DNA of 61,388 bases, filler included. It is 3 parts of 3 records of this genome, joined end to end, with 100 filler letters (N's around TTAATTAATTAA, not from the genome) between each part and the next. Parts side by side here need not be neighbours in the genome. Positions count along the whole stretch, not along the records: positions 27,872 to 42,921 come from SRR22947725_115; 2 more parts are not named here. One strand, 5' to 3'. Both the position numbers and the translations under genes were made by a program. The stretch's first letter is position 1, and the number at the start of each line of letters is the position of its first letter. This document shows positions 1 through 61,388 of the stretch, in pieces. A model generated the notes under the pieces. That model searched no databases. It saw nothing but the letters and a program-made list of their open reading frames with translations, and was not told the origin of the DNA.

Positions 1-239
<239 letters not shown>

Positions 240-282
240 TCATAGAATAATTACAACTTTTAATTTATATGTCTAGTAATGG

Positions 283-313
283 AAAAGGCGCTTACTATAT
301 CAGTAAACGCCTT
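283..313 (-). terminator. Probable intrinsic terminator after recA
   Basis: Minus strand AAGGCGTTTACT-GATAT-AGTAAGCGCCTT-TT: 12-bp stem with one G.U pair, 16 bp past the recA stop; the U tract is short. Confidence 0.65.
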
Positions 314-329
314 CGAGATGACAGATTGA

Positions 330-1460
330 TTAATCTTTTTTCTTATTTGAAGATTTTACATTCTCAACTACTTCGGTTGTATCTTCAATTTTTTCTTTTG
401 GTATTGGGTTGCCTTCAAGCTTCTCACTAATTAAGCCAGCATTAGCTCTAATTGCCATTTCTACTTCTGCAGCAATCTTGGGATTGTTTTTTAAATACTG
501 TTTGGCATTTTCTTTACCTTGGCCAATTTTTTCACCCTTATAAGCATACCATGCACCGCTCTTTTCAATGATGTTGGCTTTAGCTCCTAGATCAATTAAT
601 TCACCCATTTTGCTTATGCCTTCGCCATACATTATATCAAATTCAACAACCTTGAATGGTGGAGCAACTTTATTTTTAACAACTTTAACTCTTGTTTGAT
701 TGCCAATAATCTCTTCTTTTTCTTTAATGGCACCTATTCTTCTAATGTCTAATCTTACAGAAGAATAAAATTTAAGAGCATTTCCCCCCGCCGTTGTTTC
801 AGGACTTCCAAACATTACTCCAATTTTCATTCTGATCTGGTTTATAAATATAACCATTGTATTTGATTTAGAAATACTACCTGTTAGCTTTCTTAAAGCC
901 TGACTCATTAATCTCGCCTGTAGACCAACGTGCGTGTCGCCCATTTCACCTTCAAGCTCTGCTCTAGGTGTTAATGCTGCAACAGAGTCTACGACTAAAA
1001 CTGATACGGCACCTGATCTAACTAAAGTATCAGCTATTTCCAGTGCCTGTTCCCCTGTATCAGGTTGTGATATTAATAATTCAGCAGTATCTATACCTAG
1101 CTTTCTTGCATAACTAGGATCTAAAGCATGTTCGGCATCAATAAAGGCGCAAACACCACCAGTTTTCTGAGACTCTGCTATAGCTTGTAATGCTAATGTT
1201 GTTTTTCCCGAAGATTCAGGACCATATATCTCAACAATTCTACTTTTTGGCAATCCGCCAATACCTAAAGCTATATCTAAGCTTAAAGATCCTGTTGATA
1301 TTGCCTCAATATCTAAAGCTTGATCTTTTTGGCCAAGTTTCATTACAGAACCTTTTCCAAAGTTCTGATCAATTTGTCCGATAGCTGCTTCTAAAGCTTT
1401 TTGCTTATCCTTATCTAATTCATGCGGACTGTTTACCACTTTCAAATTACCTTTTGTCAT
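330..1460 (-). CDS. recA: Recombinase RecA
   Basis: GPESSGKTT Walker [29 protein letters not shown] motifs. Confidence 0.99.
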
Positions 1461-1505
1461 TTTACATCCTTTTGTTTAATTTTTTTTAAACGACTCAATA
1501 TAAAA

Positions 1506-1533
1506 AATGTACATATTTTGTTCTCATTTACAA
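1506..1533 (-). promoter_or_regulatory. recA promoter overlapped by an alphaproteobacterial LexA (SOS) box
   Basis: Minus strand GAAC-N7-GTAC at 1523-1509, lying across TTGTAA (1533-1528)-N16-TACATT (1511-1506). Confidence 0.8.
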
Positions 1534-1568
1534 TAAATAAAATAAACTATTGAATATATTAAATAAAT

Positions 1569-2903
1569 TTAAAAAATATGCCTAATCCAATTAGTTTTTG
1601 GAGTAATTTGCTTTGTTTCTAGTTTTAAATGTAATGATGTTAAATTTCCAGTTACTTGAAGTAGTTTGAATCTTGAAACTATTTCATCTCTTTCAACATC
1701 AGCAAAATTTAATCTAGCTATTAATAATAAAGATCTTGAATTCAAAACATCTAAAGTATCTCTAGTACCGTTCTCATACTCTTGAATAATACCCTCGTAA
1801 GCAATCTCTGCAGCTTGTAACTGTGCTTTTGCCAAATCTAGTTCACTTTGTTTTAATTTATATTCAGACCAAACATTAGTTGCATTTTTTTTAGTTTCGT
1901 TTTGTTTATCCTGGAAATCTAGCTCAGAACTAACTAAAAGTGATTTTTTTTCTTTATAAAAAGAATAATTTTTCCCTCCAGAATATATAGGAATTTCTAC
2001 CTTTGCTTCAAATTGTGATTGATCTCTTTCATTGATGGTTGAGCTTACATCTTCATTTTCCGAAACTTCAAATGATAATGTTGCCTTGGGTGCAAATTTT
2101 TCAGCTGCACCTCTTAATGAATACTTAGCCCTTTCAAAATTTAATTTAGAAATTAAAAGTTCAGGGTTATTATTTGAAGATAGTTCTAAAGTTTCATCTA
2201 AACTTTTTGGAAGATTTAATTCAATATTATCAATAATTTTCAAATCTTTTGGAAGATATCCTATAATATTTTCAAAATCCTTTTCATTTACCGCTAAACT
2301 ATTTTCTGCTCTAATAAACTTTGCTTTAGCATCAGCCAAAGAAGACTCGGATTGAGCAAGATCTGATAGTTTTATAGTACCACGTTCATATCTACTTTTA
2401 TCTAATTCTACCTGACGATCTGCAAGGTTTAAGTTATCTTTGGTAATCTCAAGTCTTTTTTGTGAAGCTAAAACTGAAGTGTAAGCTGTAACAGCCTTTA
2501 ATAAAACATTTTGCTCTACTAACTTTAATTGATTTCTAGAAATTTTTACATCAGTTTTAGATTCTAAAATACTTGGTATGCCCTGCAAGACTCTTTGTTC
2601 TATTTTGATTGATTTTTTTTTTGTTTGTAAATTGCTATCCGCAATAGAATTACCGCTCTGATTTTTTTGACTTTCATTTAAAATGTCTGATTGTGTAACG
2701 GACCCTATTATTGATGGTTTTAAAATCGAATATGACTGAATTAAATTCTCATCTACCGCTTTTGTTTTTTCTCTTTGAGAGTTTAGTTCCTTATTATTAA
2801 TATAAGTCGATATTAAAGATTGAAAAAGATCTTCAGCTATAAGATGTTTAGAAAGTGAAAAAAAAAAAAAATTTAATAGCAATATTAGTTTAATAATTTT
2901 CAT
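1569..2903 (-). CDS. tolC: TolC-family outer membrane protein
   Basis: Signal peptide, two OEP repeats, IPIYSGG, EYENGTRDTLDVLN. Confidence 0.9.
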   Translation of the reverse strand: MKIIKLILLLNFFFFSLSKHLIAEDLFQSLISTYINNKELNSQREKTKAVDENLIQSYSILKPSIIGSVTQSDILNESQKNQSGNSIADSNLQTKKKSIKIEQRVLQGIPSILESKTDVKISRNQLKLVEQNVLLKAVTAYTSVLASQKRLEITKDNLNLADRQVELDKSRYERGTIKLSDLAQSESSLADAKAKFIRAENSLAVNEKDFENIIGYLPKDLKIIDNIELNLPKSLDETLELSSNNNPELLISKLNFERAKYSLRGAAEKFAPKATLSFEVSENEDVSSTINERDQSQFEAKVEIPIYSGGKNYSFYKEKKSLLVSSELDFQDKQNETKKNATNVWSEYKLKQSELDLAKAQLQAAEIAYEGIIQEYENGTRDTLDVLNSRSLLLIARLNFADVERDEIVSRFKLLQVTGNLTSLHLKLETKQITPKTNWIRHIF

Positions 2904-3490
2904 TTAATTATATCTTCTAAGTATTCTAACCTATCTTGACCCCAAAACATTTGATCCTTATAAATATATGTTGGTGCACCAAATACATCATCTTTGATAG
3001 CATCGTTGGAGTTTTTATTATAAATTGTTTTGATTTCATCACTATCAGCCATCTCTTTAACTTTTTTAAAATCAACATTTAAATTTTTGCAAATTTGCTC
3101 TATTACATTTATATCAGATATATCTTTTTCTTCAGACCATAAACATTTCAAGCATTCTCTACCAAAAGTTAGTTTATTACCAAGCTGTATTGCTGCAATT
3201 GTAAATTTGGCAGCCAAGTGAGGGTCTTTAGGCGGAAAATGTTTTGGTTGGGAGTTGATATCAATACCATATTTCAATCCAATTCGCTCAATTTCCGTAA
3301 TTCTATATTTTAATCTTGATGGATGTCTTTTTGGAACAGGAATACCGCCAGTATTTGGAAAAACTTGCCCAACTAAATCAAATGGTTTCTCATCAACTTC
3401 GATTTTTTTCTTATCTAGAAGATTTATAAACCTATCAATAGCCAAATAGGAAAAGGGTGATGCTACACTATAATAATATTTTATTTTCAT
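2900..3490 (-). CDS. 2-hydroxychromene-2-carboxylate isomerase / DsbA-family (kappa-class GST) protein
   Basis: YYYSVASPFSY and VFGAPTY...FWGQDRL motifs; ATG at 3490 preferred over the TTG at 3496. Confidence 0.85.
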   Translation of the reverse strand: MKIKYYYSVASPFSYLAIDRFINLLDKKKIEVDEKPFDLVGQVFPNTGGIPVPKRHPSRLKYRITEIERIGLKYGIDINSQPKHFPPKDPHLAAKFTIAAIQLGNKLTFGRECLKCLWSEEKDISDINVIEQICKNLNVDFKKVKEMADSDEIKTIYNKNSNDAIKDDVFGAPTYIYKDQMFWGQDRLEYLEDIIK

Positions 3491-3538
3491 GTTCAATTTT
3501 TGCTATATACACTTTTGATATAAATTGAATATAAAATT

Positions 3539-4165
3539 ATGTTTGAATTGCTAAGTGCAGATACACCTAACGGGAAAAAGATATCAATTATGCTAGAAGA
3601 GCTTAACCTTAAGTATAAGGTAACAAAAATTAATATTTTGAAAGGAGATCAGTTTACTCCTTCGTTTTCAAAAATTAGTCCATTTAATAAAATCCCAGTT
3701 CTAAAAGATTTAAAATCAAAAAAAACTATTTTTGAGTCAGGTGCTATTTTAATATACCTTGGTGAAAAATATAAAAAATTTTATGATAAAAAAGATCGCT
3801 TGAAAATTTTACAATGGTTAATGGCTCAGATGGCATATGTTGGTCCTATGTTTGGTCAGCACCATCAGTTTCATCATTATAATCATGGAAAAAGTAAATT
3901 TGGAGAAGAAAGATATTTTAGAATTTCGAGACAAATATATAAAGATTTAGATAGAAGACTATCAAAGTCAAAATATTTGGCATGCTCAAAATATTCTATT
4001 GCAGATATTGCAACTTTCCCTTGGGTTGCCCGTCATGAAATCCATGATATTGGATTAAAAAAATTTAAAAATCTAACAAGATGGTTTAGTCTTATATCAA
4101 AAAGAAAAGCGGTTATTAAAGGTTACGATTTTATGAATAGAGGAGAAATTATACCTAAGCCTTAA
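3539..4165 (+). CDS. Glutathione S-transferase, YfcG/YghU (Nu) type
   Basis: TPNGKK, KIPVL, FESGAIL, YSIADIA motifs. Confidence 0.9.
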   Translation: MFELLSADTPNGKKISIMLEELNLKYKVTKINILKGDQFTPSFSKISPFNKIPVLKDLKSKKTIFESGAILIYLGEKYKKFYDKKDRLKILQWLMAQMAYVGPMFGQHHQFHHYNHGKSKFGEERYFRISRQIYKDLDRRLSKSKYLACSKYSIADIATFPWVARHEIHDIGLKKFKNLTRWFSLISKRKAVIKGYDFMNRGEIIPKP

Positions 4166-4578
4166 TCGTCAGCAAATACTTTTTCTTCTTTTTCGTGTCT
4201 TTCCTGGGCTTCAACTGTCATAGTTGCAATAGGTCTAGCCATTAATCTTTTTAATCCAATTTCTTCTCCGGTCTCTTCACAATAACCATAAGTTCCATCT
4301 TCAATTTTTTGAAGAGCTGAATCTATTTTTTTCATTAATTTCTTATGTCGATTTAAAGTTCTCATTTCGACAGATTTATTTGCAAAAGAAGTAGCTTGAT
4401 CGACAACATCAGCAGATGCTGCATTGTCATCATCATTACCAAAAATAATTCTGTTATTCTGCTCAATCAATTCATTCTTCCATTCAGCTAGTGCTTTTCT
4501 AAAGTAAGCTTTATGTTTAGCGCACATATATTTCTCTTTTGACGAAGGTGTATATGTTTTGGATATTTTAGTTGGCAT
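4162..4578 (-). CDS. dksA: RNA polymerase-binding protein DksA
   Basis: DVVDQA coiled-coil tip; GTYGYCEETGEEIGLKRLMARP, the alphaproteobacterial single-Cys type. Confidence 0.95.
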   Translation of the reverse strand: MPTKISKTYTPSSKEKYMCAKHKAYFRKALAEWKNELIEQNNRIIFGNDDDNAASADVVDQATSFANKSVEMRTLNRHKKLMKKIDSALQKIEDGTYGYCEETGEEIGLKRLMARPIATMTVEAQERHEKEEKVFADD

Positions 4579-4653
4579 ATTTAACTTAAGAAAGTGAATA
4601 TATGTTTCAAAATTTTAGTGTCAATTAATATGAATAATTATAAAAACTAAATA

Positions 4654-5979
4654 ATGGCAATTAATAGACTATTTTACTGTTTTTTACTCACACATTTAGC
4701 AATATGGACGTTAATACCAAGTATCACAAATCATAATTTACCCCTGGATACTATTGAAGCGCTAGCTTGGGGTAGTAATTTAGATTGGGGTTTTAACAAA
4801 CATCCTCCTCTAAGCGCATTAGCTGTTGAGGTATTTTATAAAATTTTTGGTTCTCAAGATTGGGCTTACTATCTTTTAAGCCAGTTATTTGTAATCACTG
4901 CCTTCTATTATGTTTTCAAATTGTCAAAAGAAATATTAAATACTGAAAAGCATGCATTATTATCTGTTTTGTTATTAGAAGGAATTTTTTTTTATAATTT
5001 TACAACCCCTGAATTTAATGTGAATGTATGCACGTTACCTTTTTGGGCGATGACTGGTTACTATGCCTATAAATGCCTAAAAGATAATCTTACAAAAGAT
5101 TATATTATTCTTGGAATTATTGCTGCACTTGGGTTTTTATCAAAATATCTTTTTATCTATTTATTAATTGGAATAAAAATCTTTTACGTTTTTTATATAA
5201 AAAAAAATAATTTTAAAATTAATTATATCATTCCAGGAATTATATTTTTATTAATTCTAACTCCGCATTTAATTTGGCTAACTGAAAATAATTATATTAC
5301 AATTGCATATGGTTTAAAAAGAACTGGAGAAATTAAAACTTACTTGGATCATATTATTTTGCCATTAACTTTTTTGGGAAAACAAACCGGAATTTTAATC
5401 CCTTTTTTTATTTTATTATTTGTCCTGACCAAAAATTTAAAAACTAGTCTTTCTTTTAAAGACCAAAACCTTTTGTATTTATTATCCATTTCAATGATAC
5501 CGTTTATTTTCATGATGTTAACATCTACAATAATGGGAGCGAAAATCAGAACAATGTGGATGACACCATTTTACTTATATTTTGGAACTCTATTTATTTA
5601 TATTTTTCAAAACAATATAGATCTTACTAGAATTAAAAATTTTAATTATGTTTTTATTTTTCTATTTTTACTTTCCCCATTTTTATATGGATATATATCA
5701 GTTTCTAAAACTGACAAAAGAACAGATTACAATGGTAAAATGATAGCGCAAAAAATTCAAAATGAATGGAATAAAAAAAATAATACAACAATTAACTTTG
5801 TAACAGGCAATGAATGGATAGGTGGTAACTTGTCATATCATTTGAAATCTAGACCGACATGGACAAATAAAACATTATCTGATGATAAAATTTGTTTTAA
5901 TAAAGAATATAAAATCACCAGTTTTATTAGATCGCAATTTTGTATTGCAAATAATTATAAAGAATTATCTAAATATTAA
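4654..5979 (+). CDS. Polytopic GT-C (ArnT/PMT_2, RgtA/B/C-like) glycosyltransferase
   Basis: DTIEALAWG...LDWGFNKHPPL, EFNVN, GFLSKY, PHLIWL motifs; many transmembrane segments. Confidence 0.8.
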   Translation: MAINRLFYCFLLTHLAIWTLIPSITNHNLPLDTIEALAWGSNLDWGFNKHPPLSALAVEVFYKIFGSQDWAYYLLSQLFVITAFYYVFKLSKEILNTEKHALLSVLLLEGIFFYNFTTPEFNVNVCTLPFWAMTGYYAYKCLKDNLTKDYIILGIIAALGFLSKYLFIYLLIGIKIFYVFYIKKNNFKINYIIPGIIFLLILTPHLIWLTENNYITIAYGLKRTGEIKTYLDHIILPLTFLGKQTGILIPFFILLFVLTKNLKTSLSFKDQNLLYLLSISMIPFIFMMLTSTIMGAKIRTMWMTPFYLYFGTLFIYIFQNNIDLTRIKNFNYVFIFLFLLSPFLYGYISVSKTDKRTDYNGKMIAQKIQNEWNKKNNTTINFVTGNEWIGGNLSYHLKSRPTWTNKTLSDDKICFNKEYKITSFIRSQFCIANNYKELSKY

Positions 5980-6848
5980 TGAAAAAATATATTATTCTTA
6001 TACCTGTATATAATGATTGGAATTCTGTTTTCAAATTAATTGACAATATTGATCTACAAATAAATAATGAAAATATTGAGGTAATAATTGTAAATGATGC
6101 TTCAACTGAAAGTTTTGATAATAATCAAAAACAATTTTCAAAAATCAATTCCGTAAAAATTATTAACCTTATAAAAAATGGTGGTCACCGAAAAGCAATT
6201 GCAACTGGTCTCAAGTATTGCCAAGAAAATTTAGATTATGATTATATTATTCCAATGGATGGTGATGGAGAAGATAGGCCTGAGGAATTAATAGATTTCT
6301 TTAACCAAGTTCAAGAAACACAACCTGAAGTGATCACTGCCACTAGAGTAAAAAGAAGTGAAGGTTTTTTATTTAAATTTTTATACTCAATTCATAAAAT
6401 TTTTACCTACCTCATAACGGGTAAACTTATTGAATTTGGTAATTATACATGTTTATCAAAAAGTGCAGTTTCAAAACTTTTATCTGATGGATCTGTGTGG
6501 CTTAGCTACTCTGGTGCCGTTACCAAACATTTTTCTCAATTTTCTACCATTCAATCCATTAGAGGCGAGAGGTATTTTGGACCTTCTAAAATGAGTATTT
6601 TAGCACTTATTTTACATTCTTTTAGAATTTCAACAGTTTTTAGAGAAAATATATTTATTCGAGTAGTCGTTGTAATTCTTATTTTTGGACTACTTGCTTA
6701 TTACTCTTCTGCTTATTTTCTTATCCCCTCATTAACTGGTTGGATATTTTTGTTCTTTATTATTTGTTTAGCTTTAGATGATGATATTAAAAAATTAAAT
6801 AACTGCCTTAATAATATTAAAAGTCTATCTGATATTTATAGTCGGTAA
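5979..6848 (+). CDS. GT2 polyprenyl-phosphate glycosyltransferase (DPM1/ArnC/RgtE-like)
   Basis: IPVYND, VNDAS, MDGDGED motifs; two C-terminal TM helices; start overlaps the upstream stop (TAATG). Confidence 0.85.
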   Translation: MKKYIILIPVYNDWNSVFKLIDNIDLQINNENIEVIIVNDASTESFDNNQKQFSKINSVKIINLIKNGGHRKAIATGLKYCQENLDYDYIIPMDGDGEDRPEELIDFFNQVQETQPEVITATRVKRSEGFLFKFLYSIHKIFTYLITGKLIEFGNYTCLSKSAVSKLLSDGSVWLSYSGAVTKHFSQFSTIQSIRGERYFGPSKMSILALILHSFRISTVFRENIFIRVVVVILIFGLLAYYSSAYFLIPSLTGWIFLFFIICLALDDDIKKLNNCLNNIKSLSDIYSR

Positions 6849-8126
6849 AAAATCATAACTAGAAGTATCAATTTTTGAAGAATGGCCCCTTCTCATTCTC
6901 CAGTTATTACAAAATCCAGTATCTGCAACTGTAATCATATTTCTTCCAAATTTAAAATTTGTTTTATCAATTGCTTTCATTAAATTTTGGGACTTTTCTT
7001 TCTTTTCATATGAAAATAAACCTTCATCGTATTTTCCTTTTCTTGATAATCCTGAAAAAATTACACCAGCTTTTTGATAACGAGGACCTTTTAAAAATAT
7101 TTCTTTTAAAGACTGAATGCACACTTTCGTTAACAAAATACTATCATCGCTAGGTATTGGCAAATCTACTTTCTTAGATCTAGAAAAAAACTTTTCATTT
7201 TTATCAAAAGGACTATTTCTTATAAAAACAATTACTGATTTTACAACTTGCCTATCAACTCTAATTTTTTCAGCAGCATTTAAACAATGTGCAACGATAG
7301 ACTCTTTTAATGTATCATAATCTAATACTTTTTTACCAAATGATCTTGATACGCAACAATTTTTTCTTGGATTTGAATTAAATTCAAAATCTATACAATT
7401 TATTCCTCTTAACTCCATCACTGTTTTCAAACCAAGAACATTTGTATTTTTTTTTATCCATGCATTACTTGCATCTTTCAAATCATAAGCGCTTTTAATA
7501 TTATTACTTTTGTATAATTTGGATATTTTTCTACCTACTCCCCAAATATCTTCAATTGGAAAATTTTTTAACAAATCATCAATTTCTTTTTCGTTATTCA
7601 AAATAAAACTTTTAATTCCAATCTTTTCTTTTTTTGCAATATGATTTGCAACTTTTGATAATGTTTTTGTTTTTGCAACACCAATACTTGCGGGGATACC
7701 TGTCCATTTTAATATTACAGATCTTAATTCACTAATGAAATTTTCTAAATCTTTGTCTTTGATTAAACTTAAATCTAAAAAAGCTTCATCAATCGAATAT
7801 ATTTCAATTATTGGACAAAACTTTTTTAAAACATACATTACTCTTCTTGAGATATCTCCGTACAGCGCATAGTTAGAAGAAAATACCTGGACTTTATGAG
7901 ACTTAACTAAATGCTTAACTTTAAAATAAGGCTCCCCCATCTTTATTCCTATTTTTTTTGCTTCTACTGATCTTGATATAACGCAACCATCATTATTAGA
8001 TAAAACAACAACAGGACGTTTATTTATTTTTGGGTTAAAGAGTCTTTCACAAGAGACATAAAATGAATTGCAATCAACTAATGCTATTTTTTTAAAATTT
8101 TTATTTTTTAACCTTATGTATGACAT
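6825..8126 (-). CDS. umuC: Y-family DNA polymerase V catalytic subunit
   Basis: DCNSFYVSCE, VVVLSNNDGCVI, YSIDEAFLD, SRSFG, C-terminal WRMRR tail; directly downstream of umuD. Confidence 0.95.
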   Translation of the reverse strand: MSYIRLKNKNFKKIALVDCNSFYVSCERLFNPKINKRPVVVLSNNDGCVISRSVEAKKIGIKMGEPYFKVKHLVKSHKVQVFSSNYALYGDISRRVMYVLKKFCPIIEIYSIDEAFLDLSLIKDKDLENFISELRSVILKWTGIPASIGVAKTKTLSKVANHIAKKEKIGIKSFILNNEKEIDDLLKNFPIEDIWGVGRKISKLYKSNNIKSAYDLKDASNAWIKKNTNVLGLKTVMELRGINCIDFEFNSNPRKNCCVSRSFGKKVLDYDTLKESIVAHCLNAAEKIRVDRQVVKSVIVFIRNSPFDKNEKFFSRSKKVDLPIPSDDSILLTKVCIQSLKEIFLKGPRYQKAGVIFSGLSRKGKYDEGLFSYEKKEKSQNLMKAIDKTNFKFGRNMITVADTGFCNNWRMRRGHSSKIDTSSYDFLPTINIR

Positions 8127-8505
8127 AAGTTACTACTCCCCAAACTTGAGTTTCATTATCTTCAGTGATTTCAATGAAATGGTTATGATTACCTAATTTA
8201 GAAATTAGAAAAAATTTATTATTTTTTTTAATAATTTTTTTAACTACAAGTTGCCCTTCATAATTAAGGACGGCAATTGAGTTGTGTTGTATATTAAGAC
8301 TTTTATCAACAATAAGAACATCGCCATCATGAATATTATCTTCAACCATTGATGATCCTGTAACTCTTATTAAAAAAGTAGATGCTTTATTAGTGATAAG
8401 TTCTTCGTTTAAATTAATTTCATCTTCTAGATAATCAGTTGCTGGCGAAGGAAAACCTGCGCAGACTTTTTGCAATATAATTGGTAGTTTTTCATTAATT
8501 TTCAT
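8101..8505 (-). CDS. umuD: UmuD, S24 self-cleaving accessory subunit
   Basis: AGFPSPATDY cleavage region, GSSM catalytic Ser, VVKK Lys; no HTH domain. Confidence 0.92.
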   Translation of the reverse strand: MKINEKLPIILQKVCAGFPSPATDYLEDEINLNEELITNKASTFLIRVTGSSMVEDNIHDGDVLIVDKSLNIQHNSIAVLNYEGQLVVKKIIKKNNKFFLISKLGNHNHFIEITEDNETQVWGVVTYVIHKVKK

Positions 8506-8520
8506 GTTCTTATTTTGTTC
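8506..8520 (-). promoter_or_regulatory. Consensus alphaproteobacterial LexA box abutting the umuD start codon
   Basis: + strand GTTC-TTATTTT-GTTC (GTTC-N7-GTTC) directly next to the ATG at 8505. Confidence 0.88.
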
Positions 8521-8634
8521 TTTTTTATCTATATTTCAACTAAATTATAGGTTGTATTTAGAGTCCATAGTTGAATCCAAAGGGAATCAAAAAGCGAACA
8601 TCAGATTAAAATCAAAAAATAATGTGGATAAAAA

Positions 8635-9003
8635 TTAAGATGATTTTCTTTTGAAATAATTGCCAAGAATGGTTGCGCCTGGCTCAATACTTATAGAGTT
8701 GTAAGATATCTTTCCATGAACTTTGGCCGAGGGTCCAATGGCAACTCGATTAGCAATAATATCGCCTTTAACCTCTCCAAGCACAAAAACCCAATCGGAG
8801 TTAATATTTCCTGCAACTAAGGAGTTTGATCCAATTTTTAAAAATTTACAAGTAAGGTTTCCATTGACGGTACCATTGAAGAATAAATTACCATCATATT
8901 CAACATCAGAATTGCAATTAAAAATATTAGCTTTGCTTGAAAAAATTTCATTCACTTCTTTAGTATCTTTTGAGTAGAATAAAGATCTAAAAAAATTTAA
9001 CAT
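8635..9003 (-). CDS. Bactofilin (polymer-forming cytoskeletal protein)
   Basis: Beta-helix repeats GxVxGxI; AKVHGKISYNSISIEPGATILG. Confidence 0.88.
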   Translation of the reverse strand: MLNFFRSLFYSKDTKEVNEIFSSKANIFNCNSDVEYDGNLFFNGTVNGNLTCKFLKIGSNSLVAGNINSDWVFVLGEVKGDIIANRVAIGPSAKVHGKISYNSISIEPGATILGNYFKRKSS

Positions 9004-10019
9004 TATTTAACTCCTAATCTTTTTTGTATATCGCTTGATGAGGTTGTAAATCTAAATACATACTTTTCATCCGGTTTTGCTCTTTTGAAACATTCTTGAG
9101 CACACAATGCCCCTTCATGAAAACCACTCAAAATCAATTTTAACTTTCCAGGATAATTACAAATATCACCAATTGCAAAAATTCCTTTTTCATTTGTTTC
9201 AAAGTTTTTAGTATTGACCTTTAATGATTTTGCCTCAAGATCAAGTCCCCAGTTAGCAATGGGTCCAAGCTCCATTTTTAAACCAAAAAAAGCTAGTACA
9301 CTATCTACAACTAATTCTTTTATTTCACCATTATCATGTTTGATTAAAACTTTTTCAATACTTTGGTCCCCCAAAAAGTCAGTGGGTTGATAGCAAGTTA
9401 ATATTTCAACTTTACCATCTTTTTTTAAATTCATTGCAAGATCAACAGTATGTTGCGCTGCTCTAAAATCATCTCTTCGATGTACTAAAATAATTTTTTT
9501 TGCTATTTTTGAAAGTTCAACTGTCCAATCTAAAGCTGAGTCTCCTCCACCGAAAATACATATAGTTTGGTTTTTAAATTTATTTTTATCTTTTACTGCA
9601 TAGTGAAGATTAGTTTCTTCAAATTTATCAATATTTTTTATTGGTGGTTTTCTTGGTTCAAAAGAACCAACACCAGCTGCAATAATGACATTTGGAGTTT
9701 CAAACTGTTGCTGATCATTAGTTGTCACAATCCAATTATCATTTTTCTTTTCTAATTTTTCAACTCTTTGGTTCAAATGAAATGTTGTTTTGAAGGGTTC
9801 AATTTGTTTTAATAAATTTTTTGTTAAACTTTCTCCAGTACACAAGGGTAATGCAGGTATATCGTAAATGGGTTTATCTGGATAAAGCTCAATACATTGA
9901 CCACCTACTTTATCTAGATTATCAATAACATGAGCACTTAAACCTAATATGCCCAACTCGAATACAGCAAAAAGTCCCACGGGACCTGCTCCAACAATAA
10001 CTGCATCTGTCTTTATCAT
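9003..10019 (-). CDS. Ferredoxin--NADP reductase (TrxR-like, no CxxC)
   Basis: GAGPVG, GGQCIELYPDKPIYD, GGGDSALDW, YPGKLKLILSGFHE. Confidence 0.9.
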   Translation of the reverse strand: MIKTDAVIVGAGPVGLFAVFELGILGLSAHVIDNLDKVGGQCIELYPDKPIYDIPALPLCTGESLTKNLLKQIEPFKTTFHLNQRVEKLEKKNDNWIVTTNDQQQFETPNVIIAAGVGSFEPRKPPIKNIDKFEETNLHYAVKDKNKFKNQTICIFGGGDSALDWTVELSKIAKKIILVHRRDDFRAAQHTVDLAMNLKKDGKVEILTCYQPTDFLGDQSIEKVLIKHDNGEIKELVVDSVLAFFGLKMELGPIANWGLDLEAKSLKVNTKNFETNEKGIFAIGDICNYPGKLKLILSGFHEGALCAQECFKRAKPDEKYVFRFTTSSSDIQKRLGVK

Positions 10020-10340
10020 TTATCCCTGTTTTTCAGGAAGGTTAACAATTATTCCATCATGTTTATCTTCTAACATCAATTGACAACTTAACCTGCTATT
10101 TTTTTTTGTTTCAAAAGCAAAATCCAACATATCCTTTTCACTATCACTCTGTTCTTGTAATTTTTCTAACCATTCTTCATCTACATAAACATGACAAGTC
10201 GCGCATGCACATGCTCCTCCACAATCTGCGTCAATACCAGGAACACCATTTTGAACAGCGCCCTCCATAATTGATAGGCCAGTTTCAACCTCTATTTCAT
10301 GTTTTTTTCCGTTGTGCTCAATATATGTAACTTTTGGCAT
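10020..10340 (-). CDS. Adrenodoxin-type 2Fe-2S ferredoxin
   Basis: [13 protein letters not shown] and SRLSCQ; ATG at 10340 preferred. Confidence 0.95.
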
Positions 10341-10376
10341 AGGCACTTTATATTCATGGAGATATATAAAACAAGA

Positions 10377-11330
10377 ATGAAGTATAAAAATTATCCCGTT
10401 ATATTTGAGATAAAAAAATTTGAGTTGAAAGACGTTTTTAAGATCTCAAGAGGATCTAAGACTTCGATAAATACGATACAAGTAAAAATATGTAAAAAAG
10501 ACTTAATAGGACGAGGAGAATGTGTACCGTACAAAAGATATGGTGATAATTTAAATAAATTAGTTAAATTACTTAAAAGCAATAGCAATTATAACAACTT
10601 AAAATCTATTAGTTTCTTATCCTTAAGAAACGCACTGTCTAATGCTTATTTCGATTTAAAATTGAAAGAAAAAAAAATACCTTATATCGATATATTGAAG
10701 AAAACTAAATATCGAACAGCAGTCACTATTCCAATATTAAATAAAAAAAAATTTATCAATGAAGTTAAAAAAATTAAAAATATTAAAATAATAAAAATAA
10801 AGTTAGATCAAAAAAAAGTATTTGATTATTTAAATATTTTAAAAAAAATTTCTCCAAAGAGTAAAATTATTATTGATGCTAATGAAGGTTGGTCAATTTC
10901 ATTTATTAAAAATAATGAAGCATTACTTAAAAGATATAATATTTTTTTTATAGAACAGCCTGTTAAGGCTAAAAGTGATCACTTATTGAAGTCAAATTTA
11001 CCCTTATGTGCCGATGAAAGTTTTTATTTAAATAAGAATTATAAAATAATAAAAAATATTTATAAATGGGTAAATTTAAAACCAGATAAATTTGGTAGTG
11101 AAAAGGATATTAAAAAAGCAATTGATTTTGCAAAAAAAAATAAACTAAAAATATTTCTTGGATGCATGGTGAGCAGTTCTCTATCGATTGTACCTTGTTT
11201 AAGATTTGCAAAATATTGTGATGTATTAGATTTAGATGGATCTTTATTTTTATCAAAAGATTATAAATTTGGAGTAAAGTATAAAAAAGATCTCTTAACT
11301 TATGATAAGAGGTTTAATTATGGATATTAG
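10377..11330 (+). CDS. Enolase-superfamily dipeptide epimerase (DgcA / L-Ala-D/L-Glu epimerase-like)
   Basis: [44 protein letters not shown]. True start is likely 10377 or 10356; the longer ORF overlaps the ferredoxin gene. Confidence 0.8.
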
Positions 11331-11410
11331 TCATTTTTATTGAATAAATTTGAAAAATTTTACTTTGATTTTAAAATTAGTTTTAACTAAAATGTATTTG
11401 GGGAAATTAA

Positions 11411-13297
11411 TTGAGCAAATATCAAGAGACATTTAATCGTTCATTATCTAATCCAGAAGATTTTTGGTCTTCTGCAGCAAATGATGTCAAATGGATTAAA
11501 AAATTTGAAAAAGTAATTCACACTGATGGTCCTCCTTTTTATAAATGGTTCAAGGGCGGTAAAATAAATACATGCTATAATGCGTTAGATCGTCATGTGG
11601 ATGAGGGGAACGGTGATCGTATTGCATTAATTTACGATAGTGCAATGATCAATGTTAAAAAGAAATTTTCTTACAAAGAGTTACAGGATAAGACCGCCGA
11701 ACTTGCTGGAGCCCTGCAAAGATCTGGAATTAAAAAGGGAGATAGAATAATTATTTATATGCCAATGATTCCAGAAGCAATCATGGCAATGTTAGCGTGT
11801 GGTAGGATTGGAGCAGTGCACTCTGTAGTATTTGGTGGCTTTGCTTCAAGTGAACTTGCAAGTCGAATTGATGATTCAAAAGCAAAAATGATTTTGTCAG
11901 CTTCATGTGGTTTAGAACCTGGAAAAACTGTTGAATACAAACCTTTGTTAGATGGTGCAAAAAAAATTGCAAAACACAAAGTTGAAAAAACAGTAATTTT
12001 TCAAAGAGAGCAGCTCGTTTGTACCCTAGGAACAGATGACATTGATTGGAATGAATTTATTTATGAAGCTCCGAAAGCAGATTGCATTGAATGTGATGCA
12101 AATGATCCGGCTTATATACTTTACACATCTGGAACAACTGGAGTTCCAAAGGGAATTTTAAGGGATATTGGAGGACATATCGTTGGCTTGAAATGGACGA
12201 TGAAGAATGTTTACGATATTAACCCAGGAGACATTTGGTGGTCGGCAAGTGATATAGGGTGGATTGTAGGACATTCTTACATAGTTTATGCTCCACTATT
12301 TCACGGTTGTACTACTATAATATTTGAAGGAAAACCTGTAGGCACACCAGATCCTGGTGCCTTTTGGAGAATAATTTCAGAGTATAAAGTTAAAACTTTA
12401 TTTACCGCTCCCACAGCCTTTCGAGCTATTAAAAAGGAAGACCCTAATGGAGAATATTTTAAAAAATACGATCTATCAAAATTTGAAGCATTATATCTTG
12501 CAGGTGAAAGAGCTGATCCTGATACAATTCACTGGGCAGAAGGTTTGTTAAAAAAACCCGTAATTGATCATTGGTGGCAAACTGAAACAAGCTGGACCAT
12601 TGCAGGAAATTTTAAAGGACTTGGATTGTTTCCAACTAAATATGGTTCTGCAGGAAAACCAGCTCCTGGTTATGATGTTAAAGTTTTAAAAGAAAATGGC
12701 AATGAAGCAAAACCTGGTGAAATGGGCGATATTTGTGTTAAGCTTCCTTTACCACCAAGCACTTTTCCAACACTTTGGAATGCAAACAAGCGTTACGAAG
12801 AAAATTATATGAGCACTTATCCTGGATACTATCAAACATATGATGCAGGTCATATTGATGAAGATGGTTACGTTTGGATCATGTCTAGAACGGATGATAT
12901 TATTAATGTTGCTGGGCATAGATTATCAACGGGTTCAATGGAAGAAGTTTTGTCAGAACATCCAGATGTTGCTGAATGTGCAGTTGTTGGAATAGCTGAC
13001 AAGCTAAAAGGTCAAATACCTATCGGAATGGTTGTTTTAAAATCTGGAGTTACAAAATCTCATGAGAATGTAAGCAAAGAATGTGTACAAATGATAAGGG
13101 ATAAAATTGGTCCAGTTGCAGCCTTTAAAACTGCTATTGTCATTAAAAGACTTCCAAAAACTAGATCGGGAAAAGTTTTAAGAGGGACAATGAGAAAGAT
13201 TGCTGACAAAGAAGAATACAAAATGCCAGCAACAATTGACGATCCAGCTATTCTGGATGAAATCAAAGACTCTCTTAAGGTGGCTAAGATCTTATAA
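11411..13297 (+). CDS. prpE: Propionyl-CoA synthetase (propionate/acrylate--CoA ligase family)
   Basis: YTSGTTGVPKG, DHWWQTET, AGERADP, LPKTRSGK; TTG start with a GGGG RBS at 11400-11403. Confidence 0.9.
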   Translation: MSKYQETFNRSLSNPEDFWSSAANDVKWIKKFEKVIHTDGPPFYKWFKGGKINTCYNALDRHVDEGNGDRIALIYDSAMINVKKKFSYKELQDKTAELAGALQRSGIKKGDRIIIYMPMIPEAIMAMLACGRIGAVHSVVFGGFASSELASRIDDSKAKMILSASCGLEPGKTVEYKPLLDGAKKIAKHKVEKTVIFQREQLVCTLGTDDIDWNEFIYEAPKADCIECDANDPAYILYTSGTTGVPKGILRDIGGHIVGLKWTMKNVYDINPGDIWWSASDIGWIVGHSYIVYAPLFHGCTTIIFEGKPVGTPDPGAFWRIISEYKVKTLFTAPTAFRAIKKEDPNGEYFKKYDLSKFEALYLAGERADPDTIHWAEGLLKKPVIDHWWQTETSWTIAGNFKGLGLFPTKYGSAGKPAPGYDVKVLKENGNEAKPGEMGDICVKLPLPPSTFPTLWNANKRYEENYMSTYPGYYQTYDAGHIDEDGYVWIMSRTDDIINVAGHRLSTGSMEEVLSEHPDVAECAVVGIADKLKGQIPIGMVVLKSGVTKSHENVSKECVQMIRDKIGPVAAFKTAIVIKRLPKTRSGKVLRGTMRKIADKEEYKMPATIDDPAILDEIKDSLKVAKIL

Positions 13298-14497
13298 TTA
13301 TTTGTGATTTAAAAAGTCTCTCTCAATACACATAGCGATACCCATACCGCCACCAATACAAAGAGTTGCTAAACCTTTTTTAACTTTTCTTTTTTGCATC
13401 TCATGAATTAAAGATACAAGAATTCTAGCACCAGATGCTCCGATTGGATGACCAAGAGCAATCGCACCACCATTTACATTTATTTTGTCAGCAGTAAAAC
13501 CAAGCTCTTTATTTACTGAGATTGCTTGTGCTGCAAATGCTTCATTAGCTTCAACTAAATCAACTTGATCTTCGCCCCAACCAGCTTTTTCTAAAGCTTT
13601 TTTAGAAGCAGGGATTGGACCGGTTCCCATAATTGATGGATCTACTCCGCATTGTGCCCAAGAAACTATTCTTGCTAGAGGTTCAATTTTTCTTTTCTTT
13701 GCTTCTTCTGCAGTCATTAATACAACTGCTGCGGCACCATCATTAATACCAGAAGCATTACCAGCAGTAACTGTACCATCTTTCTTAAATGCAGGTCTTA
13801 ATTGAGATAATTTATCAACTGTTGTGTCTGATTTTGGATATTCATCTGTATCAAATGTTTTTTCTTGTTTTTTAATTTTTACTTTAATTGGAACAATTTC
13901 GTCTTTAAACTTCTTTTCTTTAATTGCTTCAGTTGCCTTTCTTTGAGATGAAGATGCAAAAGTATCCTGATCTTCTCTCGAAATTTTATATTTTTCAGCA
14001 ACATTCTCAGCCGTAATACCCATATGATAATTGTTATAAGCATCCCACAGACCATCAACGATCATGCTATCTGTTAACGTACCAGGCCCCATTTTAATTC
14101 CATTTCTTAAATTTGCAAAATGTGGAGCGTTACTCATGCTCTCCTGACCACCAGCAACCATAACATTTCCATCACCACATAATAGTGAGTTATAAGCTAA
14201 AGCAACTGAGGCTAATCCTGATCCACATACCTGATTAATTGTTGTTGCAGTTTTGTCTTTTGAGATCCCTGCGTGAATTGCTGCTTGTCTTGCTGGGTTT
14301 TGTCCAGCGCCAGTCGTTAACACCTGTCCCATATAAACCATATCAACATCATCTGCTTTTAAGTGAGAATGGTTCATACATCTTTTGATCACTTCTGCTC
14401 CAAGTTGAGGTGCAGTTTGTGAAGCTAAAGAACCACCAAACGATCCGATTGCAGTTCTAAAGGCACTTGTGATTACGATATTATTTTTATCTGACAT
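13298..14497 (-). CDS. phaA: Acetyl-CoA acetyltransferase (beta-ketothiolase)
   Basis: NQVCGSG, NEAFA, GHPIGASG, CIGGG; lies in the PHA cluster. Confidence 0.93.
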   Translation of the reverse strand: MSDKNNIVITSAFRTAIGSFGGSLASQTAPQLGAEVIKRCMNHSHLKADDVDMVYMGQVLTTGAGQNPARQAAIHAGISKDKTATTINQVCGSGLASVALAYNSLLCGDGNVMVAGGQESMSNAPHFANLRNGIKMGPGTLTDSMIVDGLWDAYNNYHMGITAENVAEKYKISREDQDTFASSSQRKATEAIKEKKFKDEIVPIKVKIKKQEKTFDTDEYPKSDTTVDKLSQLRPAFKKDGTVTAGNASGINDGAAAVVLMTAEEAKKRKIEPLARIVSWAQCGVDPSIMGTGPIPASKKALEKAGWGEDQVDLVEANEAFAAQAISVNKELGFTADKINVNGGAIALGHPIGASGARILVSLIHEMQKRKVKKGLATLCIGGGMGIAMCIERDFLNHK

Positions 14498-14516
14498 TTA
14501 TTTTCTCCTAATTAAA

Positions 14517-15245
14517 TTATTGATAATGTTGACCGCCATTAATATTTAAAGTTGCTCCAGTCATAAAAGCTGCTTCATCACTACATAAGTAACTTACTAG
14601 AGAAGCAATTTCTTTTGGATCCGCTAATCTTCCAACAGGAATTTGAGCAATGATACTTTCTAATATTTTTGGATCAATTTTTTTAACCATATCTGTTCCA
14701 ACATAACCAGGTGCAATTGCATTTACAGTAACACCTTTATTTGCATTTTCTTGTGCAACAGCTTTTGTAAAACCTATGATACCAGCTTTAGCAGCTGAGT
14801 AATTTGACTGCCCCATTTGTCCCTTAACACCGTTGATAGAGCTAATAGAAACAATTCTACCAAATTTTTTTGCCCTCATGTTTTCAATTACATTTCTTGT
14901 TACGTTAAACATTGAGTTTAAATTAATATTGATTACTGCATTCCATTCTTCAACGGACATCTTATGTAAAAATTTATCTTTCGTTATTCCTGCGTTATTA
15001 ACTAAAATATCTATTGTATTTCCCGCTTCTTCTTCAATTTGCTTAATTGCTCTTACGCAATCTTCATAATAAGAAACATCAAATTTTATTAGTTTAATCC
15101 CAGTCTTTTTTGAAAATTCATTTGGACCTTCCGGTGTTCCAATATAACTTGCAACAACATCAAATCCGTCGTCTTTTAATTTTGTTGAAATTTCAGCACC
15201 AATCCCTCTTGTACCACCAGTTACTAATGCTAATTTTTTTGACAT
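14517..15245 (-). CDS. phaB: Acetoacetyl-CoA reductase
   Basis: TGGTRGIG, NNAGIT, SSINGVKGQMGQSNYSAAKAG, INGGQH. Confidence 0.93.
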   Translation of the reverse strand: MSKKLALVTGGTRGIGAEISTKLKDDGFDVVASYIGTPEGPNEFSKKTGIKLIKFDVSYYEDCVRAIKQIEEEAGNTIDILVNNAGITKDKFLHKMSVEEWNAVININLNSMFNVTRNVIENMRAKKFGRIVSISSINGVKGQMGQSNYSAAKAGIIGFTKAVAQENANKGVTVNAIAPGYVGTDMVKKIDPKILESIIAQIPVGRLADPKEIASLVSYLCSDEAAFMTGATLNINGGQHYQ

Positions 15246-15277
15246 GAAAATCGTATATAAGGTTTTTTTTAAATTAC

Positions 15278-15321
15278 TACAAGGCTAGATTATAACTTGG
15301 GGGGAAAAATCTAACCTTGTA
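15278..15321 (-). other. 14-bp stem-loop with a C-rich loop between phasin and phaB
   Basis: Minus strand TACAAGGTTAGATT-tttccccccaagttat-AATCTAGCCTTGTA; the one non-Watson-Crick position pairs (G.U) only on the minus strand. Confidence 0.75.
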
Positions 15322-15334
15322 AATAATGACTAAA

Positions 15335-15799
15335 TTAATTTTTAGTTTCAGCTTTTACTGAAGTTTTAGTAGTTTCTTCAGAAACAACTTTTTTAAGTTC
15401 AGTTAAACCATCCAAAAATCTAGTATTTAGAATTTGGTAAGCTTCATTAGCTGTTTTTTCATTAATCTTAGATAATTCAGCAACGTTTTTTTGAGCTTCT
15501 ACGATTGCTTTCTTAACTAATTCAATTGAATTAGCTGCAGATTCTTGAGTGTTACCTTTTGCAACTTCAGAAGTAGCATCTTTAGCACTTGCTATTGCAG
15601 TGTTTAAGATTTCAACTTGTTTATTTGCAAATGCATTTACACCTTCAAAAACAGCTTTAGATGCACCAGCTACCGCCTCAAGAGTTTTCTTTTGAGCATC
15701 GATATAACTTGCAGAGTTAACATCTAATTTCGGTAATTTAGTTGCCGAAAGTACTTTTTGAAAATCAAACATTTCAAAAGGGTTATTTGAGTTAAACAT
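15335..15799 (-). CDS. phaP: Phasin (PHA granule-associated protein)
   Basis: Ala/Lys-rich helical 154-aa protein with phasin_2-like AQKKTLEA...FANKQVEIL and YQILNTRFLDGLTE; divergent from phaC. Confidence 0.82.
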   Translation of the reverse strand: MFNSNNPFEMFDFQKVLSATKLPKLDVNSASYIDAQKKTLEAVAGASKAVFEGVNAFANKQVEILNTAIASAKDATSEVAKGNTQESAANSIELVKKAIVEAQKNVAELSKINEKTANEAYQILNTRFLDGLTELKKVVSEETTKTSVKAETKN

Positions 15800-15838
15800 A
15801 TTTATTTTCCTTATTTATTATTAATTAAGAATGATATA

Positions 15839-15960
15839 TATTGCGATGCGCAATAAATCAAGGTCTAAAATTAAATAAAATTATAAATTATTGAATTTAT
15901 TGTATTTTATTTATATGCTTTGCAGCATATTATATTGCAAAACAAAATAATATGTTGCAA
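15839..15960. promoter_or_regulatory. Candidate PhaR operator array in the phasin/phaC divergent promoter
   Basis: Inverted repeats TATTGCG-N3-CGCAATA (15839-15855) and ATATGCT-N4-AGCATAT (15913-15930); TATRTTGCAA direct repeat at 15931 and 15951; TGC/GCA-rich sites in an otherwise nearly GC-free spacer. Confidence 0.65.
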
Positions 15961-16009
15961 TAGCTAAAATATATAATTTAATAATAAAAATTAAAAATTA
16001 AAGAGATAT

Positions 16010-17887
16010 ATGAAAAAAAATAATAATGGTCAGAATTTCGAAAAAATCGAAACCCCAAATTTTGACCAACTCAATGACATTTTTCAGAATAATATAAAAA
16101 TTTATAATAACTTCGTTAAAAAATCTAATTCAGCTTATCAGAAACCTAAGATCAAAGTTAAGGGGGATGGAAAAAACAATTCTCAATCAAATAAAGAATT
16201 TAGCTCCATAGACTTATTAAATCTAATAAACCCCACAACTACAAAAATTACTAATACACTTATTGATGTTTCCACTCGAATGGCAAGTAATCCAACTTTA
16301 TACTATGAGCATATAAATAAATGGATCCAGCAAATCGCTTCTTTAAATTTTTATTTTATAGCAAGATTGTCAAACCAGTCTGCCGATCCTGTTATTAAAC
16401 CAGGTAAAACTGATAAAAGGTTTTCTGCATCCGAGTGGACAGATAATATTTTTTTTGATTTCATCAAACAGTTCTATCTTCTAACTTCAAGTATGATGGA
16501 CCAGTTAGTGGATTCTCTAGAGCATATTGATCCAAAGCAAAAGCAGTTGATAAAGTTTTATACAAATCAAATAAATGCAGCATTTTCTCCTACAAACTTT
16601 GCTGCAACAAATCCTGAAATTTTAAATCAAACAATCCAAGAAGGTGCTCAAAATCTAGTCAGAGGTTTTGAAAACTTTAAGAAAGATTATTTAAAACATC
16701 CTAACAAAATGTTTATATCGCAAACTGCTGAGGAATTTACTGTAGGAGAAAATATTGGAAATACAAAAGGTTCTGTTATTTTCAAAAATAATGTTTTTGA
16801 ATTAATCCACTATAAACCTGAAACAAATACTCAGTATGAAAAACCAATGTTGGTCATTCCCCCGTTTATTAATAAGTTTTATATAATGGATTTAAATGAA
16901 AAAAAATCGATGGTTAAATATCTAATTGAAAATAATCATAATACTTTTTTAATATCATGGAAAAATCCAAAATCGGATAGCAAAGACTTTGGATTCAATG
17001 TATATATCAATGAAGGTGTTTTAAAAGCGCTTGATGTAGTTTGTGAACAAACTGGTTCAGATGGTGCAAATACCACTTCTTATTGTGTTGGTGGAACTTT
17101 GACATCAATGGTTTTGGCTCATTTAGCTAATCAAAAAAATATTAAAAATAAAATTTTATCTTCAACATATTTTGCTAGTTTAATAGATTTTACCGAACCT
17201 GGAGATCTCGGAGTATTTATTAGTGAAGAACAAATAGAAATGATTGAAAAGCAAATGAAAACAAAAGGCTACTTTGATGGAAAAGATATGGCTGCTTGTT
17301 TTAATTTTTTAAGACCAGGAGATCTTTATTGGAACTATGTAATAAATAATTACCTCAAGGGAAATCAACCTACGGCTTTTGATATGCTGTATTGGAATAG
17401 TGACTCAACACGAATTCCAGAAGTTCTTCACAGTGATTATTTAAGGTCAATGTATTTAAATAATCTTTTAATAAAAAAAGAGTATAAATTCAGTGGAAAC
17501 GTTTTGGATATATCAAAAATTAAAACTCCTATGTTTCATGTGGCAACAACGGATGACCATATCGCACCATGGAAATCTGTATATATGGGGCTAAACCATT
17601 ACAAAGGAAATATTGAATTTACCTTAGCAAATTCAGGACATATTGCTGGAATTATTCAAGGAAAGGGTGCCAAGCCTGGTAAACAATATTATTTTGAAAA
17701 TAAAAATATAGAAAAAGACTCAAACAAATGGCTTGAAAATTCTAATAAAATTGAAGGTTCTTGGTGGCCAAAATGGATGGAATGGCTTAAACAACACTCT
17801 GGTGAGCTAAAGAAAGTAGAGCAAATTAATTTAAATAAATTTAAAGAAATATATAAAGCACCTGGAGAATATGTTTTAGAGAAATAA
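16010..17887 (+). CDS. phaC: Class I polyhydroxyalkanoate synthase
   Basis: DKRF, SPTNFAATNP, PPFINKFYIMDL, catalytic Cys in SYCVGG, DDHIAPW Asp, SGHIAG His, GSWWPKW, APGEYV. Confidence 0.97.
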   Translation: MKKNNNGQNFEKIETPNFDQLNDIFQNNIKIYNNFVKKSNSAYQKPKIKVKGDGKNNSQSNKEFSSIDLLNLINPTTTKITNTLIDVSTRMASNPTLYYEHINKWIQQIASLNFYFIARLSNQSADPVIKPGKTDKRFSASEWTDNIFFDFIKQFYLLTSSMMDQLVDSLEHIDPKQKQLIKFYTNQINAAFSPTNFAATNPEILNQTIQEGAQNLVRGFENFKKDYLKHPNKMFISQTAEEFTVGENIGNTKGSVIFKNNVFELIHYKPETNTQYEKPMLVIPPFINKFYIMDLNEKKSMVKYLIENNHNTFLISWKNPKSDSKDFGFNVYINEGVLKALDVVCEQTGSDGANTTSYCVGGTLTSMVLAHLANQKNIKNKILSSTYFASLIDFTEPGDLGVFISEEQIEMIEKQMKTKGYFDGKDMAACFNFLRPGDLYWNYVINNYLKGNQPTAFDMLYWNSDSTRIPEVLHSDYLRSMYLNNLLIKKEYKFSGNVLDISKIKTPMFHVATTDDHIAPWKSVYMGLNHYKGNIEFTLANSGHIAGIIQGKGAKPGKQYYFENKNIEKDSNKWLENSNKIEGSWWPKWMEWLKQHSGELKKVEQINLNKFKEIYKAPGEYVLEK

Positions 17888-17889
17888 AA

Positions 17890-18423
17890 ATGATAGAAAT
17901 AAAAAAATATTCAAATCGTAGACTGTATAATACTGAGACGAGCTCATATATCACTCAAGAAGATATTGTGGCCCTTATCAAGCAAGGCAAACAATTTAAA
18001 ATTAAAGATGTTGAGACAAAAAAAGATATTACCTCAAGTATTTTAACTCAGATTGTTTTAGAAAGAGAAACAACAGGTACTAATTTAATTCCTGAAGAGT
18101 TTTTAAAACAAATTATTCTTTTTTATGAAAATGATAGATCTTCAGAAATGTTTGGATTTTTAAATAATGTAATGAATTTTGCAGATGCTAATAAATTTTT
18201 CACAGGAGGGTTTCAAAATATCATGAAATTTAACCCTTTTGATTTCCAGAATTACTTTAATAACGTAAATTCAACTGATACCAACCAAGAGACAAAAAGC
18301 AGCTCTTATTCAAAAGATGAAGATCAAGAAAATAAAAAAGATGAGCAAATTGATAAGCTTGCAACTCAAATAGACGAATTAAAATCTCAAATAAATAAAA
18401 TTAATAAAGAAAAAGTTAATTAA
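17890..18423 (+). CDS. phaR: PHA synthesis regulator PhaR
   Basis: IKKYSNRRLYNTETSSYIT N-terminal DNA-binding domain; DITSSILTQI; LKQIILFY. Confidence 0.93.
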   Translation: MIEIKKYSNRRLYNTETSSYITQEDIVALIKQGKQFKIKDVETKKDITSSILTQIVLERETTGTNLIPEEFLKQIILFYENDRSSEMFGFLNNVMNFADANKFFTGGFQNIMKFNPFDFQNYFNNVNSTDTNQETKSSSYSKDEDQENKKDEQIDKLATQIDELKSQINKINKEKVN

Positions 18424-19726
18424 AAGAAAAGGGCTGGCCCTGACTTTTTGTAATTAATTTTTGATCCCAAACTATTTTTTTACCACTAATAATTGTGCCA
18501 AATGGAGATACTCCAATTTGCATACCGTCAAATGGAGTCCATCCACAATTACTAACTATCCACTCATTTTTTATCTCATACTTCTTATTTAGGTTATAAA
18601 TTGTTAAATCTGCAATATTGCCCTCTTTTATTTCACCCCTATTTTTTATTCCAAATAATTTACATGGATTGGTACATAAAAGTTTGATCAATTTATCTAA
18701 AGTGATTTTTCCCTTTAAATAATAATCTGTCATTATTATTCCTATCGTTTGTGTTCCCGGCATACCAGATGGACTTTTTGGGTAAGGTTGGTTTTTTTGT
18801 TCCTTAGTATGAGGGGAATGATCTGAACCAATAATATCAATTAAACCATCATCTAATCCTTTCCAAATTCCATCTCTATGATCCTTGGTTCTGATTGGTG
18901 GATTGATTTGAGCAAAGGTATTAATTTGGTCATAAATATCAGGAGCAAAAAAAGTTAGGTGCTGGGGAGTTGTTTCTAATGTTACAAATTCTTGAGGATT
19001 TTCTCTAATATAATCAATCTCATCTTTTGTGGTAATATGAAGTATGTGAATTTTCTTTTTATGTTTATTGGCAAAATCAATAAGTTTTTTTGTAGATGAC
19101 ATGGCACAATCAACGCTTCTCCATTTATAATGAGATTTAACATTGCCCTCTTCAATGATGTTTTTTCTTGCCAAAAGCATATCCTCATCCTCAGAATGTA
19201 CAGAAACAATTTTTGGTGAATTTTTAATAACCTGTTCTATATAAAAATCTTCTTTAACTAAAAGATCGCCTGTTGATGAACCTACAAACATTTTGACACC
19301 ACAACAACCATCCAACCCGTTTAAGAAACTAAGTTTATTTGAATTCTCATTAGTCGCTCCAAAATAAAATGCGTAATTACAATGCATATTATTTTTTGCT
19401 CGATTTAATTTATCATTTAACATTTCTAGATTGTCAGTTATTGGAGATGTATTTGGCATCTCAAAAGTTCCAGTAATTCCACCCAATACTGCTGCCCGAC
19501 TTCCACTTTCTAGTGTTTCTTTTTCTGGATGACCAGGCTCTCTGAAATGAACGTGGGTATCAATAAAACCTGGGAAAATTGTTAAACCGCTACAATCTTG
19601 GATATCAGCATTTGCTGAAATTATATTTTCTTGAATTTTTAAGATTTTATCATTCTCAATTAAAATATCCAAATCTTGCAATTGATTATTGTAATATACT
19701 TGACCATTTTTTAATAATAATGACAT
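18416..19726 (-). CDS. pyrC: Dihydroorotase (long type)
   Basis: DTHVHFREPG, EMPNT, VKMFVGSSTG, GSDHSPH, GWTPFDG. Confidence 0.92.
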   Translation of the reverse strand: MSLLLKNGQVYYNNQLQDLDILIENDKILKIQENIISANADIQDCSGLTIFPGFIDTHVHFREPGHPEKETLESGSRAAVLGGITGTFEMPNTSPITDNLEMLNDKLNRAKNNMHCNYAFYFGATNENSNKLSFLNGLDGCCGVKMFVGSSTGDLLVKEDFYIEQVIKNSPKIVSVHSEDEDMLLARKNIIEEGNVKSHYKWRSVDCAMSSTKKLIDFANKHKKKIHILHITTKDEIDYIRENPQEFVTLETTPQHLTFFAPDIYDQINTFAQINPPIRTKDHRDGIWKGLDDGLIDIIGSDHSPHTKEQKNQPYPKSPSGMPGTQTIGIIMTDYYLKGKITLDKLIKLLCTNPCKLFGIKNRGEIKEGNIADLTIYNLNKKYEIKNEWIVSNCGWTPFDGMQIGVSPFGTIISGKKIVWDQKLITKSQGQPFSFN

Positions 19727-19739
19727 AATAGATATCTTA

Positions 19740-20561
19740 ATGACAACTAACTATACAACAAAACTTAAAAACAAAAGAATAATTTCAATAAATGGGGATG
19801 AATCTGATATTTTTTTAAATAATATTATTACAAATGATATCAAAAAAATTGATAATAATTCTGCTATCTATTCTTGCTTACTAACTCCACAAGGTAAAGT
19901 TATAAGTCATTTCTTTATTGTTAAAAACAATGTTGAAATCTTAGTAATCATTGATGATTATTTGGCTGATGAATTTATTGAAAAATTAAATGTATATAAA
20001 TTAAGATCAAATGTAGAAATAAATTTAAAAAATGAATATGAAATAATTTTTTCATTAAGTGATAATTTAAAAATTAAATCTATAATTGAGTTTAATGATC
20101 CTAGAAATAAATCATTTGGAAAATATTTTATTGTAAATCAGGGTGATCAAATTCAAATGAACTTTGATGCAAATGACTTCTACTTAAATTTTTTAATCAA
20201 AAATAATCTTATTGATACAATTTTCAGAAATATAAAAGATCAATACTTTTCTTTAGAGCTGAATATGAAAGAATTTAAAGCAATAGATTTTTCCAAAGGG
20301 TGCTATGTGGGTCAAGAAAATACTTCTAGAATGAATTTAAAAAATAAAATTTCTAAAAGAATACTTCAAATAGAAAGTAAATCAGATTTAATTCCAAATG
20401 AAGAATTGAAATTTGAAAACGAAATTATAGGAAAAATTTTAACATCTAAGCCTAATTTTGCTATAATCAAAATGAAAAATTTTGATTTATTTATAAACAA
20501 ACATCTTAGCAGCAATTCATGTAATAATATTAGAATTATCAAACCATCTTGGCTTAACTAA
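19740..20561 (+). CDS. ygfZ: YgfZ/GcvT-family folate-binding protein
   Basis: LLTPQGK and KGCYVGQE signature. Confidence 0.9.
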   Translation: MTTNYTTKLKNKRIISINGDESDIFLNNIITNDIKKIDNNSAIYSCLLTPQGKVISHFFIVKNNVEILVIIDDYLADEFIEKLNVYKLRSNVEINLKNEYEIIFSLSDNLKIKSIIEFNDPRNKSFGKYFIVNQGDQIQMNFDANDFYLNFLIKNNLIDTIFRNIKDQYFSLELNMKEFKAIDFSKGCYVGQENTSRMNLKNKISKRILQIESKSDLIPNEELKFENEIIGKILTSKPNFAIIKMKNFDLFINKHLSSNSCNNIRIIKPSWLN

Positions 20562-20563
20562 TT

Positions 20564-20648
20564 TGGTGCGGTCAGAGAGACTTGAACTCTCACGGGAAAA
20601 CCCACACGGCCCTCAACCGTGCCTGTCTACCAATTCCAGCATGACCGC
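20564..20648 (-). tRNA. tRNA-Leu(GAG)
   Basis: Reverse complement GCGGTCATGCTGGAATTGGTAGACAGG-CACGG-TTGAGGG-CCGTG-variable arm-GAGAGTTCAAGTCTCTC-TGACCGCACCA; 85 nt with encoded CCA. Confidence 0.97.
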
Positions 20649-20726
20649 TTTTTTTGACTATATTCACAATATAAAATGTGACATTAATGTTAAATATTTT
20701 TTTTTAAATAAGTATTATATTTAACT

Positions 20727-21728
20727 ATGAGTAGCGAATTAAAATTTAATTCAGAAATCAAGAACCAAACAAGTGAATTATATAATAAAATTCACCTTTC
20801 AATTCCACAAATTGAATGGCCAACTATTGCTCCTTATATTTATGAAATCAACAAATTAAAAAAGGAAAAAGGTGTTACAATCTTAGCACATAATTATCAA
20901 GTACCTGAAATTTTTTATGGGGTTGCAGATATTGTTGGTGATTCATTGGGATTGGCTATTGATGGGTCAAAAGTAAAGACAGATAAAATCTTAATGTGCG
21001 GAGTACACTTTATGGCTGAGACAGCTAAAATTATGTCTCCAGAAAAAAAAATTTTATTACCAGATCTTTCTGCTGGGTGCTCACTGGCTGAGTCTATCAC
21101 TGCAAGTGATGTAAGAAAGTTGAAAAAAGAAAATCCGGGAGTGCCCGTCGTAACTTATGTGAATACTTCAGCAGCCGTTAAAGCTGAAACAGATATTTGT
21201 TGCACTTCCGCAAATGCAGTTAAAATTGTAGAGTCCTTAAAGGTTAAAAAAGTTATTTTTTTACCAGATGAATATCTAGCAAAGTATGTGGCAAGCAAAA
21301 CAAAAGTCGAAATTATTTCATGGAAAGGAAAATGTGAAGTTCATGAAAGATTTACAGATCATGAAATTTTTGAGTTAAGAAAAAAATATCCAGATTTAAA
21401 AGTTGTATCTCATCCAGAATGTCCTCCAGAAGTCATTAATGCTTCTGACTATACCGGATCAACCGGATCAATGATTAATTATGTCAAAAACACTAAAGCA
21501 AAAGACATCTTTTTAGTCACGGAATGTTCGATGAGTGACAATGTTCAAATTGAAAATCCTAATATTAATTTCATTAAACCATGTAATCTATGTCCACATA
21601 TGAAAAAAATAACATTAAAAAGTATTTTAAAATCACTTAAGGAGGAAAATTACCTTATTGAAATTGATGATGAGACAATTTCAAGAGCTAAAGGTGCAAT
21701 AGAAAAAATGATTGCTATCGGCAGGTAA
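20727..21728 (+). CDS. nadA: Quinolinate synthase
   Basis: AHNYQ, CGVHFMAE, GCSLA, YVNTSA, HPEC, CPHMK. Confidence 0.97.
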   Translation: MSSELKFNSEIKNQTSELYNKIHLSIPQIEWPTIAPYIYEINKLKKEKGVTILAHNYQVPEIFYGVADIVGDSLGLAIDGSKVKTDKILMCGVHFMAETAKIMSPEKKILLPDLSAGCSLAESITASDVRKLKKENPGVPVVTYVNTSAAVKAETDICCTSANAVKIVESLKVKKVIFLPDEYLAKYVASKTKVEIISWKGKCEVHERFTDHEIFELRKKYPDLKVVSHPECPPEVINASDYTGSTGSMINYVKNTKAKDIFLVTECSMSDNVQIENPNINFIKPCNLCPHMKKITLKSILKSLKEENYLIEIDDETISRAKGAIEKMIAIGR

Positions 21729-21734
21729 TTATTT

Positions 21735-22571
21735 GTGAAAAAAGTAGAATTAAATTATATAAATAAATTAGTGAAACTCTCCATCGATGAAGATAAAATT
21801 AATCAAGATATTACATCTAAATTAACTATTCCTAACAAATTTATTACAAATGTAAAAATTATATCCAAGGGTTATGGAATTTTATATGGAATAGAATTGG
21901 TAAAAAAAATCATTAAGGTAATAGATAAAACTATTATTATTAAAGTTTATAAAAGTGATGGATATTTAATAAAACCCAATATTAAAATTGCAGAACTCAA
22001 AGGTAAAGCTCGATCTATTTTAAAAATAGAAAGAATAATTCTTAATTTTTTAGGTCATCTATCTGGAGTAGCAACAGAAACAAAAAACCTTATTCATAAA
22101 ACAAAAAAATATAAAACAAAAATTTGCTGTACAAGAAAGACAATTCCTGGACTGAGATATTTACAAAAAAAAGCAGTAAAAGTAGCTGGTGGTACTAATA
22201 ATCGATATAATTTAAAAGAAGAGATATTTATTAAAGATAATCATCATTTAGATTCAAAAAAATTCAGAGATAAAATTTTATTAACTATTAACAAGAATAA
22301 AAATAAAAAAATTATTAATGTTGAAGTTGATAATATTATTCAACTAAAAAAAATTGTTGATTTAAAAATTGATAGAATATTACTTGATAATTTTTCTCCA
22401 ACCAATTTAAAAAAAGCATTAAGATTAATACCAAATAAAATTGAAACAGAAGCTTCTGGAAATATTACTAAATCAAATATACTTAATTATGCAAAAACGG
22501 GTGTTAAAAGAATATCATTAGGCTACTTAACCCACTCTGTTAAAAATTTTGATTTTTCTTTGGAATATTAA
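21735..22571 (+). CDS. nadC: Nicotinate-nucleotide pyrophosphorylase (QPRTase)
   Basis: ERIILN, TRKTIPGLR, IKDNH, LLDNF, EASG, LTHS; GTG start. Confidence 0.93.
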   Translation: MKKVELNYINKLVKLSIDEDKINQDITSKLTIPNKFITNVKIISKGYGILYGIELVKKIIKVIDKTIIIKVYKSDGYLIKPNIKIAELKGKARSILKIERIILNFLGHLSGVATETKNLIHKTKKYKTKICCTRKTIPGLRYLQKKAVKVAGGTNNRYNLKEEIFIKDNHHLDSKKFRDKILLTINKNKNKKIINVEVDNIIQLKKIVDLKIDRILLDNFSPTNLKKALRLIPNKIETEASGNITKSNILNYAKTGVKRISLGYLTHSVKNFDFSLEY

Positions 22572-22572
22572 T

Positions 22573-25239
22573 TCACTTTTTTTTAGATAGTATTTTTGCT
22601 TGTGCAGCTGATAATCTTGCAATCGGGACTCTATAAGGTGAGCAAGATATATAATTTAAACCAGCCTTTTGGCAAAATTGTATAGAGTCTGGATCTCCAC
22701 CATGTTCACCACAAATACCAAGCTTAATTTTAGGTTTATTTTTTTTTGCATTATTACATGCCAGTTCAACTAATTGTCCTACTCCATTCACATCAATGCT
22801 AACAAATGGATCTACTTTAAAAATATTATTATCGACATAATCATCTAAAAACTTACCAGCATCATCTCTACTAATCCCGAGTGTGGTTTGAGTTAAATCG
22901 TTAGTACCAAAACTGAAGAAGTCTGCATATTTTGCTATATCTTTTGCGTTTAAAGCGGCTCTTGGTAACTCGATCATTGTACCTACAAGATAATCTAGTT
23001 TTTGATTATATTTTTTTGATATTTCCAAAGCTTTTTTGTCTACAAGCTCTCTCAAAATCTCAAGTTCTTGGCCAGTTGCAATTAATGGGATCATGATCTC
23101 AGGCAGAACCTTTATTTTTTCTTTTTTACATTCAATGAGTGCTTCAAATATGGCCTCGCATTGCATTTCATATATTTCTGGATAAGAGATTGCTAATCGA
23201 CAGCCTCTGTGGCCTAACATTGGATTTTCTTCGTGTAGATCTGAAATTCTATCTTTAATTTCTTTTTCTGAAATACTTAAAGATAATGCAACTGATGAAA
23301 TTTCTTTCTCACTCTTTGGTAAAAATTCATGCAAAGGTGGGTCAAGCAATCTAACAGTAACTGGGAGACCATTCATTATAGTAAATATTTCTTTAAAATC
23401 TTTCTTTTGAAATGGCAAGATTTTTCTTAGTGCAATATTTCGGTCTTCTCTTGATTTCGATAATATCATTTGCCTGACATATAAAATTCGTTCTTCATCA
23501 AAAAACATATGTTCAGTTCTGCATAAGCCAATACCTTCTGCGCCAAATTCTCTTGCAACCTTTGTATCTAAAGGTGTCTCAGCATTAGTTCTTACTTTCA
23601 TTTCCCTGGCATTATCTGCCCAAGACATAATTGTTGAAAAATCACCAGAAATATCAGGTTTTATTGTTGTAACTTCACCTGACATTACTTCGCCACTTGA
23701 ACCGTCAATAGTGATGATGTCACCTTCTTTAAAAACTCTACCACTCACTTTAAAATTTTTACTTTCATAATCAATTTGGATATTACCAGATCCAGATACA
23801 CATGGCTTACCCATTCCTCTAGCAACAACAGCGGCATGACTTGTCATACCACCTCTACAAGTTAAAATACCTTCAGAAGCATGCATTCCATGAATGTCTT
23901 CAGGGGAGGTTTCTAATCTTACTAATATTGTCTTTTGATTTTGTGATTTCAATATTTCCGCATCATCTGCTGAAAAAGTAATTTTCCCTGATGCAGCACC
24001 CGGAGATGCTGGTAACCCTTTTGCAATTATATCTTTATCTGCCTTAGGATCTAAAGTTGGATGTAGCAAGGTATCTAACATCTTTGGATCTATTCTTAAA
24101 AGAGCTTCATCTTTATTTATTAATTTTTCCTTAACCATATCGACTGCAATTTTAATTGAAGCTTTAGCAGTTCTTTTTCCAGATCTAGTTTGTAGCATCC
24201 AAAGTTTTTTATTTTCGACTGTGAATTCAATATCTTGCATATCCTTATAATGCTTTTCTAATTTTTTATAAATTTTTACTAACTCTCCATAAACAGCAGG
24301 CATAGTTTCTTCCATTGAAGGTGCATCTGACTTTGCTTCAAGACGTGCTTTTTTTGTAATATTTTGAGGAGTACGAATACCTGCAACAACATCTTCGCCT
24401 TGAGCGTTTATTAAATATTCTCCATAAAAACTTTTATCTCCCGTTGATGGATTTCTTGTAAATGCTACTCCTGTTGCGCAATCGTCACCCATATTTCCAA
24501 AAACCATTGATTGAACATTAACAGCCGTACCCCATTCTTCAGGAATATTATTTAATTTTCTATAAGTTTTTGCTCTTTGATTTCTCCATGACTGAAAAAC
24601 GGCCCCAACAGCTCCCCAAAGCTGCTGATTAACATCTTGGGGAAAATCTTTTTTAATTTCCCTTTTAATTACATCTCTAAAATCTTTGATTAATTTTTTC
24701 CAATCTTCTGCATCTAAATCTGTATCTAGAGTAACACCTTTTGTTAATTTATAATTTTCAATTAAATCTTCAAAATTATGATGACCCACACCAAGTACAA
24801 CATTGCTATACATCTGAATAAAACGTCTATAGCTATCATATGCAAAAGTATCATTCTTTGTTTTAATAGCTAAACCTAATACTGTCTCATCATTTAAGCC
24901 AAGATTCAAAACTGTATCCATCATTCCAGGCATAGAAACTCTTGCCCCTGATCTCACTGAAACTAATAGAGGATTTTTTTTATCTCCAAACTTCTTACCA
25001 ATTTTTTTTTCTACTTCTTTAATTGCAGATTTTACTTGCTTATCTAATCCAATAGGGTTTTTTCGATTTCTTTTATAAAATTCATTACAGGCTTCGGTGG
25101 TAATCGTAAAACCTGGTGGAACCGGTAAACCAATTTTAATCATTTCAGACAGGTTTGCCCCTTTACCTCCAAGGAGGTTTTTTAAACCAATTTTATTCTT
25201 CTTTGGTGGTTTGCTAAAGTTAAAAACCCAAGTAGCCAT
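22573..25239 (-). CDS. ppdK: Pyruvate, phosphate dikinase
   Basis: LGGKGANL, SVRSGARVSMPGMMDT, GGMTSHAAVVARG, SFGTNDLTQ, GICGEHGG. Confidence 0.98.
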   Translation of the reverse strand: MATWVFNFSKPPKKNKIGLKNLLGGKGANLSEMIKIGLPVPPGFTITTEACNEFYKRNRKNPIGLDKQVKSAIKEVEKKIGKKFGDKKNPLLVSVRSGARVSMPGMMDTVLNLGLNDETVLGLAIKTKNDTFAYDSYRRFIQMYSNVVLGVGHHNFEDLIENYKLTKGVTLDTDLDAEDWKKLIKDFRDVIKREIKKDFPQDVNQQLWGAVGAVFQSWRNQRAKTYRKLNNIPEEWGTAVNVQSMVFGNMGDDCATGVAFTRNPSTGDKSFYGEYLINAQGEDVVAGIRTPQNITKKARLEAKSDAPSMEETMPAVYGELVKIYKKLEKHYKDMQDIEFTVENKKLWMLQTRSGKRTAKASIKIAVDMVKEKLINKDEALLRIDPKMLDTLLHPTLDPKADKDIIAKGLPASPGAASGKITFSADDAEILKSQNQKTILVRLETSPEDIHGMHASEGILTCRGGMTSHAAVVARGMGKPCVSGSGNIQIDYESKNFKVSGRVFKEGDIITIDGSSGEVMSGEVTTIKPDISGDFSTIMSWADNAREMKVRTNAETPLDTKVAREFGAEGIGLCRTEHMFFDEERILYVRQMILSKSREDRNIALRKILPFQKKDFKEIFTIMNGLPVTVRLLDPPLHEFLPKSEKEISSVALSLSISEKEIKDRISDLHEENPMLGHRGCRLAISYPEIYEMQCEAIFEALIECKKEKIKVLPEIMIPLIATGQELEILRELVDKKALEISKKYNQKLDYLVGTMIELPRAALNAKDIAKYADFFSFGTNDLTQTTLGISRDDAGKFLDDYVDNNIFKVDPFVSIDVNGVGQLVELACNNAKKNKPKIKLGICGEHGGDPDSIQFCQKAGLNYISCSPYRVPIARLSAAQAKILSKKK

Positions 25240-25242
25240 TAT

Positions 25243-27309
25243 TTAAGATCCATCTAATTTTGAAAAATCGGTAAATTTTTCAAAGGTTTTACATAAGAGG
25301 GTTAATAATTCTAGCCTATTTTTTCTTACCTGTTGATTATCGTCATTTACTTTCACATTATTAAAGAAACTATCAGTCATAGGCTTTAGTTCCGATAAAA
25401 GGTTAACTGTTTTATCATTATCTCTAAGTCGACTTGGAGTTGTAAAATAATCTCTTATTTCATTAATTTTTAACAAAATTTCATCTTCAGATGGATGCTG
25501 AAACAGAATGTTCTCTGGGTTTCCAAAAAACTCTTCATTATTTTCAACTGATTGATCTAAAATATTTTTTGACCTTTTATAAATTTGTATAGAGTCTTGA
25601 CCTTGTGGTTTTTTAAAACATTTTGAAAGCTCATTTATATTTTTCATAATTAAATAAAAATCATCAGATCTATTATTTTCTAGAATAGAATTTGTAATAT
25701 CCAATCTTGCCCCCTTATCTTTTAAATTAATTTTGAAACGTTCAATAAAAAAATCAAAAAGGTCTTCAATTACTTTCTCATTAGTCAAATTATGCTTTTG
25801 AGAAAAATATAAATTTTTTGAATTATTTAATATTTCTTTTAATGATAAGCTTATTCTATTTTCGGTAATCAATCTTAAAACACCAAGACAAGCTCTCCTT
25901 AATGCAAACGGATCTTTTGAACTTGTTGGTTTTTCATCAATTCCAAAAAAACCAATTAAAGTATCTATCTTATCAGCAATAGCCACGCTGATAGAAATTT
26001 TTTCTTTAGGAACATTTCCACTTGGACCATTTGGTAAATAATGGTTTTGAATCGCGTTACTAATTTCTTTACTAAACCCTTGTTCAATTGCAAAATAACT
26101 TCCGATAACTCCTTGTAGCTCTGGATACTCACCTACTAAATCTGAAACTAAATCAGATTTACTAATTGATGCTGCAATTTCTGTATCTTCTTTGTTTGCT
26201 CCTATACTATCAGCAATTACTGATGCTAACTGACGAACTCTTTGGGTCTTATCATATAAAGTTCCTAATTGCTGATAAAATATAATAGTATTTAATTTTG
26301 AAACCTGTTTTACTAAATTTTGTTTTTTATTTTTATCCCAAAAAAACTTTGCATCAGAAAGTCTTGCATCAATTACTTTTTCATTTCCCTTGGTAATTAA
26401 ATTTTTATTATCATAATTATTTGCTACAAATAAAAAAGAGTTGGTTAATTTTAAATCTAATTCTAATTTCATAGGGAAATATCTTTGATGATTTATCATA
26501 GTTAAATTCAGGAGCTCATCAGGTAATACAAGATAGTCTTTGCTAAATTTTCCTTTTAAAATAACGGGTGTCTCAACTAAATTAGTAACTTCCTCAACCA
26601 GTTTTCTATTTAATTCGGTTAAACATTTATTTTTTTTTAATTCTTTCTCTAAATCGGAAAGTATTTTTTTTTCTCTTTCCGTGTGATCTAGTTTGATATC
26701 ATTTTTTTCAAGAAGCTTTTTATAATCTTTTAAATTTTTTATTTTAATTTCTTTATCTTCAAAAGGACCGTTTATAAATGTGACGTTTGAGGAGTTAATA
26801 TGAAAAAATTTAAAATCTAAGGTTTTGTTATCAAATAAACAAAGTATTGATTTTAATGGTCTGCCCCAGAAACAATCATGATCAGACCATCTCATAGATT
26901 TTTTCCAATAAATAGATTTTAAAATTAATGGTAAATGGCTAGCCAAAATATCGCTGGTTAGAATTGTTTTTTCAGGTAAATTTGCAAAGTAGAATTCACC
27001 TTTGTCAGTGTTTTTTGTGATTAAATCTTTTTTTTCTATATCTCTAGATTTTAAAAAACCCTCTAAAGCTTGATCATTACAACCTACTTTTGGACCTTTA
27101 ATTTCTTGAGACTTTATTTTTTGATTGAGTAAAATTTGATCTATAAAGACAACTAATCTCTTTGGTGTAGAAAAAACATTAATTTCTTTAAATTTAATAA
27201 AATTTTCATTTAATAATTTTAAAATTAAATCTTTAATCTGGTTTCTGGCGCTAATTTGTAGGCCATGTGGGATTTCTTCCGAGTAAAGCTCTAACAAAAA
27301 ATCAGACAT
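25243..27309 (-). CDS. glyS: Glycine--tRNA ligase beta subunit
   Basis: FLLELYSEEIP, KSMRW, ARLSDAKFF, PTSSKDPFALRR; ATG at 27309 overlaps the glyQ stop (TAATG). Confidence 0.95.
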   Translation of the reverse strand: MSDFLLELYSEEIPHGLQISARNQIKDLILKLLNENFIKFKEINVFSTPKRLVVFIDQILLNQKIKSQEIKGPKVGCNDQALEGFLKSRDIEKKDLITKNTDKGEFYFANLPEKTILTSDILASHLPLILKSIYWKKSMRWSDHDCFWGRPLKSILCLFDNKTLDFKFFHINSSNVTFINGPFEDKEIKIKNLKDYKKLLEKNDIKLDHTEREKKILSDLEKELKKNKCLTELNRKLVEEVTNLVETPVILKGKFSKDYLVLPDELLNLTMINHQRYFPMKLELDLKLTNSFLFVANNYDNKNLITKGNEKVIDARLSDAKFFWDKNKKQNLVKQVSKLNTIIFYQQLGTLYDKTQRVRQLASVIADSIGANKEDTEIAASISKSDLVSDLVGEYPELQGVIGSYFAIEQGFSKEISNAIQNHYLPNGPSGNVPKEKISISVAIADKIDTLIGFFGIDEKPTSSKDPFALRRACLGVLRLITENRISLSLKEILNNSKNLYFSQKHNLTNEKVIEDLFDFFIERFKINLKDKGARLDITNSILENNRSDDFYLIMKNINELSKCFKKPQGQDSIQIYKRSKNILDQSVENNEEFFGNPENILFQHPSEDEILLKINEIRDYFTTPSRLRDNDKTVNLLSELKPMTDSFFNNVKVNDDNQQVRKNRLELLTLLCKTFEKFTDFSKLDGS

Positions 27310-27771
27310 TATTGTTTTGTAATCCAAAGCTCACCACAAGCTTTGGCAAGAGTTCTAATTCTGTTGATATAATTAGCTCTTTCAGTAACACTGATTACTC
27401 CTCTTGCGTCAAGAAGATTAAATAAATGACTTGCCTTTAAACACTGATCATAAGCGGGCAAACAAAGTTTTTTTTCTGCTAAATCTTTTGACTCTTTTTC
27501 AACCTTGTTAAACTGGTCAAACAAACTGTCAGTATTTGCGTACTCAAAGTTATAAGCAGAAAATTCTTTTTCAGATTGTAAAAAAACATCTCCATACTTA
27601 ACGCCTTCACTATTCCAGTCTATATCATAGACGTTGTTTTTATTTTGAATGTACATGCATATTCTTTCTAATCCATATGTTATTTCAGCAGAAACTGGTT
27701 TACATTCAAAGCCAGCCATTTGTTGGAAATAAGTAAACTGTGTAATTTCCATTCCATCACACCAAACTTCC
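27309..27771 (-). CDS. glyQ: Glycine--tRNA ligase alpha subunit, C-terminal part (5' end lost in gap)
   Basis: [36 protein letters not shown]; frame is open up to the N gap. Confidence 0.95.
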
Positions 27772-27871
27772 NNNNNNNNNNNNNNNNNNNNNNNNNNNNN
27801 NNNNNNNNNNNNNNNTTAATTAATTAANNNNNNNNNNNNNNNNNNNNNNNNNNNNNNNNNNNNNNNNNNNN
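27772..27871. other. Artificial contig-joining spacer
   Basis: N44-TTAATTAATTAA-N44, exactly 100 bp; the 12-mer has stops in all six frames; genes on both sides are truncated. Confidence 0.97.
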
Positions 27872-28577
27872 CATCCAATACATGTTGCCATGGTCTAGTT
27901 GAATTTGGACTTCTTATTATTGCCTTTCTTCCTTGTAGCCACGCTCTCATACAATCAGGTATTAATCTTTTTTCTGACCAATCACCTCCTCCAATTACAT
28001 TTCCTGCTCTTGCTACACCAATATAAATTTTATTATTTTTTTTTGAAAAATATGAACTTATATAACTTTTGATTGCTATTTCAGCTGCAGCTTTCGAAGC
28101 CCCGTAAGGATCTATGCCTCCAATAACATCATCTTCTTTATATCCCTTAATAGTTTCTATATTTTTATACACTTTATCGCTAGTGATTAAAACTACGACT
28201 GTTTCCCTCTTTACCTCTCTTAAAACTTCAAGAATATTTATTGTTCCAAAAGTATTTGAATACCAAGTAAGCGTAGGATCTAAATATGACCTTCCAACTA
28301 ATGATTGAGCTGCCAAATGAAAAATAAAATCAGGTTTAAGATGTACAATTTTTTTTCTTAATTTTTCTTTATTAATTAAGTCAAACATAATTGATTTTTT
28401 TATTCTTTTTCTTAAATTTATCTTATTAAAATGAGATGGTTTAGATGGTATGTCTTTTGATATTCCATGAACTTTTGCACCAAGCGATATTAAATAGGCA
28501 CTTAACCAGGATCCTTTGAAACCAGTATGTCCTGTTACTAAGATTTTTTTATTATTAAATATTTTTTTATAATTCAT
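27872..28577 (-). CDS. rfbG: CDP-glucose 4,6-dehydratase, N-terminal part
   Basis: TGHTGFKGSWL, HLAAQSLV, TSDKVY, DPYGASK, RAGNVIGGGDW, RPWQHVL; cut by the gap. Confidence 0.93.
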
Positions 28578-28601
28578 TTTTTAATCTATTATATTATATA
28601 T

Positions 28602-29396
28602 TTAGTAAAATAAGACTTTTTTATCATCTCTATCTGGATTGTTTGGAAAGTCTAAATTTTTTATTGGAAGGTGAATATCTTTTGCATTCTTCTTACAATA
28701 CTTTTTTTTTACAAATGTAAATTCAACAACAGAAGGGTAGCCCGAGATACTTACTGGCCCATAATTATTTACATGTATATGTGTGATATTTAATTTAAAT
28801 TCTTTAATAAATTTTTTTATTTTTTTAAAATTTTTCCTAATGCCATGAAATTCAATAACTAAACATTCAATTTTATTCCTATATTTAACTAGCTCATTTA
28901 ATATAGAATACTCATTTTCTTCTATATCAATTTTAAAAAAAATATTATTTAGATTATTATCTTCGATTACTCGAGTAATTGAAGAATATTTATTTAAGTT
29001 AATTTTTTTTGAGTTTTTAATTATATTTTTATTAATGAATTTTACATTTTTTCTTAAAATAAAAAAAGGAAAACTCACAAATTGAATTAAATTTAGAATT
29101 AACTTTTTAAAACTTAATTTTTTTTTTAAAAAATAATAAAAGGACTTAATCATATACTTAAGCCAAAAAATTAAATTAACACTTCCATCAAAAATAAATA
29201 CCTTTAATTTATTGTTTTTATTTAAAATTTCACTTTCAAACGACCAATCATCGTAAACACCTAAGCTGACTAAATTTTTTGAATTAATTAAAGCTTTTTG
29301 AGAAACGATATATCCTCCATCGAACTTTCTTCCGATTCTTATTTTTGTTGAGCTAAATTTTGGTTTAAATATTTTCGGAACTCTATAGTTTTTCAT
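28602..29396 (-). CDS. FkbM/Methyltransf_22-like SAM-dependent methyltransferase
   Basis: RIGRKFDGGY, SLG...DWSFE, KIDIE..EY, IEFH, HIHVNN. Confidence 0.65.
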   Translation of the reverse strand: MKNYRVPKIFKPKFSSTKIRIGRKFDGGYIVSQKALINSKNLVSLGVYDDWSFESEILNKNNKLKVFIFDGSVNLIFWLKYMIKSFYYFLKKKLSFKKLILNLIQFVSFPFFILRKNVKFINKNIIKNSKKINLNKYSSITRVIEDNNLNNIFFKIDIEENEYSILNELVKYRNKIECLVIEFHGIRKNFKKIKKFIKEFKLNITHIHVNNYGPVSISGYPSVVEFTFVKKKYCKKNAKDIHLPIKNLDFPNNPDRDDKKVLFY

Positions 29397-29412
29397 TAAA
29401 AATTAATTTAGA

Positions 29413-30192
29413 TTAAATAATTTTAGACATTGCGCCATCTATAACAATGCTTTGACCATTAATGTATCTTCCGTTGTCTGAAATCAAAAATTCAACTAAA
29501 GATGCTACTTCATCAGGCTCTCCAAATCTTCCTGCTGGAATATTTTTTAAAATATTTTTTCTTAATAAATTTTCATTAATTTTTGATTTTTTGGCATTAA
29601 TTTTAATTAATTTTTTTAATCTGTTAGTTTCAATACCCCCTAACAAAATAGAATTATTTGTAACATTAGACTTTGCAAGATCAAATGAAATTGATTTATT
29701 AAAAGCTAATACTGCAGCTCTTGATGTTGCTGATTGAACCATTGCTGAGGAAGGTTCTTTAGCAACTGTTGATGAGATAGTAATCATTCTTCCCCATTTA
29801 CTTTTAATCATTGATTTTGAAAATATAGTAGAGAGTTTTATTACACTAAGTAAGTTTCTATTTATTGTTTTTTCCCACATTTTGTCATTTGTACTTATAA
29901 AATTTGTTGGCTCAGGGCCTCCTGAATTGTTTATTAAAATATTTGGAAGTCCTAATTTCTTTTTGCAATAATCTAATAAATTAACGGAGAATTTTTTTTC
30001 CATATTATATGGAATCAATTCAACACGATTATTTGAATATTTTTTAATAATTTCTTTTTTAAGTTTTTTAAGTTTTTGTTTTGATCTTGATAACAAATAA
30101 ATACTAAATCTGTTTTTTGCAAAATTCATTGCAATAGCTTTTCCTACTCCATCACTTGCTCCAGTTATAAAGGCAATTTTTTCTTTTTTCAT
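29413..30192 (-). CDS. Atypical short-chain dehydrogenase/reductase
   Basis: TGASDGVG, NNSGGP, IPAGRFG; the YxxxK motif is replaced by SATSR. Confidence 0.85.
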   Translation of the reverse strand: MKKEKIAFITGASDGVGKAIAMNFAKNRFSIYLLSRSKQKLKKLKKEIIKKYSNNRVELIPYNMEKKFSVNLLDYCKKKLGLPNILINNSGGPEPTNFISTNDKMWEKTINRNLLSVIKLSTIFSKSMIKSKWGRMITISSTVAKEPSSAMVQSATSRAAVLAFNKSISFDLAKSNVTNNSILLGGIETNRLKKLIKINAKKSKINENLLRKNILKNIPAGRFGEPDEVASLVEFLISDNGRYINGQSIVIDGAMSKII

Positions 30193-30193
30193 A

Positions 30194-31267
30194 TTATGTT
30201 TTTATTTTTAGTTTACCAAAATTACTTAGACTTTGGTAAGGAATAATTTTATTATAAATTTTTGAAGGTTTTAAAAATTTTTTTTCATTAAAATATATTT
30301 TAATGATGTTATCAATGAGTGGAAAGCCCGCCGCTTCTGCAACTACAAAACTTCCACTAGGTCTTGGATTTATTTCAAGTATTTTGAATTTATTTTTATT
30401 ATCAATCATTAAATCACAATCATGTAAAAAATTTAAATTAAAAATTTTACTCAATTTTTTTGCCAGTAAATTTAATTTTTTATTATTAACAATAATATGT
30501 CCACTATTTGGCAATGCTGAATGCATTCTTCTCCTGCAAACTGAACTTATTAAAGAACCGTTTTTTGATAAAATATCTAAATCGTAAACAGGTGTTTTTA
30601 ATTTTTCCATCATTAATAAAGGGTACTTTTTCTTTAAAAAATTTTTATAGTTTTTTTTAAAATCTTTTAAATTTAAATGTTTTTCTCTACTATTCTGAAA
30701 ACTCGTAATTTTTTTTAACTTATTATTAATTACATAAACGTCTCTTCCACCTCTTGATATTGCCGGTTTAATACAAAAATCCAAACGCTTTCTCTCAAAA
30801 TTGTTAATTGCTTTCAATACCTCTCCCTCTTTTTTTATCTCAAACCAGTAAGGGAGTTCTATTTTATTTTTTTCTAATAATTTATAGGTTTCTATTTTAT
30901 TTGATATTTTAATTAAGTTTTTATAGTCGCTACAAGCTATTTTTACATGAGAATATTGATATTTTTTTGATAGCACTAAACTTTCTTCATCTGAAGTAAC
31001 TAGTATCAAATCAATCTTATTTTTTTTTACTATTTGATCAATTTTTTTTAAATATGAAGATTTGTATCCTTTTGGAACTTGATAGAATTTATCAAGAAAT
31101 TTTTTTGCTGCTAAATCATCACCTTTTTTAATATCGGTTCCAAAAATTTTTATTTTTTTTGTAATTTTATTTTCTCTAAATCTTAAAACAATTTCAGGAC
31201 CGTAATCTCCTCCCACACAAGTTATCAATATGTTTAAATTTAAAGATTTTTTTGTTTTTTTAGTCAT
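30194..31267 (-). CDS. ATP-grasp protein (CarB-like carboxylate-amine ligase)
   Basis: ILITCVGG, KPAISRGGR, LEINPRPSG. Confidence 0.8.
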   Translation of the reverse strand: MTKKTKKSLNLNILITCVGGDYGPEIVLRFRENKITKKIKIFGTDIKKGDDLAAKKFLDKFYQVPKGYKSSYLKKIDQIVKKNKIDLILVTSDEESLVLSKKYQYSHVKIACSDYKNLIKISNKIETYKLLEKNKIELPYWFEIKKEGEVLKAINNFERKRLDFCIKPAISRGGRDVYVINNKLKKITSFQNSREKHLNLKDFKKNYKNFLKKKYPLLMMEKLKTPVYDLDILSKNGSLISSVCRRRMHSALPNSGHIIVNNKKLNLLAKKLSKIFNLNFLHDCDLMIDNKNKFKILEINPRPSGSFVVAEAAGFPLIDNIIKIYFNEKKFLKPSKIYNKIIPYQSLSNFGKLKIKT

Positions 31268-33315
31268 TAATTTAACCTTCCAAAAGGTACCCGGCTTACT
31301 TCACTTTTTAAAAATTCAGAAGAGTTTATTTTATTTTTTTGAAAATATCTTATTTCTTTAAAAACTTTATCAAGAATTTTTCTATACTTAATTAAAGATT
31401 TTGTATCATGTGCATAGCTTGGATAAAAACTCGTTGTAGCTAAAATATTATGTTTTAAAAACTCCTGAGTCAAAAAAGTTTTAAATTCATCATTTCTTTC
31501 TAAAAATGTAAATTTTGCTAATGTAGGTATCCCAAAAACTTTAATATTTACTTTATTCTTTTTAGCTGTTGTTTTCCAAATATTCATCATTGCTTTACCA
31601 ATAGAATTTACTTTTTTCCATGGCTTAATTTTTTCCATCAATTCAATAGTTTTCATACCTGCACTTGGCCCTATTCTTTCAGTCCAAAATGTGCTGCTGA
31701 TAAAACTTTTCGATGAATTATTCATTAATTCTTTTTTTCCCAAAACTGCAGTTATCGCATAACCATTTCCAAGTGTTTTTCCCAAAATCAATATGTCGGG
31801 ATAAACTTTTATTTTCTTATGCATTCCACCTAAACATTCTCTAAAACCAGTTGTACACTCATCAAATATTAAGATTATTTTATTTTTTATGCATAGATTT
31901 TTAACTTTTTTCAGAAATGCTATATTTGGTTTAGAGCTTCTGCAGACCTCCATTTTTATAATTCCAATATTTTTTTTATAGATTAATTTTTTTAAACTTT
32001 TAATATCACCATAATTAAAGGGAAACGATGTATCTTTAAGTTTTTTTGAAACACCCAGAGGTGTCAGGCCTTTTAATAAATGTTTATCTAAATTTTTTTT
32101 ACTTTTTAAATTTGCAGCTAAATACCAATCATGCCACCCATGATATCCGCAAATAGCAACGTTTTGTTTTTTGGTATTAGATCTTGCTACTCTTATCGCT
32201 ATAGAATTAGCTTCACCTCCAGTTCTAGCAAATTTTACTTTTCCAAACCATGGATGAAGTTCTAAAAGTTTTTCAGATAAGCTTACTTCTTCAGGACAGT
32301 TTAGAGTACTTAGATTTCCTTTTTTAATTGTCTCAATAACAGCATTGTCAATTTGCTTAATGGAATAACCTAATAAATTTGTTCCTACCCCCATAGTACA
32401 CATATCTAAAAATTTTCTTTGGTTAAGATCCCAAACATAGGCCCCTTTAGTTTTTGAAAAATAAGTTGGCCAAAGATTAGGCAATATCATTTTATGATTT
32501 TTCGACAAAAGCATATTTTCACCCATTATGTTTTCTTTTGCTTTATTTATATAAATTAAATTTTTTGATTTTTTTGAATCATTTTTTTTTAAAAATTGAA
32601 TTATTTCTTTAAAACTAAAATAAATATTTGGATAAAAATTTTCAAATATTTCTTTTATTTTTTTAAAATCTTTAGATGTATCAACTGATAATTTGAGGTT
32701 TTTAGTATTTGGATACGGCGACTCAGGAATACACAATTTTAATTTCCTTAAAAAATCTATTTTTTTTTTCTTTAAATAAGGGGTAATAACTCCACCCTCT
32801 ACTCTGCTTTTTAAAGGTATTTTTTTTTCAATTTTTTCTAATAAATCAAAACTAAATATTTCAATATCAAAACCATCTGGGTAATAAGATTTTTTATTTT
32901 TTACAAATCTATTGTCTATAAGATGGTAAGTATTACATAGATAAGAACTTTTTTTCTTTTTGTAAATTTTTATAAAATTATCTATTAAGTTAGCGTCAAC
33001 TAAAGCACAGTCTGATGTAATTCTTATAATAGTCTTTGTTTTATATTTTTTTGCTGCATTATAAAATCTGTTAAGAGTGTCGTTCTCTTTGCCTCTAAAA
33101 GTTAAAATCTTATTTTTTTTTGCAATTTTAATTAAAATATCATTTTCTTTTTTTTTAGATGTAGCCAGTATAATGTTATCAATTAATCTGCTTTTTTGAA
33201 TTCTTTTTATTACGATTTCAATTAAGCTAAGATTATTTTTTGTAAGCTTTAGTAAATTTTTTCCTGGCAATCTCTTGGAGCCCATTCTTGACTGAATTAT
33301 AACATTAATGGACAT
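31267..33315 (-). CDS. Fusion: SpsF-type cytidylyltransferase + class III (GSA-like) PLP aminotransferase
   Basis: N-terminal IQSRMGSKRLPGK, RITSDC, YPDGFDIE, LSVDT; C-terminal FARTGGEA, GYHGWHDW, FDECTTGFR, GKTLGNGY. Confidence 0.9.
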   Translation of the reverse strand: MSINVIIQSRMGSKRLPGKNLLKLTKNNLSLIEIVIKRIQKSRLIDNIILATSKKKENDILIKIAKKNKILTFRGKENDTLNRFYNAAKKYKTKTIIRITSDCALVDANLIDNFIKIYKKKKSSYLCNTYHLIDNRFVKNKKSYYPDGFDIEIFSFDLLEKIEKKIPLKSRVEGGVITPYLKKKKIDFLRKLKLCIPESPYPNTKNLKLSVDTSKDFKKIKEIFENFYPNIYFSFKEIIQFLKKNDSKKSKNLIYINKAKENIMGENMLLSKNHKMILPNLWPTYFSKTKGAYVWDLNQRKFLDMCTMGVGTNLLGYSIKQIDNAVIETIKKGNLSTLNCPEEVSLSEKLLELHPWFGKVKFARTGGEANSIAIRVARSNTKKQNVAICGYHGWHDWYLAANLKSKKNLDKHLLKGLTPLGVSKKLKDTSFPFNYGDIKSLKKLIYKKNIGIIKMEVCRSSKPNIAFLKKVKNLCIKNKIILIFDECTTGFRECLGGMHKKIKVYPDILILGKTLGNGYAITAVLGKKELMNNSSKSFISSTFWTERIGPSAGMKTIELMEKIKPWKKVNSIGKAMMNIWKTTAKKNKVNIKVFGIPTLAKFTFLERNDEFKTFLTQEFLKHNILATTSFYPSYAHDTKSLIKYRKILDKVFKEIRYFQKNKINSSEFLKSEVSRVPFGRLN

Positions 33316-33671
33316 TATATTTTTCTCTTATTTTGATCTTCAATAACTTCAGAAGTTTTAGATAGCACATATGAATTCCAAACATTGCCATTATGTATTT
33401 TTTTATTTTTTATATCCCGATGATTATAAATTTCTCCATTGAAACTTAAATAATGATTTTTATTTTTTGAAAATGGTAGTTTTATTTTTTCATTAGGAGA
33501 GACTATTGCTAGTCTATTATTTGCTAAACCACAATTTTGTTTATTGCTTATATATATTCCGTTTTGATCAGGGCCTCTATGTGATATTTCTTTTAAAATT
33601 TTCTTAAGTTTAAATTCTAAATCATTTATTTTTGTTCCATCTAAACTGTAAATACCTGCTACTTCACACAT
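33315..33671 (-). pseudogene. Collapsed AsnB-type amidotransferase remnant
   Basis: Only 118 aa: MCEVAG, HRGPD, RLAIV, FNGEIYNH, then an unrelated short tail; no synthetase domain. Confidence 0.75.
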
Positions 33672-33695
33672 AATTTTTTGATTTTCTAAAATATT

Positions 33696-34382
33696 TTAGT
33701 CTATATTTCTTAATAGTTGAAATGCTTCTGCGAATTTAAGACCGACAGACTGCCCTCTGTACATTGCTAAGGTCTTTACACCCTTTTCTGATCTTGGGTG
33801 TGGCCAATTAAAAACTTCTTTTTTATAACATTTAATTGATTTTATTTTATGATTTATTGTTTTTGTGACATCTACAAAATAGTTAGGATTAAATATTTTT
33901 TTTTTATTTGAAAATCTCCATTCTGTGCTTGATAGTGTTTCGAATAAAAGTATTTTTTTAACTATCTCGTTAGGTTTAGGTCTAGTAGCGGTCACAACTG
34001 CTCTATTAATTATTTGATGATCATAGTTTAGATCGTTTTCAAAATGTGTCAAAATTAATTCAGGTTTAATTTTTTTAATAAATTGTTCAATTTTTTTAAC
34101 AATTTCTAACAGTGGTATTGTATCCAATTTATTATCTGGAAATGAGTGATAATAACACTTTTTAATACCCATTATTTTTGCTGCATTTTCTGAATGTTTT
34201 TTTCTTTCTCTTATTTTTTTTGCATCATTTACACTATTAGTTCGTGCTAAAACACCATCTGTGAAATATACAGCAAATATTTTGTTTTTTTTATTTGCAA
34301 GTTTTCTAATAGTGCCTCCGCAACCAAAAGCATCGTCATCTGGATGTGCTGCTACCACAAGTATATTTTTATTTCTTGTCAT
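33696..34382 (-). CDS. PIG-L/LmbE-family N-deacetylase
   Basis: AAHPDDD.FGCGG, DLNYDH, ETLSSTEW, PHPRS, AEAF. Confidence 0.88.
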   Translation of the reverse strand: MTRNKNILVVAAHPDDDAFGCGGTIRKLANKKNKIFAVYFTDGVLARTNSVNDAKKIRERKKHSENAAKIMGIKKCYYHSFPDNKLDTIPLLEIVKKIEQFIKKIKPELILTHFENDLNYDHQIINRAVVTATRPKPNEIVKKILLFETLSSTEWRFSNKKKIFNPNYFVDVTKTINHKIKSIKCYKKEVFNWPHPRSEKGVKTLAMYRGQSVGLKFAEAFQLLRNID

Positions 34383-34408
34383 TTAAGTATCTTCAGAATT
34401 AAATAAAG

Positions 34409-34885
34409 TTAATTAGATTTATATACCATATAAATATAATTTTTACTATTAGCAACATGTCCAAATAATTTTTTTTGATATTTTGTTTCAAAAAAATTAT
34501 TTTTTTTTAAACATATTACAGAACCAATATTTTTGTTTTTTACTCTAGCAATAATTTTTAATTTTTTTTTATTAAATCTTTTTAATGCTTGATAAAGTAA
34601 TAATGTCCCTCTGTTATTTCCAAAAAATTTAATTTTTAATGCTAATGAAATTTCAAAAATTTTTTTATTTACTTCTGAAAAACGAACATAACCTATTTTT
34701 CTATTTTTATAATTTGCAATGTATATTATAGATTTTTTTTCTTTCAAAAAACTTTTTAAGAACCATTTTTTATGCTCTAAAAATGATATCTTTTTTTTTT
34801 TATAGAATAAATTTTTTGATATATAAAAATTATATAAATTAAATATAAATCTAATATCTTTTAAAGTTGCATTACGAATAATCAT
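34409..34885 (-). CDS. GNAT acyltransferase (PseH-like)
   Basis: ISFLEHKKWF, IGYVRF, FEISLA, KNIGS; sits in the nonulosonate cluster. Confidence 0.7.
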   Translation of the reverse strand: MIIRNATLKDIRFIFNLYNFYISKNLFYKKKKISFLEHKKWFLKSFLKEKKSIIYIANYKNRKIGYVRFSEVNKKIFEISLALKIKFFGNNRGTLLLYQALKRFNKKKLKIIARVKNKNIGSVICLKKNNFFETKYQKKLFGHVANSKNYIYMVYKSN

Positions 34886-35736
34886 TAAGAATCAAATTTT
34901 AACCAATGTATAGGGTCTATTAATTCTTTTCTATCTATTTTAAATTTAGGTAATTTAATATACTTAAAATCATTTTTTAAAATTTCCTTAAGTTGTTCCA
35001 TGCTGTTAACCCCGATAACTATTTTATCTGGATTAGCGCTAAGTGCATGATTAAGGCAAACTGAAATTTTTTTCATTCCAGTATCACGTAAGCTTTTTTC
35101 AATTTCTGTCCAATTTTTTTTAAGTTTTTTGAGTTCTTTCGGTAATTGTTTTTTGCTTTTAAGTAATAAACCTTGCAAAAATATTGATCTAAGATGTATT
35201 TCAATTTTTTTTCCGTTTATAATTTTTTTTGTTTTATTTAAAATATTTAAATTTAAAATGTTATATGGCAGTTGTATGTAATCAAAGTTATATCTATTTA
35301 AGATGTAAGATAATTTTTTAGTGCTGTATATTGAGATTCCTATTTTTTTTATTTTTCTAATTTTTTTTAATTCTAATAAATACCTCATTATTTTTAAGCC
35401 TTTAAGGCTTAAAAGATTTTCAGGTTTTCTTAACGTAACTGCATAACATTTTCTTGAAATTTTATCATTAAAAAGATAACGATTTATTTTTTCTTTTAAA
35501 CTTCCTGTGTCGAAAAAATTATCACTTAAGTCAATTTTTTTATAAAGATTAAAATTTTTAAAAATAGTTCTCTTTATTTTATAATCATCGGCTGTATCTA
35601 AGTAATTAATTTTATTTTTTTTCGCAAATTTTAATAAATATTTAATTTTATTTGAGGAGATTTTATTATTTAACAAGCCATATTGTTTCTCAAAATTTGC
35701 AGTTCCAATAATTATTTTATTCATTAAATTCTTCAA
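34885..35736 (-). CDS. Aldo/keto reductase
   Basis: IGTANF...YG, LDTADDY, KIGISIY, QLPYNI, RSIFLQGLLL. Confidence 0.82.
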   Translation of the reverse strand: MKNLMNKIIIGTANFEKQYGLLNNKISSNKIKYLLKFAKKNKINYLDTADDYKIKRTIFKNFNLYKKIDLSDNFFDTGSLKEKINRYLFNDKISRKCYAVTLRKPENLLSLKGLKIMRYLLELKKIRKIKKIGISIYSTKKLSYILNRYNFDYIQLPYNILNLNILNKTKKIINGKKIEIHLRSIFLQGLLLKSKKQLPKELKKLKKNWTEIEKSLRDTGMKKISVCLNHALSANPDKIVIGVNSMEQLKEILKNDFKYIKLPKFKIDRKELIDPIHWLKFDS

Positions 35737-36743
35737 ACTATAAATTTCTTATTTATTACGCTGTCTGGTTTAATTGTTTTTTTTACTTTTTTTCCTATCA
35801 TTCTAAAAAAATATTTTGGTTCCATTCTTGGTCCTGGTGAATTCACCCTTTTTATTGAAATATTCTTTTTTGATAACTTTTCTCCCTTTTTAATCTCTAT
35901 TCTCGAAACAATCGTCCTTTGAAAATATTTTTTAGTTTTCAATTCTTCTTTAGTAGGAAATCCATATTTATTACCTAGTGATGCTTCAGTTAGTCTTATC
36001 TTTTGAACCATATTCTTAAATTCTTTTGGCATTAAAGAAATTTTGTGATCAGCTCCTGTATCTTTATTATTTAGGGTAAAGTGTTTTTCAATTATCTTGG
36101 CTCCAATACTAACTGCAACTATACAACCTAAATCTCCTAATGAATGATCGGAAAATCCTATCGGAATATTTCTAAATTTTTTCTTTAACGTAAAAATCCC
36201 AGATAAATTGAGTTTAGAAATTTCAGCGGGATAAATTGATGTGCACTTTAATATTGAAAATTTATTATGATATTTTTTAACTACATCTACTGCTTGTTTT
36301 ATCTCTAAAAGATTTGAAAAACCTGACGATAATATAAGAGGAATTTTCAATGACGCTGCTTCAGAAATTAAAGGGTGATTAGTCAGCAGCCCAGAAGATA
36401 TTTTTATTGCGGGAAATTTCAATTTTTTAACAATTTCTAAACTAGAAAAATCTCCTGGTGTTGCAAAAAGTATAATTTTTAACTTTTTTGCATATGCTTT
36501 TATCTTTTTTATTTCATCATATGTAAGATGGTTTTTTTTAAAAATTTTGTAAGATTTTGTATTTTTAGCATAACTCTCGTCTGGGTTAATTATTTGCAAT
36601 TTTACAGCATCGGCACCAGAATCTTTTGCTTTTTTAATTAATTTCTTACAATGAGATAAAACTCCATTATGGTTAACGCCAATTTCCGCAATTACAAATA
36701 CTCTTTTTTTGCCTACTATTTTATTGCCTATTTTAAAATTCAT
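35733..36743 (-). CDS. Nonulosonic acid synthase (NeuB/PseI family) with SAF domain
   Basis: IAEIGVNHNG, GADAVKLQ, CTSIYP, GFSDHSLG, IEKHFTL, DHKISL. Confidence 0.93.
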   Translation of the reverse strand: MNFKIGNKIVGKKRVFVIAEIGVNHNGVLSHCKKLIKKAKDSGADAVKLQIINPDESYAKNTKSYKIFKKNHLTYDEIKKIKAYAKKLKIILFATPGDFSSLEIVKKLKFPAIKISSGLLTNHPLISEAASLKIPLILSSGFSNLLEIKQAVDVVKKYHNKFSILKCTSIYPAEISKLNLSGIFTLKKKFRNIPIGFSDHSLGDLGCIVAVSIGAKIIEKHFTLNNKDTGADHKISLMPKEFKNMVQKIRLTEASLGNKYGFPTKEELKTKKYFQRTIVSRIEIKKGEKLSKKNISIKRVNSPGPRMEPKYFFRMIGKKVKKTIKPDSVINKKFIV

Positions 36744-36747
36744 TATT

Positions 36748-37944
36748 TTATTTATTTATAAGGGAAAAATATTTATTGGCCATTATATTTGTATTAAATT
36801 TTTTATCAATTTCAGATTTTGCAAGATAAGCCTTTTTTATGAATTTTTTTCTATTAAGAGAAAAGTTTATAAGTTCTTTTTTCAACATAAATTCATTATT
36901 AACATTTATTAATGTTCCATTCTTGTGATTTAAAAATTCTTTTACAGCACCAACATCAGTGGCTATAACTGGGGTGCCGGCAACCATAGATTCTCCAATT
37001 GTTAAACCGAAACCTTCGTAATCTCTAGTTAGTGAAAGACACAAGTCAAAACTTGTTAAAATTTTTATACTTTCTAAATCAATAAAACCCGTGAAATAGA
37101 TATTTTTTATATTATTTTTTTTACATTTTGTTTTTAATTTTTTTACATAGCTATCCTCGCCGTCTCCGATAATATAAAAATTCATTTGTTTAATTTTTGA
37201 ATTATTATTGTTTTTTATAAGCATATTTACTAAATCCTCTTGGCCTTTATTTGGCGTAACTCTTGAAAGCATGCAAATATTAATTTTATTTTTTTTCTTT
37301 ATAATTTTTTGAAGGTAGTTTTTCTTTTTAATATCAGTTTTAGGTATACCATTATGGATTACAATTGGATTAAATTTATTTTTAAATACAAAATTACAAT
37401 TTTTCTTTAAGCTTTTTTTTGAAGCTCTTGAAACAGTTACAAACTTGGTTGAAAATTTTTTTATCAATGAATTTATAATACTATTTAAAAATTTAGTAAA
37501 AATTCTAGATTTTTCACATTTATGATGAATAACAATTATTTTTTTTTTTAGTCCTAAGATTTTAGCTGCTATTATGGATGCTTGTTCACTTCTTAAGTTC
37601 CCATAATTACCACATTGAGCTATTAACACATCAAAATTTCTACCTTTTAATCTTTTTATAAAGATGATTACAGAGATAATAAATAATATTGGTTTCAAGA
37701 AAAAGTAGATAGTTCGTAGTAACAAATTATCAAATTTTATTGTAAAAAATGAAAAGTATGTTTCTAGATTAATATCATTAAATTTCTTTAGTCTTCTTTT
37801 TAGATATTTCGAAGCCTCATTGTTATGATTTGTTAGAATGGTGATATTAAATTTCTTAAATTTTTTATTTGAAACTAAATTATACAAATAAGTATCTACA
37901 CCTCCAATTTTAAGAGAGTCCCATACAATAATTATATTTTTCAT
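36748..37944 (-). CDS. GT4 (GT-B) glycosyltransferase
   Basis: GGVDTY, IHNGI, KGQ, EGFGLTIGESM, PVIATDVG. Confidence 0.9.
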   Translation of the reverse strand: MKNIIIVWDSLKIGGVDTYLYNLVSNKKFKKFNITILTNHNNEASKYLKRRLKKFNDINLETYFSFFTIKFDNLLLRTIYFFLKPILFIISVIIFIKRLKGRNFDVLIAQCGNYGNLRSEQASIIAAKILGLKKKIIVIHHKCEKSRIFTKFLNSIINSLIKKFSTKFVTVSRASKKSLKKNCNFVFKNKFNPIVIHNGIPKTDIKKKNYLQKIIKKKNKINICMLSRVTPNKGQEDLVNMLIKNNNNSKIKQMNFYIIGDGEDSYVKKLKTKCKKNNIKNIYFTGFIDLESIKILTSFDLCLSLTRDYEGFGLTIGESMVAGTPVIATDVGAVKEFLNHKNGTLINVNNEFMLKKELINFSLNRKKFIKKAYLAKSEIDKKFNTNIMANKYFSLINK

Positions 37945-37953
37945 TTTATTAAA

Positions 37954-39714
37954 TTAATCCTTTATCCATGAACTTGGTAAATGATCAATAACGTTAAAAT
38001 AGCTCCTTAAGTAGTCAGTTCTTAAATTTTGTATATTTTTTTTCTCCCACCAACCATTAGGATTTGCCCAGATATTTTTAATATGTTCTTTTAATTTTGT
38101 CGTGTCATCGAATGACATTTTATTTTTTTTCATTTTAATAAGGAAATTTCTACTTCTTTTATCCAATAGAATTTCTTTTTCATTGCAAAATAATAAAGTT
38201 GGAATATTTAATGAAAGAGCTTCTGAAAAAGACGTTGAGGGGAAATTACAAATTATCAATTTAGAATGTTTTAAAACCTTTGCAAATGATTTACTTATTT
38301 CAAAATTCCTGCTATTTTTTTTTGAATTTAGAACAGTGTCATAAAATCTATTTTCTGACTCTAAACCGTAGTTTCGAAGAGGCCTAAAAACAGTTGTATC
38401 TCTAATTTCCCTTGGAAGTTTTTTAGAGACGTAGATTAAATTATTTAAAGCTTTATTTTGATTTTCAAAACTCTGTAAAGCATCATATTCAATTGTAAAT
38501 TTTCTACTTTCGTAAAATAGAATAGATAAATGATTTTTGATATCAATGTTTAAATTTAAATTTAAGCTAGATAGTGTTGGATTAATAAATATTTTTTTTT
38601 TTGAAGAAATATTTTTCCCGTGAGAATGTTTTCCCCAAACAGCAAAATTATCAAAAATTTTTTTTTGGATATATAAATGATTTGGTATATTTTGAAAACT
38701 AAAACCTCCGCCGTGATCACATTGAATTATTTTTGTTTTATTCCTTCTTGCCAAAACAAGAAATATTCTAAATATTTCATTATGATAAAATGAAATTGAT
38801 GTTATTATTTTTTTTTTTTTGGGATATTGATTTAGGTGTTTAATTATTTGATTAAAGTTTTCTAAATAATTTTTTGGTATATTATTTACTATTATATCAC
38901 TAATCATTTTTTCCAACTTTGAAAAGTTTGATCTTCTAATAGAACTTTTCAGACTATTTCTTTTGTTAAGATCTAAATTTGAACTGAAATTTAGTTGAAA
39001 AAGTTTAAAAACCTTATAAGGAAAAATTCCAAAACTTAAACAAATTTTAATAAATTCAAATTTTGGATAATATATAGACTCAAAAACTATTTTATTAAAT
39101 TTGTATGAAAATTTTGAAAGAGAAATTTGTAAATAATTTTTAAGTTTTGAGATTATAGTAAATTTTTCTTTTTTAATAATTATTTCATTGTCTTTAAACC
39201 TTTTTTTTTTAATTTCTATTTTAAGATTTTTGTTTCTTTTAAAAATATCTAGAATTAAAAAATTATTAAAGCCCTCTGTCTGAATGACTTTTAAAAAATC
39301 AATAGATGAATTACATAAAAATTTGTTCTCTTTTTCTAATATATCGTTTACAGCTATCTTTTTTATTTCATTCCTCAAAAGAAATTCATCAATCATAAAT
39401 TTCCTATCTAAAATCATATATGTAAAAGATTTAATAAATGGGTAAAGGATAATTTCGTATTCTTCTTTAGATAATTTTTTATAAAAATTGTTTGATAGTT
39501 TATTGTATAAAAATTTAATTATCTTAAGCGAAATAGTGTGAGATAGTCTATTTCTTTTAATTCTGTTTTTATTATTTTGAGCATTAAAAAAATTTTCAGT
39601 TTTAACATCATATTGTTTTTTTTTGAAATCTTTAGCCCAATAACAGAGATTCAAGTTTTTGTAATTTTGATAAAACTTATCTGAGGGTGTGACTCGAAGA
39701 AACACTTTCTTCAT
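37954..39714 (-). CDS. Putative transferase (LIC12162-family-like), candidate nonulosonate transferase
   Basis: HGGG, AVWG, STSFSEALSLNIPT, C-terminal W..P..WW pattern; position in the sugar cluster. Family call is from memory. Confidence 0.6.
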   Translation of the reverse strand: MKKVFLRVTPSDKFYQNYKNLNLCYWAKDFKKKQYDVKTENFFNAQNNKNRIKRNRLSHTISLKIIKFLYNKLSNNFYKKLSKEEYEIILYPFIKSFTYMILDRKFMIDEFLLRNEIKKIAVNDILEKENKFLCNSSIDFLKVIQTEGFNNFLILDIFKRNKNLKIEIKKKRFKDNEIIIKKEKFTIISKLKNYLQISLSKFSYKFNKIVFESIYYPKFEFIKICLSFGIFPYKVFKLFQLNFSSNLDLNKRNSLKSSIRRSNFSKLEKMISDIIVNNIPKNYLENFNQIIKHLNQYPKKKKIITSISFYHNEIFRIFLVLARRNKTKIIQCDHGGGFSFQNIPNHLYIQKKIFDNFAVWGKHSHGKNISSKKKIFINPTLSSLNLNLNIDIKNHLSILFYESRKFTIEYDALQSFENQNKALNNLIYVSKKLPREIRDTTVFRPLRNYGLESENRFYDTVLNSKKNSRNFEISKSFAKVLKHSKLIICNFPSTSFSEALSLNIPTLLFCNEKEILLDKRSRNFLIKMKKNKMSFDDTTKLKEHIKNIWANPNGWWEKKNIQNLRTDYLRSYFNVIDHLPSSWIKD

Positions 39715-39728
39715 TATAATTTTTTAAA

Positions 39729-40703
39729 TTAAATTAATTTTTTGATTTCTTCAACTGATAAAAACCTATTATCATTTGAAGAATAAATGAAACCTTGTTT
39801 TACAGATTTCCCTTTTTTAAATATTTTAAATTCATTTTTTTCATAAAGAGAATTATTTGGCAATATTACAAAGTGATCAATAAACTCATACGCATTAAAA
39901 GATTCATCTCCAGATATTAACAACTCGTTAATTTTTTCTCCTGGTCTAATTCCAATATTTTTCATTTTAGCTTGCGGATATACAGCTTTTATAAGTTTTG
40001 TTATTTTTATTGATGGCATTTTCGGAATAAATATTTCCCCCTTAATCATTCTTTCTAAGCATTTTAAAACGAATATAACAGCATCGTTTAACTTAACAAA
40101 AAATCTTGTCATTCTCTCGTCTGTAAGTGGAACTTCTTTAATATTTTCATTTTTTAAATTTCTAACCATTGGAACTATTGATCCCCTAGAATTAATTACA
40201 TTTCCGTATCTAACTACAGAAAATCTTGTACCAAGGCCTGACATTGCATTTGCATTAGTAAATATTTTTTCAGAGCATAGTTTAGTTGCTCCATAAAGAT
40301 TTATTGGATTTACTGCTTTGTCAGTTGATAAAGCTATTACTCTTTTAACGTTTGCATCTATCGATGCCTGAATAACATTATTTGATCCATCAATATTTGT
40401 TTTTATACATTCTAATGGATTGTATTCAGCAATTGGAACATGCTTTAACGCTGCGGCATGAATAACAAAATCGACATCTTTAAGTGCAAGTCTTAATCTG
40501 CTTTGATCTCTTACATCTCCAATAAGGAATCTTAATTTATTTGATTTAAATTTTTTTTGCATTGAATATTGTTTCATCTCATCTCTTGAATAAATTATTA
40601 TTTTTCTTAGTTTTGATTTTTGTATTAAATATTCTACACAAGCCTGTCCGAAAGAACCTGTTCCACCTGTAATTAAAATGTTTTTATTGTTTAAAAAATT
40701 CAT
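39729..40703 (-). CDS. pseB: UDP-GlcNAc 4,6-dehydratase (inverting)
   Basis: TGGTGSFG, SRDEMKQ, HAAALKHVP, STDKAVNPINLYGATK, RYGNV, MTRF, GIRPGEK. Confidence 0.93.
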   Translation of the reverse strand: MNFLNNKNILITGGTGSFGQACVEYLIQKSKLRKIIIYSRDEMKQYSMQKKFKSNKLRFLIGDVRDQSRLRLALKDVDFVIHAAALKHVPIAEYNPLECIKTNIDGSNNVIQASIDANVKRVIALSTDKAVNPINLYGATKLCSEKIFTNANAMSGLGTRFSVVRYGNVINSRGSIVPMVRNLKNENIKEVPLTDERMTRFFVKLNDAVIFVLKCLERMIKGEIFIPKMPSIKITKLIKAVYPQAKMKNIGIRPGEKINELLISGDESFNAYEFIDHFVILPNNSLYEKNEFKIFKKGKSVKQGFIYSSNDNRFLSVEEIKKLI

Positions 40704-42463
40704 TTTATTTCTGAAAAATTTCCGTTTTTAAGATCATAGCATTTATCGAAATTTTTAAATATTTCTTTGTTGTGTGAAACCCACAATACTGTAATTTTAT
40801 TTTTATTGCTAACTATATTCTCAACTATTTTGGACTCGTTAAAACTATCTAGTGAACTGGTTGATTCATCTAATACTAATATCTCAGGTTTGAAAAAAAT
40901 AGCTCTGCCTAAAGCAAGTCTTTGTTGCTGACCAGGTGATAATTTGAATCCTGAAGCACCTAAGATTGTATCTAAACCTTCATTCATATTGCTAACTAGA
41001 TCATCTAAGCCTACAATTTTTATTATTTCTCTCAAATAACCCATATCGCTCAATTCTTTACCAAAAGTAATATTATTTAGAAAACTATCATTTTTAATAA
41101 ATATTTCTTGGGGCACACAGGATGCAATTTTTTGCCAACTATTTTTACATCTTGATAAATTTTCACCATCAACAAAAATACTTCCTTTATTTGGCTCATA
41201 AAAACCTAAAAATAAGTCTAGAAAAGTTGATTTGCCTACCCCACTAATGCCTGAAATACCTATTTTTTGTCCTTTAATTACCTCTAAATTCAAATCTTTT
41301 AGGATAAAGTCACGTTGGTTTTTAGGATCAATTTTGTATGAAAAACTAACATTTTCAAATCTAATGCTTTTTTTTAAATTAAATTTTTTGGGATTTTCTT
41401 CATTATTATTCTCAACTAGATTTTTAAATTTTACAAAATCATTGTTTAACCTTGATGCGCTTGGAAAGTTAAATTGAATTCTTTGTAAACTTGAAACTGT
41501 TCTAGATAATGAAGGAATTAATCTATAGCTAGCAACTAGAAATATTCCTATTGTTGGAACAAAATCTGAAACATTGTTGGAATTAAGATTTGTATAGAAA
41601 ACAAACAAGAAAACTAAAACTACTATAAATAGCTCAAAAAATGGCTTACTTAACGAATTTCTAAAATTTGCAGTATAGTTTATTTTGCTAATTTGATTAT
41701 TATGAAATTCAAAATTATTTTTAATTGCATTGAAAGTCCCAAAAATTTTTATATCTTTAAATCCACTTAAGCCCTCAATAATTGACTCTACTCTTTTCTC
41801 TAAATGTGTACTTCGTCTTCCACCCAATTTTGAAATTTTTTTCTTATTAAATAAATTAAAAAGAATCCCAGCACTAAGGAATAAAAAAATAGCAATTATA
41901 GATATCTTAAAATTATAAACGAGTAAAAAAATTGAAATCCCTACAAGGAGTAGGACCTCCATAGTAATTACACAAAATGAGTAGACTGTTGAAATGAAAA
42001 AATCGACCTCATTTGTAATATTTTTAATCAGATCAGAAGTATTGGCTCTCATTTTAAATATTAAAGGCATTTTCATATAACCTGAAAAAAGCTTATTACT
42101 TACATTAGCTCTTAAGTTAGCTAAAAATTTATTTTCTTTTTTGCTTACAAAAATAATAAACAAACTCTTTATAAAAAATAATAAAGCAAAAAATAAAAGA
42201 ATTATTATTTCTTTATTAAAAAAAGGTTCAAGTAATCTGAATACGTGACTGTCAAAAAATTCATAGTCTGAATTTCTGCCCGAAAAAAAATTAAGAATAT
42301 TTAAAATATAGTTTAAAATGAGAATTTCTAATAACATTGATGTCATCATCAAAAAAAAGAGAATTATTGAGTTTATAAATTCTTTTTTTTCTAAAATATT
42401 TTTAAAGTAATTAAACTGATTTATTTTATTTTGAAAAAAATCCATAGCTCCGCACTTTGCCAA
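40700..42463 (-). CDS. ABC transporter, fused permease/ATPase (PglK/MsbA-like glycan flippase)
   Basis: N-terminal TM domain, GISGVGKST, VPQE, LSPGQQQR, LDESTSSLD; start may be 42445. Confidence 0.88.
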   Translation of the reverse strand: MAKCGAMDFFQNKINQFNYFKNILEKKEFINSIILFFLMMTSMLLEILILNYILNILNFFSGRNSDYEFFDSHVFRLLEPFFNKEIIILLFFALLFFIKSLFIIFVSKKENKFLANLRANVSNKLFSGYMKMPLIFKMRANTSDLIKNITNEVDFFISTVYSFCVITMEVLLLVGISIFLLVYNFKISIIAIFLFLSAGILFNLFNKKKISKLGGRRSTHLEKRVESIIEGLSGFKDIKIFGTFNAIKNNFEFHNNQISKINYTANFRNSLSKPFFELFIVVLVFLFVFYTNLNSNNVSDFVPTIGIFLVASYRLIPSLSRTVSSLQRIQFNFPSASRLNNDFVKFKNLVENNNEENPKKFNLKKSIRFENVSFSYKIDPKNQRDFILKDLNLEVIKGQKIGISGISGVGKSTFLDLFLGFYEPNKGSIFVDGENLSRCKNSWQKIASCVPQEIFIKNDSFLNNITFGKELSDMGYLREIIKIVGLDDLVSNMNEGLDTILGASGFKLSPGQQQRLALGRAIFFKPEILVLDESTSSLDSFNESKIVENIVSNKNKITVLWVSHNKEIFKNFDKCYDLKNGNFSEIK

Positions 42464-42494
42464 TTAGAAAATTGTCAATTTATGTTTCTTTTTT

Positions 42495-42921
42495 TTATAC
42501 AGACGTATAAAAATATTTGTCATTTTTAACTATTACTTTGATATTATTAACTAATATCCGTAAATCCGATTTTCCAATTTTTTTTATTTTGAAAAATAAA
42601 TTTTTTAAAGGTCCGGAAATAAATTGACCATCTTTTTTATAACAATCATTAAAAAAATTAGGTTTCAAAAAACCATCAAAATTTTCATATTTTTTACATT
42701 TACTTATAAATTCAGTAATTGAATTTTGAGATAAAATATTACCTTTCAAAATTTGTTCGAGCCCTTTTAAAAATTTCAACTTAATTAATTTACTTTCATC
42801 TTTAAAATCATGATGATTACAAAATAGGTATTTGCCTAATACAAATTGAATTTTTTTTTTATTATTTTTATCATCTATTTTAATTCTTGGAATATAAAAT
42901 TTAGCTGAAGAAAAATTTTTT
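42495..42921 (-). CDS. Hypothetical protein, C-terminal fragment
   Basis: Frame stays open from the gap (KIFSSAKFYIPRIK...) to the stop at 42495; no recognisable motif. Confidence 0.55.
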
Positions 42922-43021
42922 NNNNNNNNNNNNNNNNNNNNNNNNNNNNNNNNNNNNNNNNNNNNTTAATTAATTAANNNNNNNNNNNNNNNNNNNNNNN
43001 NNNNNNNNNNNNNNNNNNNNN
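42922..43021. other. Artificial contig-joining spacer
   Basis: Identical N44-TTAATTAATTAA-N44 linker. Confidence 0.97.
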
Positions 43022-43373
43022 TTCCAATATTACTTCCAAAAAATAAATTATCTCCAAGAATAAGGGTCACAGGCTTGTTATCAATAAATTTTTTTCCTAT
43101 TTTTATTGCTTGAGCTATTCCCTCAGCTTTTTTTTGTGTCTCATATTTAATATTTATGCCAAGATGGGATCCATTTTTTAACAATTTCTTTAATAAATCA
43201 ATATCTCCTGGATTTGAAATTATAAGTATTTCCCTAATACCAGCTAACATTAATGTTGATAGTGGATAATAAATCATAGGTTTATTGTAAATTGGTAAGA
43301 GCTGCTTTGTAATAGCAGAAGTTAAGGGCTTTAAACGCGTATTATTTCCACCAGCTAAAATAATACCTCTCAT
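43022..43373 (-). CDS. rmlA: Glucose-1-phosphate thymidylyltransferase, N-terminal part
   Basis: GIILAGG..TRL.PLT, KQLLPIYNKPMIYYPL, LILGDN; cut by the gap. Confidence 0.95.
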
Positions 43374-44383
43374 TATTTAACTTTAGTTAAGTTTTTTTTA
43401 TACCATAATACGGTATTAAATAACTCTTTGTTGAAATTTTTTTTTGGTTTCCATTTTAAGTCATTCATAATTTTATTTGCATTTACAGAATACTTGAAAT
43501 CATGCCCTAATCTATCTTTTACTTTTGTAATTAATTTTAGATAATCTATTTTTTTATTTAAGTTATTAGTTTTATTTAGTATTTGGCATATTGATTTTAT
43601 TATATAAATATTTTGTTTAACATTTTTTGATCCAATATTGTACGAATCTCCAATTTTTCCTTTTTTTGAAATTAAAACAAGCGCATCAACATGATCCTGC
43701 ACATGAATCCAATCTCTCATCTGTTTTCCATTTCCATAAACAGGTATTTTTTTTTTTCTAATAGCATTTATTATTGTTTTAGGAATTAACTTTTCACTAT
43801 TTTGAAAAGGACCATAATTATTTGAACAGTGAGTAATTAATACTGGCAAGTTATAAGTTTTATAAAATGACCTAACTAAATGATCAGAAGAAGCTTTTGA
43901 AGCTGCATAAGGTGAGTTTGGGAGAAAGGTGGAGTTTTCACTGAAAGATCTTGATCCTTTTTTTAAAGAGCCAAAGACCTCATCTGTTGATATCTGAATA
44001 AATTTAAATTTACTTCTATTATTTTTACTCATTGTTTGAAAATATTGATTAGATAATTCAAGAAGATTAAAAGTGCCAATTATATTTGTTTGAATAAATT
44101 TTTTTGAGTTAACTATTGATCTGTCTACATGGGATTCAGCAGCAAGATTAAAAATTATATTTGGTTTAAATTGGGAAATAACATTTTTAATTTTTTTTTG
44201 ATCACCTATATTAGCTTTTAAAAACATATAGTTGTGTTTGTCCTTAATACTATCAAGGGCATATTTATTGTGAGCATAGGTTAAATTATCTATATTCAAA
44301 ATTTGATTTTGTTTATATTTAATTAATGTTTTTATTAATGCCGATCCTATAAATCCTGAACCACCTGTTATCAAATATTTCAT
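43373..44383 (-). CDS. rmlB: dTDP-glucose 4,6-dehydratase
   Basis: TGGSGFIGS, AAESHVDRSI, ISTDEVFG, PNSPYAASK, CSNNYGP. Confidence 0.96.
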   Translation of the reverse strand: MKYLITGGSGFIGSALIKTLIKYKQNQILNIDNLTYAHNKYALDSIKDKHNYMFLKANIGDQKKIKNVISQFKPNIIFNLAAESHVDRSIVNSKKFIQTNIIGTFNLLELSNQYFQTMSKNNRSKFKFIQISTDEVFGSLKKGSRSFSENSTFLPNSPYAASKASSDHLVRSFYKTYNLPVLITHCSNNYGPFQNSEKLIPKTIINAIRKKKIPVYGNGKQMRDWIHVQDHVDALVLISKKGKIGDSYNIGSKNVKQNIYIIKSICQILNKTNNLNKKIDYLKLITKVKDRLGHDFKYSVNANKIMNDLKWKPKKNFNKELFNTVLWYKKNLTKVK

Positions 44384-44384
44384 T

Positions 44385-45254
44385 TTATCTCTTTATGTTA
44401 AGTATACACTTTTTTAAACTTACTTTCCAATGAGGAAATTTAATATTAAAGTGTTTAAATACTCTATTGCACTTTAATGAAGAATTATGTGGACGTTTAG
44501 TTTTAAATTTATATTTATTACTAGAAATAGGCTTAATTAATTTTTTATTTTTATATATTTCTCTTGCAAATTTATACCATGAAGTTTTAACCCCACTGGA
44601 AAAATTATAAATTTTTATTGGATGAATTTTTTTTGTAAAATTTGTTGAAGATATAATTTTTAATAAATTAATAGCTATATCTTTTGCAAATGTTGGCGTT
44701 CCATATTGATCTGAGACAACAGATATCTCTTTTTTTAAAATATTAAAATTATATATCGTTTTAACAAAATTTTTACCAAAAGATGAGTAAACCCAACTTG
44801 TTCTTATTATCATACCATGTGGTCTAATTTTTAATATAGCTTCATCAGCTAATAATTTAGTATAACCATAATAATTTATAGGATTTGTTTTACTATTTTC
44901 GTTGTACATATTTTTTGAATTACCATTAAAAACATAATCAGTACTAAAATGAATTAGTATTATATTCATACTCTTACATAATAAAGCTAATTTCTTAACT
45001 GCAAAAAAATTTATTTTTTTACATTGTTTTTTATCCTTTTCAGCCTTATCAACATCGGTATAAGCTGCACAGTTCACAATTATATTAATTTTATAAGATA
45101 AAATAATTTTTTTAATTTTTACAGAATCATTTATATCAAGTTTTTTTTTTGTTAAAAAAAAAAATTTAAAACAATTAAATTTCTTAGAAATAATTTTTAT
45201 TTCCTTTGCGATTTGACTTTTGGAACCAGTAACTAAGATTCTGAATTTTTTCAT
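44385..45254 (-). CDS. rmlD: dTDP-4-dehydrorhamnose reductase
   Basis: NCAAYTDVDKAE, STDYVF, YGYTK, RTSWVY, DQYGTPT. Confidence 0.92.
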   Translation of the reverse strand: MKKFRILVTGSKSQIAKEIKIISKKFNCFKFFFLTKKKLDINDSVKIKKIILSYKINIIVNCAAYTDVDKAEKDKKQCKKINFFAVKKLALLCKSMNIILIHFSTDYVFNGNSKNMYNENSKTNPINYYGYTKLLADEAILKIRPHGMIIRTSWVYSSFGKNFVKTIYNFNILKKEISVVSDQYGTPTFAKDIAINLLKIISSTNFTKKIHPIKIYNFSSGVKTSWYKFAREIYKNKKLIKPISSNKYKFKTKRPHNSSLKCNRVFKHFNIKFPHWKVSLKKCILNIKR

Positions 45255-45444
45255 TAAATATTATATAGACTTAATATTTATCATGATAAATACATAAATA
45301 AGTAATTACTTAACTTAATACTATAATACTAATTTAATATTGAAAGTATTTTAGATCATTTTTCTCATTTTCAAAAAAATAAAATGCTTTCCTTAACTGT
45401 TATCTGAAGAAAAAGTTTAGTAAAAAAAAATTTATTAAAAAAAT

Positions 45445-46395
45445 TTATTTTTTAAATAAACTATTTTTTAAAAATTTTAAACTACTTTTTGAACCACAAA
45501 GGCTAAATAATAAATGTATAACAATAAGTAAGTTATTATTATTTAATGAAGTTATTTTTTTTTTAAAATATCTAATTTTTTCAAATAAGCTTTTATCTGT
45601 TTCTCTTTTATCTAATGTTAAATGCTTAAAATCATCATAAAAATATTCAATATTTTTATATAATAAATTGTAATATTTTTTTTTTATAAATATAATATTA
45701 TATTGATTTTCATACTCAAAATCTCTTAATATTGGTACATAATCTCTCTCTTTTAAAAAATTAATAAGTTTGTTATCGCTAATTTGATTATTCCAAATAA
45801 CTTCTTGTTCAACTTCAACTTTAATAAATACACATTCTTTTTTTGAACTTTTTAAAAAATTAATACCCCCCTGCAAAACTTCATAGGCATAACCCTCAAC
45901 ATCTATCCACAATGCAAACTTTTCATCCTTAAATGAATATTTATCTAACAAACTATCTAAGGAGATAACTTGGACTTTATTTATAATATAATTCTCTTTA
46001 TTAATATTTTTTTTTATAAGAAAAGATCCATTTTTTGCTAATTTATTATCTTTAGGAATATAAAAATTTAACTCACCTTGATGCTTACCTAATCCATGGT
46101 TCAAAAATATAATATTTTTTTTATAATTTTTTGTAGTAATATTTTTGAAAATTATAGGGTTAGCCTCTATTGCTATTGCACTATTTCCTATTTCTTTAAC
46201 AAATTTTAGAGATGCATAAGCTTCATGAGCGCCGCACTCAATTAAAGTATCAATATTTTCAAATTTTAATAAATTAAAAAAACATTCATCTAGCCATAAG
46301 GCTGTTTTATTACGAAAATAATCAGAATTTTTTGGTGATAACCCTGAGTAAATTTTTAAAAAATGCTCATTTTGGGACTCATATGATTGCTTCAT
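45445..46395 (-). CDS. FkbM-family methyltransferase
   Basis: ECGAHEA, IEANP, WIDVEG..YEVLQG. Confidence 0.8.
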   Translation of the reverse strand: MKQSYESQNEHFLKIYSGLSPKNSDYFRNKTALWLDECFFNLLKFENIDTLIECGAHEAYASLKFVKEIGNSAIAIEANPIIFKNITTKNYKKNIIFLNHGLGKHQGELNFYIPKDNKLAKNGSFLIKKNINKENYIINKVQVISLDSLLDKYSFKDEKFALWIDVEGYAYEVLQGGINFLKSSKKECVFIKVEVEQEVIWNNQISDNKLINFLKERDYVPILRDFEYENQYNIIFIKKKYYNLLYKNIEYFYDDFKHLTLDKRETDKSLFEKIRYFKKKITSLNNNNLLIVIHLLFSLCGSKSSLKFLKNSLFKK

Positions 46396-46449
46396 TTTAT
46401 AATGCTAAAATAACATAATTTTATATCATTAAAGTAACAAGACTTTAAA

Positions 46450-46526
46450 TGGTAGCGGAGGAGGGATTTGAACCCCCGACATCACGAATATGAGTCGTGC
46501 GCTCTGACCAACTGAGCTACTCCGCC
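46450..46526 (-). tRNA. tRNA-Met(CAT), elongator type
   Basis: Reverse complement GGCGGAGTAGCTCAGTTGGTCAGAGCG-CACGA-CTCATAT-TCGTG-ATGTC-GGGGGTTCAAATCCCT-CCTCCGCTACCA; lacks the initiator C1 mismatch and the triple G-C anticodon stem. Confidence 0.93.
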
Positions 46527-46630
46527 ATAACTGTGTATTAATTTAAAGTAATAAGAAAATCAATTTGAAATATGTAAATTATAAAATTTACTATGAATGA
46601 GCTTATAAACAGGATAATTGATAATTTTTA

Positions 46631-47911
46631 ATGCATAGTAATCAAAAATTAGAAAGAATCTTAATAATAATTTCTTCATTGATTCCTCTATTCCTAATAA
46701 TTGGTCCAGCAATAAGCGATATTTCTATAGTATTAATTTCTGCTATTTTTATCTATATTACATTTAAAAATAAAAAACTATTTTACTACAAAAACTGGTA
46801 TCTAACATTATTTTTTATTTGCTGCCTATTTTTAATTTTAATATCGTTTTTAAGTGAAAATATAAAATTATCACTTGAAAGTACTCTTTTTTATTTTAGG
46901 TTTGGTTTTTTTACTTTAGCAATTGCATATCTTGTTAATATAAAACAATTTATTAAGTATTTTACATATTGTTTGTTAATTTGTTTTTTCATTTTATTTT
47001 TTGATGCAATTATTGAATTTATATTTAAATTTAATTTTATATATTTATTAAATTTGAATTTAGAACCTAGCCAAGGAAGGATCTCAAGCTTGTTTGGTAA
47101 TGAACATATTTTAGGAAGTTATTTGGTAAGACTCTTACCAATAAGTATTTTATTAATTTTAATTAACTTTAAAAATCAAAAGTATTTTAATTATTTTTTT
47201 TCTATTTTTATAACTTTTGTTAGTATCGTAGTTTTTATTAGTGGTGAGAGAACGGCCTTTTTTATGTTAATACTAACTATAATATTAGCATTAATATTAA
47301 TAAAAAATATTCGAAAAAATTTATTATTTACTATTCTACCTATGATTTTTATAATTATTAGCCTAATTTTCTTGAACACAAACTTAAAAAACAGGATGTT
47401 TAACTTAACTTTTAATCAATTTGTATCAACAGAAATAAATAGTGGTAAGTTAAATTTAAATTTTTTTTCGATACAGCATGAAGTAATTTACAATACATCT
47501 TTTAAGATTTTTAAAGATAATCCTATATTGGGTATTGGACCTAAATCTTTTAGAAATATTTGCAAAGATTCAAAATATCATACATTAACTGATGCGGATA
47601 AATCAATTAATGGGTGTCAAACTCATCCTCATAATACGTATGTTCAATTTTTAGTAGAAACAGGCATACTCGGTTTCCTTTTAATAACTTTTATTTTTCT
47701 AACAATATGTTTTGAATTAATAAAATCACTAAAAAATATAAATAAAAATCTTAATGATAATGAATTAATTAAGATATTAAGCTTAATATCAATTTTTGTA
47801 AATTTATGGCCCTTAATGCCAAATGGTAATTTTTTTAATAATTGGTTGAGTATAATTTTTTATATACCTGTTGGATTTTATTTTAGTCAAAAAATAAAAA
47901 ATAAATTATAA
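46631..47911 (+). CDS. O-antigen ligase / Wzy_C-family membrane protein
   Basis: RISSLFG, SGERTA, PILGIGP..FR, THPHNTY..FLVETG; many TM segments. Confidence 0.87.
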   Translation: MHSNQKLERILIIISSLIPLFLIIGPAISDISIVLISAIFIYITFKNKKLFYYKNWYLTLFFICCLFLILISFLSENIKLSLESTLFYFRFGFFTLAIAYLVNIKQFIKYFTYCLLICFFILFFDAIIEFIFKFNFIYLLNLNLEPSQGRISSLFGNEHILGSYLVRLLPISILLILINFKNQKYFNYFFSIFITFVSIVVFISGERTAFFMLILTIILALILIKNIRKNLLFTILPMIFIIISLIFLNTNLKNRMFNLTFNQFVSTEINSGKLNLNFFSIQHEVIYNTSFKIFKDNPILGIGPKSFRNICKDSKYHTLTDADKSINGCQTHPHNTYVQFLVETGILGFLLITFIFLTICFELIKSLKNINKNLNDNELIKILSLISIFVNLWPLMPNGNFFNNWLSIIFYIPVGFYFSQKIKNKL

Positions 47912-48949
47912 TTTTTTACTTAGAGCAATATAGAAAAAAAAGTATATAAAAATTTGTAATAAAAAAATAAACCAAAAGATTTCATTAAAAGGATCTTTGT
48001 AAATTAAAAAAATAAATAAACCTGGCATTGAAAAGAATGTGAGGACAATTAATCCTGTCATAGAGTTTGCTAAAATAAAATTTATTTTTCTTGTTTTTAA
48101 AAATTCATAAAACATATTATGAAGGTGTTTATTATCAGGTTTTAAGGGATTTTTAGAATGTGTTAATCTTCTTAATATTGAATTTAATACTTCTAAAGAG
48201 GGATAACTTAAAATACTCGCTAAAAGTCCAGCAGATATTAAATAATTGTTATATAACTTTAAAGATATTGTTGATATCATAAATCCGATCATAAAACTTC
48301 CTGAGTCTCCTAAATAAACTCTTCCGATTAAAATATTATAAAAGAAAAAAACTAGTAATAATTTTAAAAATAATAAATAAAAAATATCTTCAGTTAAAAT
48401 ATAAAATATAATAAAAGCAACTAGACCAATTCCAGATACAATTCCATTAGCTCCATCAGCAATATTTGAGGCATTAATAAAACCTACAATAATAAAAAAA
48501 GATATAATTATTTTTAAAAAATATATGTTGAGAAAAAAATCAAAAAAACTTAGTCCAGTAAAATTCGCCCTGTACTCATGATTTAAGAAAACAATAGCTA
48601 ATACTAATACTGATAAAAGTGTAAACTTTAACAAATAATGTATACCTCCAAAATAATCATCAAAAAAGCCAATTAGAGTAATTAATATTATAGAAAAAAA
48701 ATAATACGAGTTTGTGAATGAAAATATTTCGTTAGTACTATGGTAAAAGTAATCTGAGAATACTAAAAAAAATAAAATTAATATCCCGCCTAATCTGGAA
48801 CTCTCAATAACAGAAATTCCATGCATCTTAACTGATGTGCTATTTTGATTAGGTGCTCTTAAATCATTTGCAATTTTTAACTTTGAAATAAAAAAAAGTG
48901 CACTCAAAAATATTAGTTCTATCAGCCCAAAAGATTTAACAATGTTCAT
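47906..48949 (-). CDS. WecA/MraY-family polyprenyl-phosphate HexNAc-1-P transferase
   Basis: RLGG, GFFDD, NASNIADGANG, YLGDSGS, PDNKHLH. Confidence 0.87.
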   Translation of the reverse strand: MNIVKSFGLIELIFLSALFFISKLKIANDLRAPNQNSTSVKMHGISVIESSRLGGILILFFLVFSDYFYHSTNEIFSFTNSYYFFSIILITLIGFFDDYFGGIHYLLKFTLLSVLVLAIVFLNHEYRANFTGLSFFDFFLNIYFLKIIISFFIIVGFINASNIADGANGIVSGIGLVAFIIFYILTEDIFYLLFLKLLLVFFFYNILIGRVYLGDSGSFMIGFMISTISLKLYNNYLISAGLLASILSYPSLEVLNSILRRLTHSKNPLKPDNKHLHNMFYEFLKTRKINFILANSMTGLIVLTFFSMPGLFIFLIYKDPFNEIFWFIFLLQIFIYFFFYIALSKKL

Positions 48950-48970
48950 AATCTGATTTTTTTAGATATA

Positions 48971-49306
48971 TTAAATACTAAAAGATTCACCGCATCCACA
49001 TGAATTCTTTTCATTAGGATTTTTAAAAACAAATCTAGAAGATAATTTATCTTTAGAATAATCCATCACTGAACCGAATAAAAAAATAATAGCTTTACGA
49101 TCAATAAAAACTTTGAAATCAGATTTCTTAACAATATCAAATTCATCTTCATTAATATCAATTGCAAAATCCATTTTATAAGAATAGCCACTGCATCCAC
49201 CCTTATCTACTCCAATTAGCAGACCCTTTGTTCCTTGTGGCCCACTCTTGATTAATTTTTTTATTTGTTTTGATGCATTTTCGGTAATATTCAAAACGTC
49301 ATTCAT
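48971..49306 (-). CDS. sufA: A-type Fe-S carrier (SufA/IscA)
   Basis: GGCSGYSY and NPNEKNSCGCGESF. Confidence 0.9.
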   Translation of the reverse strand: MNDVLNITENASKQIKKLIKSGPQGTKGLLIGVDKGGCSGYSYKMDFAIDINEDEFDIVKKSDFKVFIDRKAIIFLFGSVMDYSKDKLSSRFVFKNPNEKNSCGCGESFSI

Positions 49307-49324
49307 AGTTCTTTATAAAGCAAA

Positions 49325-49711
49325 TTAGAAAATATCTAAAGCAAGTTTTGCATCTTCAGACATTAAGTTTTTTGTCCAAGTAGGTTTCCAAACTAATTGC
49401 ACTTTAATTGACTTCAAGCCTTCTAAATGTTCAATTGATTTTCCAACGTTTCTTGGCATTTGACCAGCTACTGGACAATTTGGATTAGTTAAGGTCATTT
49501 CTATTAATATATTATTATCACTATTTTTTATTGAATAGATTAAACCCAAATCATACAAATTTACTGGTATTTCTGGATCCACTACAGTCTTAATGCACGT
49601 GATAATCTCTTCATTATTAATTTGACGGACCTCATTTTGAGATTCAAACTCTTTGTAGTAACTTCCATTTTTATTTGGTAAAAAATCTTCTAATTTTTTT
49701 TTTTCTGTCAT
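49325..49711 (-). CDS. sufT: DUF59 / SufT Fe-S maturation protein
   Basis: DPEIPVNLYDLGLIY, MTLTNPNCPVA. Confidence 0.88.
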   Translation of the reverse strand: MTEKKKLEDFLPNKNGSYYKEFESQNEVRQINNEEIITCIKTVVDPEIPVNLYDLGLIYSIKNSDNNILIEMTLTNPNCPVAGQMPRNVGKSIEHLEGLKSIKVQLVWKPTWTKNLMSEDAKLALDIF

Positions 49712-50907
49712 GACTTCAAGATTTCCTTTACTTCTTCTATAGCTTTAATAAAATAGTCAATGTCATCTATTGAATTATAAACACCAACAGACATTCTGGC
49801 ATTACCCGATATGTTAAAGCACTTCATAAATGGTTGCGCACAATGATGACCGGTCCTTATAGCAATATTTTTTTTATCTAAAAGCATTGCAAGATCGTTG
49901 AAATGAACACCATCAATATTAAAGGAAATAATAGAAGTTTGATTAGTAAAATCTCCATAAATTTTTATATCATTATTTTTTTTCATCTGATTATAAGCAT
50001 ATTGAGTTAGTTTGCTTTCATATTCATAAATTTTATCAATACCAACATCATTTATAAAATCTATTGATGAAGACAAACCTATCACTTCAGCTATTGGCGG
50101 TGTTCCTGCTTCAAACTTTTGAAAGCCTTCAAGATATGTGCTAGAATCAGTTTCAACATTTTTTATCATTGAACCACCACCTTGGTACGGCCCTAGTCTA
50201 TTGATCCATTTGCTTTTCATGTAGAGTACACCAAGTCCTGATGGGCCATATAGTTTATGTGCAGAAAAAACATAAAAGTCAGGGTTGAGTTCTTTTATAT
50301 TAAGTTTTTTATGAGGAACAAACTGACACCCATCAATTAATATTGGTACATTAAATTTATTAGCTTTAATTTTAATTGCCTCAAAATTTGTTATAGAGCC
50401 AGTTACATTTGACATGTGAGTAATTGCTAAAAGTTTTGTTTTAGAATTAATTTTTTCTAAAAGATCATTATAATCTAACTCACCAGTAGATTTTATTTTA
50501 GCTGTTATTATTTTAATTTTTTTCGATACTAAATGCCATGGAACTAAATTAGCATGGTGCTCCAAAGAAGTTAGCAGTACTTCATCTCCATCATTAAAGT
50601 AATTCTCTGAAAGGCAAGAAGACACTAAATTGATTCCTTCTGTTGCACTTTTTGTAAAAATTATATTTTCAGATGATGGAGAATTAATAAATTTACTAAC
50701 TGTTGACCTTGCATCCTCATAACGCTTTGTTATCTTAGAACTTAATTCGTATATTCCTCTGTGAATATTTGCATACTCATATGAATAACAATCAGTAACT
50801 GCTTTAATCATACTATCAACTTTTAATGCAGAAGCGGCAGTATCAAAAAAAACCAAATTTGGATTTTTAGAAAAAACCGGAAATCTTTTTTTTAAATCCT
50901 CAATCAT
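49708..50907 (-). CDS. sufS: Cysteine desulfurase SufS
   Basis: ANIHRG, EHHAN, SAHKLYGP, FEAGTP, RTGHHCAQP. Confidence 0.95.
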   Translation of the reverse strand: MIEDLKKRFPVFSKNPNLVFFDTAASALKVDSMIKAVTDCYSYEYANIHRGIYELSSKITKRYEDARSTVSKFINSPSSENIIFTKSATEGINLVSSCLSENYFNDGDEVLLTSLEHHANLVPWHLVSKKIKIITAKIKSTGELDYNDLLEKINSKTKLLAITHMSNVTGSITNFEAIKIKANKFNVPILIDGCQFVPHKKLNIKELNPDFYVFSAHKLYGPSGLGVLYMKSKWINRLGPYQGGGSMIKNVETDSSTYLEGFQKFEAGTPPIAEVIGLSSSIDFINDVGIDKIYEYESKLTQYAYNQMKKNNDIKIYGDFTNQTSIISFNIDGVHFNDLAMLLDKKNIAIRTGHHCAQPFMKCFNISGNARMSVGVYNSIDDIDYFIKAIEEVKEILKS

Positions 50908-52126
50908 TTAATAAGCCATTTAAATATTCTGATAAATTATTACTTATTTTTTGAGCAGTATTTTTATCTAGATTTCGCAAATCTTCATCAATAAAAGAAG
51001 AAATGATCATTTTCATAGCCTCGTTTTTACTAATACCTCGTGAACGCAAATAATACAAAGCACTTTCATCAACAGGACCTATTGTAGATCCATGAGAGCA
51101 TTTTACATCATCTGCAAAAATTCTTAATTCAGGTTTTGAGAAAAAAGAACAATTATCAGTTAATAAAATTCCTTTACTTAGCTGATATCCCTCAGTCTTT
51201 TGTGCATTTTCTGAGACAAAAGTATTACTATAATAACTTGCCTTTGAATGATCATTTAAAATACCTTTATAAGTTTGACCGCTGACACAATTTTCTTCGT
51301 TATGAATGATGTTAGTTTTATTGGAACATATATTTTCATCTTTTAGAAAAAAACAACCTTTTAATGATGCGTTTGAGAATTCTCCATTTAAATTAACATG
51401 GTGAAAATTTCTTACAAAACCATCAGAGAAATTATAAGTATTTTGATTGTAAGAAGAATTTTTTTTACAAAAAGTATTTGAAGTTAAATAAAGTTTATTT
51501 GAATTTGTAAAATTTTGAAAAATGTTATGCTTAATAGCAGAACCTTCTTCAACATTAATATTATAATTTATATTATTTATTGAGTTGTTTGTTAAATTAA
51601 AGTTATCTTCTAATTTAACTTCACATCTTTTTTTAAAATTGATAAAATTATTTTGAAATATTGTAAAATTATCAGAAGTATCATGTATTAGTCGAATGCT
51701 AAGTTTAGCATCACTTTTAATATTAAAAAAAACGCCAGAATTTAGAAAAATTTTATTTAAATCAATTATAATATCATCTAAATTATTTTTATCTTCATTT
51801 AAGAAAATTTTAAAATCTAAGTTTGTCAGATTTCTTATTTCAATATTATCATCTTCATAGTTTTTGCAAATTCCATTTACTAATTTGATTTCATAATTAA
51901 AATTATCAGTTAACGAAACCTTAGAAACTTCCTTTATAGGTTTATAAAAATAATCAAATTTAATTAAATCTGAAATCGTAAGATTTTTAAGACTTTCATT
52001 ATTTTTTTTATCGTAATTTTTTTTTGTAATTTTGTTAAATATTCTCTCCCTTTCTTTTGATAAAATATTATTATCGGAAAAAATATATTCTTTAGAATGA
52101 TTAATAAAATTACTTTCAAAAGACAT
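50900..52126 (-). CDS. sufD: Fe-S assembly protein SufD
   Basis: KPELRIFADDVKCSHGST, YYLRSRGI. Confidence 0.92.
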   Translation of the reverse strand: MSFESNFINHSKEYIFSDNNILSKERERIFNKITKKNYDKKNNESLKNLTISDLIKFDYFYKPIKEVSKVSLTDNFNYEIKLVNGICKNYEDDNIEIRNLTNLDFKIFLNEDKNNLDDIIIDLNKIFLNSGVFFNIKSDAKLSIRLIHDTSDNFTIFQNNFINFKKRCEVKLEDNFNLTNNSINNINYNINVEEGSAIKHNIFQNFTNSNKLYLTSNTFCKKNSSYNQNTYNFSDGFVRNFHHVNLNGEFSNASLKGCFFLKDENICSNKTNIIHNEENCVSGQTYKGILNDHSKASYYSNTFVSENAQKTEGYQLSKGILLTDNCSFFSKPELRIFADDVKCSHGSTIGPVDESALYYLRSRGISKNEAMKMIISSFIDEDLRNLDKNTAQKISNNLSEYLNGLLND

Positions 52127-52867
52127 TTAAAAATTCTGATAACCTGATGTCTCTATTTCAGCAGCTAAAGAAATATCACCTGATTTTACTATTTTACCAT
52201 TTCTCATAACATGAACATAATCAGGATGAATGTAGTCTAAGAGTTTTTGATAGTGTGTTATAATCAAATAAGAATTTTTTGGATTTTTAAATTTATTAAT
52301 TCCTTCTGTAACTATTCTTAAAGCATCAACATCAAGACCAGAGTCAGTTTCATCAAAAATTGTAAGTTCAGGATTAAGAATACTCATTTGAAGAATCTCG
52401 TATCTCTTTTTTTCACCACCTGAGAAACCTCTATTAATTGATCTCTTTAGCATATCACTACTTATACCTAGTTCTTCAGCATTTTTTCTTAACAGTTTCG
52501 CGAATGAAAGACTATCTAGTTCTGGTTTTTTTTTACTTTTAAGTTTTGAATTTAAAGAAGCGTGAAGAAATGGAGTAATATTTACACCTGGTATTTCAAC
52601 AGGATACTGAAAAGCCAAGAAAAGGCCTTTTTGAGCTCTTTCTTCAATATTTAAATCTAAAAGATTATCATCCTTAAAGATAACTTTACCTGAATTTACT
52701 TCGTAGTCTTCATTGCCTGCAAGAACATTTGCCAAAGTACTTTTACCACAACCATTTGGGCCCATTATAGCATGAACCTCACCTTCGTTTATGGTAATGT
52801 TAAAATCATTTAGAATTTTTTTACCCTCAATAGATACATTCAAATTATTGATATTTAAAAAAATCAT
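52127..52867 (-). CDS. sufC: Fe-S assembly ATPase SufC
   Basis: [35 protein letters not shown]. Confidence 0.97.
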
Positions 52868-54315
52868 CCAACACTTCCTTCTAATGAAATTGATACTAAC
52901 TTTTGAGCCTCTACAGCAAATTCCATCGGTAATTCTTGAAGGACTTGTTTACAAAATCCATTAACAATTAATGAAACTGCTTCTTCATGACTGAGACCTC
53001 TCTGTCTGCAATAAAATAATTGATCTTCATTAATTTTAGAAGTGGATGCTTCATGTTCAACAATCGCAGAATTATTTTTTGAGTCTATGTAAGGAATTGT
53101 ATGTGCTCCACATTTGTTACCAACTAAAAGAGAGTCACACTGAGTATAATTTCTTGCCTTATGAGCTTTTCTTAGAAATGAAACATTGCCTCTGTAAGTA
53201 TTTTGAGAGTTACCTAAAGAAATTCCCTTTGAAATAATTTTACTACGAGTATTTTTACCAATATGGGTCATTTTTGTGCCAGTATCGGCTTGTTGAAAAT
53301 TGTTTGTAATAGCAACAGAATAAAATTCTCCAATTGAGTTATCACCTTTAAGAATACAACTTGGATATTTCCAAGTCACAGCTGATCCTGTTTCTACTTG
53401 AGTCCAGGATATCTTGCTATTTTTACCTTTACATAAACCTCTTTTTGTAACAAAATTATAAATACCCCCTTTTCCCTCTTCATCACCTGGATACCAATTT
53501 TGAACAGTAGAATATTTTATTTCTGCATTTTCTAATGCAATTAATTCAACATTTGCAGCATGTAGTTGATTTGTATCTCTTTGTGGGGCAGTGCAGCCCT
53601 CAAGGTAACTAACATAACTTCCCTTGTCTGCAATAATCAAGGTTCTCTCAAACTGACCAGTTTCTTCAGCATTAATTCTAAAATAAGTAGAAAGTTCCAT
53701 TGGGCATTTAACGTTTTCAGGTATATAGACAAAAGAACCATCAGTAAAAACTGCAGAATTAAGGGCAGAGAATGAATGATCGCCCGGAGGGATAACTGAT
53801 CCAAGATATTTTTTCACCAATTCAGGATGATTTTGTACAGCCTCACTAATAGAGCAAAAAATAATACCAAGCTTTTCTAGCTCACCCTTATATGTAGTTG
53901 CAACTGAAACGCTATCAAAAACAGCATCAACTGCAACTCCAGCTAATACTTTCTGTTCTTCAAGAGGAATACCAAGCTTGTTATAAGTTTCAATTAATTT
54001 TGGATCTACCTCACTTAAGTCTTTGGGCTTATCTTCAAAACCTTTTGGAGCAGAATAATAATAAATATCCTGATAATCAATTTCTGGATACTTTAAATTT
54101 GCCCACTGAGGATCTAACATTTTTAACCATTTTTTATAACAATCAAGTCTCCAAGTAAGCATCCACTGAGGTTCGTTTTTCCTCTTAGAAATATATTTTA
54201 TTACTTCCTCATCCAGGCCTTTCTTTGGCCTATCTGAGTCAATATCAGTTACAAATCCATATTTATATTTGTCTTGAACGTATTTATCTAATGTTTGACT
54301 AGTTTCTGTATCCAC
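52864..54315 (-). CDS. sufB: Fe-S assembly protein SufB
   Basis: [39 protein letters not shown] start. Confidence 0.98.
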
Positions 54316-54374
54316 AATTAATCAAATAAGGTTTTATTACTAAAAATCCACTCTTTTCAACTAAAAACAGGTTA

Positions 54375-54394
54375 ATTTAGAACCGATTCTAAAT
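54375..54394. promoter_or_regulatory. Irr-box (ICE)-like palindrome upstream of sufB
   Basis: ATTTAGAA-CCGA-TTCTAAAT; half-sites match the ICE TTTAGAA/TTCTAAA but the spacer is 4 nt rather than 3. Confidence 0.5.
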
Positions 54395-54403
54395 ATCTAA
54401 ATA

Positions 54404-55495
54404 TTAAGTAATCCATCCCCCACCTAAAACTTGATCATTTTTATAAAAAACACAAGCTTGGCCTGGGGAAGTAGAGGAAATTGGTTCGTTAAATAGAAAA
54501 TATCCACCATCATTAATAATTTTCAATTTTCCTGATATTTCATTTTGAGTTGATCTGATTTTTGCTGAACATTCAAGTTCTTGATTTAAAATCACTTTAT
54601 CTAGTAAATTTATATTTTTAAAAATTATTTTATTTTTTTGTAAACTTTCGTAAGGAGCTAAAACAATATAATTTTGATTTTTATTAACCTCCTTAACATA
54701 TAGAGGTTTTTCTTGACCCCCAACTCCTATTCCTTTTCTTTGACCAATAGTATAATTAGCTATGCCCTTATGAACTCCAATTTTATTTCCATTAATATCA
54801 AATATATCACCTTCTTTGTTAGCCTCAGGTTGAATCTTGTTAATTAGATCTCTATAAGAATCAGAAGTAACAAAGCATATATCTTGGCTATCAGGTTTAT
54901 CACTAACGATTAAATTATAATCAACTGCCATTTGTCTTATTTCCGATTTTAGATAACTACCAAGAGGGAAACGAACATAATCTAATTGATCCTGGAGAGT
55001 TGCGAATAAAAAATAACTTTGATCCTTTGTTTTGTCTTTTGCCTTAAAAAGTTTTGATTCTTTGAGACCACCTTTCCTTATTGCATAATGCCCTGTAACA
55101 AGAGCATCAGCGTTTATTTTTTTTGATTCTTCCAATAAATCAGAAAATTTTACAGTTTGATTGCATTGAATACAAGGAACTGGAGTTTCTCCATTTGCAT
55201 ATGAATTAACGAAACTATTAATAACTCCATTAAAAAATTTATCTTGATAATCAAAAATTTTATGAGCAAAATCATACTGTTCTGCTACTTTTTTTGCGTC
55301 ATTAATATCTATTCCTGCACAACATGATTTTGACCTTGAGGAATTTGACTGATTATAAAGCCTTAAGGTTACACCCGTAACATCATATCCTTCCTTCTTT
55401 AGCTTTACCGCAGCGACTGAACTATCAACACCTCCAGACATTGCTACAATTATCTTTGTGTCTTTTTCTTTTTTATTAAATCCAAGTGAGTTCAT
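54404..55495 (-). CDS. mnmA: tRNA 2-thiouridylase MnmA
   Basis: AMSGGVDSS, TPVPCIQCN, TGHY, KDQSYFL, DSQDICF, YTIGQRKG, PGQACVFY. Confidence 0.97.
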   Translation of the reverse strand: MNSLGFNKKEKDTKIIVAMSGGVDSSVAAVKLKKEGYDVTGVTLRLYNQSNSSRSKSCCAGIDINDAKKVAEQYDFAHKIFDYQDKFFNGVINSFVNSYANGETPVPCIQCNQTVKFSDLLEESKKINADALVTGHYAIRKGGLKESKLFKAKDKTKDQSYFLFATLQDQLDYVRFPLGSYLKSEIRQMAVDYNLIVSDKPDSQDICFVTSDSYRDLINKIQPEANKEGDIFDINGNKIGVHKGIANYTIGQRKGIGVGGQEKPLYVKEVNKNQNYIVLAPYESLQKNKIIFKNINLLDKVILNQELECSAKIRSTQNEISGKLKIINDGGYFLFNEPISSTSPGQACVFYKNDQVLGGGWIT

Positions 55496-55553
55496 AAATT
55501 AGTTGATCTATATATTTACAAAGTCACTTTACTTCAATATTAGCTTTTAATTA

Positions 55554-56195
55554 ATGGTTGATTTATTAATTTCGGGACCTGAGGGTAAAATTGAAGCGAA
55601 ATACACCCACAATAATAATAATGAGTCTCCAATAGTGCTTATTCTCCACCCAGACCCATCAAGAGGGGGGACTATGAACACGAAGATAGTTTTTAAACTC
55701 TATAAATTATTTATAAATAATGGCTTTTCAGCCATAAGATTTAATTTTAGAGGTGTTGGAAAAAGTGAGGGAATATTTGACGACGGAGAAGGTGAATTGA
55801 GTGATGCAGCTAGTGTTTTAGACTGGTTACAGCAATACAATACCAACTCTAAAATTTGCTGGGTAGCTGGCTTTTCTTTTGGTTCTTGGGTTGCAATGCA
55901 ATTATTAATGAGAAGACCTGAAATAAATGGATTTGTGAGTGTCTCACCTCCAGCAAACCTTAGAGATTTTAGCTTTCTTGCTCCCTGCCCTTCATCAGGA
56001 CTTATAGTTCATGGAGATAAAGATAACATTGCATCTTTTGACTCTTCAAAAATTTTATCAGAAAAATTGCAGAAGCAAAAAAAAGTCGATATTAAATTTA
56101 AGCCAATCAAAGGTGCAGATCATTTTTATGAGAATTATTCTCAAGAATTTAGTAATATTGTTGATAGTTACATTAAAGATAGTCTAAAATCTTAA
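55554..56195 (+). CDS. Alpha/beta hydrolase (Atu1826-like, often near Fe-S clusters)
   Basis: HPDPSRGGTM, RFNFRGVG, GFSFG, LLMRRPE, GADHF. Confidence 0.9.
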   Translation: MVDLLISGPEGKIEAKYTHNNNNESPIVLILHPDPSRGGTMNTKIVFKLYKLFINNGFSAIRFNFRGVGKSEGIFDDGEGELSDAASVLDWLQQYNTNSKICWVAGFSFGSWVAMQLLMRRPEINGFVSVSPPANLRDFSFLAPCPSSGLIVHGDKDNIASFDSSKILSEKLQKQKKVDIKFKPIKGADHFYENYSQEFSNIVDSYIKDSLKS

Positions 56196-56207
56196 TATAA
56201 TAATTAT

Positions 56208-57449
56208 ATGAATTTTAAATCTGATTTTTTAAGAGAAATTAATTCTCGTGGTTTTATTTATCAATCAAGTGATATTGATAATCTAGATAAGCTGTTATCT
56301 AAAGAGAAAATAACTGCATATATTGGTTTTGATATAACTAGTGACAGTCTTCACATTGGAAGTTTAGTACAATTAATGCTACTTAATTGGTTAGATACTT
56401 ATGGTCATAAAACTATAGCTTTAGTGGGAGGTGGAACTACCCTTGTAGGGGACCCTTCTGGAAAAGATAGCACCAGAAAAATCATGACTTTGGATGAAAT
56501 TTCTAAAAATATACAAAAAATAGAGAAAACCTTTAATCAGTTTATTAATTTAGAAAAAAATGCTTCAATAATAAATAATTATGATTGGTTAGCAGATTTA
56601 AATTATATTAGTTTTTTAAGAGATATAGGTTCTAAATTAACTATTAATAAAATGCTAACATATGAGTCAGTTAAAAATAGATTAGATAGAGAGCAGCCTC
56701 TTACATTTTTAGAATTTAATTATATGCTTCTTCAATCCTATGACTTTTATCATTTAAAAAAAAATTACAACTGCGTTCTTCAAATGGGAGGATCTGATCA
56801 GTGGGGAAATATTATTAATGGTATAGATTTGGTAAGAAAAATGCTTAATGAAAAAGTGTATGCTCTTACCTCTCCATTAATAACTAATGCTGATGGCTCT
56901 AAAATGGGTAAAACTGCAAAAGGCGCAATATGGTTAGATGAGTCAAAATTAAGTAATTTTGAATTCTATCAATTTTGGAGAAATATTGAAGATGAAAATG
57001 TTAATAAATTTTTGAAATTATTTACAAAAATAAATTTAAATGAAATCAAAAAATTATCACAATTAAAAGGTAAAGAAATTAATGAAGCAAAAAAAATTCT
57101 TGCATTTGAGGTAACAAAAATAACCAGGGGCTTAGAGTCTGCAAATGAAGCAAAAGATATTGCAAATAATATTTTTAATAAAAAAACTCTTGATGAGAGA
57201 ATTCCTACATTTGATGTAAAGTTTTCCGAAATTGAAGGTTCAAATTTTTTAATTTTAGATGCAATTGAAAAACTTAATTTAAGTAAAAGCAGAGGTGACA
57301 CTAAAAGATTAATTAAATCTAAAGGTATTAAAGTTAATGATGAAATTGTTAGTGCACAAGACTTATCTCTTAAAGTTTACTCTAAATTTTCAGAGATTAA
57401 AATCAGTGTAGGTAAAAAGAATTTTGGAATTTTAAAAATAAAAAAATAA
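56208..57449 (+). CDS. tyrS: Tyrosine--tRNA ligase
   Basis: YIGFD...SLHIGS, GDPSG, QMGGSDQWGNI, KMGKT, C-terminal S4 domain. Confidence 0.98.
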   Translation: MNFKSDFLREINSRGFIYQSSDIDNLDKLLSKEKITAYIGFDITSDSLHIGSLVQLMLLNWLDTYGHKTIALVGGGTTLVGDPSGKDSTRKIMTLDEISKNIQKIEKTFNQFINLEKNASIINNYDWLADLNYISFLRDIGSKLTINKMLTYESVKNRLDREQPLTFLEFNYMLLQSYDFYHLKKNYNCVLQMGGSDQWGNIINGIDLVRKMLNEKVYALTSPLITNADGSKMGKTAKGAIWLDESKLSNFEFYQFWRNIEDENVNKFLKLFTKINLNEIKKLSQLKGKEINEAKKILAFEVTKITRGLESANEAKDIANNIFNKKTLDERIPTFDVKFSEIEGSNFLILDAIEKLNLSKSRGDTKRLIKSKGIKVNDEIVSAQDLSLKVYSKFSEIKISVGKKNFGILKIKK

Positions 57450-57454
57450 CTACA

Positions 57455-58547
57455 TTATTGAGATAGTGATTTTTCTAAAAAGTCATCAATCTCTCCATCT
57501 AGAACATCATTTACATTGGATGACTCGTGATTAGTTCGTAAATCCTTAATTAATTTATAAGGATGAAGTATATATGATCTTATTTGACTACCCCATCCTA
57601 TTTGTTGCTTTTGATCATTAATTACATTTTCCTTTTCTTTTTTCTTTTGTAACTCATGTTCATATATTCTAGATTTTAACATATTCATTGCATAGGCTTT
57701 ATTCTTATGTTGAGATCTGTCATTCTGACATTGTACAACAATATCAGTAGGAATATGCTTAATTCTAACTGCACTATCAGTAGTATTAACATGCTGTCCA
57801 CCAGCGCCTGAAGCTCTATATGTATCTACTCTCAGATCTGATTCTTGTATTTCAATTTCAATTTTATCATCTATCTCAGGAAAAACCCATACACTTGCAA
57901 AACTTGTATGCCTTCTTTTATTACTATCAAAAGGTGAAATTCTTACTAATCTATGAATACCACTCTCTCTTTTTAACCAGCCATAAGCATAGTCTTTTTC
58001 AATTTTAATGGTTGTTGATTTTATGCCTGCCTCTTCACCTCTTGTCTCCTGCAAAAGCAATACTTTTGCTTCTTTTTTTTCAGCCCATCTAATATACATT
58101 CTTGTAAGCATTTCTGCCCAATCTTGACTTTCCGTCCCCCCTGCCCCTGCATGGATTTCAAGAAAAATATTGTTTGGATCAACGCTTTCACTCATTAAAT
58201 TCTGAAGTCTTGATTTATTTGAAATATCAAGAGTTTTAATGGTTTCCGGTAAAAGCTGATCAAAATACTCTTCATTATTTTCTGAAACTGCTATTTTAAA
58301 TAAACCTTCAATGTACTCAAGGTTCTCCTTAATGATGTCAAAATCTTTTATTTTTTTTTCTATATTTTTTATTTTTTGAAATATAGGTTTGGCATTATTA
58401 TCTTTCCAAATTTCGGGTTTTTCACTTTTAGTTTTTAATTCTGTTAATTCAATTTTTAACGCAGAAAAGTCAAACCCCCCTCCTCAGTAAATCATAATTT
58501 TTTTTTATAATCTCTAAGTTTTTTAAAATTATCTCTCTTGATGTCAT
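57455..58547 (-). CDS. prfB: Peptide chain release factor 2, with programmed +1 frameshift
   Basis: SPF and GGQ motifs. ATG at 58547, 25 codons, in-frame TGA at 58472-58470; the +1 frame (GAC TTT TCT...) is open for 92 codons into the listed ORF, giving about 363 aa. Confidence 0.95.
58469..58484 (-). promoter_or_regulatory. prfB frameshift cassette (internal SD + shift site)
   Basis: AGGAGG-GGG-GTT-TGA-C on the minus strand. Confidence 0.85.
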
Positions 58548-60895
58548 TAATTAGTTAATAAACCACCTGTTCCAGAAATGGAATTGTTAATTATACCTAG
58601 CGAATCCAAAATACTAACATCATCTTTTGTATAAGGTTCCGATCCCTCTATAAATGCCTCCATAATACTGTCTTTATCACTTGAAGGAAGCCCGGTTTTA
58701 TTATTTATTGTCACAAAACTCAAGCCAGACGGTACTCTAAAAGGGATATTATTTTCATTGGTTTTAGATTTTTTTATAAAATCTCCAAATATAGGAACCG
58801 CAACAGATGAACCTGTTTGCTTATAACCTAGGTTTTTTGGAGTATCATAACCAACAAAAATACCAACTACTAAATCAGGTGAATAACCAATAAACCAAGC
58901 ATCTTTGTTATCATTAGTTGTACCTGTTTTACCTGCGAGAGGTATTTTTAAATTTTTTAAACTTTTCGCTGTTCCTCTTTGTATTACACCCTCCATCATA
59001 GATGTAATTTGGTAAGCTATTTTTGGATCAAGTATTTCTTTGGCTAAATTATGTATTTCAGGTAATTTATAATTAATATTTATCGTTTCTAATTTGCAAT
59101 TGTTGCAAAACTTATTTGAATTATCAAAGATTTTTTTTCCTTTCCTAGAATAAATACTTTTAATAATATTTGGCTTAATTTCTTTACCACCATTAGCAAT
59201 GATCCCATAAGCATTTACTAAATCAATTAATGTCACTAAACCTGAACCTAGGGACATTGACATATTTCTATCTAAGTATTTTTCAATCTTAAAATCTTTT
59301 GCTGATAATAAGATTGTATCAAGACCAATTTTATTTGCTAATCTAATAGTCATCAAATTTCTTGATTTTTCAATACCTGTTCTCATTGTAGTTAAGCCAT
59401 AAAACTCATCAGAATAATTTGCTGGTTTCCATTTTGGCAAACCTGGACCCTGATCTATCACATAAGGAGCGTCTAATATTAATGTTGATGGCGTATAACC
59501 TTTATTTAAGGCTGAAATATATACAAATGGTTTAAAGGCAGATCCTGGCTGTCTTTTTGCTTGAGTAGATCTATTGAATTGACTAAGTTGAAAACTAAAT
59601 CCACCTGACATTGCTAGTATATCTCCTGTAAAAGGATCAATAACTATAATGGCCCCATTAACATTTGGAATTTGCTTAACGACATATGATAAATTATTTT
59701 TTTCAATAAATAATAAATCGTTTTTTTCAAATTTTTTATTAATTAACCATTTGTTTGCTTTAAGAGTAAGATCAATTTCAATATTTTTTAATTTATTACT
59801 TGATAAAAATAATTTATTTGAATCTACTTTTTCTATTTTTGTCAAAAACCATTTATTAGGAAAAGGGTTTTTTATTTCTTTAATTACGTCTTCAAATTTT
59901 ATTTGATAATCATGTAAATTACCAACAGGCCCTCTCCAACCTTGATTTTTATCATACTGAATTAACCCATTTACTAGTGACTCCTCTGCTAATTGTTGTA
60001 AATCAGAATTTAGAGAAGTCTTTATAACTAAACCCTCAGAATATAAAGTTTCAGCTCCATAACTTGAAAATAGTTTTTTTCTAATTTCTTCATAAAAGTA
60101 ATCAGCCCCAATAAACGCTCTGCTATCTCTAGCAATTAACTTAATTGGTTTATTTTTAAAACTAAGATCATCGTATTGTATAAAGCCATTTTCATACATC
60201 CTATCAATTACCCAATTTCTTCTTTCAAATGCTTTTACATAATTTTTGTGAGGATTATAATTATTTGGAGCTTTAGGCAACGATGCCAAAAAAGCAATTT
60301 CACTTAAGTCTAATTCATTAATTGATTTATTAAAATAATTTAAACTAGCTGCAGCAATTCCATAAGATCTGAATCCTAAATAAATATCATTTAGATATAA
60401 TTCTAATATTTGATTTTTACTTAAAATATTTTCTACTCTAATAGATAATAATATCTCTTTAATCTTTCTATCAAAACTAACTTCATTTGATAATAATAAA
60501 TTTTTAACAACTTGCTGGGTAATAGTTGAGGCGCCAATAAGTTTTTGATTATTAAAAATTGTCAAAATATTGGATATTGTTGCTCTAATAATAGCAATAG
60601 CGTCTATTCCAAAATGAGTATAAAAATTTTTATCTTCAGAAGATAAAAAGGCATTAATTAATTGTGTTGGAATCCTTTCGATTGGAATAAAAATTCTTTC
60701 CTCTCGATGATATGATTTTAATAAAAAACCATCTGAGCTGTAAAGCCTTGAAGATAACTCTGGTTTGTATTTAAGAATTTTACTATAGCTTGGTAATTCT
60801 GGACTGTATTTCCATAAGAGACTAACAAATAACAAACTTGTAATAACTGCTGATAAAGTAAAAAAAGTTATAAAAATTTTTAAAATTTTTAACAT
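58547..60895 (-). CDS. mrcA: Penicillin-binding protein 1A
   Basis: EDKNFY.H.G, GASTITQQ, RKIKE transglycosylase motifs; SAFK, SRN, KTG transpeptidase motifs. Confidence 0.95.
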   Translation of the reverse strand: MLKILKIFITFFTLSAVITSLLFVSLLWKYSPELPSYSKILKYKPELSSRLYSSDGFLLKSYHREERIFIPIERIPTQLINAFLSSEDKNFYTHFGIDAIAIIRATISNILTIFNNQKLIGASTITQQVVKNLLLSNEVSFDRKIKEILLSIRVENILSKNQILELYLNDIYLGFRSYGIAAASLNYFNKSINELDLSEIAFLASLPKAPNNYNPHKNYVKAFERRNWVIDRMYENGFIQYDDLSFKNKPIKLIARDSRAFIGADYFYEEIRKKLFSSYGAETLYSEGLVIKTSLNSDLQQLAEESLVNGLIQYDKNQGWRGPVGNLHDYQIKFEDVIKEIKNPFPNKWFLTKIEKVDSNKLFLSSNKLKNIEIDLTLKANKWLINKKFEKNDLLFIEKNNLSYVVKQIPNVNGAIIVIDPFTGDILAMSGGFSFQLSQFNRSTQAKRQPGSAFKPFVYISALNKGYTPSTLILDAPYVIDQGPGLPKWKPANYSDEFYGLTTMRTGIEKSRNLMTIRLANKIGLDTILLSAKDFKIEKYLDRNMSMSLGSGLVTLIDLVNAYGIIANGGKEIKPNIIKSIYSRKGKKIFDNSNKFCNNCKLETININYKLPEIHNLAKEILDPKIAYQITSMMEGVIQRGTAKSLKNLKIPLAGKTGTTNDNKDAWFIGYSPDLVVGIFVGYDTPKNLGYKQTGSSVAVPIFGDFIKKSKTNENNIPFRVPSGLSFVTINNKTGLPSSDKDSIMEAFIEGSEPYTKDDVSILDSLGIINNSISGTGGLLTN

Positions 60896-61025
60896 ATTTA
60901 TAAAACTAGATTGTGAAATTGATCAAAATATGACAATAGAGAATTATTAACAATATTAAATCACTTATACAAATTCTATTTATAATGAACAAATTATACT
61001 TAATATACAACGGAGTTTCCCAAAA

Positions 61026-61388
61026 ATGTCTAAAACAATACTTATTGATGCATCTAATTCAGAACAAACACGAATCGCAGTTACACATAATGATAAATTA
61101 GATGACTTTGAAATAGAGTCTAATAAAAAAAATTCAGTAAAAGGAGATGTATATCTTGCAAAAATAACAAGAGTTGAGCCATCATTACAAGCTGCTTTTG
61201 TTGAGTTCGGTGCTAACAGGAATGGCTTCTTACCTTTGACTGAAATTCATCCTGATTACTTTAAAATCCCTTCAACTGACAAAGAAGAAGTGAAAGAATT
61301 ATTAGATCAATTAACAAAAAATAATGAAAATACTGATGATAATCAAAAACCTTTACCCAAAGAACAAGATGATGAAATAAAAGAACAA
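61026..61388 (+). CDS. rne: Ribonuclease E/G, N-terminal part (runs off window end)
   Basis: Manual translation MSKTILIDASNSEQTRIAV...KGDVYLAKITRVEPSLQAAFVEFGANRNGFLPLTEIHPDYF. Confidence 0.95.
   Translation, partial: MSKTILIDASNSEQTRIAVTHNDKLDDFEIESNKKNSVKGDVYLAKITRVEPSLQAAFVEFGANRNGFLPLTEIHPDYFKIPSTDKEEVKELLDQLTKNNENTDDNQKPLPKEQDDEIKEQ

Follow-up and report, generated by a model that had tools for sequence, protein, structure and literature searches.

The locus described here raises the question of which surface sugar is made by a nonulosonic acid (NulO) gene cluster with an unusual set of tailoring genes, and whether, as an earlier note had proposed, these genes add an extra amine to the sugar in a pathway without PseC and PseG. 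The window, which is the whole stretch of DNA analysed (61,388 nucleotides), consists of three contigs with two artificial joints, each made of N44-TTAATTAATTAA-N44 and having no strand, at the left end (27772..27871) and at the right end (42922..43021) of the cluster contig. The NulO cluster is confined to this one 15,050-base contig (27872-42921), which is cut at both ends, inside rfbG and 142 bases upstream of orf94. The segment 29413-40703 contains 11 ORFs, all on the minus strand in the same direction, and those other than asnB are intact and closely packed. The cluster sequence has been found again in 19 runs from 8 studies, and contigs of runs X7 and X9 extend 1.0-1.2 kb beyond window position 42921. 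The locus is a genuine, incomplete operon fragment of a NulO surface-glycan cluster.

All genes of the contig lie on the minus strand. The first, orf94 (42495..42779), encodes a small protein with no Pfam or NCBIfam matches and with 37% identity to a 179-aa ORF directly upstream of PseB in L025. An ABC exporter of the PglK/MsbA-like type with fused permease and ATPase (40700..42463; ABC_tran and ABC_membrane) reaches 256.4 bits on the PglK model, below the cut-off of 1000, shares 49% identity with its homologue in G529, the nearest genome examined with the cluster type of the window, and is probably a flippase for a lipid-linked glycan. The inverting UDP-GlcNAc 4,6-dehydratase PseB (39729..40703) exceeds the TIGR03589 cut-off of 407.75 with 466.6 bits. 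The 586-aa LIC12162-family protein (37954..39714; TIGR04331, 186 bits, below the cut-off of 225) is a candidate NulO transferase and is followed by a GT4 glycosyltransferase (36748..37944; Glycos_transf_1, 78.8 bits), a NeuB-family NulO synthase (35733..36743; PF03102, 232 bits), a divergent aldo-keto reductase (AKR) with a partial match to Aldo_ket_red (34885..35736; 47.8 bits) and a PseH-like GNAT N-acetyltransferase (34409..34885; Acetyltransf_1), which shares 30-33% identity with the GNAT portion of PseG::GNAT fusions.

The downstream half continues with a PIG-L family N-deacetylase (33696..34382; PF02585, 98.1 bits), a 118-aa remnant of an AsnB-like amidotransferase with an in-frame internal deletion (33315..33671), and a fusion of an SpsF-type cytidylyltransferase (CT) with a class III aminotransferase (AT) (31267..33315). 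The CT part of the fusion spans residues ~1-255 and the AT part ~257-682, with the CTP_transf_3 match at residues 5-131 and the Aminotran_3 match at 285-594. An ATP-grasp ligase (30194..31267; ATPgrasp_Ter, 55.9 bits, and PylC-like_N) has copies 95-96% identical in L147 and L148 and is 30% identical to an ORF of L025, and an SDR-fold protein (29413..30192; adh_short, 129.7 bits) comes next. A 264-aa protein without a Pfam match (28602..29396) is probably an FkbM-type methyltransferase, its ESM Atlas feature score of 0.98 to FkbM/Methyltransf_21 clusters being a lead only. The 5' part of rfbG, encoding CDP-glucose 4,6-dehydratase (27872..28577), is cut by the contig end and covers profile positions 1-233 of 352 of TIGR02622 at 332.9 bits; rfbG is full length in L147 and L148. 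Profile searches place all 11 gene families of 29413-40703 where the earlier note had put them, and its description of a NulO cluster with extra tailoring genes is supported.

The synthase scores 257.1 bits on the PseI model (TIGR03586; cut-off 340.25) and 295.4 bits on the NeuB/LegI model (TIGR03569; cut-off 399.65), whereas genuine PseI proteins from other loci reach 485-514 bits on the former. The NeuB phylogeny that had been proposed as a check groups the window synthase with those of L147 and L025 in a separate clade outside PseI and NeuB/LegI. The SDR, already described as atypical, reads S...R where the catalytic YxxxK is expected, both in the window and in L147. Lineage-specific features comprise the synthase below the PseI and NeuB cut-offs, PIG-L, the ATP-grasp ligase, the SDR without YxxxK and the internally deleted asnB. 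For SAR11, the window contributes a variant whose synthase belongs to none of the named clades.

The CT domain matches PF02348, and PseF (TIGR03584) is absent among the best 25 of 73 NCBIfam families matching the fusion. The PseF model reaches its cut-off in none of the 5 genomes searched, the fusion being among its weak matches (~27-28 bits), and a stand-alone CT (c8) matches KdsB models exclusively at E <=1e-8. The CT domain is therefore the sole candidate for a NulO cytidylyltransferase in these 5 genomes.

The region is probably a fragment of a pseudaminic-acid-type NulO surface-glycan operon in a variable region of SAR11 (Pelagibacteraceae). In the fusion tree, the window sequence falls within a Pelagibacteraceae clade; it shares 88% identity with its G529 counterpart, and 62 of 401 Pelagibacteraceae genomes have a fusion homologue at E <=1e-60. 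In the proposed pathway, UDP-GlcNAc would be dehydrated by PseB, C4 would be aminated by a PseC encoded off the contig and the amine acetylated by the GNAT, a divergent PseG-like hydrolase would free the hexose, the non-PseI synthase would condense it with PEP, and the CT domain would produce the CMP-sugar. One secondary carbon of the nine-carbon sugar, most likely C8 by analogy with EpaA/EpaB, would next be altered by the AKR together with the fused aminotransferase, through oxidation to a keto group followed by transamination or re-reduction; the site and direction of this AKR/AT chemistry are inferred. PIG-L and the ATP-grasp ligase would exchange an N-acetyl group for another acyl or aminoacyl group, a plausible re-acylation, and methylation by the FkbM-like enzyme may be added. 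Finally, the ABC exporter and the transferases of the LIC12162 and GT4 families would put the sugar on a lipid-linked surface glycan.

Judged from their sequences and neighbourhoods, AKR, CT and AT form a unit. Relatives of the CT::AT fusion are encoded on 575 stretches from species genomes, and both Pfam domains are present in 119 of the best-listed 120 homologues. Among the fusion neighbourhoods of 81 sources, the AKR is found in 68, PseB in 59, the PseC cluster in 55 and the PseG cluster in 36, the representatives of the last two being confirmed by their models (PseC, TIGR03588, 577.6 bits against a cut-off of 423.5; PseG, TIGR03590, 302.3 bits against 153.55). The AKR beside the fusion lies mostly within complete pse clusters. 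This outcome of the co-occurrence analysis contradicts the earlier view of the module as non-standard in the sense of rare. PIG-L (10 sources), the LIC12162 family (8) and an SDR (8) are found with the fusion in a small part of the 81. Rosetta-stone fusions join CT to AKR in L082 and AKR to GNAT in L035. In the window, the GNAT, PIG-L and asnB remnant genes stand between AKR and CT::AT, and all members of the trio lie in a pse-type cluster. The trio is found in SAR11, Prochlorococcus, Synechococcus, Leptospira, Legionellaceae, Bacteroides and methanogens, and has already been annotated in the flagellin glycosylation islands of Aeromonas group I (PMC7874193) and in Legionella pneumophila Sg6/Sg12 (PMC3694923). 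The literature searched on pse and nonulosonic clusters yielded no biochemical study of the trio and no characterised pathway explaining the pair of AKR and class III aminotransferase.

At least 90% of 64 fusions keep the PLP lysine (ILGK), FDEC and the CT motif, and the conserved PLP lysine and Asp make the fused aminotransferase look active. The best PDB matches of the AT domain are a C-6' aminotransferase and glutamate-1-semialdehyde aminomutase (~1e-26). In the AKR alignment, DTAxxY and a Lys are conserved, but the His at the usual catalytic position is not. It is possible, as a tentative reading, that AKR and the fused AT convert the C8 hydroxyl into an amine by way of an 8-keto intermediate, a methyl ketone, or that they move the amine from C7 to C8. 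The substrate might be a CMP-bound or free pse-type sugar and the product, with the same reserve, an 8-amino nonulosonic acid, a sugar class that was not found in the literature. If this is true, the 8-amino sugar would be decorated by PIG-L, the ATP-grasp ligase and the methyltransferase in the lineage of the window, and it would be widespread, because the trio spans SAR11, the cyanobacteria named above, Leptospira, Legionellaceae, Bacteroides and methanogens. GNAT-like genes number one in 14, two in 8, three in 1 and none in 2 of 25 complete type-1 loci, and they are missing from 5 of 7 PseC-less type-2 loci. The trio loci therefore lack a regular additional acyltransferase, which makes an extra amine somewhat less likely.

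The same lack speaks for an alternative that is rather doubtful overall, in which AKR and the CT domain together act as an EpaA-like C8 epimerase, giving an 8-epi-pseudaminic-type product with no new amine. EpaA (CTP_transf_3::Aldo_ket_red) and EpaB (SDR) of Acinetobacter baumannii prophages are genetically tested proteins that epimerise C8 of pseudaminic acid, Pse5Ac7Ac being converted to its 8-epimer 8ePse5Ac7Ac (PMC12053666), and EpaA thus has the CT and AKR domains of the trio. The AT would then have to do something else, such as a PLP-dependent epimerisation at an amine-bearing carbon or the preparation of an N-acyl donor. The PDB relatives of the AT domain do include same-fold 6'-epimerases and racemases, but its best matches are aminating enzymes, and a dedicated catalytic role tied to CT is favoured by the PLP lysine and by the length and strong conservation of the AT core. 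Moreover, EpaA works with an SDR partner, whereas an SDR is rare near the trio and the window SDR lacks YxxxK.

No homologue of PseC or PseG was found in the 61-kb window with 66 PseC-cluster and 36 PseG-cluster queries; this 102-query search gave one 33.5-bit chance match, and PseG::GNAT fusions matched the GNAT gene. The earlier statement that the contig lacks both genes is nevertheless not upheld in that form: the window is three contigs joined, with the cluster on a 15,050-base piece of its own. No PseC or PseG was found in 7 kb downstream in L148 either. The gene order in G529 is PseG-like fragment, PseC, orf109, ABC, PseB, LIC-like, NeuB, and AKR through SDR; its PseC (453.7 bits) is above the cut-off and lies inside the cluster, just upstream of the ABC-transporter gene. 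L025/G002 likewise has an in-cluster PseC above the cut-off (469.4 bits), L025 carrying PseC and a PseG-like::GNAT gene. PseG-like genes are weak in both relatives (86 bits in G002 and 21.8 bits in G529; cut-off 153.55). Since the contig ends exactly at the position of PseC in G529, the missing pseC and pseG carry little weight, and the standard genes most likely sit just beyond the end of the short contig. Synteny with G529 may fail, because the proteins of the upstream half of the cluster are just 49-62% identical. The search for pseC and pseG elsewhere that the earlier note had called for thus makes its premise of their absence a probable contig-end artefact. G001, the nearest genome, is uninformative on the window's cluster: it has no CT::AT fusion homologue (best 42.8 bits) and no PseC above the cut-off (149.3 bits).

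That premise, a lineage making its NulO without PseC and PseG and taking the amine from the class III aminotransferase, is improbable for this cluster. A second cassette, consisting of PseB, AKR, CT::AT, an RmlD-like reductase, a NeuB-like protein and a GT2, does occur at 9 loci. It is found in genomes that yield 0 PseG matches and in which PseC stays below the cut-off, among them a SAR116 genome, Neptuniibacter MED92 and a complete Synechococcus chromosome, and the 15 kb of the window contig and the 7 kb of L148 point the same way. However, the two nearest relatives of the window's cluster type have their PseC in the cluster, and the fusions of PseC-less loci are scattered among PseC-bearing ones in the tree, so that there is no PseC-replacing AT clade. 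The AT as a PseC substitute in the window lineage is accordingly rejected as unlikely, given the PseC of G529 and L025/G002 and the mixed fusion tree.

The asnB remnant, recognised as such by the earlier note, retains residues 1-86 and ~612-643 of a 643-aa AsnB-like protein, of which L147, L148 and G529 have intact copies. A 2878-base contig of run X2 spans the deletion joint without a single difference, and no bridging was found among the contigs listed for runs X5, X7 and X9. The latter end, or diverge from the window, at 33397-33411, which means only that other alleles exist there. The asnB-like gene is mostly lost in the window copy, and the deletion may signal a decaying copy. That the cluster copy is decaying and yields no finished sugar is nevertheless very unlikely: the internal deletion in asnB, the SDR without its catalytic Tyr or Lys and the missing 415-aa gene of L147 and L148 would fit, but the remaining ORFs are intact and tightly packed, L147 keeps the same SDR variant, the 415-aa gene is optional because it is also missing from G529, and the sequence recurs across studies.

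Nonulosonic acids form the surface coat of many bacteria and influence phage and host recognition. SAR11 bacteria are among the most abundant organisms of the sea, and their variable surface-glycan regions are thought to be relevant to phage escape. Since the trio is shared across phyla with putative chemistry, defining that chemistry would annotate hundreds of clusters. The window alone offers a smaller gain, its missing pse genes as a probable effect of assembly, a SAR11 variant and allelic gene loss, the last of which is illustrated by asnB and the 415-aa gene.

The canonical CMP-pseudaminic acid pathway of Helicobacter and Campylobacter proceeds through PseB-PseC-PseH-PseG-PseI-PseF. The window shares with it a PseB that exceeds the cut-off, a GNAT resembling PseH, a cytidylyltransferase and a synthase of the NeuB family, and the relatives of its cluster have PseC in the same operon. 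It differs in that the synthase does not reach the PseI cut-off, the CT belongs to the SpsF type instead of PseF and forms one protein with a class III aminotransferase, the PseG of this cluster type is absent or very divergent, and AKR, PIG-L, ATP-grasp, SDR-like and methyltransferase-like proteins are added. KdnA and KdnB of Shewanella synthesise 8-amino-Kdo, and the trio may resemble them in its logic, a dehydrogenase and an aminotransferase adding an amine to an ulosonic acid. The Kdn substrate is an eight-carbon sugar with a primary alcohol, and a pse-type sugar is 9-deoxy with secondary alcohols only.

Aeromonas group I islands carry pseB, pseC, an aldo/keto reductase, pseF, a class III aminotransferase, pseG and pseI; a deacetylase is optional (PMC7874193). 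The same trio thus lies inside a pse cluster, with putative functions there too; in contrast to the window, CT and AT are separate genes in Aeromonas, flagellin is the protein modified and the synthase goes under the name pseI (PMC7874193). The flagellin glycan of Aeromonas hydrophila AH-1 is pse-like with 403 Da (PMC4691044), a mass not used here as evidence on the trio. The window cluster adds glycosyltransferases and an ABC exporter. SAR11 is not known to have flagella.

EpaA/EpaB is the closest tested relative of the CT and AKR part of the trio. Both systems combine CTP_transf_3 and Aldo_ket_red for a pseudaminic-type sugar, with an SDR-fold gene nearby in the window. The likeness is one of domains and runs via a 543-aa CT::AKR protein of L159, not via the EpaA/EpaB sequences: the window AKR is 25% identical to its AKR half (E 2e-17), and the window CT matches it at E 3e-18. 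A protein search of a phage collection with a CT::AKR protein gave no match, and the window SDR is 19% identical to the SDR adjoining CT::AKR in L159. Unlike EpaA, the window keeps its AKR separate and has the CT fused to an aminotransferase instead, next to an SDR without YxxxK.

The nonulosonic-acid cluster (window 29413-40703) is a pse-type locus in a SAR11 version, extended by a widespread set of extra genes of putative function. All eleven genes named in the earlier note were found on the minus strand, co-directional and tightly packed, and its family calls agree with Pfam and NCBIfam. PseB scores 466.6 against an equivalog cut-off of 407.75, and the 586-aa transferase falls in the LIC12162 family at 186 bits, under the cut-off of 225. 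The 682-aa protein is a CTP_transf_3 cytidylyltransferase domain (CT, residues 5-131) fused to an Aminotran_3 class III aminotransferase domain (AT, 285-594), and together with the aldo-keto reductase (AKR) these domains make up the trio considered below. The short-chain dehydrogenase/reductase (SDR) is atypical as described, with S...R at the position of the YxxxK of its relatives, and its 93% identical copy in L147, a close metagenome relative, has the same replacement. Judged from these residues, the SDR of this lineage cannot be a normal dehydrogenase. As no more than a lead, the ORF of 264 aa that follows the SDR probably encodes an FkbM-type methyltransferase, going by ESM Atlas features (score 0.98).

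The synthase belongs to the NeuB family but lies under both named cut-offs (PseI, 257.1 against 340.25; NeuB, 295.4 against 399.65). It is about equidistant from the solved PseI (166.9 bits), Neisseria NeuB (157) and Bacillus SpsE (153), scores from which product stereochemistry cannot be read. Among 62 NeuB-family proteins of trio loci placed in one tree, the synthases of the window, L147 and L025 (a locus of a single-cell genome) form their own clade, apart both from the big PseG-linked clade, whose members score 485-514 bits with the PseI model, and from the clade of a second cassette type.

The window consists of three joined contigs and not of one genome stretch, with 100-base spacers (N44, TTAATTAATTAA, N44) at 27772-27871 and 42922-43021. 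Contig A covers 1-27771, contig B 27872-42921 (15,050 bases, containing the entire cluster) and contig C 43022-61388. Contig ends account for the half genes glyQ (27309-27752), rfbG (to 28577) and rmlA (from 43373 down), none of which is broken. Over 7.8 kb, contig A shares 99% identity with G001, the nearest of the genomes compared, whereas in contig C the core genes (suf operon, mnmA and the class A penicillin-binding protein PBP1A) show DNA identity of only 66-72% both to G001 and to G529, the nearest compared genome with this cluster type, suggesting that the assembly probably mixes SAR11 lineages. With such a mixture, the organism of contig B is not assignable through its neighbours in the window. 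GlyS of contig A is 82-84% identical to HIMB114-type Pelagibacteraceae. Another surface-glycan region (43022-48949) adjoins the core genes of contig C, starting with the cut rmlA, rmlB and rmlD, followed by an FkbM methyltransferase, a Wzy_C O-antigen ligase/polymerase-like protein and a WecA-like initiating transferase.

Searching metagenomes with the ATP-grasp protein yielded two long syntenic contigs, L147 (96% protein identity) and L148 (95%). From the CT-AT fusion gene to rfbG, DNA identity to the window is 97% in L148 and 90-93% in L147, whereas the part with the LIC12162-family, GT4, NeuB, AKR and PIG-L genes is only 77-85% identical to both. This step between the downstream half (33411-27872, 90-97%) and the upstream half (38435-35150, 77-85%) indicates that the locus is a mosaic. 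The step places a recombination breakpoint near PIG-L/asnB. Both relatives carry a full-length AsnB-like gene of 643 aa, of which the window has a remnant retaining residues 1-86 and about 612-643 in frame, with the joint in an A-rich stretch. A contig of 2878 bases from run X2, a different sample from the probable source study of the window, spans both this joint and that between GNAT and PIG-L with no differences. The GNAT/PIG-L joint is also bridged by contigs of two other studies, and listed contigs of three other studies end or diverge at 33397-33411, as expected of a full-length asnB allele. Between GNAT and PIG-L, L147 and L148 have a 415-aa gene (4057-5304 in each) with a weak match to Lactamase_B_3, a metallo-beta-lactamase fold. 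Since it is missing from both the window and G529, it is an optional extra gene, with a putative tailoring role. Downstream (3') of rfbG, L148 encodes an RfbF-like nucleotidyltransferase, an epimerase, a DUF2334 deacetylase, a GT2 and a methyltransferase, and neither PseC nor PseG was found in this stretch.

The headline anomaly of the earlier note was the absence of PseC and PseG. No homologue of either occurs anywhere in the window, but this absence most likely comes from the short contig. The earlier observation is confirmed in part, for the genes and their families. A homologue of the fusion or its AT at E <= 1e-60 is present in 62 of 401 Pelagibacteraceae species genomes, in 33 of the 174 of high quality and in none of the 15 in the genus of G001. 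Of these, G529 matches best (88% identical). One G529 contig, C1 (157 kb), starts inside the cluster and runs from AKR through SDR with a full asnB. Another, C13 (7.6 kb), carries seven genes that share one strand: a PseG-like C-terminal fragment (21.8 bits), PseC (453.7 bits against 423.5), a 109-aa ORF, an ABC exporter (49% identical to that of the window), PseB (62%), a LIC12162-like protein (31%) and a synthase (62%). Contig B stops 142 bases upstream of orf94, the gene preceding the ABC exporter, and PseC occupies just this place in G529. The single-cell genome of L025, which has the next-closest synthase (58% identical), encodes PseC (469.4 bits) adjoining PseB, and a PseG-like protein fused to GNAT (86 bits) after its SDR. 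PseC at this place in G529 and its presence in L025 make an assembly gap the most likely cause of the missing PseC. Sequence matching the right end of contig B is present in public contigs from runs X7 (2690 bases) and X9 (3324 bases), which extend 1.0-1.2 kb past 42921.

Relatives of the fusion number in the thousands (7566 of 8000 scored candidates at E <= 0.001), and both Pfam domains are present in 119 of the 120 best listed. Scanning a single genome per species gave at least 575, including Pelagibacteraceae, Prochlorococcus, Synechococcus, Leptospira, Chlorobium, Legionellaceae and Bacteroides; in Methanobrevibacter, CT and AT relatives are two adjacent genes. When all ORFs of 80 kept loci and contig B were clustered, the 81 sources contained AKR in 68, PseB in 59, NeuB-family synthase in 57, PseC in 55, PseG in 36, PIG-L in 10, and SDR and LIC12162-family proteins in 8 each, counts that are lower bounds because contig ends truncate many loci. 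The PseC and PseG cluster representatives score 577.6 (cut-off 423.5) and 302.3 (153.55). The genes are usually ordered PseB, PseC, (GNAT), AKR, CT-AT, PseG or PseG-GNAT, PseI, and so the trio normally lies within a complete pse cluster. Rosetta-type fusions, CT-AKR in L082 (3337-5037, 566 aa) and AKR-GNAT in L035 (3834-5324, 496 aa), tie its parts together. Of 64 fusions, at least 90% retain the PLP lysine, the FDEC aspartate and the CT motif. The AKR-CT-AT linkage is conserved, the CT and AT catalytic motifs are intact and the context is pse-type. Five trio genomes have no PseF at cut-off, their weak matches including the fusion itself, suggesting that the SpsF-type domain is likely a CMP-sugar synthetase.

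The second cassette type occurs in nine loci (L036, L038, L046, L055, L065, L072, L079, L084 and L090) and comprises PseB, AKR, CT-AT, an RmlD-like reductase, a distinct NeuB-like synthase and a small GT2, with neither PseC nor PseG. Its hosts include a complete Synechococcus chromosome, Neptuniibacter MED92 and a SAR116 genome, and whole-genome searches of these three gave zero PseG matches and no PseC over cut-off. This type looks like a separate, undescribed nonulosonic-acid route.

The AKR and AT may act at C8 of the sugar, a site favoured on three grounds. The sole tested CT plus AKR enzyme acts there. Class III aminotransferases accept methyl ketones of the type that an 8-keto-9-deoxy sugar represents. 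The best solved relatives of the AT, a C-6' aminotransferase and glutamate-1-semialdehyde aminomutase (about 1e-26), are aminating enzymes. Plain C8 epimerisation, or a shift of the amine from C7 to C8, fits about as well as the simple scheme, in which a third amine is added and then acylated. Against this simple scheme, 25 complete type-1 loci have one GNAT-like gene in 14 cases, two in 8, three in 1 and none in 2, and 5 of 7 second-type loci have none, although these counts come from an imperfect seed search, which overlooked the GNAT half in L025. Moreover, the AKR lacks the conserved His at its usual position, and the SDR would not supply normal dehydrogenase activity. Replacement of PseC by the AT is unlikely in this lineage, since G529 and L025 have PseC and the fusions of PseC-less loci are scattered through a fusion tree in which the window falls among Pelagibacteraceae. 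The earlier interpretation is supported in part, as a pse-type locus with extra genes. The product of the cluster could be new, the window itself adding no decisive evidence for this.

Similar gene sets have been described in other bacteria. The Aeromonas group I flagellin islands, as outlined in PMC7874193, contain pseB, pseC, an aldo/keto reductase, pseF, a class III aminotransferase, pseG, (pseH) and pseI, with an optional deacetylase, and the extras carry no assigned function in that outline. The Legionella pneumophila Sg6/Sg12 O-antigen cluster includes PseG, a 'glutamate-1-semialdehyde aminomutase', a cytidylyltransferase and an aryl-alcohol dehydrogenase (PMC3694923), and a Vibrio cluster has a bifunctional SpsF-like-AKR protein followed by a dehydrogenase (PMC7371886). 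The closest tested system to the trio is EpaA/EpaB of Acinetobacter baumannii, in which EpaA (CTP_transf_3-Aldo_ket_red, 542 aa) and EpaB (SDR, 262 aa) turn Pse5Ac7Ac into 8-epi-Pse5Ac7Ac, as shown by capsule NMR (PMC12053666). Among 301 Moraxellaceae-family genomes, 13 gave any match and one (L159) has a 543-aa CT-AKR ORF (787-2418) preceding a 275-aa SDR, an arrangement as in EpaA/EpaB. The AKR and CT of the window are 25% (E 2e-17) and 23% (E 3e-18) identical to this ORF, respectively, whereas the window SDR is only 19% identical to the neighbouring SDR.

Follow-up and report, generated by a model that had tools for sequence, protein, structure and literature searches.

A GUU shift codon in the predicted prfB frameshift cassette of a clade of uncultured marine alphaproteobacteria

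Introduction

The frameshift site of prfB, the gene for release factor 2 (RF2), is the textbook example of +1 frameshifting in bacteria. Its canonical cassette consists of an ORF0 of about 25 codons for the RF2 N-terminus, an internal Shine-Dalgarno (SD) sequence 3 nt before the shift codon, an RF2-readable stop (UGA, rarely UAA) followed by C, and a +1 ORF for the rest of the protein. In the E. coli type the central elements are AGGGGG, a UAU spacer, CUU UGA, and then C (PMC13245932, PMC12421855). According to a 2016 review, CUU_U was “by far the most efficient” among 32 P-site variants tested, and the alternative UUU_U occurs in a “small minority of species” (PMC5009743). A 2025 survey of 12,753 RefSeq representative genomes with NCBI annotation reported the motif in 8,164 of them, with CTTTGA in nearly every motif; the only exceptions that it names are 21 TTTTTGA genomes from Aquificota and Gammaproteobacteria (PMC12421855).

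Outside bacteria, GUU-UGA recurs in eukaryotic antizyme genes as a natural +1 site; it is described from Cryptococcus neoformans, Aureobasidium pullulans, Cryptomonas and shore crabs, and has been suggested to be one of a group of interchangeable efficient antizyme sites (PMC1874602). Here we describe a prfB cassette in which GUU stands in the place of CUU, and compare it with the cassettes, tRNAs and 16S rRNA 3' ends of related genomes. The cassette belongs to a clade of uncultured marine alphaproteobacteria.

Results

Anatomy of the prfB cassette

The window, the whole stretch of 61,388 nt, carries on its minus strand a 25-codon ORF that ends AGG AGG GGG GTT TGA C (Table 1). Its translation is MTSREIILKNLEIIKKNYDLLRRGV*, and the zero frame meets its next stop 7 codons beyond the TGA. 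The first-pass annotation had read this locus as a prfB programmed-frameshift cassette with GTT for CTT, with TGA as codon 26, an SD spacing of 3 nt and a +1 frame open through SPF and GGQ. The sequence reads in just this way, and the identification is supported by the match of ORF1 to the NCBIfam prfB profile TIGR00020 (478.3 bits, cut-off 370) and by the homologous position of the cassette. ORF1 residues 3-336 align with profile positions 18-352 of 353, and the profile positions absent at the ORF1 N-terminus should be the part supplied by ORF0. The predicted full-length RF2 has 25 + 338 = 363 aa, with the junction ...RRGV-DFSALK.... In alignments with canonical RF2 N-termini, the ORF0 peptides place Val exactly at the position of Leu in the others, the junctions being ...L(L/I)RRGV / D(F/Y) in the clade versus ...RR(S/G)L / DY and RGYL / DQ in canonical proteins. 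Because all relatives examined have their prfB cassette at the homologous position, a chance origin is not an issue. A mechanical ORF list gives just the 246-aa ATG ORF and the 25-aa ORF0; as the annotation had also pointed out, 117 N-terminal residues of RF2 (25 + 92) are missed in this way.

Table 1. Features of the prfB locus in the window and positions of the tRNA-Val(GAC) genes of related genomes
Feature	Position	Strand	Description
TAA stop of upstream 782-aa ORF (58547-60895)	58547..58549	-	one-base overlap with the prfB ATG (TAATG)
prfB start codon ATG	58547	-	opens ORF0
ORF0 of prfB	58473..58547	-	25 sense codons, ATG to GTT; RF2 N-terminus MTSREIILKNLEIIKKNYDLLRRGV
ORF0 codon 21, CTG	58487-58485	-	read from window sequence
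ORF0 codons AGG and AGG	58484-58482 and 58481-58479	-	codons 22 and 23
Internal Shine-Dalgarno-like AGGAGG	58479..58484	-	3 nt 5' of the shift codon
Six-G run	58480-58475	-
Spacer codon GGG (Gly)	58476..58478	-	E-site codon when the shift occurs; read from window sequence
Shift (P-site) codon GTT (Val)	58473..58475	-	replaces canonical CTT (Leu); read from window sequence
In-frame TGA	58470..58472	-	codon 26; RF2-specific stop sensing the RF2 level; read from window sequence
C after the stop	58469..58469	-	weak-termination context TGA-C; read from window sequence
ORF1, +1 frame, RF2 body	57455..58471	-	338 codons from GAC (Asp), plus TAA stop
246-aa ATG ORF	57455-58195	-	from mechanical ORF list
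TAA stop of ORF1	57457-57455	-
tRNA-Val(GAC) with C33	L175:1501-1575 (G079); L204:1501-1577 (G080); L238-L267

Among the hallmarks of prfB cassettes, RF2 identity, an ORF0 with UGA, an SD 3 nt upstream, the 3' C and an open +1 frame are all present, and the ORF0 and ORF1 of the locus correspond to their canonical counterparts in role and in protein-alignment position. The slippery CUU_U or UUU_U is absent; because the window has GTT_T instead, we file the site as a variant and not as a standard cassette. Two differences from the canonical type stand out. The P-site codon is GUU (Val) in place of CUU (Leu), so that a C-U mismatch would replace the canonical first-position G-U wobble after the shift, and the clade's spacer codon is G-rich and purine-ending (GGG, GGA or GCA), in contrast to UAU, CAU, AGU and similar. 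The UUU_UGA variant of prfB is likewise a natural, lineage-restricted swap of the shift codon in which SD, spacing, UGA and C are all kept, but UUU re-pairs perfectly on UUU and GUU does not. With the antizyme GUU-UGA sites the locus shares the shifty-stop hexanucleotide, the +1 direction and a sensor stop within an autoregulatory circuit; those sites differ in being read by eukaryotic ribosomes, in sensing polyamines and not a release factor, in belonging to an unrelated gene, and in having a 5' element or a pseudoknot as stimulator, with no SD.

Upstream of prfB lies a 782-aa ORF that, from a reading of its translation, we take to be penicillin-binding-protein-like. The TAATG overlap of its stop with the prfB start suggests translational coupling. 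TGA terminates 3 of the 11 open frames of at least 150 codons in the clade-derived part of the window, and the tRNA-Trp of the clade genome G079 has the anticodon CCA; UGA is therefore a stop in this lineage, RF2 is needed, and the logic of the sensor holds.

The window joins two lineages

Window positions 1-27771 are 94-100% identical to, and colinear with, G001:C1:289401-317979, except for a single stretch, about 3 kb long, where identity is 79%. The prfB of G001 itself, a Pelagibacter-like genome, reads TAC CTT TGA. Positions 48971-61388 are 79-86% identical to and colinear with the clade genomes G050, G078 and G079, and a tRNA-Met at 46450-46526 is 97-98% identical to the copies in the same three genomes. 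The intervening 27.8-46.4 kb, about 18 kb of low G+C (23-26%), have no close match among the four genomes compared. By these alignments the window combines DNA of two lineages, which differ by about 17% in 16S, and an assembly chimera is the simplest reading. The GTT finding is unaffected, with prfB well inside the clade-like part. The left, G001-like part of the window contains a tRNA-Leu(GAG) at 20564-20648; this gene therefore belongs to the other lineage and was rejected as evidence on the clade.

GTT-TGA-C is conserved throughout the clade

Cassettes were collected from five sets of relatives. The first comprised relatives of G001, the genome with the most 31-mers in common with the window: 41 genomes were searched and 40 matched, and among the matches listed CTT TGA was found in 30/30 loci, with RF2 51-59% identical. 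A second set, drawn from genome contigs and limited to the best 80 prfB loci, held 3 loci with GTT TGA C, 39 with CTT TGA, 36 uninterrupted in-frame genes and 2 unresolved loci (L065, L105). The three GTT loci are the three closest among these 80: L031 at 85% identity, L032 at 65% and L033 (from G044) at 64%. A GTT-TGA pattern match in L104 is not a cassette, as it sits within an uninterrupted gene, and was rejected.

The third set was built around G043, the genome of L032, and covered 61 genomes. Among the matches listed, AGGAGG-(GGG/GGA/GCA)-GTT-TGA-C was present in 30/30 loci, at 64-91% amino acid identity, and G062, fetched separately, has the identical arrangement with GTT-TGA-C. G059, whose contig stops before the site, was left out of the count, and in five further genomes on the G043 side the RF2 N-terminus was not found. 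A sister group (G080-G103, RF2 53-58% identical) formed the fourth set; 22 of its genomes had an RF2 match and 21 were read, G099 being left out, and all 21 cassettes show CTT TGA C. They mostly carry AGGAGG-AGT, with AGGAGG-GGT in G080 and AGGGGG-GGT in G084 and G092. In the fifth set, the best 80 prfB loci of metagenome contigs, GTT TGA occurs in 8/8 loci of at least 68% identity (the contig of L274 begins 21 nt upstream of the site, yet shows GGA GTT TGA), and the remaining 72 comprise 56 loci with CTT TGA, 12 in-frame genes and 4 unresolved loci.

In total, GTT-TGA-C is found in 41/41 clade sequences with a readable cassette, namely the window together with 32 genomes and 8 metagenome contigs, and RF2 identity to the window protein is 64-91%; most of these sequences are MAGs, SAGs or metagenome contigs, some possibly from the same populations, and some of the metagenome contigs may share source populations with the clade genomes. 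With CTT in 21/21 sister cassettes, the proposal of the first-pass annotation that this is a rare natural variant is supported by the relatives' cassettes, the collection of which it had recommended. The TGA is followed by C in all 41. The shift codon is never GTA, GTC or GTG, and codons nearby vary synonymously (TAT/TAC, TTA/CTG, CTG/CTA). The codon 5' of GTT is GGG in 25, GGA in 14 and GCA in 2 of the 41, and the G run is 6, 4 or 3 long, so the extended purine run that the annotation had singled out is not a conserved feature.

The site was also compared with metagenome contigs at least 85% alike at 58300-58700, from three marine DNA runs of three studies and one RNA-library run. The sole polymorphism in the cassette among the differences listed is 58476 C>T (plus strand; GGG>GGA in coding sense), and these differences include no indel and no substitution at 58469-58475 (76 weaker differences lie outside those listed). 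Neither a CTT nor a G run of a length that removes the stop, either of which would have spoken against the variant, appears among the differences listed for these contigs or in the 41 clade sequences. It is extremely improbable that the GTT site stems from a base-call or homopolymer assembly error, or that prfB is a decaying pseudogene. A run of six Gs invites errors on some platforms and the window is a composite contig, but the identical arrangement recurs in 40 other assemblies of genomes, single-cell genomes and metagenomes, the contigs of separate studies have no listed change at the site, and the prfB region lies within more than 12 kb that are colinear with clade genomes. The ORF1 reading frame is also intact, with a score that exceeds the curated prfB cut-off.

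RF2 might also be made here with no ribosomal frameshift, if translation started internally in the +1 frame or if the polymerase slipped on the G run during transcription. We regard this as hardly credible, the presence of the homopolymer being the one point found in its favor. The +1 frame is closed by TGA/TAA just 5' of the SD, 4 codons before GAC (342 codons open versus 338), and these 4 codons include no ATG, GTG or TTG. The first ATG of that frame is the start of the 246-aa ORF and would delete 92 residues; because there is no start between the upstream stop and GAC, internal initiation would lose at least that many. Slippage is hard to reconcile with a G run that is 6, 4 or 3 long across members. 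A 378-nt contig from the RNA library also crosses the cassette without a gap, a weak point against slippage and not proof of transcription, given that the library possibly contained DNA; the RNA runs contain only 6-10% of the sampled words.

A single origin of the GTT cassette

In a tree of 82 RF2 ORF1 sequences, obtained by a quick IQ-TREE search, a single branch with SH-aLRT support of 99 separates the 31 GTT rows from all others. Within this group one subclade has 8 rows and the other 23, and the window is placed next to L111 (from G050), with 91% identity. On this tree the GTT cassette has one origin and is deeply conserved. The 16S rRNA of the GTT-clade genomes compared, one from each subclade, is 87% identical to that of the sister genome G080 and 82-83% to that of the Pelagibacter-like G003.

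As a separate observation, RF2 of the two deep GTT subclades is only about 65% identical, and the 16S rRNAs of one genome from each (L236/G064 versus L237/G067) are 98.0% identical. Protein divergence is very fast here relative to that of rRNA.

The Shine-Dalgarno sequence and the anti-SD are those of the sister group

AGGAGG precedes GTT in 40/41 clade sequences, the other being AGGGGG in L270. In the sister group, with CTT, the SD is AGGAGG in 19/21 cassettes, again 3 nt from the shift codon, and AGGGGG in 2/21. Two clade genomes (G064, G067) and one sister genome share the 16S 3' end GGATCACCTCCTTT, which in G064 and G067 contains the CCTCC complementary to AGGAGG. The first-pass annotation had proposed that a stronger or sliding SD compensates for poor re-pairing. 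We reject this, as the sister group has the same SD and spacing, and an altered anti-SD is rejected on the identity of the 16S 3' ends. An alternative SD register, with AGGGGG abutting GTT, is confined to clade members of the GGG type, and since the codon before GTT varies (GGG/GGA/GCA), a conserved sliding SD is ruled out.

L270, a metagenome contig, reads AGG GGG GGA GTT TGA C some 20 nt upstream of its position 292; there the SD has drifted inside the clade and GTT stays.

tRNA partners

G079 yields 31 tRNA matches, of which 30 could be named. They include Val(UAC), Val(GAC), Leu(GAG), Leu(UAG), Gly(UCC), Gly(GCC), Asp(GUC), Phe(GAA) and Trp(CCA), and the Val and Leu tRNA set of the sister genome G080 is the same. 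The two genomes have identical anticodon stem-loops in Val(UAC) and Leu(GAG); in Val(GAC) the 7-nt loop is the same and the stem differs. tRNA-Leu(GAG) is found in 29/37 clade-side genomes at 98-100% identity and in 21/24 sister genomes at 89-92%. With this canonical shifty tRNA retained, its loss is not the cause of the switch. The anatomy of the cassette, its conservation and its unchanged tRNA and rRNA partners are established by these comparisons. Nothing that we compared accounts for GUU replacing CUU: tRNA-Leu(GAG) is kept, and the Val and Leu anticodon loops are the same in G079 and G080.

tRNA-Val(GAC) itself has an unusual loop. Position 33 is C (loop U-C-GAC-A-C) in 25/25 clade genomes and 6/6 sister genomes read, and the other tRNAs inspected in G079 and G080 all have U33. 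Elongator tRNAs are described as having a conserved U33, exceptions being rare (PMC5041475). The C33 may be relevant to shiftiness; because the CUU-using sister group has it too, it is at most permissive. A DNA query with tRNA-Val(GAC) gave no match in five Pelagibacter-like genomes, from which we draw no inference.

Three further observations concern the tRNA complement. The 31st match in G079 to the tRNA model RF00005 (L225:123-196, G079:C5:58772-58845) is a decayed tRNA-like stretch scoring 29.7 bits, just at the cut-off, with no ARAGORN call and a fold no better than those of shuffled sequences; it may be what is left of a tRNA gene or of an integration site. A tRNA-Arg with the anticodon UCG is present in both G079 (L186) and G080 (L216). 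Arg(ACG) is present in G080 and was not found among the 31 matches of G079, a genome that is possibly incomplete.

Discussion

Proposed mechanism of the frameshift

We consider it very probable that this is a functional prfB whose full-length RF2 would arise through an autoregulatory +1 programmed frameshift with peptidyl-tRNA-Val on GUU. The order of translation events, the shift efficiency, and true re-pairing as against capture of Asp-tRNA are what we infer from the arrangement of the site. Ribosomes would initiate at the ATG and translate 25 codons, then pause with the P, A and E sites occupied by GUU, UGA-C and GGG, respectively, and with AGGAGG, 3 nt behind the P-site codon, paired to the 16S anti-SD. 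With RF2 plentiful, termination would take place at UGA. With RF2 scarce, the Val-tRNA (anticodon GAC or UAC) would move from GUU onto UUU, keeping the A35-U pair and the wobble at position 34, and GAC (Asp) would then be decoded in the +1 frame. The annotation was right that such re-pairing requires a first-position C-U mismatch, as the Val anticodon NAC gives C36-U.

This mismatch is also a reason to weigh a shift at the same site and into the same frame with no re-pairing, in which the Val-tRNA stays on or leaves GUU, the first base of UGA is occluded and Asp-tRNA binds GAC, perhaps with the help of C33. Precedent comes from the Ty3 site GCG_AGU_U, for which the 2016 review describes occlusion, or dissociation without re-pairing (PMC5009743). 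Ty3 resembles the prfB site in having a peptidyl-tRNA that lacks a full set of standard +1-frame pairs; it differs in that the GUU site can pair at two of three positions and that its A site holds a stop and not a rare sense codon. C33, a departure from the U33 of elongator tRNAs and constant in the clade genomes read, would fit such a route, but its presence in the CUU-keeping sister group makes it insufficient for the switch, and GUU could be decoded just as well by tRNA-Val(UAC), whose U33 is normal. That the shift codon ends in T in every case fits a need for re-pairing with U-U-U at two positions. On balance we judge a shift without re-pairing to be unlikely.

Slippage one codon earlier is a further conceivable route to the same frame. 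On GGG_G, formed by GGG and the G of GTT in the window and 24 other clade sequences, tRNA-Gly could re-pair perfectly in the +1 direction, giving a product ...RRG-F-D.... However, the spacer is GGA or GCA in 16/41 clade sequences, which lack this re-pairing and all keep GTT-TGA-C, and for that reason a Gly-tRNA slip is not the conserved mechanism. The A site would hold no slow codon at that step, the pause signal of UGA coming one codon later, and tRNA-Gly(CCC) was not found among the 31 tRNA matches of the possibly incomplete G079. We give this route very little credence, and retain the shift of tRNA-Val on GUU.

By the E. coli data, a GUU site should be weaker than CUU. The spacer is a second count on which the site looks weak: in a reporter, frameshifting was lowest when the E-site codon had G:C pairs at its second and third positions, a result that covers UNN codons only (PMC2377451). 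RF2 autoregulation may tolerate a low shift efficiency, as about 7% has been argued to be sufficient in Flavobacterium (PMC10798248). As a tentative reading, the lineage may have fixed an RF2 site that has no first-position pair after the shift, with SD, anti-SD and tRNAs no stronger than those of its CUU sister. CUU would then not be required if the site is efficient, and the route may be an occlusion or capture like that of antizyme or Ty3, possibly aided by the order-specific C33 of tRNA-Val(GAC).

Novelty and significance

The main text of the 2025 survey contains no mention of GTT, GUU or valine (PMC12421855), and its supplementary tables may list cases. In the passages of the 2016 review that deal with prfB, GUU is not mentioned as a shift codon, its three GUU passages concerning other systems (PMC5009743). 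No report of GUU in prfB was found in the literature searched, supplementary tables again being a place where cases may be listed. GUU is most likely a previously unreported shift codon in an otherwise known type of prfB cassette. Since the survey used RefSeq representatives, and the three clade records seen are one MAG and two single-cell assemblies of uncultured Alphaproteobacteria, the clade was probably not sampled by it. Pipelines and surveys based on CTTTGA, or on RefSeq representatives only, would split or miss a prfB with GUU.

As a third natural prfB shift codon, deeply conserved beside a sister group with CUU, GUU would offer a natural experiment on the extent of P-site re-pairing that the mechanism needs, on the trade-off of the E-site codon and the SD against re-pairing, and on the lowest shift efficiency that still allows autoregulation. 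If the site shifts efficiently, SD-driven +1 frameshifting in bacteria would not depend mechanistically on the near-universal CUU.
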